Positions 1 through 64,000 of a stretch of 64,000 nt of DNA are shown piece by piece. Numbering within the stretch: position 1 is the stretch's first letter; each line of letters begins with the position of its first letter. The translations under genes were made by a program, and so were the position numbers. Source of the stretch: an uncultured virus (IMG/VR IMGVR_UViG_3300035093_000027) (taxonomy: Duplodnaviria > Heunggongvirae > Uroviricota > Caudoviricetes); the IMG/VR virus record IMGVR_UViG_3300035093_000027; one strand, written 5' to 3'. A model generated the notes under the pieces. It was not told the DNA's origin, searched no databases, and saw nothing but the letters and a program-made list of their open reading frames with translations.

Positions 1-13
1 ACGCGCAGTCGCT

Positions 14-415
14 GTGCCGGCGGCGCTCGAGCCACCGCTGGTCGTGCCTACCCGATCGCGACCCCACGCGACTGCGCGCGGATCTGCACTGCCCCCGCCT
101 GTGCCAGCGCCAGTTCAAGCGTCGCGCGCCGTGGCCGTCGCGTCATCGCGGCAGATCCAAGGTCGGACCAACCGAGACGACACACCGCCCGCACCATCGA
201 AGCTGGGCGAGCTGCGCTCGATCATCGCGCGCATGCAGCAACGGATCGAGCAACTCGAGGCGGCCTCTGCGGGAGCGTCCGATAGCCAGGCGCGGATCGA
301 CCTGCTCGTCGAGATCCTGGACGAGGCCATCGAGATCATCTCGCTGCCCGACGGGGTCGTGAACCGCCGACGTCTGCGCCAGAGGATCGAGGAAGCCAGG
401 AAGGTGCTCGGATGA
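14..415 (+). CDS. Hypothetical protein with C-terminal coiled coil (probably 5'-truncated)
   Basis: ORF with heptad-like segment; stop overlaps next ATG at 412. Confidence 0.55.
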   Translation: MPAALEPPLVVPTRSRPHATARGSALPPPVPAPVQASRAVAVASSRQIQGRTNRDDTPPAPSKLGELRSIIARMQQRIEQLEAASAGASDSQARIDLLVEILDEAIEIISLPDGVVNRRRLRQRIEEARKVLG

Positions 416-510
416 ACCAGTCCACGCAAGCGATGATCGTGCTCTTCGCACCTGTGATCGTGCTGATCCTCGTCATCGTCCTCGACCAGATCTGGAGCCG
501 TCGCAAATGA
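412..510 (+). CDS. Small membrane peptide (32 aa)
   Basis: MNQSTQAMIVLFAPVIVLILVIVLDQIWSRRK; ATGA overlaps at both ends; not in ORF track. Confidence 0.55.
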   Translation: MNQSTQAMIVLFAPVIVLILVIVLDQIWSRRK

Positions 511-734
511 CCGTCATCGTCACCACCGCCTTCGAACACGACGGACGCAAGTTCACAGCAGAGGGCACGTGGACGCCGACGCCGGCGCGCTGCGGCTTCG
601 CGCCGACCGGCGACGTCGTGGTCGTCTGCGTGCTGTCGCGTGCAACCGGTGCCCGCATGGAACCCATCGAAGGAGGCGGACTCCACCGTGCGGCCAGCGC
701 GGCGATCCGCAAAGCAGCCAGAAAGGACTCGTGA
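507..734 (+). CDS. Hypothetical protein
   Basis: ATGA-coupled ORF in operon. Confidence 0.55.
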   Translation: MTVIVTTAFEHDGRKFTAEGTWTPTPARCGFAPTGDVVVVCVLSRATGARMEPIEGGGLHRAASAAIRKAARKDS

Positions 735-880
735 GCGATGAAACTGCAGCAGTTGATGGCACTCGCGGAGCGCGTGACGAGCAACACGAAAGAGCGACTG
801 CGCACCGTCCAACTCGTCGAGACGTTCAAGGACGCCAGCGGCACCCGCGTGCGCGCGAGCGAAGAACTGCTGGGGTCGTA

Positions 881-1483
881 ATGAGCAGTGGCAACGACAA
901 CCGACTCAACCTCGCTGAGATCCACTTCGACGTGTGGCCATACGGCGATGCGCTGTGGATCGAACGTCGTGCCATGGCGCGCGGTGAGCACCAACCGAAG
1001 CTGCTCGAAGGCGTCAACTTCTACATCGGCGGACCGGTGACGTATACGTCCGTCCACACCGCGATCCTCCGCACCGCGTCGCAGCTTCGAAGCCTCGCCT
1101 ACCTCGATAGCGCCCATGCTGTGGTGAAAGTGCACGCAGAGGAACGGCGCGCGCCCAAGATCGGAACGTTCGACGAAGCCTGCGGTGAAGTGAGCGATGA
1201 CGGCATCGACCTCGAGTTCGCCGGTGCGTGCCCGGTACAGGGCTACGGGATGGTGCATGGTAACCCCGCGTACTACCGCTCGCGCGGAACCGGATGGTCG
1301 CTCGATGTCTACGCAGTAGGCGTCGACGTCTGCTCCGAAGAAGACCCCACGGATCCGATCTTCTCTCACGACGAGAACCCGTACGCGTTCCCCGACGGGG
1401 GATGGATCCATCGAGACGAGTCGATCGCCAACATCCGCAAGGCCGCCGCCGCGTTCGCGGCGTGGAAGGCGGAGAACCCATGA
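881..1483 (+). CDS. Hypothetical protein
   Basis: ATG at 881 overlaps the TAA of a small upstream ORF (738-881); stop overlaps next start. Confidence 0.6.
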   Translation: MSSGNDNRLNLAEIHFDVWPYGDALWIERRAMARGEHQPKLLEGVNFYIGGPVTYTSVHTAILRTASQLRSLAYLDSAHAVVKVHAEERRAPKIGTFDEACGEVSDDGIDLEFAGACPVQGYGMVHGNPAYYRSRGTGWSLDVYAVGVDVCSEEDPTDPIFSHDENPYAFPDGGWIHRDESIANIRKAAAAFAAWKAENP

Positions 1484-2445
1484 GCGACGGAAGTTCGATC
1501 GAGTGGTGCCACGCTACGTGGACGATCGCGGTGGGTTGCACGCGCGTGAGCGCGGGCTGCGACAACTGCTACGCGATCAGCTTCGTGCACCGCGGACTGC
1601 ACGAGACGCACCGCGGGCTCACGAAGCTCCGCTCGAAGGACGCCGCACGTCCCGGCGTCGACTGGAACGGAACGGTGCGCACGCTGCCGGAGCGTCTCTC
1701 CGATCCGCTGAAGTGGAAGAAGCCGCGGCGCGTGTTCGTCGGATCGATCACCGATCTGTTCCACCCGTCGATCCCGTTCGAGTACATCGCGGCCGTCTTC
1801 GGAGTGATGGCCGCGTGCCCGCAGCACACGTTCCTCGTGCTGACGAAGCGTCCCGAGCGAGCGCGCGCGTTCTTCGACCACATTTTCGGGTTGGAGAACT
1901 GCGCCGAGACGGTCGCGTGGGAGGGCGAGCGGCACGGCGTGGTCTGGGACGCGCGCGGCAGCGAGGCGTTCCGCTACCCGCCGCATGAGCCGCTCAACCT
2001 CGCGAATCGCCGGGCATTCGAGTGGCCGCTCCCGAACGTCCAACTCGGCACGAGCGTCGAGGACCAGGCCACCGCCGACGCGCGGATCCCCGAGCTGCTG
2101 CAGTGCCCGGCCGCCGTGCACTGGGTGAGCCTCGAGCCGCAACTCGAATACGTGGTGCTGGCGAAGCGCATGCAGTCCGGCAACCGCACGTGGATGAACG
2201 CGCTCTACCACTTGGGTTGGTTAGTTGTTGGCGGAGAGTCTGGGCCCGGCGCTCGTCCGTTCCACGTCGAGTGGGCGCGCTCGTTGCTCGAGCAGGCCCG
2301 TGGTCTCGACACGAAGGTGTTCGTGAAACAGCTAGGCGCGCATCCGCAGTGGAACGATCCACGAGACGCCGTGTTCACCGACGACCGCAAGGGCGGCACG
2401 ATGGAGGACTGGCCGATCGACCTGCGCGTGCGCGAGGTGCGGTGA
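1480..2445 (+). CDS. DUF5131 (phage Gp37/Gp68) family radical-SAM-like protein
   Basis: SSIEW..ATW...GCTRVSAGCDNCYA, VFVGSITDLFH, LTKRPER, SLEPQL, VVGGESGPGARP, FVKQLG. Confidence 0.9.
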   Translation: MSDGSSIEWCHATWTIAVGCTRVSAGCDNCYAISFVHRGLHETHRGLTKLRSKDAARPGVDWNGTVRTLPERLSDPLKWKKPRRVFVGSITDLFHPSIPFEYIAAVFGVMAACPQHTFLVLTKRPERARAFFDHIFGLENCAETVAWEGERHGVVWDARGSEAFRYPPHEPLNLANRRAFEWPLPNVQLGTSVEDQATADARIPELLQCPAAVHWVSLEPQLEYVVLAKRMQSGNRTWMNALYHLGWLVVGGESGPGARPFHVEWARSLLEQARGLDTKVFVKQLGAHPQWNDPRDAVFTDDRKGGTMEDWPIDLRVREVR

Positions 2446-2461
2446 TGCGCGTGGAGACTCT

Positions 2462-3061
2462 GTGACCCGATCGCGCGGAATACGAAGGAGGCAGAAAGAG
2501 GACGTGATGGTCCGCTTCTGGCGGTATGTTCACAGCGAACCCAACACCGGTTGTTGGCTGTGGGTCGGAGCTCTGCATGAAGCGGGATACGGGATGCTCA
2601 ACGTCGACCAGCGCGCAGTCCGAGCCCACCGAATATCCTACGAACACTTCCGTGGCCCGATTCCCGCGGATCTCGAACTCGATCATCTCTGTCGGCAGCG
2701 ATGCTGCGTAAATCCTGATCATCTTGAGGCGGTCTCCCATCAGGAGAACATGCGCAGAGGGCAGCTCTTCGACCTTGGAGAGTTGTCGCGACGCAAGGAC
2801 TCGTGTCCTTTTGGGCACCCGTACGATGAGCAGAACACCGTGTCATACAGGGGCCACAGGAAATGCCGAGCCTGCCACACGCAGGACAGCAAGGCACGAA
2901 GCATTGCCGCTCGCTCTCCCGAGTATCCGATCCCGCATCAACGCCGGAAGACCCACTGCCCGCAAGGACACCCGTACAACTCCGAGAACACACGGCTGTA
3001 CCAAGGACGTCGTTACTGCAAGATTTGTCAGAAGCGACATCGAGACGCGCGGGTACGATGA
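2462..3061 (+). CDS. HNH endonuclease with two C-terminal Zn-binding repeats
   Basis: CWLWVG..GYG..RAHRISY..LDHLCRQRCCVNPDHLE; CPxGHPY..NT..RxCxxC twice; start may be ATG 2506. Confidence 0.9.
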   Translation: MTRSRGIRRRQKEDVMVRFWRYVHSEPNTGCWLWVGALHEAGYGMLNVDQRAVRAHRISYEHFRGPIPADLELDHLCRQRCCVNPDHLEAVSHQENMRRGQLFDLGELSRRKDSCPFGHPYDEQNTVSYRGHRKCRACHTQDSKARSIAARSPEYPIPHQRRKTHCPQGHPYNSENTRLYQGRRYCKICQKRHRDARVR

Positions 3062-3456
3062 TGCCGATCGTTGTAAATCGACATCACTTCATGTACGTCG
3101 ACGGCGTCGGTCCTCCGCCGAAAAAGAAGCCGCGCAAGGGCAAGAACTACCTTCCTGCGCCGTGGATCTACGTGGGCCGCAAGGTGTCCGGCCATCCGGG
3201 AGGATCTCCGCTTGCGAATCAGTATCGTCCGCGAAGCGCGAGCTTCGACGGCGAGGCGGTCACCCACGACGCGGCGCTGGCGCTCTACAGGCGCTGGTTG
3301 TGGCAGAAGATCCGCGGCAACGACTACTCCGTGCTGCTGGCCATGCGATCGATCACCGATGATTCCGCCCTCGTGTGCTCGTGCGCGCCGAAGGCCTGCC
3401 ATGCCGACATCGTGCTGCGCGCTTGGCAGTGGGTGCGCGCGCGTGGGATGCTATAG
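3058..3456 (+). CDS. DUF4326 family protein
   Basis: IYVGR..GSPLAN..YRRWL..LVCSCAPKACHADIV. Confidence 0.8.
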   Translation: MMPIVVNRHHFMYVDGVGPPPKKKPRKGKNYLPAPWIYVGRKVSGHPGGSPLANQYRPRSASFDGEAVTHDAALALYRRWLWQKIRGNDYSVLLAMRSITDDSALVCSCAPKACHADIVLRAWQWVRARGML

Positions 3457-3513
3457 CCCGGGCATTGCGTCCAAACGGCCATCGGTACGCGCAGGCCGTC
3501 GTACGTAGCCAAC

Positions 3514-4116
3514 GTGCTACGATCCATCATCCGCGAGGTCAGAGTGCCCACGCGTTCAGACACCGAGTACCACGAGCGTCGAAGCAAGACTGAACCCGGT
3601 TTGGAGGCTGTACGCCGCCGAGACACGGGTGATCGCGATGCGGAACGCGACCGAGAACGGGACGCGGCCGATCGGCCGACCGTACGGGAGCCCAAGCCGC
3701 AGAGCGGATGGAGCCTCGCGTTCTCGCGGTCGAACCTTCGCGTGAGGATCAGCATCACGATCCTGACGTCGCTCGTTGGCGCCCTCGTCATGGTGTGTAC
3801 GCACCTGTGGACGTACGTGAAGGGGATCAACGTCGACAACGGCGAGCGCGATGCCGCGCTGTCCGAGGTACGTGCGGTGCGAGAGCAACTCGACGAGCAC
3901 GAGGCGCGCATGGCCACGATGGTCGTCGGCTACAAGGCGGATCTCGAGCGCAGCGACAAGGCCTTGCGCATACTCGCGCACGTGCAACTGTTGCAGTGGT
4001 CGTACGTCACGACCGTCGTCGAGGCCGCGCAGAAGCGCAAACCGATCCCTGGCAAGCCACCCGCGCTGGTCGAGGCCGAGACGAAGGCTGCGATCGCGCT
4101 GCGAGATCAGCCGTGA
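3514..4116 (+). CDS. Single-TM coiled-coil membrane protein
   Basis: Hydrophobic ISITILTSLVGALVMV followed by helical region; start uncertain. Confidence 0.55.
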   Translation: MLRSIIREVRVPTRSDTEYHERRSKTEPGLEAVRRRDTGDRDAERDRERDAADRPTVREPKPQSGWSLAFSRSNLRVRISITILTSLVGALVMVCTHLWTYVKGINVDNGERDAALSEVRAVREQLDEHEARMATMVVGYKADLERSDKALRILAHVQLLQWSYVTTVVEAAQKRKPIPGKPPALVEAETKAAIALRDQP

Positions 4117-4457
4117 GCCGAGAGCAGCGGATCACCGACTTCCACCAGGCCAACGCGATCCAGGTCGACGCGCTCACGGAGTTGCGCAAGCGCTTCCGCG
4201 AGGACGGCATGGACGAGGAAGCTAGGATGGTCGATCGCTCGGTGGTGGAGCTACAGTTGCCGGGTGAACCGGCCGAGCGTGTGCGTCGAGCGATCCCGCA
4301 TATCAAGGCGCTGCGCGTGCGCATGGGCGAGATCGGCGAACCCGTGCTCGCACAGGCCGTCGAGAACGTGAAGCGCGTGCTGACGCGCTACGCGGACGAC
4401 ACGCTCACGGACACCCAAGAGATCGACGTCGACGAGATGGGCTTCCGCAAGAAGTAG
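4113..4457 (+). CDS. Hypothetical protein
   Basis: GTGA-coupled start, helical ORF. Confidence 0.6.
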   Translation: MSREQRITDFHQANAIQVDALTELRKRFREDGMDEEARMVDRSVVELQLPGEPAERVRRAIPHIKALRVRMGEIGEPVLAQAVENVKRVLTRYADDTLTDTQEIDVDEMGFRKK

Positions 4458-4464
4458 CGATCAT

Positions 4465-4941
4465 TCACTTCGGCAAGAGCGGAGAGCGTAGCCGACCATC
4501 GGGGAGCCGAATCTCGTTGGCGAAGTCGGGTCGGCGGTGGAACCTGCTTGCCGCGGTGATGATGTCTTCCTCGGACTCGCCGTCACGATACGTCACGTCA
4601 GTAAACGTGACATCGATCGCTTTTTTGCGAGAGCGTGTCTCCGACTTTTTCATATCCCACGCTCGTCCGACTTCGGCGAAGCGCTCTCCTTCGGCGGTGA
4701 GCTTCCATCCAGTTCGCGACACTTCACGATCCGTCTGTCCTGGCAGCTTGACGTCACGGACGAGATTCTGGGAATGCATAGACGCGGCAACCTTGAACTG
4801 CGAGAAGCTCGTCGGCTGCCATGGTTCATCCGACATGCCGAGCATCTTGATCAAGAGCGACCGCTGGCCCGGCGTCATCGCCTTCCACTGTCGGATGTCC
4901 TCGTCGTGCGACGACGCGTTCTTCTTCTTGGACTTGCTCAC
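4465..4941 (-). CDS. Hypothetical protein, possible winged HTH
   Basis: GGAG RBS; MTPGQRSLL...WKLTAEGERFA pattern. Confidence 0.6.
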   Translation of the reverse strand: MSKSKKKNASSHDEDIRQWKAMTPGQRSLLIKMLGMSDEPWQPTSFSQFKVAASMHSQNLVRDVKLPGQTDREVSRTGWKLTAEGERFAEVGRAWDMKKSETRSRKKAIDVTFTDVTYRDGESEEDIITAASRFHRRPDFANEIRLPDGRLRSPLLPK

Positions 4942-4944
4942 CGT

Positions 4945-5418
4945 TTACTCCTCCGGCGTGTTGCGGAGCGCCTCGACCTGCTCGCGCAGATCCTGCTCGT
5001 AGGCGTAGAACGCGATCTTCGTGATCACGTCGGTGACGCCAGTCGCACCCCACGTCGACGGATCCTCACCGATCGCGTCCTCGATGGACGTCCACTTGTC
5101 GGACTGTACGACGATGTCGAGCGCGTGGCGCGTGTACGTGACCGCGGAGTCTGCCGCCTCGTGGATGAGCGTGTCGACGCGATCGTTCACATCGTCCGAT
5201 CCCATGGCCTCGGCGAGGATGTCCTTCGCCGCCGCCCTGATCCCGCGGTAGTAGCGGGCTCGCGCGATCTGAGCTGCGTCTTCGAGCACCTTGTCGAACT
5301 CCGGTCCGTTGGGGAACTCGGACTTCGCTCGCATCGGTTTGTTCGTCGGTTCCTTGCCGCTCGATTTCTTCGAGCGCGCAGCCTTCGACGACTTGGTCTT
5401 GGTCTTGGTCTTCGCCAT
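4945..5418 (-). CDS. Ocr (T7 gp0.3)-like DNA-mimic anti-restriction protein with basic N-terminal extension
   Basis: IHEAADSAV and DVITKIAFYAYEQ resemble T7 Ocr IHMAADNAV and DVIRILQARIYEQ (recalled from memory) at similar spacing; acidic core. Confidence 0.7.
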   Translation of the reverse strand: MAKTKTKTKSSKAARSKKSSGKEPTNKPMRAKSEFPNGPEFDKVLEDAAQIARARYYRGIRAAAKDILAEAMGSDDVNDRVDTLIHEAADSAVTYTRHALDIVVQSDKWTSIEDAIGEDPSTWGATGVTDVITKIAFYAYEQDLREQVEALRNTPEE

Positions 5419-5502
5419 CTTCGTTGTCCGCAGCTCCTCGCCGCGTCCTGTGCCGTCTATGACGGCACATCGGGCGACGGCATTCCAGCTCCGCATGCGC
5501 TC
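5416..5502 (-). promoter_or_regulatory. Repeated cassette, copy 1: operator + ECF-like promoter + leader
   Basis: GAGCGCATGCGGAGCT-GGAAT-N17-CGTC...GGACGCGGCGAGGAGCTGCGGACAACGAAG-ATG; conserved blocks identical to 24562-24649. Confidence 0.75.
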
Positions 5503-5601
5503 CTCTGATCTGGTCATGAACCTGGTTCCGAACGTAGATTTCGACGTTTCGACATGGGGGCACCCCCCAGGGTGGTCACCTTTCGACTGGTATGCACGGG
5601 G

Positions 5602-5838
5602 ATGCCCAAGCAACCACCGCCACAGTCCGAAGACGACCTGCTACGACGCGACGAGGTCGCACGCATGTACGGCGTGGAGCCTGCCACCATCTCGGCGTGG
5701 CTGTACCGTAGAGATGGTCGTCTGCCTTCTCCGATTCGGATGGGACGTAACTACTTGCGTTGGAGAAGAGGCGACGTCCTCGCGCGTCTCCGTGCGATCG
5801 CAAAGGGTGAGGTGGCGGTGTTCCCTGGACGTCGTTGA
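5602..5838 (+). CDS. AlpA/excisionase-like HTH protein
   Basis: LLRRDEVARMYGVEPATISAW...LPSPIRMG..LRWRRGDV. Confidence 0.8.
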   Translation: MPKQPPPQSEDDLLRRDEVARMYGVEPATISAWLYRRDGRLPSPIRMGRNYLRWRRGDVLARLRAIAKGEVAVFPGRR

Positions 5839-6110
5839 CGCTCGAGGACGAATCGGCGCCGGCCGGTCGCCTTCGTGCTCGCGGTGCCTGTCGCCCATCA
5901 CAGCCAGCGATCAGACTGGGCCCGCCTGTGAGCGGGAGCGGCGAGATCCGCCGCGGACGTCGAGACTTCACAGCCTTTCGGGCTCCATCCCGACGAACAC
6001 CGTCTCCTACTACACGACCCGTGCCAACCATAGCGTCGTGACGTTCGTGGATGTCGGCCTGCAGTGCGCGCGGATCCGAGACAAGGATCCTTGTCGGTCC
6101 ACAAGGCCGC

Positions 6111-6887
6111 TTACGCCTGCTGGGCGACGAAGGCCTCGACGCGATCGCGCCACGCCTTGGTCTGCGCACCCGTCAGGTCGTGGCCCGAGCTCGTGAAGGC
6201 CTCGAAGCTTACGGGCGCCCCGCGCTCGGCCGCCCACGCCGCATTCTGCTGCGCGGCCGCGAACGGGATGGTCGTGTCGCGCGTGCCGTTGAGCATCACC
6301 GTCGGCGCCATGTTGGGGCGCCACAGACCCGACGGCATGTCGCCGTTGACCGCCACTGCTCCGCCGAGGAGCCGGCGGTGCTGGGTGGCCATCACGAGGG
6401 TCATCTCGCCGCCCGAGCTCGCCCCGGTGATGATGGGCTTGCCCAGCGTCGGTCGGCAGCGCGCGAGCGTCTTGACGAGCCGCGCGAGCCGCTCAGCGTG
6501 CTGCGCCCACGCGTGGGACTCGGCGTTGTCGAAGCCGCCCTCGAGCGTCGCCTTCAGCCCCGCCGGGAACCACATGTACCCGTGGATCGGCGACTCGAAG
6601 CCGCCCTCGGGAACGATGAGGCGTGCGCGTCCGATCCCGTTCATGCCCGACGCGTAGCCCTCGGGCGTCGCGTCGCGTGCGTGCAGGAGCACGACCATCG
6701 GCACGCGCTCCGAGCTCGACGCTCCGCCGCGCATGCGCTCGAGGTAGCGGACGCCCTCCGCGGTGCCTCCGTCCTCGCCGACGCCGCTGCAGTCGGGGCC
6801 GCCGAAGGCGTAGGCGATGCCGGCCGCGCCGAGCCCGGCAGCGGCTGCGCCAGCCGCTGCGACCCACGGCACCCACCTACGCGCCAT
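6111..6887 (-). CDS. Membrane-anchored alpha/beta hydrolase (phospholipase/carboxylesterase-like)
   Basis: N-terminal TM; VVLLH, nucleophile elbow GASSGG, NGTRD (Asp), SGH (His). Confidence 0.8.
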   Translation of the reverse strand: MARRWVPWVAAAGAAAAGLGAAGIAYAFGGPDCSGVGEDGGTAEGVRYLERMRGGASSSERVPMVVLLHARDATPEGYASGMNGIGRARLIVPEGGFESPIHGYMWFPAGLKATLEGGFDNAESHAWAQHAERLARLVKTLARCRPTLGKPIITGASSGGEMTLVMATQHRRLLGGAVAVNGDMPSGLWRPNMAPTVMLNGTRDTTIPFAAAQQNAAWAAERGAPVSFEAFTSSGHDLTGAQTKAWRDRVEAFVAQQA

Positions 6888-7140
6888 GGTCGATCTCCTG
6901 CGCGAGCTCGAAGTCGCTATCACGCAGCTCGAGCGTGTCGTGCCATGCACCGCCGGCCAGCGTGGCGTCGGGGACCCGGATCTCGACGAGGTAGACGCCG
7001 GGCCCGAGGAACGCGACGACGAGGCCGTCCGATCCGGACGGGTGCACGCGGATCGGCTCGGCGGCGCTCTGCAGGTTCGCGGTCGTGCGCACCGTCGCGC
7101 CGACGCGAGCATCGCTCACCGATCGCAGGGCTTCGTTCAT
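6877..7140 (-). CDS. Hypothetical protein
   Basis: Coupled ORF between hydrolase and transglycosylase. Confidence 0.55.
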   Translation of the reverse strand: MNEALRSVSDARVGATVRTTANLQSAAEPIRVHPSGSDGLVVAFLGPGVYLVEIRVPDATLAGGAWHDTLELRDSDFELAQEIDHGA

Positions 7141-7817
7141 CCGAAGAGTCCTCCGCACGCATTCAGCAGTTGCGCGTACCAGCCCATGCGCTCGCGCGTC
7201 GCCTCGACGTACTGTCGCACGTCGGACGACCACGTTCCGTTGGCCCCGCCTGCGCCCGCGTTGTATGCCGCGAACGCCCAGTCGGTGCCCTTGCCGGCGT
7301 CGATGAGCTTGCGCAGCAACGCGGCACCCAGCCACATGGACTGCCGCGGATCGCTGCGATCGACCCAGTCGGCGACGCCCTGCGCTTGGATCTTCGCGAG
7401 ACCCGGGTCGCGGTTGTTGGTCACCGCGGAGAAGGGCCACTTGTTGGCCTCGGCGAGATCCTTGAACACCGCGGCTGCGGTGCCGGGGATCATCTGCGTG
7501 AAGCCAGCGGCCACCGAGTTGTGCGCATCTGGATTCCAGCGCGACTCCGTGTGCACGATCGCGGCGAGCACCTCGGGGTCGAGCCCGAACTGGCTCGCGG
7601 CGTAGCGCGCCAGTGGCATGTACCGCCACGCGCGCTGCACCACCTCGTCGTTGACGTGGGTGCCGAGCGTCTGGCGATACGTATCGATCGAGCACGAGTC
7701 ACCTTCGGCTGGCCACGACGAGCTCGCCAACGCCGTGACCGCGTAGCCCGTCATGCCGATGGCCACTGCTCCGAGCGCAGCTCCTGTCCAGATCATCCAT
7801 GGGTCGAAGCGCTTCAT
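7137..7817 (-). CDS. Lytic transglycosylase (SLT domain) with N-terminal TM
   Basis: AIVHTESRWNPDA, GFTQMIPGTA, AFAAYNAG. Confidence 0.9.
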   Translation of the reverse strand: MKRFDPWMIWTGAALGAVAIGMTGYAVTALASSSWPAEGDSCSIDTYRQTLGTHVNDEVVQRAWRYMPLARYAASQFGLDPEVLAAIVHTESRWNPDAHNSVAAGFTQMIPGTAAAVFKDLAEANKWPFSAVTNNRDPGLAKIQAQGVADWVDRSDPRQSMWLGAALLRKLIDAGKGTDWAFAAYNAGAGGANGTWSSDVRQYVEATRERMGWYAQLLNACGGLFG

Positions 7818-8497
7818 GGGTTCGTCCCCGGACCGGCGGCCACGAGTAGGAGGTACGTGGGGTCGAGCAGCGCCGCAGGCGGAGCGCCGCCGTGCCACGG
7901 GAAGTTCTTGGTGGTGCCCGGCGCGTAGGTCTCGAAGTGCAGCATGTGGCTGTCGCAGTCGCTCTCACTGCCGACCATGCAGCCGATCCGTGCGATCTGT
8001 TGGCCCGCTCGCACTTGCGATCCGATGCCGACGCCGAAGTCGTTCCACGAGCCGGGGCGGATCTCGCCGTAGAGCGCAACGAAGCCGGGATGCGCCACGA
8101 GCATCGCAGACGTCCCGAGATGGAAGCTCTGCGTCGCGATGACGACGCCGTTCGCGATCGCGACGACGGGCTCGCCGTTGACGCCGTAGAGATCGACAGC
8201 CGCGTGGCGCCGTCCGTCTCGAGGCGCTCCAAAGGCACGCGACTGGTTGCCGTGCTTTCCGCCGTTGACGTCGACGTAGCCCACCTGACCGCGACGATCG
8301 TCACGGGTGAGCACGGGCCATACGACGCGACGAGGCACCGGTGCGAAGGGGGCAGGGCTCGGGCGCGGCGGCACGACGCCAGCGGGCAGACGCGGCGTCG
8401 AGAACAGCCCGACGACGCCGTAGCCCACCATGCCGAGCGCGACGGCGCCGAGTCCCGCGGCGGTCCAGATCTGCCACGCCTCGGGCTGGCGCGCCAT
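7814..8497 (-). CDS. M23 family peptidase with N-terminal TM
   Basis: FGAPR..RRHAAVDL, VRAGQQIARIG, HMLHFE. Confidence 0.9.
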   Translation of the reverse strand: MARQPEAWQIWTAAGLGAVALGMVGYGVVGLFSTPRLPAGVVPPRPSPAPFAPVPRRVVWPVLTRDDRRGQVGYVDVNGGKHGNQSRAFGAPRDGRRHAAVDLYGVNGEPVVAIANGVVIATQSFHLGTSAMLVAHPGFVALYGEIRPGSWNDFGVGIGSQVRAGQQIARIGCMVGSESDCDSHMLHFETYAPGTTKNFPWHGGAPPAALLDPTYLLLVAAGPGTNP

Positions 8498-8501
8498 GGC
8501 G

Positions 8502-8720
8502 TCAGCCCTTCTCGATGTACTCGCGGCTGAGGGTCTCGGAGTCGGCGAGCGCGACGATGGCCTTGTCGAGATCGCCGGCCTGCGCGTGGCGGGCCAGCCG
8601 CTCGCGCACCTCCGCGATCGTCTGGGCGCCGCGAGCCGCTTCGCGCACGACGACCGCGACGGTCTCGAGGATCGCCTCGCGGTTGCGGCGGGAGCCCAGG
8701 ATCTTCGACAGCCAACTCAT
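8502..8720 (-). CDS. Small hypothetical protein
   Basis: Coupled ORF with GGAGG RBS. Confidence 0.6.
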   Translation of the reverse strand: MSWLSKILGSRRNREAILETVAVVVREAARGAQTIAEVRERLARHAQAGDLDKAIVALADSETLSREYIEKG

Positions 8721-9160
8721 CGCAGCCCCTCCACGGCGTTCTCGGCCTGCTCGAGCGCGGGCGTGGCCTCGCGGATCTCCTCGAGCGCGGTCGCGATCTC
8801 GTCGTACGCGCGGGCCAGCGCCTCGAAGGCCTCGCGGACCTGGCCGATCTGGTCAGGCGCGAACCCCTTGCGACTCAGGCAGGCCTCGCGGGCTTCCGGC
8901 GTGGATGCGTCGCCGAGCTCGGCGCGGCAGACGTTGATCGCCTCGAGCGTCGCATCGCGGTAGGCGCGGGCGCCCTCGTTGGCGGCAACGTCGACGATGG
9001 CCATCGATTTGTCGGCGTAGCGCGTCGCGTCCGATAGCGTCTGCGCGCATCCGACGAGGGTGACGAGGCCGAAGATCCCGAACCACGTCGCGATCGCCAT
9101 CACGCGCACGTGCTCGTAGTGGCGGATGGCAGCGATGGCGGCTCGGTCGATGGGTGTCAT
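8717..9160 (-). CDS. Putative lipoprotein with helical ectodomain (spanin-like position)
   Basis: Hydrophobic stretch ending LVGC (lipobox-like), next to lysins. Confidence 0.5.
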   Translation of the reverse strand: MTPIDRAAIAAIRHYEHVRVMAIATWFGIFGLVTLVGCAQTLSDATRYADKSMAIVDVAANEGARAYRDATLEAINVCRAELGDASTPEAREACLSRKGFAPDQIGQVREAFEALARAYDEIATALEEIREATPALEQAENAVEGLR

Positions 9161-9759
9161 TGGACCGGCTCGTACGTGTCGCCACCGACGGGCTCACCCG
9201 GTGGCAGCCGCATCGCACGGCTCCACTTGCGCAGGCCATACACCGCAGCGCCTGCGACCGCGACTCCGCCGACCACGAGCGCGACGGTCGTGGCGGCCGG
9301 GTTGCTCTTTCGGCTGGTGTGGCCGCCACCGACGGCGCCGCCCGCCGCCGCTCCGATGGGGCCGAGCATGCCGCCGAGCGCTCCACCGATCGCGCCTCGA
9401 CGATCGCGCTTGTCGGGCGCGCCGATGTGCCCACCGATCGCACCGCCGGCGATCGAGCCGGCCCACGACAGCAGGGGCAGGAGTGCGATCGACGACATCT
9501 CACCAGCGGTGATCTCCGTGGTTCCCGCGTCGGCCTCGTCCATGACCTTCTTCGTGGCCGCGCCGAGTCCCGCCGCTGCGCCGGCGATCCCGCCCAGCAG
9601 CGAGCCGACGCCGGCGCCGATCCCTGTCGTGAGCGCGGAATCTCCGTCCCATGGATTGCGGCGACGACGAGAGCGCCGACGACGTCGGCGACGCGGGTTC
9701 GCTTCGGGTGTAGCCGAGCTCGTCTTCGTGCGCTTCGCGGGGTTCTTCTTCTTCGCCAT
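9157..9759 (-). CDS. NP-motif glycine-zipper membrane protein
   Basis: KKKNP, NPRRRRRRRSRRRRNPW, RKSNP; GxxxG repeats. Confidence 0.75.
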   Translation of the reverse strand: MAKKKNPAKRTKTSSATPEANPRRRRRRRSRRRRNPWDGDSALTTGIGAGVGSLLGGIAGAAAGLGAATKKVMDEADAGTTEITAGEMSSIALLPLLSWAGSIAGGAIGGHIGAPDKRDRRGAIGGALGGMLGPIGAAAGGAVGGGHTSRKSNPAATTVALVVGGVAVAGAAVYGLRKWSRAMRLPPGEPVGGDTYEPVQ

Positions 9760-10307
9760 CACATGCCTTCGACTTCCGCCCATGCGAGCTCGACCAGTTG
9801 CGGCCATGTCAGGTTCATCGCAAGCGTCCACTGCTCGGCTTGCCAGAACGAGTTTGCGGTGTTGTTGCCGATGAGGCCGTCTTCGACGAGCGCGGGTCCG
9901 GGAACCGGCGCGGGCAGTTGGATCCGGCGCACCACGTTAAAGTCGCGCTGGAACTCGCTGACCGCCTGGATGGGCAGCGCGTCGATGACGGTCCACTGCT
10001 CGTTGGTGTGGATCGGGCCGACGTCATAGCCCCACGCATCGAGCTGGATCCCGAACGCATGCTCGTTGGGGTAGCGATCGATGTGCGGCCACGTCTCGAG
10101 ATGCGGGACGTAGTTGAAGTTGATCGTCTCCTTCGGACCAGACCCTGCACCCGCCAGCTTTTTCTGGCGCCAGAACCAGGCCGCCGTGCCGACGAGAGCA
10201 GCACCACCCACGGCCGCCACGATCTTCCGACCGCGGGACCATGGATTTCTCCCGCGCCGCTTGCTTCGAGAGCTACGGCGGCGCGGGTTGGGACGAGCTC
10301 GGCTCAC
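9759..10307 (-). CDS. NP-motif membrane protein with peptidoglycan-binding-like domain
   Basis: NPRRRSSRSKRRGRNPW + TM; AVSEFQRDFN...EDGLIGNNT. Confidence 0.7.
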   Translation of the reverse strand: MSRARPNPRRRSSRSKRRGRNPWSRGRKIVAAVGGAALVGTAAWFWRQKKLAGAGSGPKETINFNYVPHLETWPHIDRYPNEHAFGIQLDAWGYDVGPIHTNEQWTVIDALPIQAVSEFQRDFNVVRRIQLPAPVPGPALVEDGLIGNNTANSFWQAEQWTLAMNLTWPQLVELAWAEVEGM

Positions 10308-10993
10308 GAGACGTTCGAGGCCTCGGCGACGAGCGACTTCCACGTCTGCGTGGCCGACCACAACGACGCGTCGTAGAACGCGCGGGCCGTCCCCGCGCCG
10401 AACAGACCATCGGTCGCGATCGGACCCGAGGTCGACGGCTCCGGCGACAGCCCGAGCTGATCGGCCGCGGCGCGCACGAGGTTGTAGTCCTCCTGGAACT
10501 CGGTCGTCGCATCCATCGCGACCTTGCGCACCATGTTCCAGTCGTCCGCGTTGGTGTCACCGGGGTTGTAGCCGAGCACCTTGAGCTGCGTTCCGAGCTG
10601 CCGGTTGTTCGGCCATCGATCCTTGTGCGGCCACACGAACGGCGACACGGTCTGTCCGATCGCGGCGAGCGCGATGTGGCAGTCGACGTAGTTGCAGGCC
10701 TTCGCTCCGCTGCCGCCTCCGCCGCCGCCACCACCTCCACCACCTCCGCCACCACCACCGGGCGGGGGCGGCGGGGGAAACTGCTTCTTGCGACGGCGAT
10801 ACGCGGCGTAGCCGACTCCGGCTCCGAGCGCGACCGCGGATCCTGCCGCGATCATCACCCACGTAACCGCGGTCGGGTTCATGCGCGCGCGTCCGGGATT
10901 CTTGCGCTTGCGCTTGCCCTTCTTGCTGCGGCCGCCTCGGCGGCCGCGACGGGAGCCGCGGGGGTTGTCTTCGGGAGCCGGGAGCTGCTGCAT
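10304..10993 (-). CDS. NP-motif membrane protein with Pro/Gly linker and peptidoglycan-binding-like domain
   Basis: PEDNP..KRKRKNP + TM; poly-P/poly-G; EFQEDYN...TDGLFGAGT. Confidence 0.7.
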   Translation of the reverse strand: MQQLPAPEDNPRGSRRGRRGGRSKKGKRKRKNPGRARMNPTAVTWVMIAAGSAVALGAGVGYAAYRRRKKQFPPPPPPGGGGGGGGGGGGGGGGSGAKACNYVDCHIALAAIGQTVSPFVWPHKDRWPNNRQLGTQLKVLGYNPGDTNADDWNMVRKVAMDATTEFQEDYNLVRAAADQLGLSPEPSTSGPIATDGLFGAGTARAFYDASLWSATQTWKSLVAEASNVS

Positions 10994-11096
10994 GCGCGGG
11001 ACCCTACCAGCATCGGCGCGGATCGGTACAAGCGCCGAAAACAAGGCGATACGGCCCATTCGCGCATCAGGTCAGTCGCGCTCGAGCGAGCGTCAT

Positions 11097-12938
11097 CTAC
11101 CAGACCTCGATGTAGATCGCTCCGGGACCACCTGCGCCGCCGTTGCCTCCGGCGACGGCACCGTGCGCAGAGCCTCCACCTGCTCCGCCGCCGCCGTGCG
11201 ATCCACCAGCGCCTCCGACAGCGCCCACGACTGCGGTCGTCGAGCCACCACCACCACCACCACCTGTGCCGCCATAGGCCGATGTCCCCGTCACGCCTGC
11301 TGTGCCTGCTGTGCCTGCAGCACCGCTCGTGCCTGCAGCACCACCGGTACCAGCGGTGTACGTGGCTTGTCCTCCACCCGCAGTCGGCGGTAGTGCAACC
11401 GGAACGTTCGACGAACCTCCACCCGATCCACCGCCTCCGCCACCTTGCAGTGAACTCCCTCCTGCGCCGCGACTAGTGATGCCGTTGTTGCCGCCACCGC
11501 CTGCGCCTCCGTTTTCGGCGAATGCTCCGGGGTTGCTTGAGATTCCTGTTGCACCTGCTCCTCCGGTGTTTCCGACTGCGTTTGCAGTTGGACTGGAGCT
11601 CCCGTTGGGACCTCCTCCCGCGCCCGTGCCCGAGCCGGTGCCCCCCGCACTCTGACCGCCTCCGCCGCCGCCACCGGCGGCGACAGCACTGACGGATTGA
11701 CCACCTTGACCGCCGCCGCCACTGAAAGCGCTTAGGATCACCGGAGATCCGAACGTCGAGTTCCCGCCGGGTGTGCCGGATCCACCGGTCGCAGCGGCAG
11801 CGCCCGCACCACCAGGTCCGCCTGCACCGATGGTGAAGTCGACCGTGCTCGGCAACTCACTCGCGAGATAGAAGCGTTCGGCATGATAGCCACCGCCTCC
11901 GCCACCGGCCCCGATGTTGGCTGTGGCCGCCGCTCCCGATCCACCGCCGCCTCCACCACCTCCCGCGTAGAGCACGACGCGCACGAGCACTGCGCCCGGC
12001 GGGATGTTGTACGTGCTCGAGCCGGGTGTATCGCTGAAGAAGCTCGCGGTCGCATCTTGCCACGCGATCGTTCCGCCGCTTTGGGACACGAGGATCTGTC
12101 GAGGACCCGAAGGCGATACGTCTTGCGGATCTCCGATGGCCGCGGTCGGGTTCATCTTGACGCTCGCCGCCGGCATGTTGGCGAGCTTCGCGTTGTCGAT
12201 CTGATCGTCGCCGACCTGTCCGGTCACGAGCTGCGCGGCGACGAGGTTGCCGGCGACGCGACCGACTACGGTGTTCGTGCCGACCGCCATGTCCTGCGGA
12301 TCTCCGGGCGCCGCGGTCGGGTTGGTCTTGATCGAGTTCGCGGCCATGTCCGCGAGCTGGGTGTTGGTGATCGCGTTCGCGGGCACGTCCCACGTCACGG
12401 TTGCAACGCCGACGGTGACGGCGACCGTCGACGTCGACGTCGCGACGCGATCGTTGGTGAGCGTGGCCGTGGCCTGCCACGTCACATACGGCGCGCCCTG
12501 CAGCGCTGCGACGTCCGCCTGCAGCGCTGCGACCGCAACTTGCAGCGCTGCGACGTCCGCCTGCAGGACGGCGACTTGGCCTTGAAGGACGCCGACGTCA
12601 CCCTGTAGCGCGATCACCTGCGCTTGTAGTAGAGCAACGTCCGCTTGGAGTTGCGCGACTGCGGGGCCGAGTCCTCCGCCTCCACCGGATCCGATCGGCG
12701 CCCATCCGTTGACCGTGCCGGGCTCACCGAAGAACTGGAAGATCCCGAGATCGGAGAAGCGGAAGTCACCGAGTCCCCATCCGATCTCGACCCCTTCGGG
12801 AGATCCCTCGATCGCGCCGCCGATGATTCCTTGGCTAGCGGTCTCCGAGAGAAACCGAAAACGGATCCGATAGACGTCGAGCGCCTCGATGACGTCGGTG
12901 TATCCGGGACTGTAACTTGCTGGTCCTGTGCCGCCCAT
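11097..12938 (-). CDS. Gly-rich fibre/spike protein with heptad coiled coil (paralog 2)
   Basis: LQADVAA heptads, repeated ITN..LADM..NPT..DPQD units, Gly-rich C-terminal domain ending GAIYIEVW. Confidence 0.75.
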   Translation of the reverse strand: MGGTGPASYSPGYTDVIEALDVYRIRFRFLSETASQGIIGGAIEGSPEGVEIGWGLGDFRFSDLGIFQFFGEPGTVNGWAPIGSGGGGGLGPAVAQLQADVALLQAQVIALQGDVGVLQGQVAVLQADVAALQVAVAALQADVAALQGAPYVTWQATATLTNDRVATSTSTVAVTVGVATVTWDVPANAITNTQLADMAANSIKTNPTAAPGDPQDMAVGTNTVVGRVAGNLVAAQLVTGQVGDDQIDNAKLANMPAASVKMNPTAAIGDPQDVSPSGPRQILVSQSGGTIAWQDATASFFSDTPGSSTYNIPPGAVLVRVVLYAGGGGGGGGSGAAATANIGAGGGGGGYHAERFYLASELPSTVDFTIGAGGPGGAGAAAATGGSGTPGGNSTFGSPVILSAFSGGGGQGGQSVSAVAAGGGGGGGQSAGGTGSGTGAGGGPNGSSSPTANAVGNTGGAGATGISSNPGAFAENGGAGGGGNNGITSRGAGGSSLQGGGGGGSGGGSSNVPVALPPTAGGGQATYTAGTGGAAGTSGAAGTAGTAGVTGTSAYGGTGGGGGGGSTTAVVGAVGGAGGSHGGGGAGGGSAHGAVAGGNGGAGGPGAIYIEVW

Positions 12939-12973
12939 GGTGTTGCTCCTTCAGTTCGTTCTCGAGTCGCGCG

Positions 12974-14800
12974 CTACCACGTCTGGATGTAGATCGCGCC
13001 GTCGCCACCCGAGGCGCCGTTGCCACCGCTGGCCGTGCCGCGTGCTGCACCGCCACCGCCACCGCCGCCGCCGTTCGCTCCGCCAACACCTCCCACGCTG
13101 CCTACCGATGTCGTAGTGGTCCCGCCACCACCTCCGCCGCCTTCACCGCCGAACGCAGACGTTCCGTCCGCACCGGGTCCGCCTGGCGTCGACGTCAAAC
13201 CGCCCGTCCCGGCCGCGCCACCTGGTGCTGTGTACGTATGCTGGCCGCCACCAGGTCCGGCTGGTTGGTAGACGCCGACGTTGCTGCATCCACCTCCGAT
13301 ACCTCCACCGCCGCCGCCTTGGAGCGATCCTCCGCCACCAATCCCAAGGCCGTTGGTCGACGCGCCTCCGCCTCCGCCTCCTCCGTTCTCGGCGAAGCCT
13401 CCCGTGTTCGCAGAACTGCTCGCCCCGGTGCCACCGGTGTTTCCCTCGGCGTTGGATCCTTGGACCGCGACCGCGTTAGGACCACCACCGATCCCGCCTG
13501 AGGCGACCGCCGTCGCGCCAGCACTCTGACCACCTCCGCCTCCGCCACCACCGGAGCTGCTGTTCTGTTGACCGCCTCGTCCACCGCCTCCCCCGAAGGC
13601 CGTCAGGATCACCGGAGATCCGAACGTAGAACTCCCGCCGACGGTACCGCTGCCTGCATTGATGCCAACGACGCCCGCTCCTCCGTTGCCGCCTCCGCCC
13701 ACCGTGAAGTCGATGGTCGTCGGCAGTTCACTCGCGAGGTACGTGCGCTCGGTTCGAAATCCTCCGCCACCACCTCCGCCTCCTCCCACGTTCTGGGTCA
13801 GAGCACTGCATCCGCCACCGCCACCGCCTCCGCCTCCGTAGAGCACCACGCGAACGAAGCGCGCGCCCGCAGGGATGTCGTACGTGGCGGCGCCGGATGT
13901 GGTGCTGAGGAAGTTCTGGACGAAGGGAGCCCACGCGATCGTGCCGTCGTCTTGCGAGATCAGCGTCTGCGGGGACGTAACTGCTGCGACGTCCTGCGGA
14001 TCGGCCGCGGCGATCGTCGGGTTCATCTTCACGCTTCTCGCCGGCATGTTGGCGAGCTTCGCGTTCGTGATCTGGTCGTCGCCGACTTGGCCGGTGACGA
14101 CTTGCGCCGAGACGAGGTTGCCGGCGGCGCGGCCAAGCACTGTGTTCGTGCCGACCGCGAAATCTTGCGGATCGGCGACGCCTGCCGTCGGGTTGGACTT
14201 GACCGTGTTCGCGGGCATGTCCGCGAGGATCGCGTCGGTGATCGCGTTGGCCGGTACGTCCCACGTGATCGTGTTCGCGGCGACCGTGGCGTCGATCGTG
14301 GTCGTGTCCGTCGCGACGCGGTCGTCGGTGAGCAGCGCGCTGGCTTGCCACGTCAGATAGGGCTCGGTGGCCAACGCCGCGATCGGTGCGGGCAGTGCAG
14401 CGATCGCGGCCTGCAGCGCGGTGACATCGGCCTGCAGGACGGCGACGTCGTTCTGCATCGTTCCGACGTCGCCTTGCAAGGCGACCACCTGACCTTGGAG
14501 GATCGCGACGTCGACCAGGAGTTGCGCGACCTCGGGACCGAGGTTGCTGCCGCCCATGGCGACCCAGCCGATCCGCGTACCGGGCACACCGAAGAACTGG
14601 AAGATCCCCTCGGTGCTGAATCGGAAGTCGCCGCGCACCCAGCCGATCTCGATGCCGTTGGGATTGCCGCGGAAGGCGGCGCCGTTGAGCGCTTGGCTCA
14701 AGACGGTCGACAGCATCCGAAAGCGCAGTCGATGCAGGTCGACGGCCTCACGAAACGACGTGATGCCGGGGCTGTAGCTGGCGGGACCGGTGCCTCCCAC
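12974..14800 (-). CDS. Gly-rich fibre/spike protein with heptad coiled coil (paralog 1)
   Basis: Collinear with 11097-12938, same N-terminus MGGTGPASYSPG. Confidence 0.75.
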   Translation of the reverse strand: MGGTGPASYSPGITSFREAVDLHRLRFRMLSTVLSQALNGAAFRGNPNGIEIGWVRGDFRFSTEGIFQFFGVPGTRIGWVAMGGSNLGPEVAQLLVDVAILQGQVVALQGDVGTMQNDVAVLQADVTALQAAIAALPAPIAALATEPYLTWQASALLTDDRVATDTTTIDATVAANTITWDVPANAITDAILADMPANTVKSNPTAGVADPQDFAVGTNTVLGRAAGNLVSAQVVTGQVGDDQITNAKLANMPARSVKMNPTIAAADPQDVAAVTSPQTLISQDDGTIAWAPFVQNFLSTTSGAATYDIPAGARFVRVVLYGGGGGGGGGCSALTQNVGGGGGGGGGFRTERTYLASELPTTIDFTVGGGGNGGAGVVGINAGSGTVGGSSTFGSPVILTAFGGGGGRGGQQNSSSGGGGGGGGQSAGATAVASGGIGGGPNAVAVQGSNAEGNTGGTGASSSANTGGFAENGGGGGGGASTNGLGIGGGGSLQGGGGGGIGGGCSNVGVYQPAGPGGGQHTYTAPGGAAGTGGLTSTPGGPGADGTSAFGGEGGGGGGGTTTTSVGSVGGVGGANGGGGGGGGAARGTASGGNGASGGDGAIYIQTW

Positions 14801-14811
14801 GCGCTATCTCC

Positions 14812-15747
14812 TCACGCGACGCCGTGTTCGACGGCGACGAGACTGGTGACTGCCTTGATCGCCTGCTGCACTTCGCTCGAGGTTCGGATTGCGCCGAGCG
14901 ACCACCATGTGATGGCGCTGGGCCGCTGTGACTGCGCACCTTGGAATGACGCTCGGATCGCCGAGTCGATCGTGTGACCCGCGATCCCGCGTTGGTTGTA
15001 CGAGGCCAGGCCGACGACGAGTTCGCGATCGCCGAAGGTCTCGCGCCAGCGCGCGCACAGTTTCGGCGCCACCTCGGCTGGCCGCAGCGACGTGGTGTTG
15101 GTCGCGTAGCACTGCGGCAACATGAAGCTGCTGCGCTTCACGAGCGGTCCGAGCTTGGTCGGCGACGCGTATCCGATTCCGGTGACGCCCCACTTCAGAT
15201 CGGGCCCGAGCACTTCGGCGACCAGATCGGACGCGGACGTGTACGACATGGGCTTGATCGCCTGCGTCCAAGGTTCCTCGGCGTCGAGTACGAGGCTCGT
15301 GTATGGCACTGCCTCGTGGAGCTCGCGCAACTCGAGACCCATGCGACGGATGTACGGATCGTGTGGCATCACCCACGAGGTGACGTGCGCATCGAGGCCG
15401 GCATCCACGGCGGTCTTGAGCAGGGCCTTGATCCTGCTCATCGAGTACGTGTCGTAGTCGCGGGCCTGCCTCGCCTTGCTGTGGTCGTTGATGATGATGT
15501 CGAGCCGCTGCAGTCCGACCTTCTTCGCCAGGGCCACGTCACGACGGATCGCGGCGTCGCTCGCCATGCTCGCCCATCCGGCCCATGCACCGCAGCGCAT
15601 CGGCGTCCGTGGCACTGGCGTCGGATCGACGTCCTCCATCGAGCTCGGGATCGGGATCACGACGCGCGTCTCGTCCGACTCGGGATGGTTGCTCGTCCAC
15701 CAGCCGGTGAGCAGGTCGAGCAGGCCTTGTGCGGAGAGAGTCGCCAT
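14812..15747 (-). CDS. Hypothetical protein, possible glycoside-hydrolase-like TIM barrel
   Basis: Alternating beta/alpha pattern, LVLDAEEPW, FMLPQCY. Confidence 0.45.
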   Translation of the reverse strand: MATLSAQGLLDLLTGWWTSNHPESDETRVVIPIPSSMEDVDPTPVPRTPMRCGAWAGWASMASDAAIRRDVALAKKVGLQRLDIIINDHSKARQARDYDTYSMSRIKALLKTAVDAGLDAHVTSWVMPHDPYIRRMGLELRELHEAVPYTSLVLDAEEPWTQAIKPMSYTSASDLVAEVLGPDLKWGVTGIGYASPTKLGPLVKRSSFMLPQCYATNTTSLRPAEVAPKLCARWRETFGDRELVVGLASYNQRGIAGHTIDSAIRASFQGAQSQRPSAITWWSLGAIRTSSEVQQAIKAVTSLVAVEHGVA

Positions 15748-15750
15748 GGC

Positions 15751-16275
15751 TCAGCCTCCGCCACCCGTGTAGTTCTCCCATGTGCGCTGAGCGAGCTCGG
15801 ACGCCATCGCGCTGGTCGTCGCTCGGTAGGGTCTGTTGCACAACTGGTCGAGCGCCGCGGCAGCGATGACCACCACGTTCTCGTAGTTGTTCGGATTGTC
15901 CATGCTCATGAGCAGCGGCACGAACACCTGCTCCTGCAACAGCATCCGCTGCTCGAGCGACAGCGCCTGCGGGTTGATGCAGAAGCGCCGCTTGGCTCGG
16001 TTGAACGCGCTGCTGCGATCCTCTCCGCTTGGACCCGAGCCGCCTTGGCCTCCGCCAACCGGCTCGCACTGCTGCGTCGCATCATTCCACAGCATCGGCT
16101 GACCGTTGACGCCCGGCGGACAGAAGGGCTGCGTGCGCTTGGGCTTGCGGCGCATCGCTATAACGGCCGCGGTGACGCCACCGACGGCGGCCACGCTGAC
16201 CAACGCGATACCGATCTTCTTGTTGCGGCTGAGCTTGGGGTTGCGTCGGGGATTGCGTGCCAGTTGGTTCTTCAT
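15751..16275 (-). CDS. NP-motif membrane protein
   Basis: ARNPRRNPK + TM + RRKPK. Confidence 0.7.
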   Translation of the reverse strand: MKNQLARNPRRNPKLSRNKKIGIALVSVAAVGGVTAAVIAMRRKPKRTQPFCPPGVNGQPMLWNDATQQCEPVGGGQGGSGPSGEDRSSAFNRAKRRFCINPQALSLEQRMLLQEQVFVPLLMSMDNPNNYENVVVIAAAALDQLCNRPYRATTSAMASELAQRTWENYTGGGG

Positions 16276-17915
16276 CGATGCCTCCTGATCCGCGACACCG
16301 CGCGGCGCAGATCGTTGTCCAAGTAGTAGGCGGCCGCGCCTGCAGCCGCGATGGCGCCCGAAGCGATCGCGAGGTTGCGGGCGATCCGGCTGCTCGATCC
16401 GTTGTTCGAGATCGGTGCGCCGTCGGAAGCTCCGCCGCCGCCGCCCGGTACTTCCGGTGCGTCCGCGCCGCCTTCACCTTGCCCGCCGCCACCGCCTGCG
16501 CCGAGCTTCCCGGGGCCGCCGAACTTGCACGACGGTCGCTGGTCTTGCTCGAACTCCACCTGGCCGCGGTAGATCGCGTCGGGGATCATCGACAGATCGA
16601 CGTCGCAGATCGACGGGTGCTCGAGCAGATCCTTGCGACGCTGCTTCCACTTGTTCTTGACCGTCGGATCCGACATGGCTCCGAAGCTGTCGTCGACGTA
16701 CGCGCACGTATGCGTGTCGAGGAAGGCGAGCTGACGCTCTCGCAGCGTCGTCGCCGCCTTCACGGGCTGGTATTTCGCGACGTCCTCGTCGGGGATCCAC
16801 GCGCCGCCTTGGGTGGTGCGTGGCTTGCCCCACCCGAAGATGGGTCGACCGTCGCTGTCCTTGTTGTAGAAGCTGATGAGCTTGTTCTTCTGCGCGGCGG
16901 ACAGCTTGTTGTTGCCCTCGACGTACAAGCGCAGCGCCTTGAGGTAGTTGCCCCATCCCGACGCGAGCGTCTTTGCGTTGACCGTGTACAGCGCGGGCGA
17001 GTTCTTGCGAGCAATGTGCTCCCAGATCCACACGCCGTGTTGGCGAGCGGTCGGAAGCAGCGCGTTGCCGCTGTCCTTGACGTTGGCACCGACCATCTCG
17101 ATGCGCTCGTGCAGGAACGCGGTGCCTGGCACGTAGCCCAGGCAGTCTGTGCACGGGTTGGTCGCCTGGATCCTGTCGCCGAACTTCGTGTCGTTGGGAC
17201 CCGTGGTGCCCAGCGCTTGGGTTTCGAACTCTCCAAGCCACGCCGCGTTCGCTGGCACGCCGCCGCCGGGCGGACGAAAGATCTCCGTCCAGTCCTGCGT
17301 GTAGCGCATGGGCGTGAGCACCTTATCGTTGAACCGATTGAGATCGCGTTGGGGATTGAAGCGCGACTGCGGATATAGCACCGGACCATCCGAGGCATTG
17401 CTCGTCTTCACGGCCTGCACGAGCTGGTAGATCCCGTTGCCGAAGGTCCACGCGATCTCGGCGATCCATCCAACGACCGGGATCTGGCTCATGAGCTGGA
17501 TCGATACGCCGATCCCGATCTTCATGGCCTCGCGCACCAGTGCGGTCGGATCCCCACCCGACGCATCCGCGATCGCGGAGAGCAAGCTGCCCGAGTTGCC
17601 GAGCACGCTCTGCACGGACGCGACCGATCCGCTCAGCCAGTTGACCGTGCTGTCGTCGAGCGCATTGGCGATGTTCTCGACCGTGAGATCGGCGGCCACT
17701 CCGATCGTGGTCGCGATCGTGGCAAGCCCGATCTCCCCGCCGCCCTGGTAGTTCTTGGTCGACTGGTCGGCGACCCACGCACTTACCTCGGCGGCGATCG
17801 ATGAAGATCCGGCGGTGTCTTCGATGATGTCGTCGATGTCGGGGTACGCGAAGCTGTCCGGAAGGAGATCCGGAAGCTTCTTGAACGCGGGATCCTGTTT
17901 GGAGAGCCGCGGCAT
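16272..17915 (-). CDS. Large putative virion protein with C-terminal TM
   Basis: 547 aa ORF with GAGG RBS; IPVVGWI amphipathic segment, Gly linker, C-terminal hydrophobic helix. Confidence 0.65.
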   Translation of the reverse strand: MPRLSKQDPAFKKLPDLLPDSFAYPDIDDIIEDTAGSSSIAAEVSAWVADQSTKNYQGGGEIGLATIATTIGVAADLTVENIANALDDSTVNWLSGSVASVQSVLGNSGSLLSAIADASGGDPTALVREAMKIGIGVSIQLMSQIPVVGWIAEIAWTFGNGIYQLVQAVKTSNASDGPVLYPQSRFNPQRDLNRFNDKVLTPMRYTQDWTEIFRPPGGGVPANAAWLGEFETQALGTTGPNDTKFGDRIQATNPCTDCLGYVPGTAFLHERIEMVGANVKDSGNALLPTARQHGVWIWEHIARKNSPALYTVNAKTLASGWGNYLKALRLYVEGNNKLSAAQKNKLISFYNKDSDGRPIFGWGKPRTTQGGAWIPDEDVAKYQPVKAATTLRERQLAFLDTHTCAYVDDSFGAMSDPTVKNKWKQRRKDLLEHPSICDVDLSMIPDAIYRGQVEFEQDQRPSCKFGGPGKLGAGGGGGQGEGGADAPEVPGGGGGASDGAPISNNGSSSRIARNLAIASGAIAAAGAAAYYLDNDLRRAVSRIRRHR

Positions 17916-17916
17916 G

Positions 17917-18687
17917 TCACCTCGCGCTGTAGGTCTCGCCGGCTTTGCGGATCGAGGAGCCGCGATCGACTACGACCGTCGTCGACGCGGTCTTCGGCAT
18001 CTGCCAGACCTGACCAACTACCACGCCACCCGCGACGAGCGCTGCGCCGCCGAGCGCAGTCCATGCGTAGATCGGTATCTGCCGCTTCGCGCCGCTTGCC
18101 CCGGGATCAACGATCGGTGGCGGAACTTGTCCATACGCCTTGAGCCCCTCGTCGCTCTTCTCGAGCAGGCAAAGCGCGTCGTTGATCACTGCCTGCGATC
18201 GGCCGATCCCTTCGACGGGGTTGGTCGTGAACGAGTTAGGGAGCGCCTTATAGGACGCTGTCATCCGGTTGTTGAGATCGAGCAACGCGTTCCATCGCGG
18301 ATACGTACCTCCGCTCGCTTCGTCCGGGTCAGTGCAGTTGGTCCCACCTGTTGCTTGACACTCGGCAGCCCCGAGCTCGCCGAGCCGGTCATTCGCCATG
18401 TCCGAGATCTGTCGCGCGAGCTCGCGCCACTCCTCGTAGTCGGAGCCGAACGCGACCATCCCGTACGGGTTCTCGAACGTGTACCCGGACACGGTCACGA
18501 CGAGCGATCGGTACTTTGACCCGCATCCCCGCGAGCGCTTCTTTTGCAGATCGCGTAACGCAACGACGCCGGATCCCAAGAGCGTCAGCACGCCCAGGGC
18601 GATCGATGCCTTCGCACCGCCGGCCATCGGATTGCGACGCGTGCGCTTGCGTCGCTTCGCGTTCGATCGCTTCGTCTTGCGTGCCAT
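17917..18687 (-). CDS. NP-motif membrane protein with two TM helices
   Basis: MARKTKRSNAKRRKRTRRNPM + TM; second TM near C-terminus. Confidence 0.7.
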   Translation of the reverse strand: MARKTKRSNAKRRKRTRRNPMAGGAKASIALGVLTLLGSGVVALRDLQKKRSRGCGSKYRSLVVTVSGYTFENPYGMVAFGSDYEEWRELARQISDMANDRLGELGAAECQATGGTNCTDPDEASGGTYPRWNALLDLNNRMTASYKALPNSFTTNPVEGIGRSQAVINDALCLLEKSDEGLKAYGQVPPPIVDPGASGAKRQIPIYAWTALGGAALVAGGVVVGQVWQMPKTASTTVVVDRGSSIRKAGETYSAR

Positions 18688-19403
18688 CACGTTCCTTCCG
18701 ATCCGCCGAGATCTGCCTCGACGACGCAGTCGCGGATGAACTCGATCCGCTGGCCCCGCTGCAGCCCATGGATCTCGGGATGCATGGTCTCGTAGGCGAC
18801 CTCGCCGATCAGAGCCTGGCCGCCTTTGCTCGGCTCGACGACCGTCGCCCAGATGAGCTCGACCGGCGTGTCGTTCTTGGCGACCACGAGTGCAGCGCGA
18901 TCTCCGGGACGCAGCGCCTCCGCGCGAGGATCGGGCGCGGTCGGCAGACCGAGGCTCGCGGGAATGGACAGAAGCCGCGGCCCGCACAGCAGGAGCGCGC
19001 GTCCGCCGAGCGGACGATAGCGATCCCACACGCAGGCCGCGTCGGCCACGACGTGTTGCCCGAGCTCGAAGCCGTGCTTCTCGGTCTGCAGCGGCTTGGG
19101 ATCGGTGTTCGATCCGACTTGGCTGTTGAGCTCGACCTTGATCCCCGAGCCGAGCCCGAACCAGGTGCGCCCGAGCACACGGCCCCACGTCGCCTCGGAG
19201 AACGAGTGATCGACCGCGCCGAGCTGCAGCGCGACGTAGTCGCCCTCCTCGATCTGCTTGGCACCGTACAAGGGCGCCGCCGGGCACAGCAACTCGCCCT
19301 TGCGATCTTCACGCAAGAGCAGGTAGCCAGCGGTCACACCCACCGCGGCCAAGCCGGTGGCGCCAGCGGCGAGGGTCACCTTCCGTCGACGGTCGAGCGG
19401 CAC
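18687..19403 (-). CDS. Membrane-anchored protein with two DUF2314-like repeats
   Basis: EATWGRV..HGFELGQ and ELIWATV..HGLQRGQRIEF. Confidence 0.5.
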   Translation of the reverse strand: MPLDRRRKVTLAAGATGLAAVGVTAGYLLLREDRKGELLCPAAPLYGAKQIEEGDYVALQLGAVDHSFSEATWGRVLGRTWFGLGSGIKVELNSQVGSNTDPKPLQTEKHGFELGQHVVADAACVWDRYRPLGGRALLLCGPRLLSIPASLGLPTAPDPRAEALRPGDRAALVVAKNDTPVELIWATVVEPSKGGQALIGEVAYETMHPEIHGLQRGQRIEFIRDCVVEADLGGSEGT

Positions 19404-19653
19404 GGCGGGACCCTACCACCGGTTTCGCTCGAGGGCTGGATCACCTCTACGGGCTCGTCTGACGCGTAGGAGTCGCGGGGCGGCTTGCCGCGCGGCCCAC
19501 GACCACACGCGGCGCACCGGTGCGTGGTGACGTTGTGTCCACTCTCGTTGATCCCGCCGGGGACGTAGAACCAGCCCTTGGGCAGACCGGATCCGTGCAC
19601 CTCGACTGCGCGCTGACACCCGTCGCAGGTCCACCGCCAGATCCGCGCGAAGC

Positions 19654-20079
19654 TCACGTGAACTTCGCTGCGTCGGGGGCCGCGATCGTGACGACCATGA
19701 TGTCGACGACGGGCTCGCCATCCGCTCGGCGCAGCCTCATCTCGAGCGGGAAGAGCCATGACACCAGACCCAGATCGAAAGTCGCATAGCTTCGTGGAAC
19801 GCACCATCGAGCGATGTCGAACGGTACGCTCACGCGCTCTCTCATGTCGGCGACGATCGACTCAACCATCACGATGGTGTCGATCGGATCGATGAACGCT
19901 CGCACGCCCATCACGTGCTCGATGCCATTGGGCGTCACACAGAGGCTGACTTGGCGAGATCGCATCCGGATACGGATCGCGTGGATCGAGTAGTCGTAGT
20001 CCAGTATGCGTACGACCGGTGGCGCGTCCTCGACGAGCTCGGTTCGCAGCCGCGCAACCGCTTCGTCCACGTCCGACAC
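19654..20079 (-). CDS. Hypothetical protein
   Basis: ORF in minus-strand operon. Confidence 0.45.
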   Translation of the reverse strand: MSDVDEAVARLRTELVEDAPPVVRILDYDYSIHAIRIRMRSRQVSLCVTPNGIEHVMGVRAFIDPIDTIVMVESIVADMRERVSVPFDIARWCVPRSYATFDLGLVSWLFPLEMRLRRADGEPVVDIMVVTIAAPDAAKFT

Positions 20080-20083
20080 GTGA

Positions 20084-20236
20084 TCACGTCCGTCGCTTCG
20101 CGTTCTTCCGGATCTTGTTGAGCATGTACACGACGCCGATCTTCGCACCGATCCCGACGCCGACCAGCACGCCGATGATGGCCCACGCTGTCTTGGACGG
20201 GTTGGGCTTGTCGGGGTTGGTGGGGATCCGCTTCAC
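20084..20236 (-). CDS. Small NP-motif membrane protein
   Basis: (M)KRIPTNPDKPNPSK + TM + basic tail. Confidence 0.6.
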   Translation of the reverse strand: MKRIPTNPDKPNPSKTAWAIIGVLVGVGIGAKIGVVYMLNKIRKNAKRRT

Positions 20237-20265
20237 GGCCGCCTCATGTCCGGACCCTAACAGCG

Positions 20266-20502
20266 TTAGCAGCCTTCTGCACCCCAGCGCCGCTGGCCCA
20301 GCCGGTAGGCCTCGAGAACCGTAATCCCGAAGTCGGTGAGCGCGAAAGGCGGCACCTGCTCGGGCGTTCGGACGGCGAAACGGTTCTGGACGAGCGAATC
20401 CAGCACGACCTTCGCGGGCGCACGCGGGCGCGGATGCGTCACTCGTCGCTCGCACTGCGCGACGTATTCGATCGCGCGCATCATCGCCGGCGTCAGCGTC
20501 AT
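20266..20502 (-). CDS. Small winged-HTH-like protein
   Basis: LTPAMMRAI...FALTDFGITVL. Confidence 0.5.
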   Translation of the reverse strand: MTLTPAMMRAIEYVAQCERRVTHPRPRAPAKVVLDSLVQNRFAVRTPEQVPPFALTDFGITVLEAYRLGQRRWGAEGC

Positions 20503-22040
20503 GGTGGTGTCCTGTCGCCGTTTCCGTTGGAAGGCGCGCTGGGCTTACGCGGCGGAAGTTCGCCGAAGGTCTCGCGGTACTGCTGCGTCACCCAGCCGGG
20601 CTTGAAGGACTTCTGCTCGCGCACGCCCTCGAGCCGTGCGAGCTCGGCGGCCTTGCGGTCGGCGCTGGCCATGCGTGCGGCTACGCGGTCAGGCTGGTAG
20701 GTGGTCTGTCCGCACGCGCGGCACTTCACGCGGATCCGCAGATCGTTGAAGGGCTCGAGGGTCACGGAGTCGGATCCACATGTACACAGCACCGGCGCCA
20801 TGTCGCGTGGTTTGAACTCCACAAGTTCGCCATCGACCTCGATTGGCGCGCGAACGAAGATCTGCTCCTGGACTCCGAAGCACGTCGGACAGCGCCACAC
20901 GTTCGCGGGGCGCACGGTGCTACACGTCTCGCACGTGAGCACCTTCGATCCGGACTCTTCCGGTTTCCCATCTCGCTCCTTACGGCCCTCCAAGCTCCAC
21001 TGTCGTGGCGTCGCAGGAAGTCCGTGGCGATGCACGCATCCCGCGTGGTCGAGCACGATCGCGTAGGTTTGATCTTCCCACGGTCTCATCACGCGGCCGA
21101 TCTGCTGGAGGTACCGGATGATGGACAGCGTCGGACGTCCGAGGATCACGCAGCCGAGGCTCGGGAGATCGTAGCCTTCAACCAACAAGTCGCACTGGCA
21201 AACGATGAGCGTTTCGCCACTCGCGAGACGGCCCAGGACAGCATCGCGAAGCGATGTGTTCGTGTCTCCGTCGAGATGCTCTGCTGCGATCCCTCGAGCG
21301 ACGAACTCGGACGCCATGTTGCGGCTGTCCTCGACGTTGGCGCCGAAGTAGATCGTCCTGCGGCGCTCTCCGAATAGTTCCCAGTGCCTCGGGATCTCAC
21401 CGACGCGTGTCACGTCGCCGCGCAACCGTTCGCCGAGCGCCTTCTGGTTGTAGTCGCCCCCTGATCGTGGCAGCCCCTTCAGATCGGGTTGCGCGGGTGC
21501 GTAGACCTTCAGCGGCAGCAGGTAGCCCATCTCCGTCAACTCGGCGATGCTCGGCGCGCAGATCATGTCGTCGAACATGTCGCAGAGTCCCTGGCCGTCG
21601 GTGCGTTCAGGCGTCGCCGACAGACCGATCAGAACAGCGTCTGGATACGCCGCAACGATGTCGCGGTAGGACTTCGCGTTGGCGCGATGCGCCTCATCGA
21701 TCACGATGACATCGGCGGGTGGCTTGTCGCGGCGCGCGAGCGTCTGCACCGATGCAACCTGGACCATCGCGTCGTACCGCGCGCGGTAGTCGTCGCCCAT
21801 GATGACGCCGGGTGTCAGCCCGCAAGACACCAGCGTCTTGAACATCTGATCGATGAGCTCCTTGCGGTGCGCGAGCACGAGTACGCGCTTGCCCTTCTGC
21901 ACCGCAGAGAGGATCAGGGACGCCACCAGGACCGTTTTTCCGGATCCTGTCGCGGCCTGGATCAGGAGCCGCTTCACGCCATGACGCACAGCGTCGCGGG
22001 CACGATCGGTGACGTCGAGTTGGTACTGGCGAAGCTTCAC
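20499..22040 (-). CDS. SF2 DEAD/DEAH helicase (RadD/YejH-like) with C-terminal Zn fingers
   Basis: LRQYQ, ATGSGKT, DEAH, SATP, EGYDLP, QQIGRVMR; CxxC pairs. Confidence 0.92.
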   Translation of the reverse strand: MKLRQYQLDVTDRARDAVRHGVKRLLIQAATGSGKTVLVASLILSAVQKGKRVLVLAHRKELIDQMFKTLVSCGLTPGVIMGDDYRARYDAMVQVASVQTLARRDKPPADVIVIDEAHRANAKSYRDIVAAYPDAVLIGLSATPERTDGQGLCDMFDDMICAPSIAELTEMGYLLPLKVYAPAQPDLKGLPRSGGDYNQKALGERLRGDVTRVGEIPRHWELFGERRRTIYFGANVEDSRNMASEFVARGIAAEHLDGDTNTSLRDAVLGRLASGETLIVCQCDLLVEGYDLPSLGCVILGRPTLSIIRYLQQIGRVMRPWEDQTYAIVLDHAGCVHRHGLPATPRQWSLEGRKERDGKPEESGSKVLTCETCSTVRPANVWRCPTCFGVQEQIFVRAPIEVDGELVEFKPRDMAPVLCTCGSDSVTLEPFNDLRIRVKCRACGQTTYQPDRVAARMASADRKAAELARLEGVREQKSFKPGWVTQQYRETFGELPPRKPSAPSNGNGDRTPP

Positions 22041-22477
22041 TGCTCGCCGCCTGTGGCGAGCGACGGCGTGGGGGTCTCGTCGCGGTAGCAACCCAGCAAG
22101 CGCGCGGCGATGTTCTCGGCCACGGTGTCGTCGCCGAGTGAGTTGAGCAGCTCCACGCATCGCGCGAAGGTCTCGGACTTGCGTGGGGGCTCCTCCCTGG
22201 GGGCGGCCTTCTCCGACGGAGGCGAACACCCTCCGCCGTGCTCGCCCCCCGGTTCACCGCAGTCCGAGCAGGGCTTCGGCGGGGCGCCCTGCCCTGCATC
22301 CATCGACGGGCGCTTAGCTGTGTCGAATAGGTCACGCGACTTGGGGGCGGCCTGCGCTACGGGGGCCTGGAGAGCGTCGATGGCCTCCCGTACGGAGCGT
22401 TCGTATTCGTGGATCCGCGTCGTGCTCCGTTGCGTCTTGCGCAGCAACTCGAGCGCCTTTTTCACGTCGGGCATCAC
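22037..22477 (-). CDS. Hypothetical protein
   Basis: Coupled ORF, CxxC...H..C. Confidence 0.5.
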   Translation of the reverse strand: MMPDVKKALELLRKTQRSTTRIHEYERSVREAIDALQAPVAQAAPKSRDLFDTAKRPSMDAGQGAPPKPCSDCGEPGGEHGGGCSPPSEKAAPREEPPRKSETFARCVELLNSLGDDTVAENIAARLLGCYRDETPTPSLATGGEQ

Positions 22478-23226
22478 GTCCTCTTCATAGCCCGCAAGGC
22501 TACGTGCAGGGTGTCGGCGGCCATGTCGGCGCGCGCAGTGATCTCCTTCTGGGCGTTCGACCCCACCGATCGAAGCCGCCGCACGACCGCAGCGATCACC
22601 TTGTCGAAGTGGTCATCGCGGATCTGCGCAGCCGCTTCCGCGATCGACACAAGCTGGATGTCGCAGAACGTCTGGCCGTTGCCCTCGCGGTGCGTGTCGA
22701 GCTCTCCGCCGTGCTCCATCGCCGCGATCCGTGCGGTGACACGCTCGCTCTCGGCGTCGTCGGGCGGCAGCGCGACCAGCCACCAGCTTCGGCCCGACAC
22801 GATCACGCGTCCGGGCCCCGAAGGCGCCTTGCGCATGCCGTCGAGCAGCTCGAAGCCCCGCAATAGAGGATGGTCGGTGCGCTGGCCGTGCCGGCCGGGC
22901 TCGTTCCACGTCTCGGTCGGCACGGGCCCGAGCAGCGCGGGCAACGACGGCTGGATGATCTCGAGCAGCGAGCGGAGCACCGACTCGCGGGCGCCGACGC
23001 TGCGCTCGACGGCTTCGCGGCACTCCTCGCGCCGATCCTCGGACTGCAGCACCAGTCGCTCGAGATACGTCGAGGGCGAGCCGAGTTCGCGCAAGTAGTG
23101 CTCGACGATCTGGTACAGCAGGTTCTTGAGGTCGCCCTTGTCGAAGGCGGCGATCGCCTCCAACTCACGCTTGCGCTCGACGGCATGCTCGAGGTCGGGC
23201 AAGAGCACGTGGATCGGTAGCGTCAC
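22474..23226 (-). CDS. Hypothetical protein
   Basis: Coupled ORF. Confidence 0.55.
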   Translation of the reverse strand: MTLPIHVLLPDLEHAVERKRELEAIAAFDKGDLKNLLYQIVEHYLRELGSPSTYLERLVLQSEDRREECREAVERSVGARESVLRSLLEIIQPSLPALLGPVPTETWNEPGRHGQRTDHPLLRGFELLDGMRKAPSGPGRVIVSGRSWWLVALPPDDAESERVTARIAAMEHGGELDTHREGNGQTFCDIQLVSIAEAAAQIRDDHFDKVIAAVVRRLRSVGSNAQKEITARADMAADTLHVALRAMKRT

Positions 23227-23672
23227 GTCGGCTCCGCCTTCAGATCCTCGAGCGTGACGGGCAGCCACGTCGACGTGTCGTGGAAGATCCACTGGACGTC
23301 TTCGCCATCGTTGTGGCTACGGATCCATGAGATGGTGCGCACCAAGCATCCACGATCGGATGCCTGCATCGCGACGGTCAGCGACTGCAGCGTCGAGTTG
23401 ATCTCGTGCCACAGACGACCGGTGCTGTGATCGGGACCGAGCATGTAGCGGAGCCCATCGCGCTGATCCTCGTAGGACTCGATGTCTTCCGTATCGAATC
23501 CCTCCTCGTTGAACCCGTCGTCGTCGTCCTCCTCGTCGTCGTCCTCGTCCTCGTCCTCGAGGACGTCGCCCTTGAGGATCTCGACGGGTTGCTCAGCGGA
23601 CTCGGGCTCACCGATGACAGGATCGTAGTGCTTGGTCACGTTCACTCCGTTCATGCGCGACTGCGCGGTCAC
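23223..23672 (-). CDS. Acidic hypothetical protein
   Basis: D/E tract EDEDEDDDEEDDDD. Confidence 0.6.
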   Translation of the reverse strand: MTAQSRMNGVNVTKHYDPVIGEPESAEQPVEILKGDVLEDEDEDDDEEDDDDGFNEEGFDTEDIESYEDQRDGLRYMLGPDHSTGRLWHEINSTLQSLTVAMQASDRGCLVRTISWIRSHNDGEDVQWIFHDTSTWLPVTLEDLKAEPT

Positions 23673-24133
23673 GATCTCGTCGACCGTGCCGCGCGTTCAT
23701 GTCGCGGTTGCTCGTCCTTTACGCCGCGTTGCACCTCTTGTCGAGCATGGACGAGAGGGTACGCAGCAGCTTGATCCCTTCCGCGAGCGACGATGCGATG
23801 CCGCACGTGCGCCGGACCTGGATCTGCCACGTCGTGTCGCTGATCTTCTCGATGGTGCCGAGCGTGCGTCCGCCGCTACGGACGGTGATCTTGCCGGCGT
23901 TCATCGAGCACCCAGCGGCGCGATCCATGCGGACACGCGATGCTCGTCGGCGGTGGCGATCGTCCAGCGTCCGAGCGCGGTCGCACTCTCGTGCAGGGTG
24001 GGCCCGAAGCCTTGGAGGTCGGCGACGTAGCGCGCGGCATCGAGGGCATGCGTGCAGTGGTCGACGACGCACGCGTTCACGGGGTGCTCGATCGCGTCAT
24101 CGATCGCGACGAGGTAGACGCGCGTCGCTCGGT

Positions 24134-24415
24134 TCACGACGCACCGCCTTCCGCCAGCACGCGAGCGACGGCGCGGCCGAGGTCGGTAACGGACGTCGAT
24201 GCGTCGACGAGGAGCCCGTGGGCGCGGAGTGCGATGCAGTCCGTGTCGAAGGTCGCGAGCATGGAGCCGCGACGGATGCAGCAGAGCTCCAGCGCGTACC
24301 CTTGCGACTTGGTCAGCCCCGCCGCGACCTCGCGAGCGCGTGCGTCGAGGTCGAGAGGATCGCGACCCGTGGGAGTTGTGGCGCCGGGGCCTCTGTTGGC
24401 CTTGGTCTTCGTCAT
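24134..24415 (-). CDS. Small winged-HTH-like early protein
   Basis: Follows repeated leader; ends VTDLGRAVAR, similar to 24883-25221. Confidence 0.6.
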   Translation of the reverse strand: MTKTKANRGPGATTPTGRDPLDLDARAREVAAGLTKSQGYALELCCIRRGSMLATFDTDCIALRAHGLLVDASTSVTDLGRAVARVLAEGGAS

Positions 24416-24649
24416 CCGGAATGTCCGCAGCTCCTCGCCGCGTCCTTTCAAGCGTCAGACGACTGTCCGACCCTGCGCATTCCACCCCGCCCGCCTCGAG
24501 CGCATGCGGAGCTTGCCAGCGCCAACCGAGCATGGCACGCTCCGGATCCGCTCGTCAACCCGAGCGCATGCGGAGCTGGAATGCCAGCGACGCACGGCTC
24601 GTCTGAGCCAAAGACAGGACGCGGCGAGGAGCTGCGGACAACGAAGATG
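24413..24649. promoter_or_regulatory. Divergent promoter region with two copies of the repeated cassette
   Basis: Minus copy GGAAT-N17-CGTC + GGACGCGGCGAGGAGCTGCGGACA before ATG 24415; plus copy before ATG 24647; GAGCGCATGCGGAGCT at 24498 and 24562. Confidence 0.8.
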
Positions 24650-24886
24650 AAGGCGAAGAACCGCGCAGGCGTTGAGGTCGAAGTGCATGAGGGCGCGAAG
24701 GTGCGTCCCAGCGGTGCAACCAAGAGCGGGATCTCGTACGGATACGTGCGCAAGATCGTGCAGTACCCCAACGATCCTCGCGAGCACGGCCGCGAGCAGG
24801 CGATCGTGTACTGGCCGCAGGGCCGTACGCTCGGCGGCGGCTGGACCAGCATCGATCTGGTGGTGCTCGACGGAGGTGCGTCGTGA
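24647..24886 (+). CDS. Small SH3-like hypothetical early protein
   Basis: Follows repeated leader; beta-rich pattern. Confidence 0.6.
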   Translation: MKAKNRAGVEVEVHEGAKVRPSGATKSGISYGYVRKIVQYPNDPREHGREQAIVYWPQGRTLGGGWTSIDLVVLDGGAS

Positions 24887-25221
24887 ACGAGGCCGACACG
24901 GACGCGCGGGCACGCATGCTGTCGAAGCCGTGGCATGAGCGCTGCGGGGAGCACCACGGTGCGGGCGAGTTGTGTCCTGCTGACGTGCGCGAGATCGCCG
25001 CTGGACTCGACGCATGGGAGCGAGAGACGCTCGCGCGAACCCACGAGTACCTTCTGCACACGAGTTGGGGAAGCGAACTTGCACCGCTGGACCGCTACGA
25101 CCGCACGGAGCGCTTGTTCGCCCTTGGTCTCGTAGCCGAGGCGATTCGCGGATGGGCGCGACTGACCAACCTCGGCCGCGCGGTTGCTCGCGGGCGGGCA
25201 GAGGGGACGGTTGGCAAGTGA
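24883..25221 (+). CDS. Small winged-HTH-like protein
   Basis: GGAGG RBS; AREIAAGL..LTNLGRAVAR. Confidence 0.6.
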   Translation: MNEADTDARARMLSKPWHERCGEHHGAGELCPADVREIAAGLDAWERETLARTHEYLLHTSWGSELAPLDRYDRTERLFALGLVAEAIRGWARLTNLGRAVARGRAEGTVGK

Positions 25222-26934
25222 AGAAGTACCGGTACATGCTGCGCTACTTCCACGTGTCGACCATGTCGTGGACGGGCGGCCGGTGCTACGCCGAACTCGG
25301 CGGAGCAGCCGACGACTACGTCAAGATCGCGAAGGACTTCGGCACGTCGGTGTCGTGCGTCGAGATCTACGACCACGCGCAACGACGGCCCGGCGAGAAC
25401 CTCTACGCGCCGCAGCACCTGCTGTTTGTCGACGAGTGGGCCGACGACATCCGGCAGCAGATCGCGAACTCCGCTCGGCATCGCGTCGAGCGGGCGCTCG
25501 CGGTGTTCTTGGCCGTCGGAGGTGCAGCGTGAAGGATCTCCTTCTATGTCTGGCTGCCGCGTTCGTCGTGAGCCTGGGCCTGCTCGGCGCGCGTGTGCTC
25601 GGGGAGTGGTGGCACGGCTTCGCGGTGGGCGCAACGCTCTCTCTCGCCGCCACCGGACTACTCGTGCGGGATCGGGGTGCAACGTGAACGGGGCGACGCG
25701 CGAGACCTGCTCGGTGTGCGGGCTGCTGCTGCGCTGCCACGAGGACTCCTGCCCTCGCTGCGCCCGCCAGGCGCTCGCGAAGCGTCTCGAGGCTCACGGC
25801 TTCGAGCACGACGACACCGGTGGCAACTGCACGGCGTACGTGCGCCGGCGCGGCGACGTCGAGATCATGATCACGGTCGAGAGTACCAACGACGCGCCCA
25901 TATCCGATAACCACGACGTGATGGTCGGAGAGTACCGCGGCGATCAGATGACCCACGAGTGGCACGGCAACCTCGGCGACTACCTCATGGTGCTCGACGT
26001 GGTCGAGGCGCGCTTCGGTCGCGCGGAGGGAGCCGTCCAGCGATGAGCTACGTCATCGTGTGGCGCAAGAGGGGCAAGTTCGTCGCGCAGCTCGGCACGC
26101 TGCCGTCGTACACGAACAGCCTGGAGTACGCGCATCGCTTCGACACGCGCGAGGAGGCTGACGTGGTCCGGTGCCCGGAGTCCGAGGTGGTGCTCACCAT
26201 GCAAGAGGCCGAGGTGATCGCAGCCTCGAAGGGAGTCCGGTGATGTCTCGACGCACAGGACAGCTCGGCAACGACGACTACGGCGAGACCGCCGACGAGA
26301 CACGCGAGCGCCCGAGCTCCGCTCTCGATCCCGCGGAGATCTGGGCGAAACTCGTCATCGACAAGATCGCGCTCAAGCGATTGCGGGCGATCCTCGCCAG
26401 CGGCGCGCGCGCGGATGAGCCGCTCGTGTACGAGGTGCGCGCGCCTGCAGGCAGTCGCCACCTGCTGAAGTGGGGATGCATCGAGATCCGCAACGTCGAC
26501 GGGCGCGTGCACGTGTGGCCGCTACCGTTCGCGAGCCGCGTGCTCGAGGAGCCCAAGGCATGAAGATCCGCGACGCCGTCGGCGACGTGATCGCCGAGGT
26601 CGCGACCACGCCAGACGAGGACACATTCCTCATCACATCCACGATGCTCATCGGCATGACTATGGGGTCCGACGCTGCGGTCATCACCTGGATGCGGATC
26701 GTCCGCAAGATCTACGAGGCGGGTCTCGCCAAGGGGCGGGCCTACGATCCGCGCGCCGGGCCGCCGAGCGATCCGATGGGCCTCGTCGGTCCGAGCGACG
26801 CCGAGACGATCGGATACCCGTGGTGTCCGTGGTGTCCGTGGTGCCGCGAGCGCGCGCACTTCGGCGCGTGTCCCGACGTGAGCAACGACGCTCTCGCGCG
26901 GCGGATCCGCAGGGCGAAGCCGGAGGATTCGTGA
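25218..26934 (+). CDS. Run of six coupled small hypothetical ORFs (25218-25532, 25529-25687, 25684-26046, 26043-26243, 26243-26563, 26560-26934)
   Basis: Consecutive stop/start overlaps, some with RBS. Confidence 0.55.
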
Positions 26935-26947
26935 TGAGGGGCCATGT

Positions 26948-28237
26948 ATGATCACGATCGGATCTCTCTTCTCGGGTGCCTGCGACGGCATCGCGCTCGG
27001 CCTCGAGTGGGCCGGGCTCGGGCCGGTGCTTTGGCACGCCGAGCTCGACCCGTGGCGGCGCCGCGTGCTCGCGCGGCACTGGCCCGACGCGATCCTCTAC
27101 GAGGATGTTCGGCAGATCACGGATGCCACTCCCGCGGTTGATCTGCTGTGTGGAGGATTCCCTTGTACCAACGTCAGCATCATGGGCAACAAGGCCGGTC
27201 TTGACGGTGATGAGAGCGGCCTCTGGTCGGAGATGCTCCGTGTCATCCAACAAGTTCAACCATCCATCGTCTTCATCGAAAACGTCTCCAGTCTCATCTC
27301 CGCGAGCGGAGGAGATCTTCGCTGCGTATGCGGCTGGAATCGTGGACGGAGAGGGCTGCGTCCACATCACGAAGAAATCCCCGTCGAACGGAAAGCCGAC
27401 CTATTCGATGCTTGTCGAGGTCGGCATGAGCGAGAGCGGCCTTCCGATCCTTCAAGAGTTGCATCGGGTGTACGGCGGCATCTTGTTCCCCGGACGAGCG
27501 GCGACGTTGACTCACAAGCCGATCCACACGTGGCGTATTTGCTCGGACGAAGCCGTAGCCTTCCTCCAGTCTGTTCGTCCCTACCTGATCATCAAGGCGA
27601 CGCAGGCAGATGTACTGTTGGAGTTCCAGCAGATGCGTCTCGGATCGCACTACTGGACGATGGCGATGCGAGAATCAGCAGAGCGCATGAAGCAGGAGAT
27701 CCATCGTCTGAATCGTCGCGGTCCGCGACAAAAAGAGCCACCGCCGAGCATCCAGAAACGGGAGATTGCGAGGTTTGTGGATGGCCGCTGGGTGGCGCCC
27801 CAAGGTTCGCTGTTTCCCGGACAGCCCTTGGACGAGTTCTCGGGGATCTTTCCGCGTTCGGGTTCGATGCGAGCTGGTGTTGTTTACGAGGTACCGATGT
27901 CGGCTATCCAGTCGAGCGCGAGAGGATCTTCGTTATGGCCTGCGCCCACGAAGGCGGATGCGAGAAGCTCCGGGAGGCACACGACCTCGACGGGCGTTAT
28001 GCACCATGGGACATCGCTCACAGACGCGGTGCGTGCCGTCCTCCGCCAGGACCCCGAGATGGCGCCGCACTGCGAACCTGGTCTGCCGACTACCGTGGTC
28101 ATCAATCCGGAGTTCGTAGAAGCTCTTCTTGGCTTTCCGATCGGGTGGAGCGCGTTGGATCCCTCGGAGACAGTGCCATGCCCGTCCTCGTCCTCGAAGC
28201 CTTCCGACGACTCCGAGACAGGATGATCGCTGCATGA
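26948..28237 (+). CDS. C5 cytosine DNA methyltransferase, alpha-type chain with large insertion
   Basis: SLFSGACDG (I), GGFPC (IV), IENV (VI), RERIF (VIII), SLGDSAMP (X-like); about 170 aa insert after ENV. Confidence 0.85.
   Translation: MITIGSLFSGACDGIALGLEWAGLGPVLWHAELDPWRRRVLARHWPDAILYEDVRQITDATPAVDLLCGGFPCTNVSIMGNKAGLDGDESGLWSEMLRVIQQVQPSIVFIENVSSLISASGGDLRCVCGWNRGRRGLRPHHEEIPVERKADLFDACRGRHERERPSDPSRVASGVRRHLVPRTSGDVDSQADPHVAYLLGRSRSLPPVCSSLPDHQGDAGRCTVGVPADASRIALLDDGDARISRAHEAGDPSSESSRSATKRATAEHPETGDCEVCGWPLGGAPRFAVSRTALGRVLGDLSAFGFDASWCCLRGTDVGYPVERERIFVMACAHEGGCEKLREAHDLDGRYAPWDIAHRRGACRPPPGPRDGAALRTWSADYRGHQSGVRRSSSWLSDRVERVGSLGDSAMPVLVLEAFRRLRDRMIAA
27210..28226 (+). CDS. Overlapping +1-frame ORF: LAGLIDADG endonuclease fused to MTase beta-type chain
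   Basis: AYAAGIVDGEGCV, FLQSVRPYLIIK, then FPRSGSMRAG, WPAP, INPEFVEALLGFPIGWS; start uncertain. Confidence 0.8.
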   Translation: MRAASGRRCSVSSNKFNHPSSSSKTSPVSSPRAEEIFAAYAAGIVDGEGCVHITKKSPSNGKPTYSMLVEVGMSESGLPILQELHRVYGGILFPGRAATLTHKPIHTWRICSDEAVAFLQSVRPYLIIKATQADVLLEFQQMRLGSHYWTMAMRESAERMKQEIHRLNRRGPRQKEPPPSIQKREIARFVDGRWVAPQGSLFPGQPLDEFSGIFPRSGSMRAGVVYEVPMSAIQSSARGSSLWPAPTKADARSSGRHTTSTGVMHHGTSLTDAVRAVLRQDPEMAPHCEPGLPTTVVINPEFVEALLGFPIGWSALDPSETVPCPSSSSKPSDDSETG

Positions 28238-28785
28238 CAACTGCCGCTTGGTACCGTGATGGTCATGTGTGGCTCGCGGGTGACGTGTTCTCCGCGCCCG
28301 CAAAGATCACCGTCGATGACGCCGCTGCGTTGATCGTGAACATCCGGTCTGCGTTACAGGACGCGGCACGGAGCAACCGTGCGGATGGTCGCGAAGCGCT
28401 CGGGTCGATGTATCGCGCATCGATCGCAGAGGCTAGTGAACAACTTCTTCTGATGCGCATCGACGATCTAGTGGTCGACGACCAGCCGTGCCCTGTGCGC
28501 CTCGCGAACTGCAGTCAGAATCGTGGAGCGTTGTACATTGGACTTCTCGTGATGATGTCCGCGAGGGAGATCATGCGGACGAAGAACCTGGGCAGGACGA
28601 CGTGTCGCCAACTCGAACGAGGACTCGCGGAACTCGGTCTGCATCTCGCTCCGCCGGACTTCCACAAGGCTCGACCGGATGCTTGGGGAGGATTCTGGCA
28701 AGAAATAAACCCTGAACTACTCGATCGTCTAGCAGCGATGCGACCCGAGGTTGCGGACACGCTGCGTGAAAGCATGCGCCGATGA
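28234..28785 (+). CDS. Protein with RNA polymerase alpha-subunit CTD-like domain
   Basis: RIDDL..PVRLANC..ALYIGLLV..EIMRTKNLGR..LAELGLHL matches the RpoA CTD pattern. Confidence 0.75.
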   Translation: MTTAAWYRDGHVWLAGDVFSAPAKITVDDAAALIVNIRSALQDAARSNRADGREALGSMYRASIAEASEQLLLMRIDDLVVDDQPCPVRLANCSQNRGALYIGLLVMMSAREIMRTKNLGRTTCRQLERGLAELGLHLAPPDFHKARPDAWGGFWQEINPELLDRLAAMRPEVADTLRESMRR

Positions 28786-29452
28786 GCGCCAAGGGAGAAC
28801 CGATGACCGAAGAAGAGATCCGCGCCGACGAGCGCCGCCACTGGGCCAAGGTCGTGTTCGTCGTGATGCTCGAAGCGAAGCAAAAGGCCCAAACAGATCC
28901 GTCGTTCGACAAGGCGTGGCGCACGCTCGCGGTGCTTGCCTCACGGATGCTCGAGGACGACACACCGGTGGGTGCTGACATGGAGGCGGTCTCGAAGCGC
29001 CTTAGGGCCGCCGGGTTCAAGATCGGAGACGATGCATGAGCGAACCCGTCAAGCAACCTCGCAGTGCGTGGGACGCGATGCCGACGCGGCAGGCCGAGCT
29101 CCGCGCGGCACAGCATCCGGTCGCCGGCGATCGCTGGGAAGAGATGATGTCGTACTGGATCCACGTCGATGAGGTCACCGACGAGCACGTGCTCGTGCGG
29201 TGCTACGTCGGTCCGTGCCAGATGCGACCGGAGGAGTGCAGGCAGGAGCACACTGTGCCGCGCGCGGAGTTTCGCGACTGGATCCTCTCGCGTGGTGTGT
29301 TCTTCGACGGAAACGCGCGCTACGTCGCCATGGCTGGTGGGAGCTACGCCGAGGGTGGGTTCGCAGGCGCGACGATGAAGAAGATCGAGCACTGGACGAC
29401 GACGGACTGGCGCGCAGCACAAGGGATCGAGAAGGAGAAGGACGAACCATGA
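28782..29452 (+). CDS. Two coupled hypothetical ORFs (28782-29039, 29036-29452)
   Basis: ATGA overlaps. Confidence 0.55.
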
Positions 29453-29709
29453 AGATCGAGACGTTCACCGACGACAACAACGAGACGCGCTTCCGCGTGG
29501 TCGCGGCCAACGGCCAGATCGTGCTCACGCCACACGAGGGCTACACGCGCAAGGCCGACTGCCACCGTGCGATCGTCGACAACTTCGCCGCCATCGTCGA
29601 CGGCGTGATGGGCGACGGAATGATCGTCGTCGACGAGGACGGCACAGAGCAGCGCCTCATGCTCCGGCGCGAGCCGGACAAATCCATCTCGCTCTATCTG
29701 CAGGAGTAG
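29449..29709 (+). CDS. YegP/DUF1508 family protein
   Basis: RFRVVAANGQIV..EGYTRKADC..AI. Confidence 0.8.
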   Translation: MKIETFTDDNNETRFRVVAANGQIVLTPHEGYTRKADCHRAIVDNFAAIVDGVMGDGMIVVDEDGTEQRLMLRREPDKSISLYLQE

Positions 29710-29712
29710 ACC

Positions 29713-30999
29713 ATGCCGATCAGTCTCAAAGTGCTCATGCCGCGTCCGTCGGAAGCGGGCAAGATCAAGGTCGGATGTGTCGTCAGCCGCAAGGGCAAGG
29801 GCGGCAAGCTGCCGCAGAAGTTCGAGAGCAAGGACGGCCCGTACTTCATGATCACCAAGACGCTTCGCGGACACGACGACGCGGCCAACTTCATCATCGA
29901 CGCCAAGATCATGAAGGAGCTCGAGCAGTACGCGGACAAGGACAGCGATGGCGTGATGCGTCTGCGCCAGATCCCGATCCGTCTCGACTCGGACATCATC
30001 GAGCAGATCGCGCCCACGCGCCTGGCGATGTACAAGGGCACCAACCTGTTCTGTGCCGGCACAGGTGACGGCAAAGAAGCCGCGACACGCTGGACGAGTT
30101 CGGCTCCCGGCCAGCAGGTGTCGACCAAGGTCGATTGCCCCTGCGAGTTCTTGCGCGCGCGTGGCGACGAGAAGTGCAAGCCCAACCTCATCCTGTGGTG
30201 CACGATCGACGCAGGAGGGGAGACGCGGCTCGGTGTGCGGCACGCGTTCCGCACCACCGGATGGAACTCGATCAAGTCGATCCTCGCGGGGCTCGAGCTG
30301 ATCCAGGAGCAGGTCGGCACGTTGCGTGGCCCGAAGTTCTGGCTGTGCGTGAAGTGGGATCTGAAGAAGGACGCGACCGGACAGAGCCGCCGCGTTCCGG
30401 TGGCGTACATCGAGTGCCGCACCAACGATCTCTCCGCGCTACGCCGCGATGCGATCATGACGGAGCGCACCCGGCTCGAGGTCGTGCGGCTTCGCGACCC
30501 GGCCGTGCTCTCACTGCCGGCGCCTGCGGTCGACGAGTCGAAGGCGACGCAGGCTGCTGTCACCGCCGAGTGGTACCCGACGCCGGATGCTGCGCGTGAC
30601 CAGCCGGATGATGGCGACGAGGACGACGACGAGGCGTTCTACAACCCCGAGACCGGCGAGGTCTACGAGGACGAGGATGACGGCGAGCGACCGACCGTCA
30701 CGCCGCAGATGGCTCCGAAGGAGGAACCGAATCCGGAACCGAAGGCCGAACCGGTTGAGGCCACCGATCCGCCGCCGCGCTGGCACAAGGTGCTCGGCCC
30801 GAAGCTCGCCAAGCTCGTCGAGATCCGCGGCTTGGACAAGGGACAGCAGTCCATGAAGGAGGTCCTCGAGCAACTCACTACGGACAAGTTCGGTGAGCCG
30901 ATTCCGTTCATGAAGATGACGACCGAGCAGGCGGCCGCGATCGACCTCATGGTCGAAGCGGAGATCAAGAAGAAGGCCGACGAGGTCTGGGTGCCATGA
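29713..30999 (+). CDS. Gp3-like (recombination directionality factor-like) phage protein
   Basis: AGKIKVG..KLPQK..F, CPC..CKP, FRTTGWNSI; acidic linker. Confidence 0.6.
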   Translation: MPISLKVLMPRPSEAGKIKVGCVVSRKGKGGKLPQKFESKDGPYFMITKTLRGHDDAANFIIDAKIMKELEQYADKDSDGVMRLRQIPIRLDSDIIEQIAPTRLAMYKGTNLFCAGTGDGKEAATRWTSSAPGQQVSTKVDCPCEFLRARGDEKCKPNLILWCTIDAGGETRLGVRHAFRTTGWNSIKSILAGLELIQEQVGTLRGPKFWLCVKWDLKKDATGQSRRVPVAYIECRTNDLSALRRDAIMTERTRLEVVRLRDPAVLSLPAPAVDESKATQAAVTAEWYPTPDAARDQPDDGDEDDDEAFYNPETGEVYEDEDDGERPTVTPQMAPKEEPNPEPKAEPVEATDPPPRWHKVLGPKLAKLVEIRGLDKGQQSMKEVLEQLTTDKFGEPIPFMKMTTEQAAAIDLMVEAEIKKKADEVWVP

Positions 31000-32222
31000 C
31001 CGCGAACGCGTCCAACTACGAGATCCGATTATCCGACGAGCAGCAGCGTGCCGTTGACAGCGTGCTCTTGTGGTTGCACGACCTTGGTCTGCAGGACGCC
31101 GGCATGATCGAAGGCTGGGATCCGCCCTCGCTAACGCCACCGAGACGGTTCCGTCTCGGCGGCCTCGCTGGCACTGGCAAGACGACGATGATCCGGTGGA
31201 TCAAGCAGATCGTCGGCTCCGGCGTAGCCGTGTGCGCGTTCACAGGGCGCGCGGCGTACGTGCTGCGCAACAAGGGCCTGACGGAGGCCGCGACGATCCA
31301 CCGGACGATCTACGACCCGGTTCCCGCGTGCGACGTGTGCGGCATGGCGGCCCGCGACTTCGCTGAGGACCCCGATCACTGGTGTCCGCACCCCAGCGTG
31401 TCGGTCCGGTTCCGTCGCAAGACGATGCTGCCGTACAGCCTCATCGTGGTCGACGAGGCCTCCATGGTGAACCGCGACATCATGGAAGATCTGGAGAGCT
31501 TCCGCGCGCCAGTGCTCTACGTCGGCGACCATGGCCAGCTCGAGCCGATCGGCGACAACCCCAATCTCATGGTGGATCCGGACATCGTGCTCGAGACGAT
31601 CCACCGGCAAGCGGAAGGATCTCCGATCCTCGAGCTCGCACACCTGGTCCGCAGCGGCAAGCGTCCGGTGACGACCGGTCCGGAGGCGATGGTCGTCGAG
31701 GCAAACACGATGCCCCGCGACGCACCGGAGTACGACGTTGTGATCTGTGGCTTCAATAAGGAGCGCGTGGCGATCAACTACTGGTTCCGTCGACGGCACG
31801 GACGCACTGGCGACGTACAGGCTGGCGATCGTGTGGTGTGCCTGCGCAACGACCACGAGCGCGGGATCTTCAACGGCATGCTGGCCACCGTGCTCGAGGC
31901 GCGCGTCGGCAAGGCCGACAACGGCCGCTCGATGCCGACGATCGACGTCCAGGACGACATGGGCGACAAGTGGACGTCGCTGCCGTACGCACCCGAGCAG
32001 TTCGGAGCCGAGTCGACGCTCAAGGGAATCCGCAAAGAGAAGACGTTGTGGGACTTCGGCTACGCGTTGACCTGTCACCGCGCCCAAGGCGGCGAGTGGG
32101 ATCGCGTGCTCGTGCTCGAGCAGATCGGACGATCGTGGGAGCCCGCGCGCTGGCGCTACACCGCGGTGACGCGCGCGGCAAAGCAACTCGTGTACTGCGT
32201 GAACAAAGGGAGGGTGCGATGA
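30996..32222 (+). CDS. RecD/Dda-like SF1 helicase
   Basis: GLAGTGKT, AFTGRAA, TIHR, DEASMV, GDHGQL, YALTCHRAQG, YTAVTRA. Confidence 0.92.
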   Translation: MTANASNYEIRLSDEQQRAVDSVLLWLHDLGLQDAGMIEGWDPPSLTPPRRFRLGGLAGTGKTTMIRWIKQIVGSGVAVCAFTGRAAYVLRNKGLTEAATIHRTIYDPVPACDVCGMAARDFAEDPDHWCPHPSVSVRFRRKTMLPYSLIVVDEASMVNRDIMEDLESFRAPVLYVGDHGQLEPIGDNPNLMVDPDIVLETIHRQAEGSPILELAHLVRSGKRPVTTGPEAMVVEANTMPRDAPEYDVVICGFNKERVAINYWFRRRHGRTGDVQAGDRVVCLRNDHERGIFNGMLATVLEARVGKADNGRSMPTIDVQDDMGDKWTSLPYAPEQFGAESTLKGIRKEKTLWDFGYALTCHRAQGGEWDRVLVLEQIGRSWEPARWRYTAVTRAAKQLVYCVNKGRVR

Positions 32223-33895
32223 CGGACACGGAGCCAGATTGGGACAAGGTAGCCAGCGAAGCCGCGGTCGAGGTAGGACGTGGCATCGCGCTGATCTTCA
32301 TGCGGCGTCGGCAGATCCAGCGGGAATCGCTCCCGCCTTGGGATCTGTCCGAGGCGTTCGCGCTCGTGCATGCGGCTGGTCGTCGCCGAGACAAGGCACG
32401 ACTCACCACGATCGAAGGAGACAAGTAGATGTTCGTCATCGACGCAACCGGCAAGACCGAGTTCGTTCTACTCGCGGGCACCGAGCACGAGGTTCGCTTC
32501 GACTGGCCCACGGGCGCGTGCCCGCCCGGCACTTGGGGAGAGAAGGTCTACGCGGCGCTGGCGAAGCTGCGCACGCTGCTGAGCCACCAGTCGCCGCAGT
32601 TGGTGCCGCTGGTCGACGGGATCCTGCTCGGGTGGGTCTACGCTTCCATCGAGGCCCAGCGGCTGCGGGACGACAACACCGCGCTCGAGGCACGGCTGAA
32701 GAAGGTCGAGCACGACCTGAAGAACGTCATGGCGGCGCAGGTGGCTCGCGACCTGCTGATTGGCCGCAATGCCTGAGCGCAAGCACCTGCGGGTCGACCC
32801 CGCTCGCCGCCTGCACGGCGCTACGCCCAAGCTCCCCCAGTTCGCGCGCGCGTTCGTCGAAGACGGCACCGTCGACACCGTCGCAGTCGAAGAGCTCGAC
32901 GCGCCGTCGTTCCTCGTGTGGATGGCAAGCCGCGACAGCCGGGCGTTCGTCGAGGACTGTCTCGCGCGGTCGCTCGGCTACGGATTCCTCCACCAGCGCG
33001 ATCGGATGGGACACTGGCCGGCCGAAGTGCCCAAGCTCGCCGAGGCCGACGAGAAGGATCAGACATGACCATCCGTGACATTCGAGAGTTTGCGAAGGAA
33101 CTGGCTGGCGATCCGTACATCGGTGATGCGTCGACGTGTCCGCGCTGTCGCGCAACGGACGACAGCGACCACCCCATCGAGAGCGGCCCGTTCGTCGACA
33201 ACCTCGGCGACGGCGAGCACGTCTGCTGTACCCGGTGCGGGTTCTGCTGGCAGCCATTCGGAGAACACGAGTGGCCGTGCGCAGTTTGCTGTGCGGGCAC
33301 AGACGACGCGCAGTACGTCGTCAACGCCGCGCTCGCTCGGGACGTGCAGCGTCTTCGCAAGGAGAGCGCGAGCTTCGAGGCACGTTGGCGCGAGGCCGGC
33401 GATCGGGCGATGTCCGAGTGCGGCCGCCGACAGCAACTCGAGTCCGATCTTCGCGGGATGCTCGCGTCTCCGCCCGAGGCGTGGCGCGTCAGCGGCATGT
33501 TCGACATGCTGCGGCGCTTCATCGAGTCGTCGAGTCGCGGACTCGGACACGAGTTGGCGGTACCGCTGTCACGGGTGACCACGGAAGGAGCACGCGAGAT
33601 CCTGCGCGTGTGGACGCTGCCCGACGACACGATCATGGTTGCGCTCGATGGCACTGCAGGTCTCGCGGCACGTGCCGGCCGCGACGATGACGACGAGCGC
33701 GAGTACGAGCCCGCTCGCTGGGGTGTCTTGCTGCACGACGTCGCCAAGAACGTCGCGACTTGGTACGCATCTCGGATGGAGGACGAGAATGGCAACTGCG
33801 CCGATCCGGACAACGTGATCACGCTCATCGAAACGCGATTCGCCTACGAAGCCGTGCGTCCAACGAGCGACGCCCGCGAGTTGAGACGGGACTAA
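32219..33895 (+). CDS. Four hypothetical ORFs (32219-32428, 32429-32776, 32769-33068, 33065-33895; last is Cys-rich)
   Basis: Coupled ORFs; CxxC motifs in the last. Confidence 0.5.
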
Positions 33896-34078
33896 GGGAC
33901 CACGATGCCTCCCACGGACCCGTACATCGAGCAGTGCTCGCACTGCGACTTCGATCCCGACTACGACGCGTGGGAGAGCCACGACAAGACGTGCCCAGGG
34001 TACGTCGACCGGGACGAAGCCAAGCGTGCTCACGAAACGATCACCGCGGCGACATATCCGAAGGACTGCGCCTGATCG

Positions 34079-35296
34079 ATGGTGCACGCGATGGAGATCT
34101 GTGGGTGCGCCGGCGGCATGGCGCTGGGCTTCCGGCGCGCCGGCCTCGAGTTCGATCTTGTGGTCGACCGCGATGCGGACGCGTGCGCGTCGTACACCCA
34201 CAACCTCGGGCACGCACCGTTACGAATGGATCTCCGCGACCTGTTGCGCATGGCCGAGTCGGGCTGGCACCCCGGGCGAGGCGTGCTCGATCTTCTGGTC
34301 GCGGATCCGCCGTGCCAGCCGTGGTCGAGCGCGGGCAAGCAACAAGGCCTCGGCGACGAGCGCGACTGCCTGCGGCCGCTCATGGCGCTCGTGGCCGTGC
34401 TGCTGCCGCGGGCGTTCCTGCTCGGCAACGTGCCCGGACTTGAGTACGAGAACGCCCAGGCTGCGCTCGCCGAGACCGTCGGTGCTCTCTCGTACCGCGG
34501 CTATTGCATCGACCACTGCGTTCTCGATGCCGCCGACTACGGCGTCCCTCAGCGCCGGATCCGTCCGTTCTGGTTCGCGCATCGCGGAGGGCCATGTATC
34601 ACGTGGCCAACTCCGACGCACGGTCCACCCACGGACCAGCTTGAGATCGGCGGCACCGAGCTCTACCCATGGGTGACCTGCCGCCAAGCGCTGTGCGATC
34701 TTCCGCTGTCCGAGATCGGGCAGGTGCGCGGGCTCAGGCCACCGAAAAAGAACGAGGACGGATCGGGGCATCCGTGGTCAGAGGTCGATGCGCCGGCGCG
34801 GACGATCTGCGCGCGCCGTGACGGAGGCAGCGGGGGCGGCGACGTCCTGAAGGTCATGGAGTGGCCTTGGGATCGACCGGCCACGACCGTGTGCGCCGAG
34901 AACTGGATCCCGCAGCCGGGGCACTGCTTCACTAAGGGCGAGCTCAAGGGGGCCAAGTACGAGGGCAAGACGTATCAGGGCTGGCGCGCCGTCGTGCTGT
35001 CCGAGCGCGCCCGAGCGCGACTGCAGTCGTTCCCGGACATGCTGTGCGGATGCAATGGCGGGTTTCCGACCGCTGAGATCTATCGGTTGGTGGAGGCCGT
35101 TCAGATGGTAGAGCCCATCGATGCATCGGGACGGATCTACCGCGCCGAAGACTGCTGCGAGACGTGCTGGTTGCCACGGCGTCCGTGGCGGTTCATCGGC
35201 CAGACCAAGGGCAGTCGAAACGCACAGATAGGGATGGCCATGCCACCGCTGCTCTCCTCAGTGATCGGACGAAGCGTGAAGGAGTGGTTCGGATGA
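34079..35296 (+). CDS. C5 cytosine DNA methyltransferase with atypical motifs
   Basis: CGCAGG, DPPCQPWS, GNV in place of ENV, YGVPQRRIR, ARLQSFPD, QIGMAMPP. Confidence 0.85.
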   Translation: MVHAMEICGCAGGMALGFRRAGLEFDLVVDRDADACASYTHNLGHAPLRMDLRDLLRMAESGWHPGRGVLDLLVADPPCQPWSSAGKQQGLGDERDCLRPLMALVAVLLPRAFLLGNVPGLEYENAQAALAETVGALSYRGYCIDHCVLDAADYGVPQRRIRPFWFAHRGGPCITWPTPTHGPPTDQLEIGGTELYPWVTCRQALCDLPLSEIGQVRGLRPPKKNEDGSGHPWSEVDAPARTICARRDGGSGGGDVLKVMEWPWDRPATTVCAENWIPQPGHCFTKGELKGAKYEGKTYQGWRAVVLSERARARLQSFPDMLCGCNGGFPTAEIYRLVEAVQMVEPIDASGRIYRAEDCCETCWLPRRPWRFIGQTKGSRNAQIGMAMPPLLSSVIGRSVKEWFG

Positions 35297-35751
35297 AGGT
35301 CAATCGCGATCGTACGTTCCATGCTGCTTGCGTCTACGGCGTGACGCCCTACCAGACGTTCGTAGACGCGTTGGCGAACCAGGATGATCGTCACTTGGAA
35401 CACCTCTGCCACGAGGTTGCACACGCGCTGTTGCTTCCGATCCGTTCACATCTCTACTCCGCGGAGCCTACGTGCCTCAGCAGTCTCATCGAGGACGAGT
35501 TGCGGTCTACGCGTCATCGGCGTAAGTACCGCGATGAGGCGCACGTGCTCGTGGCAACGAGCCGACTGCTGAAGCCGCTGTGCGAAGGCGCGACGCAGAA
35601 GATCTTCGAAAATGTGTCTCGCGGGCAGCGTGTGAGACGACGCGAATGGCGTGCTGCGCTGGCGTCCCCGCGGGCTCGCGTCCTCGAGAGAGATCTCCGT
35701 GCGTTGCTTGTGCGGTGGGGCGTGCTGGTACTGGAGGTGAGCGATGGCTGA
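35293..35751 (+). CDS. HEXXH-motif protein (zincin-like)
   Basis: CHEVAHALL...DEAHV. Confidence 0.5.
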   Translation: MKVNRDRTFHAACVYGVTPYQTFVDALANQDDRHLEHLCHEVAHALLLPIRSHLYSAEPTCLSSLIEDELRSTRHRRKYRDEAHVLVATSRLLKPLCEGATQKIFENVSRGQRVRRREWRAALASPRARVLERDLRALLVRWGVLVLEVSDG

Positions 35752-35778
35752 GATACTTCCGCCTGAACCAGAGGATCC

Positions 35779-36051
35779 ATGACTGCCACGAAGGATGAGA
35801 TCGATCGCGCGTACGCCATCATCGAGGAGGTGATGGGAGATCCCGAGCACTTGCTGTACACCGCGCTCGACATCGAGAGCGTCTGCGGATGGAGGATCCA
35901 TGACGATGCGCCGAAGTGCGGTGCGGCCGTACGCAAGGCGTGCTTTCTGTTCGCGACCGATGAACACGGACAGGTGCACGCGGTCACTTACTGCGACCAC
36001 CACGCTGACTGCATGACCGAAGCTGCTGCGTCTCGACGACGCAAGAACTGA
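35779..36051 (+). CDS. Small Cys-containing hypothetical protein
   Basis: GAGG RBS. Confidence 0.5.
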   Translation: MTATKDEIDRAYAIIEEVMGDPEHLLYTALDIESVCGWRIHDDAPKCGAAVRKACFLFATDEHGQVHAVTYCDHHADCMTEAAASRRRKN

Positions 36052-36147
36052 TCGAGGAGAGCCCCACCCATGACCGACGACAACCAAGCGATGCGCAAAG
36101 CCCGGGTGCGCGCCACCTGCTTTCGTCCAGTAAGGAGAGAGATCACG

Positions 36148-36624
36148 ATGAGCAAGAAAACCAAGAAGCCGTTCGCCACCAAGCCTCCAAAGGGCACTGT
36201 CCACGTCCATCTCGTCATCGGCGTAGCCGTCAGTGGGGATGTCGAAGTGGTGCATGCCTTGCCGCACCAGAGCATGGATTCTGTGATCGCGGAAGCAACA
36301 CCGTATCTCGGCGGCCCCACGGATCATCATGTCTGCGTGCTGAGGTTGCCGATCCCGAAGATGACGAAGGCGAAGAAGATCAAGGCGAAGAAGGTGACCA
36401 AGGCGGCCGACTCGAAGAAGAAGGCGGTCAAGAAGACCAGCAAGAAGAAGGCGTCGAAGGTGACGCGTCCCAAGCGAGTGCTGGGCCGCATCGAAGAGCC
36501 GATCCGTCCCGCGAAGGCGAAGCGCGTCCGCCACGACGATGCCGCCGCCGCGATCCAGCCGGCGGAGCTCAACTCGGACGGTACGATGCCCGACGAGATG
36601 CCAGCCGACCCGAGCGCGAACTGA
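36148..36624 (+). CDS. Protein with Lys/Ala-rich histone H1-like tail
   Basis: AAGGAG RBS; KAKKIKAKKVTKAADSKKKAVKKTSKKK. Confidence 0.65.
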   Translation: MSKKTKKPFATKPPKGTVHVHLVIGVAVSGDVEVVHALPHQSMDSVIAEATPYLGGPTDHHVCVLRLPIPKMTKAKKIKAKKVTKAADSKKKAVKKTSKKKASKVTRPKRVLGRIEEPIRPAKAKRVRHDDAAAAIQPAELNSDGTMPDEMPADPSAN

Positions 36625-36631
36625 GGTCACG

Positions 36632-37510
36632 ATGGCGAAGGGGAAGCGCAAGACGCAAGAGCCGGCCGGCGAGCCCGTCAAGCTGACGACGTCGGACGCG
36701 GTCGTCGCCCTCCTCCGCCAGCGCTACGCCGCACCCGCGTGGGCGTTCTTCGAGAACGTCGCCGACGGGACCGGCGGAGCTGCCAACCGCTACGCCGACG
36801 GGCTGGCGATGTCGCTGTGGCCGAGCCGTGGGCTCACCATCGAGGGGTTCGAGGTCAAGGTGAGCCGCCAAGACGTCGTGCGCGAGCTCGAGACGCCGCA
36901 GAAGGCCGACGCGGTCGGCCGCTACTGCGACGCGTGGTGGCTCGTCGTGGGCTCGGCCTCGCTCGTCGCCATCGACGAGTTGCCCGGAGCGTGGGGACTG
37001 CTGGTGCCCACCAAGATCCGCGGAGTCATCTCGTTGCGTGCTGCGAAGGCGGCCGCACCGCTCGAGCCGCGCGCGATCGATCGCAAGTTCTTGGCGGCGC
37101 TGCTGCGGCGCACCGCCGAGCGCTTCGATCCGGTGCGAGTTCGGCAGGACATCCGAGCCGAGATCTACAAAGAGGTGAGCGAGCAGGTGCACAAGGACGT
37201 CGACGGCCAGCACGAGTACAGGGTCGCCGAACTCGAGAGGATGCTCGAGCACGCGCACACGAAGGCCTCGGAGTCCGTCGCAGCGCTGCGCAAGGTGAGC
37301 AAGTTGGGCTACGACGCGGACGTCATCGAACGCGCATGCGCGCTGCTGCGTTGGTTCGGGGCGTGGAACGGTGGACCGAAGCAGATCGAGCAAGCCGATC
37401 GCACGTTGCGCAACGAGATCGCGAATCTCACACAGACCGCGGACGCGCTCGCGTCTGTTCGTGAGTTGCTCGATCTCCTACAGAGCTCGGCCAAGACCGG
37501 CGACACGTGA
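36632..37510 (+). CDS. PD-(D/E)xK nuclease-like (MmcB-like) protein with coiled coil
   Basis: RYADGLAMSLWPSRG..GFEVKVSRQD. Confidence 0.7.
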   Translation: MAKGKRKTQEPAGEPVKLTTSDAVVALLRQRYAAPAWAFFENVADGTGGAANRYADGLAMSLWPSRGLTIEGFEVKVSRQDVVRELETPQKADAVGRYCDAWWLVVGSASLVAIDELPGAWGLLVPTKIRGVISLRAAKAAAPLEPRAIDRKFLAALLRRTAERFDPVRVRQDIRAEIYKEVSEQVHKDVDGQHEYRVAELERMLEHAHTKASESVAALRKVSKLGYDADVIERACALLRWFGAWNGGPKQIEQADRTLRNEIANLTQTADALASVRELLDLLQSSAKTGDT

Positions 37511-37562
37511 TCGGTTGCGGATCGTTCCCGGTGGGCTAGGCCGTGGCCCGGAGGGCATCACC

Positions 37563-37718
37563 ATGTCGTGGCCCATGATCCTGTTCGTCGTCCTGTTGAT
37601 CGCGCTGCTCGGTGTCGCGCCTGTGTGGCCCTACAGCCGCTCCTGGGGACCGCTGCCCAGCGTCGCGCTGCTCGTCGCAACGATCCTCGTTGGGCTCAAG
37701 GTGTTCGGCGCACTCTGA
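37563..37718 (+). CDS. DUF3309 family small membrane protein
   Basis: LLIALLGVAPVWPYSRSWG. Confidence 0.75.
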   Translation: MSWPMILFVVLLIALLGVAPVWPYSRSWGPLPSVALLVATILVGLKVFGAL

Positions 37719-37910
37719 GCCTACGTCGCGAGTTCGCGTAGTGGCGCGAGAGTTCTCGTCGGGCGAAAGGAAATGGCCGCCGAGTGGCCGGTGCACGAGG
37801 TCTGATCCCTATTCATGTGCCTTGCGGCGCGCGTGTGGGCATCGGCTCGATGGCGGCTCCCCACCGTAGAGGACTCGCGTGGTCGTCGTCAAGCCTGTAC
37901 GCTCGCCCCC

Positions 37911-38285
37911 ATGGCCAGCACTCAAGCGAAGAAAAAGGTCCGCCGCTCCGGTGGCACAGCCCACCCCGCCGCGTCGAAGCGCAAGCTGCTCGCCCCCGTA
38001 CACGCGGCCGCGTCCCTCGGCTCGCCGACCCTGCGCGTCGTCGCGAATCCCGAGTCGCTCGAGGGCCGCATCGTCGCGCTCGAGAAGACCGTGGCTGGCC
38101 AGCGCAACGAGATCAACCGCGCGCTCGGCATGCTCGACCAACTCGTTGCCGCCGGCGCGCGGATCGTCGCCGAGGCCGCCGAGTCGTCGAAGACCCAAGC
38201 GCCGCTGTTCGACCCGAGCTCAACTGCCAGCGCCGAAGCGTCCGTCGATGCGGGTGCGCAGGATCTCGGCGGCGAGACGGCGTGA
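37911..38285 (+). CDS. Hypothetical protein, basic N-terminus and coiled coil
   Basis: TACGCT box 7 nt before ATG. Confidence 0.55.
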   Translation: MASTQAKKKVRRSGGTAHPAASKRKLLAPVHAAASLGSPTLRVVANPESLEGRIVALEKTVAGQRNEINRALGMLDQLVAAGARIVAEAAESSKTQAPLFDPSSTASAEASVDAGAQDLGGETA

Positions 38286-39296
38286 CGGGACGTCGGCGCC
38301 GAGCGGCTCGCCGAAGTCGCGCGCGCTGACGGGCTCGTCCGGATCGATCCCGGCGCGGCGCGCCTGCGGCCGGAACCGTTCGACGGCGCTGGGCTTGGGC
38401 ACCACGTCGCCGGTCGCGATGGCGGCGTGGACCGTTGCCCACGTCGGGCGCACGCCGAGGCTGTGCTGCTTGCGCGCGGCGATCCGCGCTCGCTCAAGGT
38501 ACGTGTCGGTCGCCTCGACCTCGCGGCAGAGGATCTCCGGCGGGGCCTTGGGATCCCACAGGTACACGAACAGCGCCGAGTTCTGGCCGAAGAGGCCGTA
38601 GCCCTGCCAGCGCTGTGAGTCGCGGTAGTGCGGGTTGCCGCCGCGCTGGAGGCTCACGCCGGCGATGATGTCGCGCGCAGCGCCCTTGCGGCGCTCGAGC
38701 ACGTGCCCGTGGCCGTAACGCTTCGCCTTGAGCGCGTAGGTGCTGCGGTTCGCTCGCAGGTCGCCGTTGAGCCGGTGGGTCTTCCACGGGCGCCACGTCG
38801 ACTCGCGTTGCGCCACGGCCCCCATGAAGGCGCCGAGCGTCCTTGCGTTGCACCCGGCGCCGCGGCAGACGTGCTCGACCACCGCCTCGAGGCGAGCTCG
38901 CCGCCAGCGCTGCTCGGCACGGCGCGGCCACGCCGAGGCGCACACGCGCTCGCGCTCGGCCTTGGGCAGCTTGCGGTTGCGCTTGGCTGCCCACCAGGGC
39001 TCGACGCACGCCTGCGGCTTGCCGTCGGGCGCGGGCCGGCAGTCCTTCGCCGAGCGGCACGGCGCGGGCTCGACGGCCTCGCACCAGCGATCGTAGCCGG
39101 CGTAGGGTTCGAGCCGCGGCGCCTTCGGACGTACTGTCCGAACCGGCGGAGACTCGGGCTTCGGTAGTGATAGCTCGATCGGGACGGTCCACCGAACGAG
39201 TTGGGGCGACGACGACGCGAACGCGACGCGGATCAGAAGGGACATCGCGAGGCAGAGCACCGCGACGACGACGAGGGTTCGTCTTGAACTCGACAT
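38220..39296 (-). CDS. Secreted protein, possible lysozyme-like fold
   Basis: Signal peptide (..VAFA), Cys cluster, AQRESTWRP...GYGLFGQ. Confidence 0.5.
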   Translation of the reverse strand: MSSSRRTLVVVAVLCLAMSLLIRVAFASSSPQLVRWTVPIELSLPKPESPPVRTVRPKAPRLEPYAGYDRWCEAVEPAPCRSAKDCRPAPDGKPQACVEPWWAAKRNRKLPKAERERVCASAWPRRAEQRWRRARLEAVVEHVCRGAGCNARTLGAFMGAVAQRESTWRPWKTHRLNGDLRANRSTYALKAKRYGHGHVLERRKGAARDIIAGVSLQRGGNPHYRDSQRWQGYGLFGQNSALFVYLWDPKAPPEILCREVEATDTYLERARIAARKQHSLGVRPTWATVHAAIATGDVVPKPSAVERFRPQARRAGIDPDEPVSARDFGEPLGADVPSRRLAAEILRTRIDGRFGAGS

Positions 39297-39362
39297 CGCC
39301 GCGACCCTACCGCGCTGCGCCGCGTCGCACGACGGCTTCGCTCACGTTCGATGGTGTTCGAG

Positions 39363-39543
39363 GACGGACGCGCAACGCCGTGAAGCTCCGCACGAGACCA
39401 CCCCGTCCGAAAGCACGCGCACGTCCGTCGACTGCAGTGTATCCCAGCGCGCGAAACGACGGACGCGCACGCCTTATGCCACAACCAACGAGACCATCTC
39501 GAGGAAGGAAACGCGCACGCCCGTCGCTCCGAGTGTATCGCAG
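39363..39543 (-). repeat. Diverged 95-bp-period non-coding tandem repeat (candidate twin sRNAs)
   Basis: Blocks GACGGACGCGCA, ACGAGACCA, ACGCGCACG.CCGTCG, AGTGTATC.CAG each occur twice in order. Confidence 0.7.
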
Positions 39544-39562
39544 GACCCAGTGCAACGAAATG

Positions 39563-39838
39563 CTACGCGCCTTCGCCGTACTTCGTGTGCTCGGATCCGG
39601 GCGTCAGCTTGACCATCGCGTCGCCTTGGCGGTTCCACCCGCCGCGCCCGTCGTTGTTGTAGTCACCGGGCCAACGCCAACTGATCTTGCCCATCATGCG
39701 CTCCATCCGGCACGGTGCTTGCTGCTCGGGCGGTGACGCGGAGCAGATCTCCGTCACTTCCGGCGGCGGATCGTCGTAGGCCTGGAGTTCTTCGATCTCG
39801 CGCCCGCACGCGTCGCAGCGGTAGTCGTACAGCGGCAT
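39563..39838 (-). CDS. FmdB family zinc-ribbon protein
   Basis: MPLYDYRCDACGREIEELQ. Confidence 0.85.
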   Translation of the reverse strand: MPLYDYRCDACGREIEELQAYDDPPPEVTEICSASPPEQQAPCRMERMMGKISWRWPGDYNNDGRGGWNRQGDAMVKLTPGSEHTKYGEGA

Positions 39839-40206
39839 CGACGCGCATCGTACTGCACGCCCAAGATCTTGGGGTCCATAAACGAACCGCCACGACCGGT
39901 AGGGTCGTGGCGGCTCCCCTGGACTCTCTGCTCGCGCCGAACTGCTCGGGCTGGCGGCTCCAGCCTAGCGACTTCGAGCGCGCCGCGCAACGGCACGTGA
40001 CACGCGGCGATCTTGACGGCCACAGGGTCGCGGCGTTACCACGGCGATCCCCATGACTCTCACCGCCGCGCCGAGGTGCCGATGGATGCGCTCGATCCGA
40101 TCGAGTTGCGCTCCGTTCTCGATGTAGTCGCGCCTTCGCTGCGTGGTCGTGCTGGTTGCTGCCCCTTCGGGCATGCGGCCGGAGTCACCGTGCCGTGGAG
40201 GTCGTC

Positions 40207-41259
40207 ATGACGTCGAAGTTCGAGCGAGATCTTCTTCACAACGCCGAATCCTTGATCGCTGTCGGGGCGGAAGCTGAACGACGAGCTGGTCGAAGCCACG
40301 GCCTGGGGTACGGGGAAGGATCTGGCGACATCAGGTTCGCTCACCTGCTTCTGCAGGCGATGATCCGCCACGCTGGCCTTGAGGATATCGCCGAGTCCAT
40401 CTTGGATGACAACGGCGCCGGAGAACTTGCCTACGCGCTCATGCGATGGTTCAAGAGCGGGTGTCCGAGGTTTCGGTTGAGCCATGGGCTTGCGACCCAA
40501 CTAGCGCTAACGGATCCCGTCGGTGTCCCGCGGTGCGAAGCTAGACAGCCGTTCCATTCCTACGTGATCGAGTTGCCGAGTCCGAACGGCCCGATCACGT
40601 GGCCTCCTGAGCAGAACGCGCACGGCGTGGATCCTGCTTACATCTTCGTGACGACCGGCACCTACGCGCACCATCCCAACGACGTGTTTCCTGGGGGTAG
40701 CAGCATCGCCGATCCGAAGATGCTCGATCATCTGGCGTCGATGCGTGGAGGCACCATCGTATCTCCTCGCATGAGCGTGGTGTTGTTCAACTGGCACCCC
40801 CATGTGTTGGCCCATGACACGCACTTCATGTCGTCCGAGTTGATCGAGATCGACAACAAAGCTGTAGATGACGGTGTTGAGCACGATGAGACCCACGTGG
40901 TCATGGCGGTGCGTATAGCGTACAACCTCGCGCTCCATCTGAAGCATCGACCATCCTCCGCTTCGACCTCAGGCAAGACGGTGAATCATGATCACGGTCT
41001 TCAGTCGTTGCTGTACGAGCTTGGCGCCGACGTCTCTATCGATCGGGATCTGCGTGATGCTGCTCGGATCGCGAGTTCTTCGGGATCCGATCCGCAACGG
41101 TGGATTCTTCAGAAACGGTTTATCGTGCGTGGGCACTGGAAGCAACAAGCCCATGGTCCGGGTCGAACGGAGCGCAAGCTCATCTTCGTAGAGCCGTACT
41201 GGAAGGGCCCCGCTGACTCGCCTGTCTTGGCACGTGCGTACGTCGACAAGAGGGCGTGA
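40207..41259 (+). CDS. Phage hypothetical protein
   Basis: GGAGG RBS; C-terminal VRGHWKQQAHGPGR..RKLIFVEPYWKGP motif typical of phage proteins. Confidence 0.65.
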   Translation: MTSKFERDLLHNAESLIAVGAEAERRAGRSHGLGYGEGSGDIRFAHLLLQAMIRHAGLEDIAESILDDNGAGELAYALMRWFKSGCPRFRLSHGLATQLALTDPVGVPRCEARQPFHSYVIELPSPNGPITWPPEQNAHGVDPAYIFVTTGTYAHHPNDVFPGGSSIADPKMLDHLASMRGGTIVSPRMSVVLFNWHPHVLAHDTHFMSSELIEIDNKAVDDGVEHDETHVVMAVRIAYNLALHLKHRPSSASTSGKTVNHDHGLQSLLYELGADVSIDRDLRDAARIASSSGSDPQRWILQKRFIVRGHWKQQAHGPGRTERKLIFVEPYWKGPADSPVLARAYVDKRA

Positions 41260-42242
41260 TGGACATCCTCGAGTACGTGCGGCTGAAGACGCCACCGGAC
41301 GCTGCTGCGGCGTTTCGTGATGGCAAGTACGTCCACGGATGGCTCGCGACCTACTGTCCGCGGTGTGATCCGGACGCTCGTAAGCGCGGAAGGCTGACGC
41401 TGCGCGCTGGGATCCTGACAGCGGGTCCACGCAAGGGCCAACCATGGTGGGGGTGCATGCGCTGCCACTACGAGAAGGATGTCGCACAGGATCGGCGCAC
41501 CGCTTCGATCGAGTGGGAGGTGAACCGCACCAAGCTCGCGGCCGACGAGCAGAGGATCAAGGCGTACGCGCTCGAGATCGTCGAGGCTGCGATGTTCGTG
41601 CGCGACCGCGATCCGATCGACGACTACCTGCGGCTAACACGTCTGCTGGAACCACTTGGTACATGTTGGTCGACCGCGCTTCGTGTCGCGCACCGACGCC
41701 ATACCAAGCACCCTGCGACCAAGCAAGCCGGGTTGCCGGTGATGCTGGGCGTCGTCAGCGGAGGTGATGGCCGGCCGATCGCGGCGCACCGCACGTTTCT
41801 GTTCGAGTTGCCCACCGGACGCGTGGTGAAGGTCAGCGATCCGAACGTGCCGCGGAAGTTCAGGCATCCGAACGCGAAGTACTCACTGGGCCCGGTCTCC
41901 GGCGGTGCGGTCAGGATGGGCATCGACTCGGAGGAGATCTGCGTCGCTGAGGGCATCGAGAGTGCCTTGGGACTTGCGATGGCGGTGCGCCTGCCGTGCT
42001 GGTCTGCGCTCAGCGCAGGCAACCTCGAGAACCTGGCCGTGCCGGCGAACGTTCGGCGCATCGTCATCGGTGTCGACATCGACAAGCCCGACCGCAACGG
42101 ACGCATGGCCGGCATGCAGTCGAGCCTAGCGTTCAAGGAACGGATCACCGAAGAAAACATCCGAAAGAACAGAGCGATCGACATCGAGCTCAAGCTTCCA
42201 CCCGCCAACGCATCTGACTGGGCGGAAGCCCACACGCGCTGA
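41256..42242 (+). CDS. Zn-finger + Toprim primase
   Basis: CPRC..CMRC, AAHRTFL, GGAVR, VAEGIESAL, IGVDID. Confidence 0.85.
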   Translation: MMDILEYVRLKTPPDAAAAFRDGKYVHGWLATYCPRCDPDARKRGRLTLRAGILTAGPRKGQPWWGCMRCHYEKDVAQDRRTASIEWEVNRTKLAADEQRIKAYALEIVEAAMFVRDRDPIDDYLRLTRLLEPLGTCWSTALRVAHRRHTKHPATKQAGLPVMLGVVSGGDGRPIAAHRTFLFELPTGRVVKVSDPNVPRKFRHPNAKYSLGPVSGGAVRMGIDSEEICVAEGIESALGLAMAVRLPCWSALSAGNLENLAVPANVRRIVIGVDIDKPDRNGRMAGMQSSLAFKERITEENIRKNRAIDIELKLPPANASDWAEAHTR

Positions 42243-42245
42243 TCC

Positions 42246-44327
42246 ATGTCGAGCGACGACTTCTCCGCGCATCTCGCATCGCTTCTGTCGAGCGACAAGG
42301 GTGCAGGATTTCGTCCCGAGATCTTCCAGCGCTTGGTGATGATCTTCACCGACGACTCCCTCGCCGCCGAGTGGATCCGCGTGAAGGCGGTGCTCAAGTC
42401 GCAGAACGTCCTGCAGGACTACCTCAAGCCGCTGAAGGCGAAGGCGCACCAGCTCAAGGGCGTCACCCAGCTTCGCAACACCGAGCTACGTGGAGATCGA
42501 ACGGTGAAGGACGCATGGGGTCAGGACACACCGGTGTCGTCGGAGGCCGTGCCTCCTGAAGGATGGGTGTTCGACAACTTGAAGACCGCGATCTACCGCC
42601 TCGAGCAGAAGATCGTCGAAGGTCAGTCGACCACGCGAAAGATCCCTGTGTCGTACGACCCGGTCGTCATCACCAAGAGCATGCAGCAGACGGAGACCGG
42701 CGTCATCTACGTCGAGCTCGCCTGGAAGACCGAGTCGAAGTGGCACAACTACGTGTTCGAGCGCGACCAGGTGTTCAACTCGCGCAAGATCGTCGAGTGC
42801 GCCAAGTACGGTGCTCCGGTCGGCAGCGACAACGCAGCGGAGATGGTGCAGTACCTTCGCTCCTACGAGACCGAGAACCGCCCATGCATCGCGGTCGGCT
42901 TCGCGCAGTCACGCATGGGGTGGCTTGGTGATGACGACGAGCTTGGGCACCACGGTTTCCTCGTCGGCGACCGTCAGATCGGCAAGAACGGAAAGCAGGT
43001 CGACTACCTCGGCGAGGCTGCGAGCGAGTTCAAGGCGGGAGGCACACTCGAAGGATGGAAGGCGGCAGTCGCGAGGCTCCACGAGTTCCCATCGATGCGT
43101 GTGGCCATCTGTGCTTCGCTCTGTGCGCCGCTTCTCGGCATCGTGTCTGCCCCGAACCCCATCATCGAGTTCGTCGCCGAGACCAGCACGGGCAAGTCGG
43201 AGTGCTTGAAGGTAGCGACATCGTGCTGGCGCAGCGTGAAGCCGAAGCTTCCGCGGTGGAACTCGACCGCCAACGGAATCGAGACGCGCGCGAAGACGAT
43301 GAACGATCTTCCGCTCATCGTCGACGACACCGCCGACATCCCCGAGAGCAAGCGACGCGACCTGCTCGGACAGTCCGTCTACATGCTCGAGTCTGGGCAC
43401 ACCCGCACACGCGCCACCAAGACGCTCGGCCAGGCTCCAGCACAGCAGTGGCGGACGGCCGTGCTGTCGACGGGGGAGTACTCACTAACGGACTACGTGG
43501 GCACCGGAGGCGCAGCGGCTCGCGTGCTGTCGTTCTGGGGACCGCCGCTCGGTGCTTCGAGCGAGAAGACCGGAACGCTCATGCGCGAGGTGATCGGCGA
43601 CCTCATGGATCACTACGGCGTCGCGGGACCGCGCTTCGTCGAGTGGCTGTGCGAGAACCGCGAGCGCTGGGATGAGATTGCGAAGCAGTACCGTGGGTTG
43701 GTGTCCAAGCTCCGCAGCATCATGACGACGGGCGTTGCGATGCGCCTGGCAGAGACGATCGCTTTGCTCGAGCTGACGTCGCGTCTCGTGAACGAGGCGC
43801 TGGAGCTTGGGTGGTCCAGCTCGCTGATCGCCGATCCATACGTCACACGAGCTCTCGAGCGCGCGGTGAGCGAAGCACAGGTCACTTCGAACAAGGCGAG
43901 AGAGGCATGGGAGCACGTGGTGTCGTTCGCCGAATCGCGGCGTTCGCAGTGGGCTGTCTGGGGCGACACGCCCGGCCCGAAGGACGAGCCGCATGGTGGA
44001 TGGCTGGGATGGAAGCGCCTCGGAGATCCTGGTGAGGCGCCCGTGCAGAACGAGATGAGCGAGCCGTCGCGCGACCCGAACGAGCCGCGTATGACCCAGA
44101 TCCCGCTGGAAGGAGATCTGCTTGCGTGGCATCCATCACACCTGAAGCGTGTTCTTCAAGACGCCGGTTACATCCCGGAAGTCGTCATGAAGTCGTGGCG
44201 AGACCACGGCGTATTGGTCTCTGACAAGGACCGGCTGACGGCTGTCGCCAGGTGCTCAGGTGGCAGGAAGTCCCACCGTGTGCACCTTATCAAGGCTAAC
44301 AAAACTAAGTGGGATCCAGGTTTGTGA
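42246..44327 (+). CDS. DUF927 domain replicative helicase (Cch-like)
   Basis: RMGW, GTLEGWK, Walker A ETSTGKS, W..TANGIE, LIVDD, W..AVLSTGE. Confidence 0.85.
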   Translation: MSSDDFSAHLASLLSSDKGAGFRPEIFQRLVMIFTDDSLAAEWIRVKAVLKSQNVLQDYLKPLKAKAHQLKGVTQLRNTELRGDRTVKDAWGQDTPVSSEAVPPEGWVFDNLKTAIYRLEQKIVEGQSTTRKIPVSYDPVVITKSMQQTETGVIYVELAWKTESKWHNYVFERDQVFNSRKIVECAKYGAPVGSDNAAEMVQYLRSYETENRPCIAVGFAQSRMGWLGDDDELGHHGFLVGDRQIGKNGKQVDYLGEAASEFKAGGTLEGWKAAVARLHEFPSMRVAICASLCAPLLGIVSAPNPIIEFVAETSTGKSECLKVATSCWRSVKPKLPRWNSTANGIETRAKTMNDLPLIVDDTADIPESKRRDLLGQSVYMLESGHTRTRATKTLGQAPAQQWRTAVLSTGEYSLTDYVGTGGAAARVLSFWGPPLGASSEKTGTLMREVIGDLMDHYGVAGPRFVEWLCENRERWDEIAKQYRGLVSKLRSIMTTGVAMRLAETIALLELTSRLVNEALELGWSSSLIADPYVTRALERAVSEAQVTSNKAREAWEHVVSFAESRRSQWAVWGDTPGPKDEPHGGWLGWKRLGDPGEAPVQNEMSEPSRDPNEPRMTQIPLEGDLLAWHPSHLKRVLQDAGYIPEVVMKSWRDHGVLVSDKDRLTAVARCSGGRKSHRVHLIKANKTKWDPGL

Positions 44328-44332
44328 TGCAT

Positions 44333-44468
44333 GGCCACCGGTGGTTACCGGTGGCCACCGGTGGAAAAATCGATTTCCCTGTGAAAAATGGAGACAGCGC
44401 GCGTCCCCTGCCCCTGACGAGAGATCGAGTTTTTTTGACCGGTAACCACCGGTGGCCACCGGTAACCA
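44333..44468. repeat. Candidate replication origin: two inverted triads of ACCGGT flanking A/T runs
   Basis: ACCGGT at 44337/44347/44357 and 44438/44448/44458. Confidence 0.65.
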
Positions 44469-44496
44469 CTTTTCCTGATCTAGACGGATCCACCAT

Positions 44497-44721
44497 ATGA
44501 GCGAAAAACCTTTGACGCTCATCCGGATCTCCGCTCCAGGCTTCGTCGCCGGCGCCGAGATCGACCTCGAGACGGACACGATCGTCCGCATAGCGCCTCT
44601 GCTGCGCTGGCACCTGCGTCGCCGTGGGCTGTGGGTGCCCGAGTCGCTCGGACGAGCGCGCGTCTCAGGCCTTCGTCAGCTCGTGCGGGCGACGAAGTGG
44701 AAGGCCGAGGTGGTGCCGTGA
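44497..44721 (+). CDS. Small hypothetical protein
   Basis: LIRISAPGFVAG..APLLRW. Confidence 0.55.
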   Translation: MSEKPLTLIRISAPGFVAGAEIDLETDTIVRIAPLLRWHLRRRGLWVPESLGRARVSGLRQLVRATKWKAEVVP

Positions 44722-44736
44722 AGATCCGCGGCGTCG

Positions 44737-46464
44737 TCAGCCCGTCGCGGAGGCGGGCGCCCGAGGCCGCGGCGGGACGCGCTTGCGCTCGGTGGCCGCG
44801 CGTCCGAGATCCATGAGGGCTCGGGTCTGATCGGGGCGGAGGATCTGCATGATGCCGGTCACGGTCGTGACGTCCTTGCGAAGCATCGTCTCGAGCCGAG
44901 TGGAGAGCGCCCGCGCGTTGCTCTCGGTCTGCGCGACGGTGATCTTCTCGAAGGTCTCCCACACGCCCTCGGGGAGCGCCCGCAGCAGTTCCTTGGACTG
45001 CTCTTCGTCGATGGTCTCGAGCAGAGCTCGGGCGCCATCACGCGTCGGTGACGGATTCGCGTAGGCCGGCTGTGCTCGCGGTGTCTCGGTCGCGTCCGTG
45101 TCGACGACGCGTCCTGCGAGGTTCTCGTCGGATTCGTCCTCGTCGTCCTCGTCCTCGTCCTCGTCGACCTCCGCTCGAGACTGGGCGGTCATCGTGTTCG
45201 CCATGTCCCTGAACATCTCGTACAGATCGGTGTTGCCGCGCTTCTTCTGGATGTTGGCCATGAATCCGAGCGCCATCGGGATCGCTTTGCCGGCGATGCC
45301 GCCCAAGAGGCCAGGCCACTGCGACGGTTCGACCTCGACGTTGCGCTCGGCGTTCGCGAGGCGTTCGTCGAACAGAGCTCGCTCGTAGCGCATGAGCGTC
45401 GACGCCATCGTCGCCTCCTGCTCCATGGAGTGGCGGAACGCCTTCCAACTGTGCGCGGCGATCTTCTGGTAGTTCTCGTGCTGCTCGCGGTTGAGCGACG
45501 TGATCTCGATGAGCTGTGCGCCGAGATCCGCGGCGAGACGCTGAGCGGTGTCCCGCTGCTCACGCGACTCGCTGATCATCATCGATGCCATCCGCCGCAT
45601 CTCGCGTGCTCCGCTCGTGAACTCGCGACGCATGAGTCGGCGATCGCGTCGTTGCTGACGAGCCTGGTCCGCCCAGATCCGGGCGACGTTGGCGGTCTGC
45701 CGCTCGATCACCTGCAGGACGAACATCGCGTTCATCTGCAGCGGCACGCCGCCGGACAGATCGGGTTGCAACCCCATGCTCTGCGCCTGCGCGACGACCG
45801 GATGGATCTGCACGGGCTGCTCGATGGGTCCCATCAGCGAGCGGTCGACGTACGCGTCAGCAGCGTCACGCGGCCTGGGCAGCGCGCGTGGACGCGGACG
45901 TGACGCGCGCTCGACCGGTTCGTCGTCATAGTCGGCCTCGGCCTCAGGGTCGTCGTTGTCGTCGTCCTCGCCCTCGTCCTCCGCCTCCTCCTCGTCGACG
46001 TCGCCATCATCGTCGTCCTCGTCGTCCTCTTCTAAGTCGTCCTCGTCGTCATCGCCATCGGACAGACGCGACGGATCGACGGTGAATCGCACCTGCTTCT
46101 CCTGCGACTTGCCGCCGTCCTCCACCCACTGAAGGTCGATCCGGAAGTTGACGAGGTGATCGCGATCGCGAGCGAACGACTCCGCGAACTCGTTGACGAG
46201 CGCAGCGATCGTGCGCGCCGACAACGACGGGCGACGATCATCACCGAGCGCGAACGATAGACGTTGGAAGGTCCCGACCTGATCACCCTTAGCGTCTCGG
46301 ACATTGCGCGCCACGACGGCGACGCGACGAAGCCCGACGTGGACGAGCTTCACTGCCCGCTCGAGATTCGCCGGCGGTTCTCGACGGTCGAGCGCCTCGA
46401 TCGGAGGGAGCTTCCGCGGCGGAGAGCACTTGACGTCGGCGTAGGGATCGGCCTTGGGTGGCAT
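44737..46464 (-). CDS. Large hypothetical protein with acidic tracts, coiled coil and amphipathic/TM helix
   Basis: 575 aa ORF with host-like codon pattern; TACGAT box 8 nt before ATG. Confidence 0.7.
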   Translation of the reverse strand: MPPKADPYADVKCSPPRKLPPIEALDRREPPANLERAVKLVHVGLRRVAVVARNVRDAKGDQVGTFQRLSFALGDDRRPSLSARTIAALVNEFAESFARDRDHLVNFRIDLQWVEDGGKSQEKQVRFTVDPSRLSDGDDDEDDLEEDDEDDDDGDVDEEEAEDEGEDDDNDDPEAEADYDDEPVERASRPRPRALPRPRDAADAYVDRSLMGPIEQPVQIHPVVAQAQSMGLQPDLSGGVPLQMNAMFVLQVIERQTANVARIWADQARQQRRDRRLMRREFTSGAREMRRMASMMISESREQRDTAQRLAADLGAQLIEITSLNREQHENYQKIAAHSWKAFRHSMEQEATMASTLMRYERALFDERLANAERNVEVEPSQWPGLLGGIAGKAIPMALGFMANIQKKRGNTDLYEMFRDMANTMTAQSRAEVDEDEDEDDEDESDENLAGRVVDTDATETPRAQPAYANPSPTRDGARALLETIDEEQSKELLRALPEGVWETFEKITVAQTESNARALSTRLETMLRKDVTTVTGIMQILRPDQTRALMDLGRAATERKRVPPRPRAPASATG

Positions 46465-46486
46465 CGAGTCGCATCGTAACGCCAAT

Positions 46487-46526
46487 CCACTTGACTTTGC
46501 TTGATACCACTTGACTTCGCTTGACT
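46487..46526 (+). promoter_or_regulatory. Four helically phased CTTGA(C/T) boxes between divergent genes
   Basis: TTGA at 46491, 46501, 46511, 46521. Confidence 0.65.
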
Positions 46527-46645
46527 GACGCCGCTCCTACACGCGCGCGAGGCCTTCTTTCGGACCCGCTTGACCGATGTCCACGATGCTGGTTGGGTCC
46601 CGGCGACATCGGCCGCCGCCGACCTTCACACGAGGATCCAAGACC

Positions 46646-47260
46646 ATGCCCAAGGCAATCGTCGCACGTCAGCGAGAGCAGAACCCCCGAGACGTCTACG
46701 ACGACGCTCACGACCTCGCCCGCACCAACCCCTCCGCGCTGGCGAAGAACGTCGCCAAGCTCGCCCGCCGCAAGAACCAGAGCGACGGCCAGGCTGACGC
46801 GATGGCCGCGGGAGCCCGCGAGTTGACCGGGGTGGCTGTCGGCACGCTTGCGACGCTCGGCGCCTCCATGATCGACGGCCGCGTCGAGGCGGATCGCGAC
46901 GCGATGCTCGCTGCGTGGATCGACGAGGGCAACGCTGCGTCCGAGGATTGCCCGGTGCCGTGGGAGCTCGAGGGCGTGAAGGATCCGGCGACGGCGTTCC
47001 TCGGCGTGCCGTGGCTCGCGTTGCCGCCGCTCGTCTTCGGTGGGCTCTACGGCCTGACGAAGATGATGCGGCCCAAGGTGGTCGGCGGTCGCAAGACCAT
47101 GCCGGGCTTCCTCGAGTCGATGATGTACTACAGCTCGCTGTTCACGCTCGCGTACGGCTTCGGCACGTACATCCGCGGACGGAGCTATTGCACTCGCGAG
47201 CGCGCGATCGGTCGGGGCGACGTCCAGATCTCGATCACGCCCAAGGCGGAGGCCGCCTAG
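46646..47260 (+). CDS. Putative virion membrane protein (NP motifs, about 3 hydrophobic helices)
   Basis: GAGGA RBS; EQNP, RTNP; first gene of right arm. Confidence 0.65.
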   Translation: MPKAIVARQREQNPRDVYDDAHDLARTNPSALAKNVAKLARRKNQSDGQADAMAAGARELTGVAVGTLATLGASMIDGRVEADRDAMLAAWIDEGNAASEDCPVPWELEGVKDPATAFLGVPWLALPPLVFGGLYGLTKMMRPKVVGGRKTMPGFLESMMYYSSLFTLAYGFGTYIRGRSYCTRERAIGRGDVQISITPKAEAA

Positions 47261-47407
47261 CGCGCACGGATTCCTAGCCCGGCGGAACGAGTCCCGCTCG
47301 ATCCCAACGCATTCCGCGGAGGGATCGTCAGCGGGGCAAAGGCCCGAGTCTTCACGACGAGGGAACCGCTCGATGAACCGGGGCCTGACCCAAAGAGGAG
47401 ACGACCC

Positions 47408-48157
47408 ATGTTCGGCAACTTCGGAAGAGGCAATGAGATCGCACTGGCGAAGCAGCGCATCGCGCAGCGTCGCCAGATCCCCGGTGGCGCGCACGCAGGC
47501 GCGATGGCCGGTGCTGCCCCGATGCAGCAGTACAACCAGCCGCAGTACCCGCAGCAGTACCAGGGCTACCCCCAGGTGCCGCAGGGCGCCCCGGACGGCT
47601 CGATGGCCGGCTGCGGCATCATGGACAACTGCGCGGGCCCGGTGGCCACGCCCTTCATGGGCATGCAGCAGCCCACGGGTCCGTGGATGCAGAACCAGGC
47701 CTTGCTCGGCCTTGTGGCGACGCCGGCGACCCTCGGGTCGTTCACGCTCAGCGTCACGTGCGGCAACAAGTTCTTCTACGGGTGCGGCGCGCGCTCGTTC
47801 AACAGCCCGCTGCAGCTCCTGGTGACCTCGATCATCAGCGGCTTCAACGGCTACGAGCGCACGTGCGGACCCGATGCGGGCTTCGATGTCGCGTTCTGGA
47901 ACACGGACGACTGCTACTGCCCCTTCGACTGGGGCTGCTTCAGCAATCTCGCTCCGCTCACGATCACGTTCGACCCGCTCGACACCCTCTCGGTGTTGCC
48001 GACGCTCGACATGATCATCGTCGGCAAGGCGGTCAACTTCTTCAACGACTGCTGGCCGATGTTCCCCGGGACGCCTCCCGGCTACGGCGGCGGCGTCGCT
48101 GGCGGCCCGCCGATGGTGGTCGGTCAGCCCACCGGTGGTGGCAGCTCGATCTTCTGA
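47408..48157 (+). CDS. Candidate single-jelly-roll major capsid protein
   Basis: Strong GAGGAG RBS, own terminator, about 115 aa all-beta core (LLGLV..FTLSVT..LLVTSII..LTITFD..LDMIIVGKAV) between low-complexity arms. Confidence 0.5.
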   Translation: MFGNFGRGNEIALAKQRIAQRRQIPGGAHAGAMAGAAPMQQYNQPQYPQQYQGYPQVPQGAPDGSMAGCGIMDNCAGPVATPFMGMQQPTGPWMQNQALLGLVATPATLGSFTLSVTCGNKFFYGCGARSFNSPLQLLVTSIISGFNGYERTCGPDAGFDVAFWNTDDCYCPFDWGCFSNLAPLTITFDPLDTLSVLPTLDMIIVGKAVNFFNDCWPMFPGTPPGYGGGVAGGPPMVVGQPTGGGSSIF

Positions 48158-48196
48158 TCGCGTTCGCTCGTCCATCAGATCGTTGAACGACGAGGG

Positions 48197-48236
48197 GGGC
48201 GAGGACGCGTCGAGCGCCCTCGCCCTTTCTTTTTTT
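48197..48236 (+). terminator. Rho-independent terminator
   Basis: GGGCGAGGaCGC-loop-GCGcCCTCGCCC followed by TTTCTTTTTTT. Confidence 0.8.
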
Positions 48237-48261
48237 CCGGCCTCCCACAGGAAGATCAGCG

Positions 48262-50193
48262 ATGTCACCGATTTCCAACCCCTCGAGCAACTTTGGTGGC
48301 GTCGCCGATCTCTTGCCCGCCGGTCGTCGAGCTCGCCGAGCCAGACGCCGAGCCGGCTACGGCATGGGCCTGAGTGCGGGCATGGTGGCGAACCCGATCC
48401 CCGCTGACGCGTTGCCGGTGACGAGCAATCTGGCGGTGCCGCCGGCAGGCGCATCGACGTTCGTGTACGCGCCCAACGGAGCGACGCCGGGAGCGGCCGC
48501 GTACCGGGTGAGCAACGGGCTGTCGACGCCGGTGACGATCACCGCGATCTTCAACGATCCGAGCGGCGTGTACGCGCGCGTCAACGCGAACGTCGCCGCC
48601 GCCTTCGGTCCGTCGCTGACGGGAGGATTCGGAGAAGTGCTCGCTCCGTTCTCGCAGGGCTCGAGCGTGCGCACGACGAGCGGCTCGCCGGTACGCTCGG
48701 CTAATCCACCGCCGAAGCCCGGCGGGTCGCCCGGGCCGCTCATGAACTACGTCGGCTCAGGCTGGGTGTGGCCCTTGGCCGACTTGTTCCCGACGGAAGG
48801 CGCGTTCGTCTACTACTTGAAGGCGCTCGGCTACGACGCCTCCGGACTGAACGTGCTCTCCGCGGAGAACATGGAGGCGGTGCGCAACTTCCAATCCGAT
48901 CATTATCCGACGCACATCGACGGACTGATCGGCCTCCAGACGATCTCGGCGCTGCACGGTCCCGTGGTGGAACTGCTGCAAGGCGGACTGCCGCGCTACG
49001 TGCCAAAGACGAGCGGCGCGAGTCGCCGCCGATCGAGCGGTGCCACCCGCAACCCGGCCGATCCATGGGACGCCAGCACGTGGGAGTGGCTGCCCGCGAC
49101 GTTCTTCGATGGTCCGCCGACTACGACGACGAGAAGGTGGATCAAGCTGGTCGCAGTGGACACGCCGTCGCCGACTCCTCCGTCTCTTCCTGGTCCGGGG
49201 AAGCCGCCATCGCCTTCGGGATGGTATGGACACGGCGGAGACTACGTCGCGAAGCTGATGAAGAACTTCGGAGCGACGCAGGAGGACGTCATCGCCGTGA
49301 TCCGCACGCGACCGCGTCCCGGAGGTGGCACCGAGATGCAAGCGGCCGTCGTCAGACACCTCCCCAGATCCAGCGGCGCCAGTCGTCGCCGATCGAGCGG
49401 CGCGTCGCGCAACGCGATGCGTGGAGGCGGAGGCAGTTTTGCCGGCGGCGGCGGACTTCGCCAGAGCAACCCCTGCGGCTGCACTGCAAAGGCCGAGAAC
49501 CCCGACGACTGCACGGTCGTGTACGAGAACGGGCAGGCGTTGCTGTGCTGCGGGCCGTCGGCGACGTGCGCGAGGCTGCCGATTCTGAGTCCCCAAGACG
49601 TCGATCTGCTGCTGGCCGAGCTCCCGATCGGGACGTATCGACCGCTCGCGCGTCTGTCACGACGAGCTCGCAAGGCCGTTGAGCGCGCGGCCGCGTATGC
49701 CCATGGCGCAGGCGACGTGCTGTCGGGCCGGCAGCGCAACCAGGTACACCACGGCAACAGCGGAACCGACTTCGGCACCGTCGCACGACGCTCGCAGTTG
49801 CTCGCCGAGTGCGCGGACGTCCTGTCGGGTCGCATGCAGAACCAGGCGCATCACGGCAAGACGGGACATGACTTCGGTACGGTCGAGCGTCGCCGCAGCA
49901 ACCCAGATGCTTCGGTGAACGCGTGCTTCATCGATCTCTCGGCGCTGCGCCTGCACTGCCCCGGATCTCCGCTGCACGGCGTCGTCGTCACGGACGTGGA
50001 AGAGATCGGCCAAACCGGATCCGGCGAGGGCACGGTCGTGATGGCCTCGTACATCGATCCGACGACCGGCGTCGAGACCATCGACGCAGTCGTCGTGATG
50101 GCCGACCAAGGCGTGCCGTGGTGGGAGAGCGACGGCCACTGCTGTGAGTCGTGCGCACTCGGCGAAGGCTGCACCGACTGCGAGGCCGCCTGA
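48262..50193 (+). CDS. Modular NP-punctuated protein with peptidoglycan-binding-like domain and internal repeats
   Basis: AVRNFQSD..IDGLIGLQT; SGASRRRSSGA.RN twice; DVLSGR..NQ.HHG..G.DFGTV twice; Cys-rich end. Confidence 0.65.
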   Translation: MSPISNPSSNFGGVADLLPAGRRARRARRRAGYGMGLSAGMVANPIPADALPVTSNLAVPPAGASTFVYAPNGATPGAAAYRVSNGLSTPVTITAIFNDPSGVYARVNANVAAAFGPSLTGGFGEVLAPFSQGSSVRTTSGSPVRSANPPPKPGGSPGPLMNYVGSGWVWPLADLFPTEGAFVYYLKALGYDASGLNVLSAENMEAVRNFQSDHYPTHIDGLIGLQTISALHGPVVELLQGGLPRYVPKTSGASRRRSSGATRNPADPWDASTWEWLPATFFDGPPTTTTRRWIKLVAVDTPSPTPPSLPGPGKPPSPSGWYGHGGDYVAKLMKNFGATQEDVIAVIRTRPRPGGGTEMQAAVVRHLPRSSGASRRRSSGASRNAMRGGGGSFAGGGGLRQSNPCGCTAKAENPDDCTVVYENGQALLCCGPSATCARLPILSPQDVDLLLAELPIGTYRPLARLSRRARKAVERAAAYAHGAGDVLSGRQRNQVHHGNSGTDFGTVARRSQLLAECADVLSGRMQNQAHHGKTGHDFGTVERRRSNPDASVNACFIDLSALRLHCPGSPLHGVVVTDVEEIGQTGSGEGTVVMASYIDPTTGVETIDAVVVMADQGVPWWESDGHCCESCALGEGCTDCEAA

Positions 50194-51065
50194 TGCTGAA
50201 CCATCCTCCGCTCCCGAGCGCGTTCGACATGGTGATCGTCGCGCCATCGGCGGATCCGTTCCTCCAGCGCTGGTTGCCGCCCGGTCCGCGACGCAACCAG
50301 CCGATCGTCGTGGGCTCGGGCTACTCGCAGGTCCGTGCCCTTCGCGCGATGACGATGCAAACCGGCTACTCCCTGCACTCGGGCGATCAGACCGAGAACC
50401 CGCAGCCGGTCGGAGTGTGGCATCACGTCTCGATCTCTGCGCTCGAAACGTTTCAGCCACCGGGTACCACGATCGACGGGTTGAACCTGGTGGGACTGCC
50501 GGACATCGGCAACCAATCCTCGCTGCTGAAGGCGCGGATCAAGCTCTCCATGGGCAACGCGCGCGCCCGGACCTTCGACTTCGACATCGGCGCAGGCGTT
50601 GAGTTCAAGGTGCGCGCGTACGCGGTGCTCGGCATCGATGCGCTCGTGCCCGACCCGGAAGGCGGCGGCGTTGCACCGGAAGACGTCAGCGCCAACCCTC
50701 GAGCGCTCGCGACGTTCGTGACCACGGCGGTGTACTGCAGCGCGAGCAACAGCACGGAGAAGAACCCGCTCACCTACTCGCAGGTCTTCCTACTCGCCGA
50801 CAACCAGGTGACGATGCCCGTCGTCGCCGGCGCCAGGCAGGTGCAGTTCTTCGCGACCGAGGACACGACGGTCGAGTTCTCGTACGTCTTCGAGAACCCC
50901 ATCGTCGCGTCCAGCGTCTACCCCACCGGACGCGTCATCATCTCGTCGGTGCTGGTCGAGTCCGGGATCCCAAGTCCGATCCTCTTCATCCCCGTCAACG
51001 TGAACGCGTTCACGGTGCCCAACGGATCCGGCCAGCTCAACATCGTCCAGATCCTGAACGCGTGA
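50193..51065 (+). CDS. Beta-rich putative structural protein
   Basis: TGATG coupling; alternating hydrophobic strands. Confidence 0.6.
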   Translation: MLNHPPLPSAFDMVIVAPSADPFLQRWLPPGPRRNQPIVVGSGYSQVRALRAMTMQTGYSLHSGDQTENPQPVGVWHHVSISALETFQPPGTTIDGLNLVGLPDIGNQSSLLKARIKLSMGNARARTFDFDIGAGVEFKVRAYAVLGIDALVPDPEGGGVAPEDVSANPRALATFVTTAVYCSASNSTEKNPLTYSQVFLLADNQVTMPVVAGARQVQFFATEDTTVEFSYVFENPIVASSVYPTGRVIISSVLVESGIPSPILFIPVNVNAFTVPNGSGQLNIVQILNA

Positions 51066-51072
51066 GGTACCC

Positions 51073-51597
51073 ATGGCGCGACACAGCATGAACAAGATGA
51101 ACCGCGCCCTGCTCGACCGAGCATCCGCGAATCCTGCAGCGATCGCCGAAGCTGCGATGGGGTCGGGCGTGCTCCCCGAGCACAACCCGGCACCGATCCA
51201 GAACCCTGGCCCGATCAACTACCCCGGCCTGCCGCCGAAGCCGACGACCCCCGGCAACATTTCAGCGAACCTGCTGTCGGCTGCGCAGCAGACGTGGCTG
51301 AAGCGCCGCGCGCTGTGGTTCGCGTCGGCGCTGCAGCAGATGACGGGCGACTCGATCGACGATCCCGACATCATCGATCGCACAGCCTACCTCGCTGCGG
51401 TGGCGCTGGTCGGCGACGACTACGATCCTCTCACGCAAGGCATTACGCCAGGGTGGACCGACGAGCAGTGGTCGGCGGCGTACAACTACGTCAAGACCTC
51501 GCTCGTGCAGTGGTGGCACACCGCCTACGACGCGACGCCCGCATCCAAGCACCAAGGACACATCGAGATCGACTCGATGAGCTACGGGGTGCGCTGA
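51073..51597 (+). CDS. Hypothetical protein, paralog of 51597-52001
   Basis: LSAAQQTWLKRRA..AYLAAVALVGDD vs LTTSDKAYLANRA..ASMAATGLLGDD. Confidence 0.65.
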   Translation: MARHSMNKMNRALLDRASANPAAIAEAAMGSGVLPEHNPAPIQNPGPINYPGLPPKPTTPGNISANLLSAAQQTWLKRRALWFASALQQMTGDSIDDPDIIDRTAYLAAVALVGDDYDPLTQGITPGWTDEQWSAAYNYVKTSLVQWWHTAYDATPASKHQGHIEIDSMSYGVR

Positions 51598-52001
51598 TGT
51601 ACAAGTCGATGTTCAAGATGGCGTCGCGCCACCCGATCCGCTACGCGCAACTCGCCGCGCTCGGGGCTGTCGCAACTCCGATGCCGACGACACCCGTCGC
51701 GCCGATGCGCTCGGAGGTGCCCAGCCCGCCGCGACGCTCGGGCGCCTACCGAGCGCTGACGACGAGCGACAAGGCGTACCTGGCCAACCGCGCCGAGCGC
51801 ATGCGCAACGTCTACTTCTTCTTCGCCGAGAGCAGCACGTCGCGGCTCAACCCCGATCAGATCGGCTTCATCGCATCGATGGCCGCGACCGGACTGCTCG
51901 GTGACGACGGCGACGCCGGCACGCGGCACGCTCGCAAGTTCGGGCAGGCGATCCAGTACGCGAGCGCCTGGCTGCGCGACCACCAGCTCGGACCGATCTG
52001 A
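51597..52001 (+). CDS. Hypothetical protein, paralog of 51073-51597
   Basis: Shared helical domain, TGATG coupling. Confidence 0.65.
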   Translation: MYKSMFKMASRHPIRYAQLAALGAVATPMPTTPVAPMRSEVPSPPRRSGAYRALTTSDKAYLANRAERMRNVYFFFAESSTSRLNPDQIGFIASMAATGLLGDDGDAGTRHARKFGQAIQYASAWLRDHQLGPI

Positions 52002-52664
52002 ATGCTGCTCACGCTCCACCTGTGCATGCCGTCGGGCGACGGATCGCGCGCGACCTACCAGGACGCGCTCGAGATCGTGCAGGCCGACAACCGCAGGGTG
52101 ATCCGAGCGATGCTCAACCGAGGCGACGACATCCCGGACACCGTCGCCGACTGGAACCTGGGGTACGCGCCCGAGCAGCGTCGCAACGACGCGTACGGCA
52201 ATCCGATGATGGACATCTACGGCATCGCCGCGTGCGTCGAGCGAGGGCTGTTCTCCTGTGGATGCGCCGCCGCGCTCGAGGCCGCGGTGCTTGAGGAGAA
52301 GTACGGCGTGCGCGCCCTCGCGACCTCCGTGCCGCAGGCCGACAACGACTTCCACGCCGTGGTGGTGTCCGAGCTCGGCGTGCACGACCCGGTCGCCAAC
52401 TTCCAGCGCGGCCTGCAGCACCACATCCCGTCGCGTCCCAAGCGACGCGTCAAGCCGCAGTCGTGCGACATCGGGCCGGACGGTCGCGTACACTGTGACG
52501 TGCCCGCGTCGTGCTACATCGACCAGCGCGGCAAGTGGCACTGTCCCGACGTTCCGGGGCTGACCGATCGACGCGAGAAGATCGCGAGCGTGCACCGCTC
52601 GCCAGGCGGACAGCAGTGGGCCCGCATGCAAAACGGCGCCGTGGCGCCGATGAGGCGCCGATGA
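52002..52664 (+). CDS. Transglutaminase-like Cys-His-Asp protein (candidate protease)
   Basis: GLFSCGCAAALEAA (Cys at helix start), FHAVV, VHDP. Confidence 0.5.
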   Translation: MLLTLHLCMPSGDGSRATYQDALEIVQADNRRVIRAMLNRGDDIPDTVADWNLGYAPEQRRNDAYGNPMMDIYGIAACVERGLFSCGCAAALEAAVLEEKYGVRALATSVPQADNDFHAVVVSELGVHDPVANFQRGLQHHIPSRPKRRVKPQSCDIGPDGRVHCDVPASCYIDQRGKWHCPDVPGLTDRREKIASVHRSPGGQQWARMQNGAVAPMRRR

Positions 52665-52711
52665 GCAACTCCATACACGCCGAGGGCGCGAAGCCCAAGA
52701 AGAGGTGAAGC

Positions 52712-53089
52712 ATGCATCCGTCGCTCTTTCCGTTCCTAAATCCGCAAGTGCAGCAACTGATGGTGCCGCGTGGCGCCGCACAGAGCTCGATGGGGGCGTT
52801 CGTGTGCGCTGAGCACACGGAGGACGGGTGCAGAGCATCGAAGTGGGTCAGCACGGGCACAGCCAGTCCTTGTGGACCTGACGGAGAAGTCTGCGGCTCA
52901 TCGTCGCCAGGTGATCCTCCAGTCTGCTGCTACACCGGATCGCCGCAAGTCGCGGCGTACCAAGCTCAACTGCAATCGCTGGCGTACCAAGCCCCGCAGC
53001 GCATGAGAACGAAGCGCCCCATCCTCCGTGCTCAACTCGCCGCGCAGAATCCTCCGGACCCGGAGATCCGCTCCACGAGAAGGCGCTGA
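52712..53089 (+). CDS. Cys-rich hypothetical protein
   Basis: GAGGTG RBS; ends QNPP..RRR. Confidence 0.45.
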   Translation: MHPSLFPFLNPQVQQLMVPRGAAQSSMGAFVCAEHTEDGCRASKWVSTGTASPCGPDGEVCGSSSPGDPPVCCYTGSPQVAAYQAQLQSLAYQAPQRMRTKRPILRAQLAAQNPPDPEIRSTRRR

Positions 53090-53105
53090 AGAAGGCGGCG
53101 ACAGG

Positions 53106-53594
53106 ATGAGCAAGCGACGACGCAACCAAGAAGAGGCGAAGAGCAACAAGGTCGCCTTCATCCTCGGCGCACTCGGAGCGGGCGCAGGTCTCGGCGTGGG
53201 CTACTGGATCGCGACGACCAAGTCTGCGCGCGACGCCGCCGACAAGCTCACGCAGGGATGGCGGATCCCGCAGCCCGACTTTCGCGTGCACGTCCCCGAG
53301 GAGCCGAACGACTTCCAGCGTCTCGACGACGAGATCTGCGACTGCGCCGAGCCGATCTTGGCCGAGGTGGCCGAGGACGCGGACTTCTCGGTCGTCATCG
53401 ACGAGATCCGGCTGTGCGTTGCGCGGCGTCTGTATCCCGACCTCGAGTGGCCGCCGGTGCCCGGCGATCACCCGAGCGTGGCCCAGCTCTGGAGCGAGGT
53501 CGGGTTCATGGTGCGCCGGGCCATCATCACCGACATGGTGTGCGACTCGCCGATCGCACCACCGCATCCGATTCCGATCCCTGAGGCGACATGA
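53106..53594 (+). CDS. Membrane-anchored protein with RRRN leader
   Basis: MSKRRRNQ..+TM. Confidence 0.7.
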   Translation: MSKRRRNQEEAKSNKVAFILGALGAGAGLGVGYWIATTKSARDAADKLTQGWRIPQPDFRVHVPEEPNDFQRLDDEICDCAEPILAEVAEDADFSVVIDEIRLCVARRLYPDLEWPPVPGDHPSVAQLWSEVGFMVRRAIITDMVCDSPIAPPHPIPIPEAT

Positions 53595-54481
53595 GACGAC
53601 GACCACTCCAGCGGAAGCCGAACCCGTCAGGCGCGACGTGGGCCGTGCTCGCGGCCGGCTCCGCTGCGGCCGTGGGTCTCGGCGCCTACGCGTGGAGGCG
53701 ACGCCGGCCCGGCACGATGCCGACCGAGCCGCCCAAGCCCGTCGAGCCCACCTCGACACCGCGCGAGTGGACGTGGCACCGCGCGACCGATCCGGGCTAC
53801 CCGTGGCTCGAGCCCACGCTGCACGTCGAGAACTATCCGACGCCCGGCATGTTCTTCGACGTCGGCGACGACACAGGCGCCTTCGATCCGAGCCAAGGCT
53901 TCGATGCGCTCGTCACTGCACTGCTTGGATCGGCCCTCGTAATGGCGGGCTGGGATCCGCAGCGTGCGATCGCGGTGGCGAAAGCACAGGGCCAGGATCC
54001 GGACGCGCTGCTCGGACGCACGATGCGACGCGACGTCCGACGCGCGCTCATCATGCCGGGCTCGTGGAACGACAAGATGTTCGGGCAGACCAACGCCAAC
54101 TACGCAGGCGGCACCGATCCGGGCAAGGCGTGCACGGGAGGCTCGACCAACGCGCCGTGCAACGACGGGATCCGCGATCCGAACGCGATGCCGGTGCGCT
54201 ACATGATGAACACCGCCGGCCGCGGCCTGAACTGGCTGCCGCGGCACACCGACGTCATGGATGCGATCGCTGCAGGACAGACGCCGGTACGAGGCACGAC
54301 GATCACCGGTGAGCCGTTCGCGGGGGCGCACTCGCACATGCTCCTGTGGATGCCGGCGTTCGACCTGGGGGCGCTGGCGGAGCCGAGCTCGACCGTGCGG
54401 GTGCTGTCGTCCGGCGGCGATCCGCCGCCCGTGGTGACCGATCTCGGCATCGACATGCACGGGGTCAGCCTGGCGGCGTAG
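53591..54481 (+). CDS. NP-motif membrane-anchored protein
   Basis: RKPNP + TM + RRRR. Confidence 0.7.
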   Translation: MRRRPLQRKPNPSGATWAVLAAGSAAAVGLGAYAWRRRRPGTMPTEPPKPVEPTSTPREWTWHRATDPGYPWLEPTLHVENYPTPGMFFDVGDDTGAFDPSQGFDALVTALLGSALVMAGWDPQRAIAVAKAQGQDPDALLGRTMRRDVRRALIMPGSWNDKMFGQTNANYAGGTDPGKACTGGSTNAPCNDGIRDPNAMPVRYMMNTAGRGLNWLPRHTDVMDAIAAGQTPVRGTTITGEPFAGAHSHMLLWMPAFDLGALAEPSSTVRVLSSGGDPPPVVTDLGIDMHGVSLAA

Positions 54482-54490
54482 GATCGGCCG

Positions 54491-54847
54491 ATGGCCGGTC
54501 CACTGATGCTCCTGGGATTTCGTCGTGACGACGACGGCATGTACACGATCGTCGATCCTACCGGCGTCGATCACATGGCCTGCGACGTCCTGAGCGTCGG
54601 TCGGATCGTCACCAAGCTCGTGCAGGATCCGGAGATGCCGCGGGCGAACCCCGAGGCCATCGAGCGCAACCCCGTCGTCGACGTCGCCGCACGCGTCGCT
54701 CGTCGGGTCGCGCCCGAGAAGTCCGCCCTGATGGACATGCTCGAGCCGCTGGCGCACCTCGTGACCAACGAGGTGTCGAAGAAAGTCGCGGCGCGACCCC
54801 GGCGCAACCCGGCAGGACGTCGCCGACGGGCGCAGAATCGCATGTGA
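54491..54847 (+). CDS. Small NP-motif protein
   Basis: RANP, ERNP, RPRRNPAGRRRR. Confidence 0.65.
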   Translation: MAGPLMLLGFRRDDDGMYTIVDPTGVDHMACDVLSVGRIVTKLVQDPEMPRANPEAIERNPVVDVAARVARRVAPEKSALMDMLEPLAHLVTNEVSKKVAARPRRNPAGRRRRAQNRM

Positions 54848-54923
54848 TGGGGGCGCGGGCGGCCCCGCGCGGGGCAAAGGTCGTAGCCCGCGAGCGCCGG
54901 GTGCTCCGGCCTCACCAGCGGAA

Positions 54924-55160
54924 TCAGACGTACACGCGGTAGATGCTCGCCACCGCCCGTGCACCGTCGTCGTTGAGGCTCGACTCCTCGTCGCGCCACA
55001 CAAGCACGCGGCCATCGTCGAGGTCGCCCTCGGTCGCGATCTCCTCGCCGTACACCGAGCGCAGAGACGCAAGCGCCGCGTCGAGGTCGGCGAACTTGTC
55101 GACTTGGCTGGTGTGCGAGTAGCGGACGCGGATCTCGGCGGCGGTCTTCGTCGTGGGCAT
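54924..55160 (-). CDS. Small hypothetical early protein
   Basis: AGGAG RBS; preceded by a variant of the repeated cassette. Confidence 0.7.
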   Translation of the reverse strand: MPTTKTAAEIRVRYSHTSQVDKFADLDAALASLRSVYGEEIATEGDLDDGRVLVWRDEESSLNDDGARAVASIYRVYV

Positions 55161-55169
55161 GATGTCTAC

Positions 55170-55229
55170 TCCTACGTGCGGAATGGTCCGGTCATTCGGC
55201 TCCGCATGCGCTCAACCGCATGCGGAGCT
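55170..55229 (-). promoter_or_regulatory. Variant copy of the operator/promoter cassette with inverted operator pair
   Basis: GCTCCGCATGCG-N6-CGCATGCGGAGC (55199-55228), then GAAT-N17-CGTA on the minus strand. Confidence 0.7.
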
Positions 55230-55385
55230 TCGCGGATCCTCGTTGGCCGACCTCGCATGCCAAGGCTGAGGCGATCCGCGACGACTCGACCACAGGCAGA
55301 ACCGGAGCATGTAGTTCGGCGCGCACGGAAGCGCGCACGGGGCCCGAAGGTGCGGAAGGACTCGGTAGCGGATCGTCATCGGTTG

Positions 55386-55724
55386 TCACCGCTCGATGTC
55401 CATCGGACGCAGCGGCGCAGTGCGTCCTGTCGCGCGTGTCATCGCATTGTGGAAGATGTTGCGTAGTGCGCCGTGAATCTCGTTGAACGTCTCGTTGTCG
55501 ATCCGACCACGCCATCGCGCGGTGAAGTCTTCGATCCGGTGCCGCCACAACAGCGTGAGCACTTCAGCGGCGCAGCGGTGGTCCTTCATCCGCGTCGCGA
55601 CGCCCATGAGGTCGTGATGGATCCGCTCGAACTGCTGCCGCAGGCGTCTGTCGCTGCGCATGACCTCGACCGACGCTGGTCGGGTCTGCAACTCGGGGAT
55701 CGACACTGCCCACTGATCGCTCAC
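55386..55724 (-). CDS. Hypothetical protein
   Basis: ORF downstream of Doc. Confidence 0.5.
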   Translation of the reverse strand: MSDQWAVSIPELQTRPASVEVMRSDRRLRQQFERIHHDLMGVATRMKDHRCAAEVLTLLWRHRIEDFTARWRGRIDNETFNEIHGALRNIFHNAMTRATGRTAPLRPMDIER

Positions 55725-55734
55725 GTGGCCCCAC

Positions 55735-56148
55735 CTACTCGATCTCGTTCCACTCGCCCATCGCGGCGGCGAAGCGTTTGCTCAACACGTCATGGCTCGT
55801 CAGCCCCTGCGCAACGTCGACCATGACATCTTGGAAACCGACGAAGTTATCCAGCATGTCATCGTACCCGTTCAGCGTCAGGAACGTGAGCGCTATGCCA
55901 AGCCCGGTACGCTTGTTGCCATCGACGAAAGCATGAGACGTGGAGATGTAGAAGGCGTAAGCAGCAGCGATCTCAGCAAGCGAACCCAGGAGAAGCTCTC
56001 CATCCCAAGTTGCTTCGACCGCCATCATCGAACCCTCGAGCGCGTTTGGACGAGCGAGGCCATGGGCGCCTCCATACCGTTCGATGGCCTCGTCATGGAC
56101 GACGATCGCTTCAGCGATCGACAGAAATCGGATGTCTTCCTCTCTCAT
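55735..56148 (-). CDS. doc: Death-on-curing (Doc/Fic) family toxin
   Basis: HAFVDGNKRT; H...I..YGG..G.R. Confidence 0.92.
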   Translation of the reverse strand: MREEDIRFLSIAEAIVVHDEAIERYGGAHGLARPNALEGSMMAVEATWDGELLLGSLAEIAAAYAFYISTSHAFVDGNKRTGLGIALTFLTLNGYDDMLDNFVGFQDVMVDVAQGLTSHDVLSKRFAAAMGEWNEIE

Positions 56149-56375
56149 CGATCGGCGAGATCGCGGAAGGTGGAGTCATGCACACGGAAGACCTCGGCAA
56201 GGGCTCTCCGAAAGTCCCGATCCCGTGTGCGCTCGGCAGGCGAACGCACGGCTACTCCGGATGCGAGTTGCTCGAGTTCGACGCTCTTGCCGATCTGCCA
56301 TCCGAGGCTGTTGGCGATCGCCGCGGGGATCATGACCGCGCGTCCGTTGCCGTGCTTGACGATCTTGGCCTTCAT
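56145..56375 (-). CDS. AbrB/MazE-type antitoxin
   Basis: MKAKIVKHGNGRAVMIP; ATGA-coupled to Doc. Confidence 0.88.
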   Translation of the reverse strand: MKAKIVKHGNGRAVMIPAAIANSLGWQIGKSVELEQLASGVAVRSPAERTRDRDFRRALAEVFRVHDSTFRDLADR

Positions 56376-56402
56376 GGTCGACCATGGTCTACCACGGTCG
56401 AC
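56373..56402. promoter_or_regulatory. TA operator: three 10-bp repeats overlapping the antitoxin start
   Basis: CATGGTCGAC CATGGTCTAC CACGGTCGAC, includes perfect palindrome CATGGTCGACCATG. Confidence 0.7.
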
Positions 56403-56581
56403 GCAGAGGATCAACTGCATCGGTACTCGTTGTTGTGGACGACGTAGCGCAAGCGCGGACTGAAAATGGTCTCGCCGTGCGCTCAGAAGACTCGTGATCG
56501 CCTCGAATCCGAGGATCCTCGCGTGTTCGGGCGGACTCGTGACAAACGCGCCGTTTGCTGGTGGGTTCGGGCGCAGCGCCC

Positions 56582-57142
56582 ATGACCCAAGACACCAACC
56601 GCCCACGCCCGCACGTCGTGCCCGATGATCCGCCGCGGAACGAGCGGAAGGCCAAGAACCCGAACTCTGAGACGTGGCGCACCGTCAAGACCGTCGCCCT
56701 GACGACCCTCGTCAGCGCGGCCGTTCTCGGCTCGGCATCATGGGTGTGGAATACGGCGACTCGCCGCGCCACACGAGCGGCGCGTCGTCGGCAGCAGCTC
56801 GAGCAGATCGAGAGCCCATACGCGCAGGCACCCGTCTACGCCGCGGCCGCGCAGCAAGGCTACGGCTGGCCGCAGACCAACATGCGCGACGTCCCCGAGG
56901 CGCTGCGCGACGGTCCGCGGCTGACCAACACGATGCCGCAGGCTGCTCCGCCGCCACAGGTGGTCGTTGCGCCCCCGAGCCCCGAGATCATCGCCGAGAT
57001 CCGCCGACTTGGGCAGCACGTCGACAAGCGCTTCTCGAACGTCGAGCGGCGCTTCGACGCGCTCGAGAACCCCGAGCTCGACGACGACGAGATTGAGGAC
57101 GAGGACGACGACGAGGAGGATGCGCCCCGCAGGCGCAACTGA
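56582..57142 (+). CDS. NP-motif membrane protein with acidic tail
   Basis: RKAKNP + TM; coiled coil; D/E tail. Confidence 0.7.
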   Translation: MTQDTNRPRPHVVPDDPPRNERKAKNPNSETWRTVKTVALTTLVSAAVLGSASWVWNTATRRATRAARRRQQLEQIESPYAQAPVYAAAAQQGYGWPQTNMRDVPEALRDGPRLTNTMPQAAPPPQVVVAPPSPEIIAEIRRLGQHVDKRFSNVERRFDALENPELDDDEIEDEDDDEEDAPRRRN

Positions 57143-57145
57143 TCG

Positions 57146-57916
57146 ATGCTGTCCAAGCGCCAACGCAACGCGATCGCTCGCCAAGCGAACCGAGCTGGGA
57201 AGCTCGGGATCTACGACCCGCAGCTTCCGTCGCCGCGATCGCTGGACGACGATGCGCGCAAGGTCTACGACAAGGCCTACGAAGAGGCGCGCAAGCAGTA
57301 CAACGACGACGAGACCGCGACCGCGACTGCGTGGCGCACGGTCCGTCTGGGGTGGCGCAAGCAGGGCAAGCGGACGTGGCAGCGATGCGCGAACGGATCG
57401 TGCGGCTGGCCCACCGCGATGGTTCTGCCGCAGCCCGGCGATCTCGTAGGACTCGGCGTGCTCGTCGAGTACGCGTTCGTCGACAAGCATGGCGAGCTTC
57501 AAGTTCGCCGCTTCGAGGGCGACGAGCCCACGCTGTACTGGGACGAGAAGAACAAGGCGATGTACGCCTTCCCGCACGCGCCGTATCAGGCGTGCTCGCT
57601 CGGCGCCAAGCCGACTTCGAACGCGCTCGACACCTACGAGCGCTGGCACCAACGGCAATCGTCGTGCTTCGACGAGATCGATATCCCAGCGGTGACGCTG
57701 CAGCCGATGGGTCCGTCGGACACGGTGAGCTACCGCAGCGACAAGTGGCACGACAAGAACATCGATCCTCGTGTCCGAGGCGCGCAGGAGTACATCCACC
57801 ACCACTACACGGACGTGTGGACGTACCAGGACACCGACGATCTCAAGCGAGCGCCCAACGCGATCTTCGTGACGGGCGGACACCTCGACCTCCACGAGCG
57901 CGGACTCATCCACTGA
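57146..57916 (+). CDS. ChaB-like domain fused to a beta-rich C-terminal domain
   Basis: ARKVYDKAYEEARKQYNDDETATATAWRTVR..RKQG..W fits the ChaB pattern. Confidence 0.65.
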   Translation: MLSKRQRNAIARQANRAGKLGIYDPQLPSPRSLDDDARKVYDKAYEEARKQYNDDETATATAWRTVRLGWRKQGKRTWQRCANGSCGWPTAMVLPQPGDLVGLGVLVEYAFVDKHGELQVRRFEGDEPTLYWDEKNKAMYAFPHAPYQACSLGAKPTSNALDTYERWHQRQSSCFDEIDIPAVTLQPMGPSDTVSYRSDKWHDKNIDPRVRGAQEYIHHHYTDVWTYQDTDDLKRAPNAIFVTGGHLDLHERGLIH

Positions 57917-57923
57917 GGACACC

Positions 57924-59538
57924 ATGAAGACGAACAAGATCGCCAAGAACTCCACCGGCGGACTCGCCAAGAACCCGCGCCGTCGCAACGGCTCGCTTGC
58001 GCGCGTGATCACGGGATACGACAAGGCCTTCATGGTCATGGTGGGGGGTGCGCTCGCTGGCGCCGCCCTCGGCTACTTCGTCAAGCCGACGACGACGACC
58101 AAGACCGCGTCGAAGCGAGCTCAAGACGGCTTCGCGATCGGAGGCCTGGCTGTCGGCATTCCCGCGCTGGTCTACGCCGCGGTGAAGTCGTGAAGCACTC
58201 TTCGATCACCCGCCGGCGCAACCCCAGCGCGCTGGCGATCGCTCGGACCGATCCGCTCGGCCGCATCGCGGTGCCCATGATGGCGATCGCGTTGGGTTCG
58301 GCTGCGGGGATCCTCGCGGCCAAGCCGCTGGGGAAAACACCGATGACGGGCGGCCTCGTCGGTGCAGCAGCAGGACTGGCCGCATTTCTGCTGGTCGATC
58401 AAGTCGACCAGCGCCGCTAGGAGAACCCATGCCTCGAGCAGCCGCCATCCAAGGTCCCGTCCACCGTCCGCAGCGCAACCCCAACCCGGCGCCTCCCACG
58501 GTACGCGACGAAGCGGAGAAGAACCCGCGTCGGCGTCGCAAAGGCAAGGGCAAGCGCCGCCGCAACCCGAAGAACCCGAAGATCTCGTACACCACGGGCG
58601 CGATCATCGGGGCGGTACTGGGCTCGATCGGCGTGGCGATCTCGAGCGCTGCGAAGGCGCCGATGCCGGTGATCTCCACGGATGCGGGCGAGTTCGCGGT
58701 CGACACGACCTCGACGACGAAGCGCGCGCTCATGGGAGCGCTGCGAGGCGCGGCCGTCGGCCTCGCGGTGGGCGTCGGCGCGACGATCGTCGCGCGCGAG
58801 CTCAAGGTCGGCGCGGCGGGGCGGATGATGAACCCGACGGGCGTCGGCTCGGCCATCGTGCTCGGATCCTCCATCGCCGCGACCACCCTCGCGGTCGACC
58901 ACGGCATGACGAAGGCATTCGAGGCTGCATGAAGGCGCTGTCCAAGCGCCGACCCAACCTGTCGGCCGTCGCCACCACGACGTACGTCGGCACCGCCGCG
59001 CTCGTCGGCGCGCTGTCGAGCGCGCTCAGCTACACGGTGACCCACAACAAGCGCAGCGCGATCGCCTCGGGCGTCGCCGGCGTCGCCGTGGGCCTCGTGC
59101 TGGTCGCCTCGATGAGGCACCTATGAAACGCCGATCGAAGAAGCGCCGCCGCAACCCGGCGCGCCACACCAACCCGAGCGGTCTCATCACGACGCTGATC
59201 TGCGGAGCCGCAGCCGTCACCGGCATCACGCTGGTGTCGGTGGCGATGCAGTCGCGTCGCAACGCGGCCATCTCGATGTGCGGTCGCCTCGGCGGCCTTC
59301 CGGAGGGCGCATGAAACGACGCAATCCCGGCGCGCTGGCCACGTTCGCGTGGGCCTCGGCTTCAGCGGCGGTCGGCGGCCTCGCGGCCTACTTCACACTG
59401 CGCGAGGTGTACGCTGCGCAGGTCGTCGAGCGGTGCGACGTCATCCGCACGTCGAAGCAGCAGATGTCGATCCAGACCGGCATGCCCACTGCCATGCTGC
59501 CGGCTGTCACCAAGTCGCGCGCGCGCGCCTGGTTCTGA
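57924..59538 (+). CDS. Six small basic-leader membrane proteins (57924-58193, 58190-58420, 58429-58932, 58929-59126, 59123-59314, 59311-59538)
   Basis: KNPRRRN, RRRNP, KRRRNPKNP, KRRPN, KRRRNP, KRRNP, each followed by Gly/Ala-rich TM helices. Confidence 0.75.
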
Positions 59539-59554
59539 CCGAGGAGTCCGTCGA

Positions 59555-60274
59555 ATGGAACGCTCGAGCAACCCCCGTCGTCGTCGTGGTCGCAAGTCCC
59601 GGCGGCGCAACCCATGGGATCGTGATGCCGCGGTCGCGCTCGGCGTCGTCGGAGGGGTGCTCGGGATCGCATCCGCCTTCGCGGCGGCCTCCACTGATCG
59701 CGTGTGGACCCGTGCGGTCGTCGCTGGGGCGACAGGCGGCGCCGCGGGTGCGGTGCTCGGTGCTCTGCTGCCCAAGGGCAAGTCGAGCAACCCGCTGCAG
59801 AACCCGATCGGCACCGCAACGGCGGTCATCGCCGGCACAGCGCTCGCGCTCGTGCCCGTGGCGGTCGCGGCCAAGGTGATGCTGCCGAAGTCCGCCGGAC
59901 GCAGTGCGGCGCCGACAGTGCGCGGCAAGATGGGCGCGCACGCCATCGACGTCTACCGCAACGGTCCGACGTGGGCATGGCGGGCGCCGGACGTGAAGAT
60001 CTCGAGCACGAGCAACGAGAGCATGGCAGGCGCTGGCGACACGCGTCGCGACGCCATCGTCAACGCCTACTCCGATCTCGTGATCAAGGATCTCGGACCC
60101 GACGATCGGATCACGCTCGACTTCTATCCCGAATCGTTCCAGATCCAGGTGCTCTCGAGCAACGGATCGTGGACGTGGAACACGACGACTGGGGAAGGCG
60201 GAGTCGCGGACAGCCGCGGCGACGCGCTCACCAAAGCCCTCGACTGGGTCGACGCGCACAGCGAGCTCGACTGA
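59555..60274 (+). CDS. NP-motif multi-TM protein with C-terminal duplicated domain
   Basis: NPRRRRGRKSRRRNPW; W.W...DTRRDA and W.W...DSRGDA repeats. Confidence 0.7.
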   Translation: MERSSNPRRRRGRKSRRRNPWDRDAAVALGVVGGVLGIASAFAAASTDRVWTRAVVAGATGGAAGAVLGALLPKGKSSNPLQNPIGTATAVIAGTALALVPVAVAAKVMLPKSAGRSAAPTVRGKMGAHAIDVYRNGPTWAWRAPDVKISSTSNESMAGAGDTRRDAIVNAYSDLVIKDLGPDDRITLDFYPESFQIQVLSSNGSWTWNTTTGEGGVADSRGDALTKALDWVDAHSELD

Positions 60275-60288
60275 AGGAGAACACCACC

Positions 60289-61155
60289 ATGACCAAGCAA
60301 CGACTCGCGCTCGCCGGCACGCGCAACCATCCGGCTCCCAATCCCGCTCCCGCTTCCAAGGGCCCCGCGCCCGAGGACAACCCGCGTCGCCGTCGACGCA
60401 AGGGCGGCGGCAAGCGTCGTCGCAAGGCGCGTCGCAACCCCGTGTCGGTCGCCGGCACGCTGGTCGCGGTGGGCCTCGGCGCCGCAGCGGTCGCCGGCGG
60501 CTACGTGGCGTATCGCGGATGGCAGCGAGTCCGCGGCCAGATGAAGATGACGCCCGGTGGCGAGATCGCCGGACTGCTGTCGAAGGGCGCGACCCTGGCC
60601 GACTCGCCGCAGATCGTGTCCGACGTGCGCATGCCCGTCCAGCTCGCGGTGAGCTCGGCCGCGATCCCGAGTGGCTACACGGGCGCGCCGACGCTGCGCG
60701 TGCTGCTGCAGAACGAGGACGGCACGTACACCGCCCGTGACGTCGCGAACGTCGCCTTCGGATTGACGTCAGGCGGCGCCACGGATGCGGTCGTGCTGTC
60801 CGGTCGCATGCCCGACGGATCGACCTTCGAGCAGCGCAACGAGTTGCCCGGCGGCGTCAGCGAGCCCGCGGTCGCGCGCCTGGTCACCGACGTCAAGGGC
60901 ACACTGGCCCGCGACCTCTACGAGCGCATGCTCGCGGAGATCGTGACCAAGAAGGTCGACTGGGAGGATCCGGCGGCTCGCGACGCGTCGATCAAGCACG
61001 TGCTCGGGATCGTCGTACCGCAGGTCGACTACAGCCGCGGCCTCGAGCCGTACTCGTTCGGCGATCTGCCGAGCTCGGTGTGGAGCGCCGCGCAGCTCAT
61101 GGGCGCGCTCGCGCAGCAGTCCATGCTGAACAAGGCGCTGCAGGGCGGCGGCTGA
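60289..61155 (+). CDS. NP-motif membrane-anchored protein
   Basis: AAGGAG RBS; PAPEDNPRRRRRKGGGKRRRKARRNP + TM. Confidence 0.75.
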   Translation: MTKQRLALAGTRNHPAPNPAPASKGPAPEDNPRRRRRKGGGKRRRKARRNPVSVAGTLVAVGLGAAAVAGGYVAYRGWQRVRGQMKMTPGGEIAGLLSKGATLADSPQIVSDVRMPVQLAVSSAAIPSGYTGAPTLRVLLQNEDGTYTARDVANVAFGLTSGGATDAVVLSGRMPDGSTFEQRNELPGGVSEPAVARLVTDVKGTLARDLYERMLAEIVTKKVDWEDPAARDASIKHVLGIVVPQVDYSRGLEPYSFGDLPSSVWSAAQLMGALAQQSMLNKALQGGG

Positions 61156-61156
61156 C

Positions 61157-61552
61157 GTGAGCGAGGACGGCGACACCCTTCTGGCCCGCGCGTTCGCTGC
61201 AGGTGCAGCGAACGTGTCGGTGATGAAGATCGGCGACGACTACGTCGCGACGATCTCGGCGTGGCGCACGATCGATGATCATAGCGGCGTGAGCCACAGC
61301 GAGCACGCGAGCAGCCGCGGCGAAGGCTCGACGCCGGACTTCGCGATGCGCGAGGCGATCGCGAAGCTGCAGCCGACGCCGGCGATCGAGGTTCGCGAGA
61401 TCAAGCGCAACCGTGCGCTCGGCGAAGCTCGCGATGTCGTGCCCGCCGCGCTCGCCGACCGCGTCACACGGATCAAGGGATTGCTACCGCCGCCGGTCGA
61501 GCCGGCGGCCATCGACGCGGTCGAGCGCGTCGCCGACGAGACGGGGAGCTGA
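61157..61552 (+). CDS. Hypothetical protein
   Basis: ORF in operon. Confidence 0.55.
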   Translation: MSEDGDTLLARAFAAGAANVSVMKIGDDYVATISAWRTIDDHSGVSHSEHASSRGEGSTPDFAMREAIAKLQPTPAIEVREIKRNRALGEARDVVPAALADRVTRIKGLLPPPVEPAAIDAVERVADETGS

Positions 61553-61557
61553 GCGGC

Positions 61558-63291
61558 ATGGAGTTGGCGTGGCACCGCTTCGAGACCCACCGCAGCCCGA
61601 AGGGGCACGGGATGCGCGCCCGCGCAGGGAGCAAGACGCTCGAGGCATGGCAGGACGCCTCCGGCCGATGGCGGGTGCGATCCACAGATCGTCCACAGGA
61701 CAAGCCGGACTTACGATCCTGGTCAGAAGCGCGCGCATGGGCGGAAAAGCGCGCGTCTTCGAACCCCGTGCCCGAGCAGAACCCCCAGGTCGTCCACAGC
61801 GGTGTCACGGATCGTGACACCCGTCGCGAACGAAAGAACGACATGTCAGCACGCAAGAATCCCTCACGCCGCTGGGTGCGTGTCCCGGGCGCATGGCTGC
61901 GCAAGGGCATGATCGTCAAGGCGCCGTTGTGGGTGCAGCAGTTCGACGAGGATGACGACTACAAGAAGCGGCCGAAGACGGTCCCGTGGAAGAAGTTCTG
62001 GGCTCCCGATCCGGCCCCGAAGATCTTGCGCGTCGACTACTGGGGCGACTATCACGTCGATCCGCTCGACGACGATGGCGAGAGCGATCTGCAAGCGCTC
62101 AACGACGATGGCACGGACGCATATGGATCCGTCGACCTGAACACCGCCGACTACCCCGATACATGGATGGTCGACGTCGATTCGATCGACATGGACGATG
62201 AGACCAGAGCCGAGACGCTCGCCGGCGGCTTCTATCCGCCCGACCCGAAGGAGAACCCCATGAGCGCAGCACCCAAGCCCCGCGGCAAGACCAGCAACCC
62301 GGCACAGGGCAAGCGCGGCGAGGTCGACACGACCGCGGGCGACGAACTCGAGCTCTACATCGACAACGACCAGCCGTTGTACCGCCAGTGGGAAACGATC
62401 ACGGCCAACATCGCCAAGCACAAGGCGCGCGGCAACTACAGCCACGAGCGCGCGGTCGACGGGTACATGTACCTCGTCGACGCCGGCGCGAAGAAGTACG
62501 CGAAGGAGTGGGACTCGGCGTCCAACTGGAACACGATGTTCGACTCGGCGACGCGCCGCTACGTCGCTGGCGAGTACGCCAAGAGCTTCGAGCAGAATCT
62601 GCGCGAGGAGTCCCGCTTCGCGCCGGTCAAGAAGTCGAAGAAGAACCCGCTCGCGTCCTTCGACGAGCTGTCCGCGCACGAGCAGGTCGAAGCGATCCAC
62701 GCGTACGCGCGCGGTCTCGAGATCGGCTCGGGTGCCGCGGCGATGACGTACACGACCACGCCGAAGTACAACGCGTTCGTCGCCATCGGCGAGAGCGACG
62801 CGAAGACGGCGCTGACCAGCTCGCGTGCGGGCAACCCGACGCCGCCGCAGTCCGCCTGGGTCGTCGTCGAGCGCGGGCGCGCGACGGGACTGTTCTTCGC
62901 CCCCGAGGCGCTCGAGCGCACCTCGGCGAGCAAGATCCCGACCGGTCCGGCCGGGCGCCGCCGCAACGGCGCCGGACTGGGCGCCTTCCTCGGCAGCTTG
63001 GCCGGTTCGGTGGTCGGCACGGCGCTCGCGGCCGCTGGCGCGATGTCGCTGGCCAGCACGGGCGGCCTGGTGGTCGCGCCGCTGTCGCTGCTGATCTCGG
63101 CCGCGGGCGGTGCGATCGGTGGTCACGTCGGCGCATCGAGCAAGAGCAAGCGCCGCGGAGCGATCGGCGGCGGCGTCGGTGGTCTGTTCGGTCCGCTGGG
63201 CGCGGCACTGGGCGGCTACCTCGGCGGTCGCAAGGCCGACAAGCGCAAGAACCCGCGCGAGCGCGCGATCGCTCGACGCCTGACGGCGTGA
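61558..63291 (+). CDS. Polyprotein-like multi-module NP protein with C-terminal glycine zipper
   Basis: Eight NP sites separating modules; ELELYIDND..LYRQ phage-type domain; glycine zipper similar to 9157-9759. Confidence 0.7.
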   Translation: MELAWHRFETHRSPKGHGMRARAGSKTLEAWQDASGRWRVRSTDRPQDKPDLRSWSEARAWAEKRASSNPVPEQNPQVVHSGVTDRDTRRERKNDMSARKNPSRRWVRVPGAWLRKGMIVKAPLWVQQFDEDDDYKKRPKTVPWKKFWAPDPAPKILRVDYWGDYHVDPLDDDGESDLQALNDDGTDAYGSVDLNTADYPDTWMVDVDSIDMDDETRAETLAGGFYPPDPKENPMSAAPKPRGKTSNPAQGKRGEVDTTAGDELELYIDNDQPLYRQWETITANIAKHKARGNYSHERAVDGYMYLVDAGAKKYAKEWDSASNWNTMFDSATRRYVAGEYAKSFEQNLREESRFAPVKKSKKNPLASFDELSAHEQVEAIHAYARGLEIGSGAAAMTYTTTPKYNAFVAIGESDAKTALTSSRAGNPTPPQSAWVVVERGRATGLFFAPEALERTSASKIPTGPAGRRRNGAGLGAFLGSLAGSVVGTALAAAGAMSLASTGGLVVAPLSLLISAAGGAIGGHVGASSKSKRRGAIGGGVGGLFGPLGAALGGYLGGRKADKRKNPRERAIARRLTA

Positions 63292-63292
63292 C

Positions 63293-63601
63293 ATGGCACG
63301 GCGGCGCAACCCGATCCCGGTATGGCTGTGGGCCCTGCCGGTGGGCGCCGTCGCCGTAGCGGCCGTCGTCGTCGCGCGGCGCCGCAGCGCTGGCGACGGG
63401 TCGATCTACCTGTACTGGTCCGAGCTGCTGCCGCGCGGCTACAAGGACACGTACCCCGGCTACGTCCCGCACATCCAGCGCGAGGACGGCACCGAGCACG
63501 TCGTGCTCGACGGTCGGCTGGCGGAGGCTGAGGCCGAGCGCGACGCGATCAACGAGATCGAGAGACGCGCAGGGATCCCGCGTCCCGGGAGACCTGCGTG
63601 A
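63293..63601 (+). CDS. NP-motif membrane protein
   Basis: MARRRNPIP + TM + RRR. Confidence 0.7.
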   Translation: MARRRNPIPVWLWALPVGAVAVAAVVVARRRSAGDGSIYLYWSELLPRGYKDTYPGYVPHIQREDGTEHVVLDGRLAEAEAERDAINEIERRAGIPRPGRPA

Positions 63602-64000
63602 AGCCCGAGACGATCACGCTCGGTCGTCTCGACGGCGAAGTGCGGCAGATGCTCGCGCGCGGCGGGATCGACCCGCGGCACGCGACGGTCGTGCTGCACA
63701 CGCCACTCGAGCGCGAGCACGCCAAGAACCGACGGCGCTACGCGCAGTGCGTCCCCGACGAGCTCCACTTCGAGTTCGCAACCGCGATCCTGTCGCTCGC
63801 CGCCGAGCACCGTACCGGCATCGTCGCCCACGAGGTGGGTCACTGCATCGCGTGGCGCGAGCAGGGCAACCATGGCGAGGACGATGCCGACGAGGCCTCC
63901 GAGCGCGTGCTCGGGATCCCGATCTGCTACGACCTCGACTGGCCGGGCAAGGGGCTGCAGTGCCTCTGCCAGATCGAGACGATCCGCGCCCTGAACCCGC
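63598..64000 (+). CDS. HEXXH zinc metallopeptidase-like protein (3'-truncated, absent from ORF track)
   Basis: GTGA-coupled start; translated by hand: GIVAHEVGHCIAW..HGEDDADE; open to window end (..IRALNP). Confidence 0.65.
   Translation, partial: MKPETITLGRLDGEVRQMLARGGIDPRHATVVLHTPLEREHAKNRRRYAQCVPDELHFEFATAILSLAAEHRTGIVAHEVGHCIAWREQGNHGEDDADEASERVLGIPICYDLDWPGKGLQCLCQIETIRALNP

Follow-up and report, generated by a model that had tools for sequence, protein, structure and literature searches.

A recurrent polybasic, Asn-Pro-closed N-terminal module on small membrane proteins of an uncultivated virus-like element

Definition and inventory of the tag

Sixteen small membrane proteins encoded in the analysed window (64 kb of a 130-kb contig from an uncultivated, virus-like element of high GC content) were found to carry the same unit at their N-termini, namely an R/K-rich arm, a closing Asn-Pro (NP) and a Gly/Ala-rich membrane helix. 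The tag is real and conserved, and is best described as a portable N-terminal membrane-anchor module, whose job may be anchoring, docking or cutting. The module comprises about 25-70 residues, and its arm, with a net charge of +3 to +15, is predicted to be disordered. In seven tagged proteins NP stands on both sides of the arm; arms between two NP measure 11-20 residues, and four of these seven 11-12. Pfam, PHROGs and NCBIfam gave no match to the tag, and no explanation of it was found in the literature or in cultured phages. In a profile search the matches were confined to relatives of this lineage, which is a small group of uncultivated, high-GC, virus-like elements of 130-172 kb.

A sequence-only reading of this DNA had proposed about 20 tagged, otherwise unrelated proteins. 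The tag set exists and every site on that list was confirmed in frame, although the count of N-terminal tags is 16. In the right arm the sites read QRKPNP (53591), RKAKNP (56582), AKNPRRRN (57924), TRRRNP (58190), KRRRNPKNP (58429), KRRRNP (59123), MKRRNP (59311), SRRRNPW (59555), KARRNP (60289) and MARRRNP (63293); in the left arm they lie on the minus strand, in genes starting at 9759, 10307/10361, 10993, 16275, 18687 and 20236. The carriers are indeed mostly unrelated, with at least nine unrelated bodies bearing the tag. The exceptions are 9157, 58429, 59555 and the C-terminus of 61558, which are paralogous in a common glycine-zipper membrane domain, and the 9759 and 10304 genes, which have a C-terminal domain in common. 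The tagged proteins are the following.

9157..9759, minus strand: 200 aa, MAKKKNP...TPEANP-RRRRRRRSRRRR-NP-WDGDSALTTGIGAGVGS; full NP-polybasic-NP cassette, glycine-zipper multi-helix body, extra SRKSNP before the last helix
9759..10361, minus strand: ..RARPNP-RRRSSRSKRRGR-NP-WSRGRKIVAAVGGAALVG; start uncertain, GTG at 10307 fitting better than 10361
10304..10993, minus strand: 229 aa, APEDNP-RGSRRGRRGGRSKKGKRKRK-NP-GRARMNP-TAVTWVMIAAGSAVALG
15751..16275, minus strand: 174 aa, MKNQLARNPRRNPKLSRNKKIGIALVSVAAVGG; AGGAGG upstream of the start
17917..18687, minus strand: 256 aa, MARKTKRSNAKRRKRTRRNP-MAGGAKASIALGVLTLLG
20084..20236, minus strand: mini-protein, 49-50 aa, VKRIPTNPDKPNPSKTAWAIIGVLVGVGIG...KIRKNAKRRT
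53591..54481, plus strand: 296 aa, MRRRPLQRKPNP-SGATWAVLAAGSAAAVGLGAYAW-RRRRP
56582..57142, plus strand: 186 aa, ..PRNERKAKNP-NSETWRTVKTVALTTLVSAAVLG
57924..58193, plus strand: 89 aa, ..GLAKNPRRRNGSLARV..MVMVGGALAGAALG; NP ahead of the basic run, which ends in Asn-Gly
58190..58420, plus strand: 76 aa, VKHSSITRRRNP-SALAIARTDPLGRIAVPMMAIALGSAAG; weakest gene call (score 11.0, GTG start)
58429..58932, plus strand: 167 aa, ..RPQRNPNP..EAEKNP-RRRRKGKGKRRR-NP-KNP-KISYTTGAIIGAVLGS
59123..59314, plus strand: 63 aa, MKRRSKKRRRNPARHTNP-SGLITTLICGAAAVTGITLV
59311..59538, plus strand: 75 aa, MKRRNP-GALATFAWASASAAVGGLAAYF; GGAGG upstream of the start
59555..60274, plus strand: 239 aa, MERSSNP-RRRRGRKSRRR-NP-WDRDAAVALGVVGGVLG
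60289..61155, plus strand: 288 aa, ..NHPAPNP..APEDNP-RRRRRKGGGKRRRKARR-NP-VSVAGTLVAVGLGAAAVAGG, then a conserved globular body
63293..63601, plus strand: 102 aa, MARRRNP-IPVWLWALPVGAVAVAAVVVA-RRRS

Near-miss tags were seen at 53106 (KRRRNQ) and 58929 (KRRPNL). Other NP carriers and untagged membrane proteins of the window are listed below.

54491..54847, plus strand: 118 aa, C-terminal basic-NP without a helix, ..AARPRRNPAGRRRRAQNRM (RPRRNP)
61558..63291, plus strand: 577 aa, eight NP in linker-like stretches (SSNPVPEQNP, ARKNP, KENP, KTSNP, KSKKNP, RAGNP); RRRN-G before the glycine-zipper helices and KRKNP after them, at the C-terminus; C-terminal membrane domain 43% identical to 9157-9759 over 113 aa (unfiltered BLASTP)
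6111..8497, minus strand: three membrane-anchored wall/envelope hydrolases, namely carboxylesterase-like, SLT transglycosylase and M23 peptidase

The three hydrolases have ordinary short anchors without a polybasic arm, and their only NPs lie far from the anchor. Since lysin-type enzymes of the same element use untagged, ordinary anchors, the tag appears to add something beyond insertion.

Enrichment and distribution of Asn-Pro

The protein set consisted of 93 gene calls (19,339 aa); both gene and helix calls were made with simple scripts of our own. Null distributions were obtained from 2000 within-protein shuffles, and from a local variant in which residues were shuffled only inside 20-aa blocks. 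NP was counted 87 times against 33.6 expected (within-protein shuffles, mean 34.1 ± 5.6, maximum 55). The motif [RK]{2}.{0,3}NP occurred 23 times, far above the background of both the within-protein (1.7 ± 1.3) and the block shuffles (2.9 ± 1.7, maximum 10). Within the first 80 aa it was present in 15 proteins, compared with 0.6 after shuffling and 1.8 (maximum 7) after local shuffling.

When the arms were taken as 7000-20300 and >=46600 (9,656 aa; remainder 9,683 aa), with boundaries drawn after the gene map had been seen, NP was found 78 times in the arms and 9 times in the remainder, [RK]NP 26 times and never (binomial p 1.4e-8), and [RK]{2}.{0,3}NP 23 times and never. The replication block held 9 NP against 12 expected. 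All 26 [RK]NP thus lie in the two outward-facing arms, in agreement with the earlier remark that the basic form is missing from replication genes.

The enrichment is specific to Asn before Pro: NP reached 3.5x, versus 0.8x, 1.0x and 1.4x for SP, TP and DP. Codons differ between sites (AAC CCG 38, AAC CCC 25, AAT CCC 7, AAT CCG 6, AAT CCA 4, plus others), so that conservation acts at the protein level, as had been claimed. NP is also enriched in linkers of large non-membrane stretches, and it borders the arm on the side away from the helix as well. Its flanks fall into two classes, one with acidic residues or Pro before and basic residues after, the other with basic residues before and neutral ones after, and no extended consensus beyond NP was common to both.

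Membrane helix, charge and start sites

A hydrophobic helix was found 0-20 residues after NP in 16/16 tags, as expected from the proposal that NP precedes a Gly/Ala-rich transmembrane helix. A 20-aa stretch with a Kyte-Doolittle hydropathy (KD) >1.2 follows 17.6% of the 74 arm NP sites with enough downstream sequence, compared with 3.8% of all positions. All tagged proteins but one (15 of 16) contain a 17-residue window with KD >= 1.4; the exception, 59311, did not reach the threshold. Judged on the hydropathy scale only, the tags have the positive flank and the hydrophobic stretch of about 17-25 residues of type II signal anchors, and membrane anchoring of the carriers is a well-founded prediction. 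The net charge before the helix was +3 to +15 in tagged proteins versus 0 to +4 in untagged N-terminal anchors (n=7, outer gene blocks, the esterase at 6111 counted in). A second basic cluster lies directly behind the helix in 9/16 tags, which blurs the topology argument.

The tag was shown to be translated from proper starts, and Shine-Dalgarno-like motifs precede the start codons that take it in. In the AF2 model of the 60289 protein a helix starts at residue 52, directly after N50-P51, with a low pLDDT (33-36). Four Cys are invariant in the predicted external body of the 17917 family, as would be expected for a domain outside the cytoplasm.

Conservation in relatives

The helix-proximal NP was kept in 10/11 informative homologue sequences (50-83% identity), while the arginines drift and the basic run varies in length and sequence; the upstream NP was kept in 4/4. 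The tag therefore passed the conservation check suggested with the original proposal. NP of 17917..18687 is retained in P0020, L001 and P0033, where the basic run changes length and sequence; both NP of 20084..20236 in L001 (7857-8006) and P0031; NP of 56582..57142 in P0034, where the site reads RRQKNP; 3/4 NP of 9157..9759 in P0035 (51% identity); and both NP of 60289..61155 in P0024, P0025 and P0028. The counter-example is the L001 orthologue of 15751..16275, which reads MKRRRRRNLSRNQKLG, with Asn kept and Pro lost.

These data bear on a historical or compositional origin, by which a single Arg-rich, GC-rich cassette (CGC repeats ending in AAC CCG) would have been copied between neighbours with NP as a passive part. 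Tandem rows of tagged genes do exist (57924-61155 and 9157-10993), paralogues occur among the carriers, and in P0028 a 9157-type module is fused in front of a 60289-type body. This origin is nevertheless improbable: NP is fixed across the homologues while the arm drifts in sequence and length, its codons vary from site to site, local-composition shuffles fail to reproduce the pattern, and the enrichment reaches non-cassette sites.

Possible roles of the tag

The best explanation, put forward tentatively, is an N-in signal anchor in which the polyarginine arm faces the cytoplasm and NP acts either as a combined hinge and cap or as a mark to be recognised, with no cutting assumed. By the positive-inside rule, the arm would be unable to cross the membrane and would fix the protein N-in/C-out, with the body outside the cytoplasm and the arm on the cytoplasmic face. 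There it could bind a polyanion, which may be DNA or the acidic surface of lipids or proteins, and such binding would cluster the whole membrane-protein set at one site, for example an assembly site or a virion membrane. Asn-Pro would form a fixed joint between the floppy arm and the helix, with Asn as cap and Pro as first helical residue. A plain cap would be expected to use Ser, Thr or Asp before Pro as well, but SP, TP and DP are not enriched; since Asn is the sole residue used, NP may also be read by a partner protein. The signal anchor is favoured by the enrichment with its Asn specificity and arm restriction, the hydrophobic stretches in 16/16 tags, the high upstream charge, the Shine-Dalgarno-like motifs, the conservation of NP, the at least nine unrelated bodies, the external Cys and, at low pLDDT, the AF2 helix start. 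Against it count NP on the far side of the arm and in linkers, the trailing basic clusters in 9/16 tags and the one orthologue without Pro.

The strict Asn specificity would also suit a processing site, at or beside which a protease of virus or host, or self-cleavage driven by Asn, would free protamine-like arms or trim the membrane proteins. The seven arms flanked by NP on both sides, four of them of 11-12 residues, and the NP at linker-like seams of large arm proteins point the same way. In several viral coat proteins that cleave themselves, Asn acts as the nucleophile, and FlhB/YscU, asparagine peptide lyases, self-cleave at Asn↓Pro-Thr-His (PMC3207474; the arrow marks the cut). Processing is still rather unlikely. 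No protease family besides the M23 wall peptidase was matched in the 64 kb window (Pfam on 70, PHROGs on 93 and NCBIfam on 48 proteins), and the α/β-hydrolase at 6111-6887 looks carboxylesterase-like; as the window covers 64 kb of the 130-kb contig, a protease may lie outside it. Moreover, the two classes of NP site have no consensus beyond NP, and self-cleavage by Asn depends, in the known cases, on a folded catalytic environment, while the tag NP sits in low-complexity arms.

Alternatively, the tag could be an address, with a viral factor reading arm plus NP and bringing the carriers to a patch of membrane specific to the virus, or into particles. Such a role would explain why one element has two anchor classes, tagged and, on the lysins, ordinary, why the tag occurs only in those arms where fibre-like and wall-degrading genes are found as well, why an invariant NP adjoins freely drifting arginines, and why the module is found on unrelated bodies. 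It is considered doubtful, since no receptor candidate was found and the profile search gave no tag outside the relatives of this lineage. Virion membership of the carriers is also putative; the 64 kb yielded no gene for a capsid, portal, terminase or packaging ATPase. The sequence-only reading was therefore partly supported: the tag holds, while its interpretation as an address or cleavage site, in a window without a recognised protease and with flanks without an extended consensus, the description of the carriers as virion proteins, and the internal virion membrane that it proposed, were left unsupported.

That reading had also found no fit to Tat, lipobox or prepilin signals, and here it proved right. 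A variant twin-arginine (Tat) export signal is suggested by arginine pairs followed by a Gly/Ala-rich stretch of mild hydrophobicity, but is very improbable. In the 11 tags with RR directly before NP, RR is followed by Asn-Pro and not by the hydrophobic pair of S/T-R-R-x-F-L-K; RR-x-hydrophobic-hydrophobic was read by eye in 0/15 aligned tag segments; Tat n-regions do not resemble arms that reach +15 and have NP at both ends; and 18687-19403 (DRRRKVTLAAGATG), without NP, looks more Tat-like. Cys occurs in only 1/15 tag segments (59123, ..TLICG..), where the lipobox L-[AS]-[GA]-C, which closes the hydrophobic stretch of bacterial lipoprotein signals, is not matched. Type IV prepilin/class III signals have a short basic leader that ends in Gly, with F/M-x-x-x-E opening the helix, and their G↓F...E pattern was seen in 0/15. 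C-terminal sorting signals consist of a motif, a helix and a basic tail, plus a dedicated sortase; the tag is N-terminal with the order arm-motif-helix, and no sortase or exosortase was matched, which sets it apart from LPXTG/NPQTN and PEP-CTERM signals.

Comparison with known systems

The phages PRD1 and PM2 contain a membrane with small virion membrane proteins. The element resembles them in its many small membrane-protein genes clustered beside membrane-anchored wall hydrolases, but shows no match in sequence or family, and the window yielded neither a double-jelly-roll capsid nor a packaging ATPase. We know of no polybasic-NP arms in PRD1- or PM2-like phages.

The adenovirus protease cuts the core precursors pVII and pX/mu at Gly-based sites, (M/I/L)-x-G-x↓G, freeing basic core peptides. 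Both systems have short and very basic stretches in a large DNA virus, with a brief, recurring motif at their borders. In contrast to adenovirus, the motif is NP, the arms are joined to membrane helices, and no cysteine protease was matched in the 64 kb of 130 kb.

In reovirus mu1, the residue after the cut at Asn-42 is Pro. The tag may have a functional break point at Asn-Pro in common with mu1 and with FlhB/YscU. The cut in mu1 is at Asn-42, and one of these cuts sets free a membrane-active peptide from the N-terminus of a viral protein (PMC3207474). Unlike the tag sites, which lie in low-complexity sequence, these cuts depend on a particular folded domain. A place among the asparagine peptide lyases (MEROPS N6, FlhB/YscU; N7, mu1) is improbable: NPTH was present at 0/87 NP, and Pfam gave no FlhB-type domain among 70 proteins.

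In helix N-capping, Asn, Ser, Thr and Asp are interchangeable at the cap and Pro occupies the first helical position. The tag is similar in that NP lies 0-20 residues before the helix, directly before it in the AF2 model (pLDDT 33-36), and dissimilar in that only Asn is used and NP also stands where no helix follows.

Uncleaved N-terminal signal anchors (type II membrane proteins) follow the positive-inside rule. The tag resembles them in combining a positive N-terminal stretch with one hydrophobic helix and a body predicted to lie outside the cytoplasm. It differs in its far higher charge (up to +15), in its invariant Asn-Pro joint, often with a second NP before the arm, and in recurring as a module on 16 proteins of a single element, whose lysins have ordinary anchors.

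Gene content of the window

The 64-kb window is part of a 130,310-bp contig and has a GC content of 62-70%. No DNA match to it was found among 50,697 records of cultured phages. With our own codon-bias gene caller and one manual split, 93 genes were obtained. They form a central block of replication and DNA-handling genes and two arms, both pointing outward from it.

About 20.3-46.5 kb, plus 1-7 kb: central block, with a DUF927 primase-helicase, a Toprim primase, RecD/Dda-like and SNF2-like helicases, a Gp3-like recombination directionality factor, a C5 methylase, an HNH nuclease and DUF5131
About 7.1-20.2 kb, minus strand: left arm, with two glycine-rich fibre-like paralogues, a TIM-barrel glycosidase-like protein and membrane-anchored SLT and M23 wall hydrolases
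6111-6887: carboxylesterase-like hydrolase, just outside the left arm
From 46.6 kb, plus strand: right arm, nearly all genes without a family match

Searches of the window with Pfam and PHROGs recognised no capsid, portal, terminase or packaging ATPase, and no tRNA was found; hence the term virus-like element for the source. A virion role for the arm-encoded proteins is assumed.

Some genes merit individual description:

6111-8497, minus strand: three consecutive membrane-anchored envelope/wall hydrolases (carboxylesterase/PHA-depolymerase-like, SLT and M23); the N-terminal anchors of the SLT and M23 proteins are nearly identical (63% identity over 27 aa)
11097-12938 and 12974-14800, both minus strand: adjacent 610-aa paralogues (64% identity) with a Gly_rich_2 domain, weak tail-fibre/minor-tail PHROG matches and, in each, an internal duplicated '..SVK[MST]NPT..DPQ' motif
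14812-15747, minus strand, 311 aa: TIM-barrel glycoside-hydrolase-like protein ('GTA TIM-barrel-like', DUF4015/GHL10; language-model features 0.95, Atlas structure TM 0.66-0.70)
19654-20148, minus strand, and 47408-48157, plus strand: one gene per arm, sharing a domain of about 85 aa (31% identity, E 6e-6)
27240-28226, plus strand: a single ORF of low gene score joining an HNH endonuclease-like N-terminal half to a DNA-methyltransferase-like fragment, perhaps a fused gene or one in decay
50193-51065: an Atlas search returned nothing usable
55735-56148 and 56145-56420, both minus strand: Doc/Fic-type toxin and MazE/AbrB-like antitoxin genes amid the right-arm genes and oriented against them, which look like an inserted addiction or defence cassette

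Anatomy of the tag

Sixteen proteins begin with a basic arm rich in arginine and lysine, followed by Asn-Pro (NP) and, 0-20 residues further on, by a Gly/Ala-rich hydrophobic stretch. The net charge ahead of the helix ranges from +3 to +15, and a second, smaller basic cluster lies behind the helix in 9 of the 16 tags. Shine-Dalgarno-like motifs precede start codons that include the tag. In seven proteins NP stands on both flanks of the arm, enclosing 2, 11, 12, 12, 12, 17 or 20 residues, as in these examples:

TPEANP-R7SR4-NP-W
APEDNP-RRRRRKGGGKRRRKARR-NP-V
EAEKNP-RRRRKGKGKRRR-NP

Near-misses are found at 53106 (KRRRNQ) and 58929 (KRRPNL). NP is also common in linker-like stretches of large arm proteins, with eight in 61558-63291 and six in 48364-50193. 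The hydrolases at 6111, 7137 and 7814 and the anchored proteins at 8717 and 18687 have short ordinary anchors without arm or NP. This division into tagged and ordinary anchors fits a docking address, in which the tag would direct its carriers to a partner; no candidate reader was found, and we regard such an address as unlikely. Export by the Tat pathway fits the tags poorly and is hardly credible. As a separate observation, the N-terminus of the protein at 18687-19403 (minus strand), MPLDRRRKVTLAAGATGLAAVG, resembles a classical twin-arginine signal more closely than does any NP tag, and NP is missing from it.

Statistics of NP

Every site named in the sequence-only reading was found, in frame. 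Among the 19,339 residues encoded in the window NP occurs 87 times, against 33.6 expected by composition and 34.1 +/- 5.6 (maximum 55) in 2000 within-protein shuffles. The basic form, [RK]{2}.{0,3}NP, exceeded its shuffled background clearly (23 vs 1.7 +/- 1.3). The excess persisted when residues were shuffled inside 20-residue blocks only, which preserves local composition (2.9 +/- 1.7, maximum 10). Within the first 80 residues the motif was present in 15 proteins, compared with 0.6 expected (local shuffle 1.8, maximum 7).

The enrichment is confined to the arms, where 78 NP were counted against 22.1 expected (9,656 residues); outside them there were 9 against 11.9 (9,683 residues). The claim that replication genes lack the basic form also held, since [RK]NP occurs 26 times in the arms and never elsewhere (binomial p 1.4e-8, with arm limits that were set after the gene map had been viewed, not blind). 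The enrichment in the arms is 3.5-fold, with a z of about 12 that matches in size those of GG and RR. The pairs SP, TP and DP stay near expectation there (0.8, 1.0 and 1.4), showing that the enrichment is Asn-specific. Of 150 arm runs of at least two basic residues, 28 are followed directly by Asn (5.2-fold), and in 16 of these 28 the Asn is followed by Pro; outside the arms Asn ranks below the top eight residues that follow basic runs.

A motif at the DNA level was rejected. Read along their coding strand, arm genes contain AAYCC 78 times in frame 0, 3 times in frame 1 and twice in frame 2, with 15 on the reverse strand; GC3 bias lowers the weight of this frame contrast. A better control comes from the remainder of the window, where the codon bias is the same and only 9 frame-0 occurrences were counted. 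The NP codons are mixed (AAC/AAT with CCG/CCC/CCA/CCT), and orthologous sites in the 14.8-kb DNA of a relative, L001, show synonymous differences such as AAT CCG vs AAT CCC. Because of the frame-0 occurrence, the varied codons, the synonymous differences and the fixed place before the helix, the sequences point to selection acting on the protein.

Kinship of the carriers

Composition-corrected BLASTP paired only 10304 with 9759 (C-terminal domain), a domain shared with 48364, the two fibres, and 19654 with 47408. Without the filter, a glycine-zipper membrane domain was seen to be common to 9157, 58429, 59555 and the C-terminus of 61558 (E 1e-23 to 1e-9). The other ten tagged proteins matched one another across the tag only, and at least nine unrelated bodies therefore bear it. 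By these comparisons the carriers appear mostly unrelated to one another. A pure duplication history of the carriers fits poorly and is very improbable.

Conservation in relatives

The 547-aa protein at 16272-17915 (minus strand), rich in invariant Trp, Cys and His and without a family, is the best-conserved marker of the lineage. It has 15 relatives (43-79% identity) on contigs of up to 172 kb. No relative was found in IMG/VR or in species genomes, nor any match by tblastn against phage and plasmid collections. Its AF2 model has a pLDDT of only 55 and gave no Foldseek match against the PDB at E <= 0.001.

For the tag, the comparison sample consisted of the L001 DNA (62% identity, same gene order as the window) and of isolated proteins. 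The helix-proximal NP, between arm and helix, was kept in 10 of 11 informative sequences.

Fate of the NP in relatives of tagged window proteins
17917 family: helix-proximal NP kept in P0020, L001 and P0033
60289 family: helix-proximal NP kept in P0024, P0025 and P0028
49-aa protein: helix-proximal NP kept in L001 and P0031 (both NPs)
56582 family: helix-proximal NP kept in P0034
9157 family: three of four NPs kept in P0035
15751 family: helix-proximal NP lost in the L001 orthologue (RRN-L)

Three proteins (P0021, P0026 and P0027) were left out as uninformative, being called from a Met just past the NP. P0022, which is an L001 protein, was also called from a Met past the NP, and the DNA upstream of it encodes arm and NP. 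The upstream NP, ahead of the arm, was kept in 4 of 4 cases. Arm length and sequence vary freely; the 60289 family, for example, has arms of 17, 17, 17 and 32 residues. Not all NPs are fixed, as the fibre sites (11097 and 12974) read ND and NA in L001. In P0028 a module of the 9157 type is fused ahead of a body of the 60289 type; the module therefore moves between genes. Polybasic arm, NP and helix together form a conserved, translated module restricted to the arms of the gene map.

Proposed function

The tag is best read as a signal anchor whose polyarginine cassette is delimited by NP. According to the positive-inside rule, a strongly basic N-terminal stretch is not moved across the membrane. 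Since an arm of up to +15 could not cross, the tagged proteins would sit N-in/C-out, with their arms lining the cytoplasmic face and NP serving as a joint that links a floppy arm to the helix. There the arms could attach to DNA or to acidic surfaces of lipid or protein, which would bring the carriers together at one site. Four invariant cysteines in the body of the 17917 family fit an external domain. An AF2 model, with a pLDDT of only 33-36, starts the helix at residue 52, immediately after N50-P51. This orientation, with NP as a joint, is our leading reading, held tentatively and at somewhat less than even confidence. Its weak point lies in two features, the specificity for Asn and the additional NP at the arm's end away from the helix, which give the look expected of a site that is recognised or cut.

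Cleavage at NP has precedents in viral coat proteins that cut themselves by means of Asn and in FlhB, which is cut at Asn|Pro-Thr-His (PMC3207474). In the window, however, no protease was found, the sites lack a folded catalytic context, NPTH is absent from them and their flanks have no common consensus, so cleavage seems improbable. The hydrolase at 6111-6887 was rejected as a protease: its Peptidase_S9 match is local and spans 30 residues around the nucleophile elbow, the best relatives of solved structure are carboxylesterases, and NCBIfam suggests an esterase or depolymerase. The sole protease-like motif seen near the tags is HEVGH (zincin-like HExxH), in an ORF directly after the last tagged gene.

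63598-63999, plus strand, running off the window: ORF with HEVGH, no family match and no structure match

The sequence-only reading had proposed a membrane tag for virion sorting or cleavage; the membrane tag stands, and virion sorting or cleavage would be possible roles of it.

Spread and significance

A 43-position profile of 15 window tags, searched against 1.84 billion representative proteins, gave 8 matches at E <= 0.001; the profile is short and NP-anchored by construction, and at such low power few matches are no evidence of absence elsewhere. The matches comprised a spurious repeat protein, the window's own protein and six tagged proteins, of which four were homologous to window genes and two had new bodies (P0032 and P0036). 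A degenerate DNA pattern for RRRRNPW hit at least 119 stretches in IMG/VR, nearly all out-of-frame chance matches in GC-rich DNA, and a hydrophobic stretch followed in 1 of 119 among the matches listed. The tag is absent from Pfam, PHROGs and NCBIfam, and no published description was found among titles and abstracts. A match of the 9157 tag to PspM/Rv2743c (20.8 bits vs a cut-off of 80) was taken as compositional.

The tagged lineage is a virus-like group of 130-172 kb without a cultured or annotated relative, and the tag offers a handle for sorting its otherwise blank genes. Even as an anchor only, it would be a clean, previously uncatalogued module marking a set of co-localised membrane proteins. 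A bolder reading, which we consider doubtful though worth stating, takes NP beside basic runs as lineage-wide punctuation read by a putative dedicated viral factor. Such a factor would either cut out arginine peptides resembling protamines or tether an entire set of membrane and linker proteins to the genome or to a membrane made by the virus. If NP is read, this might explain how such elements neutralise a large genome and hold it at the membrane. With a protease or docking factor as reader, the tag would give bacterial viruses a new code for maturation or targeting, and an NP code read by a dedicated factor would be a maturation or sorting system without a described counterpart among them.
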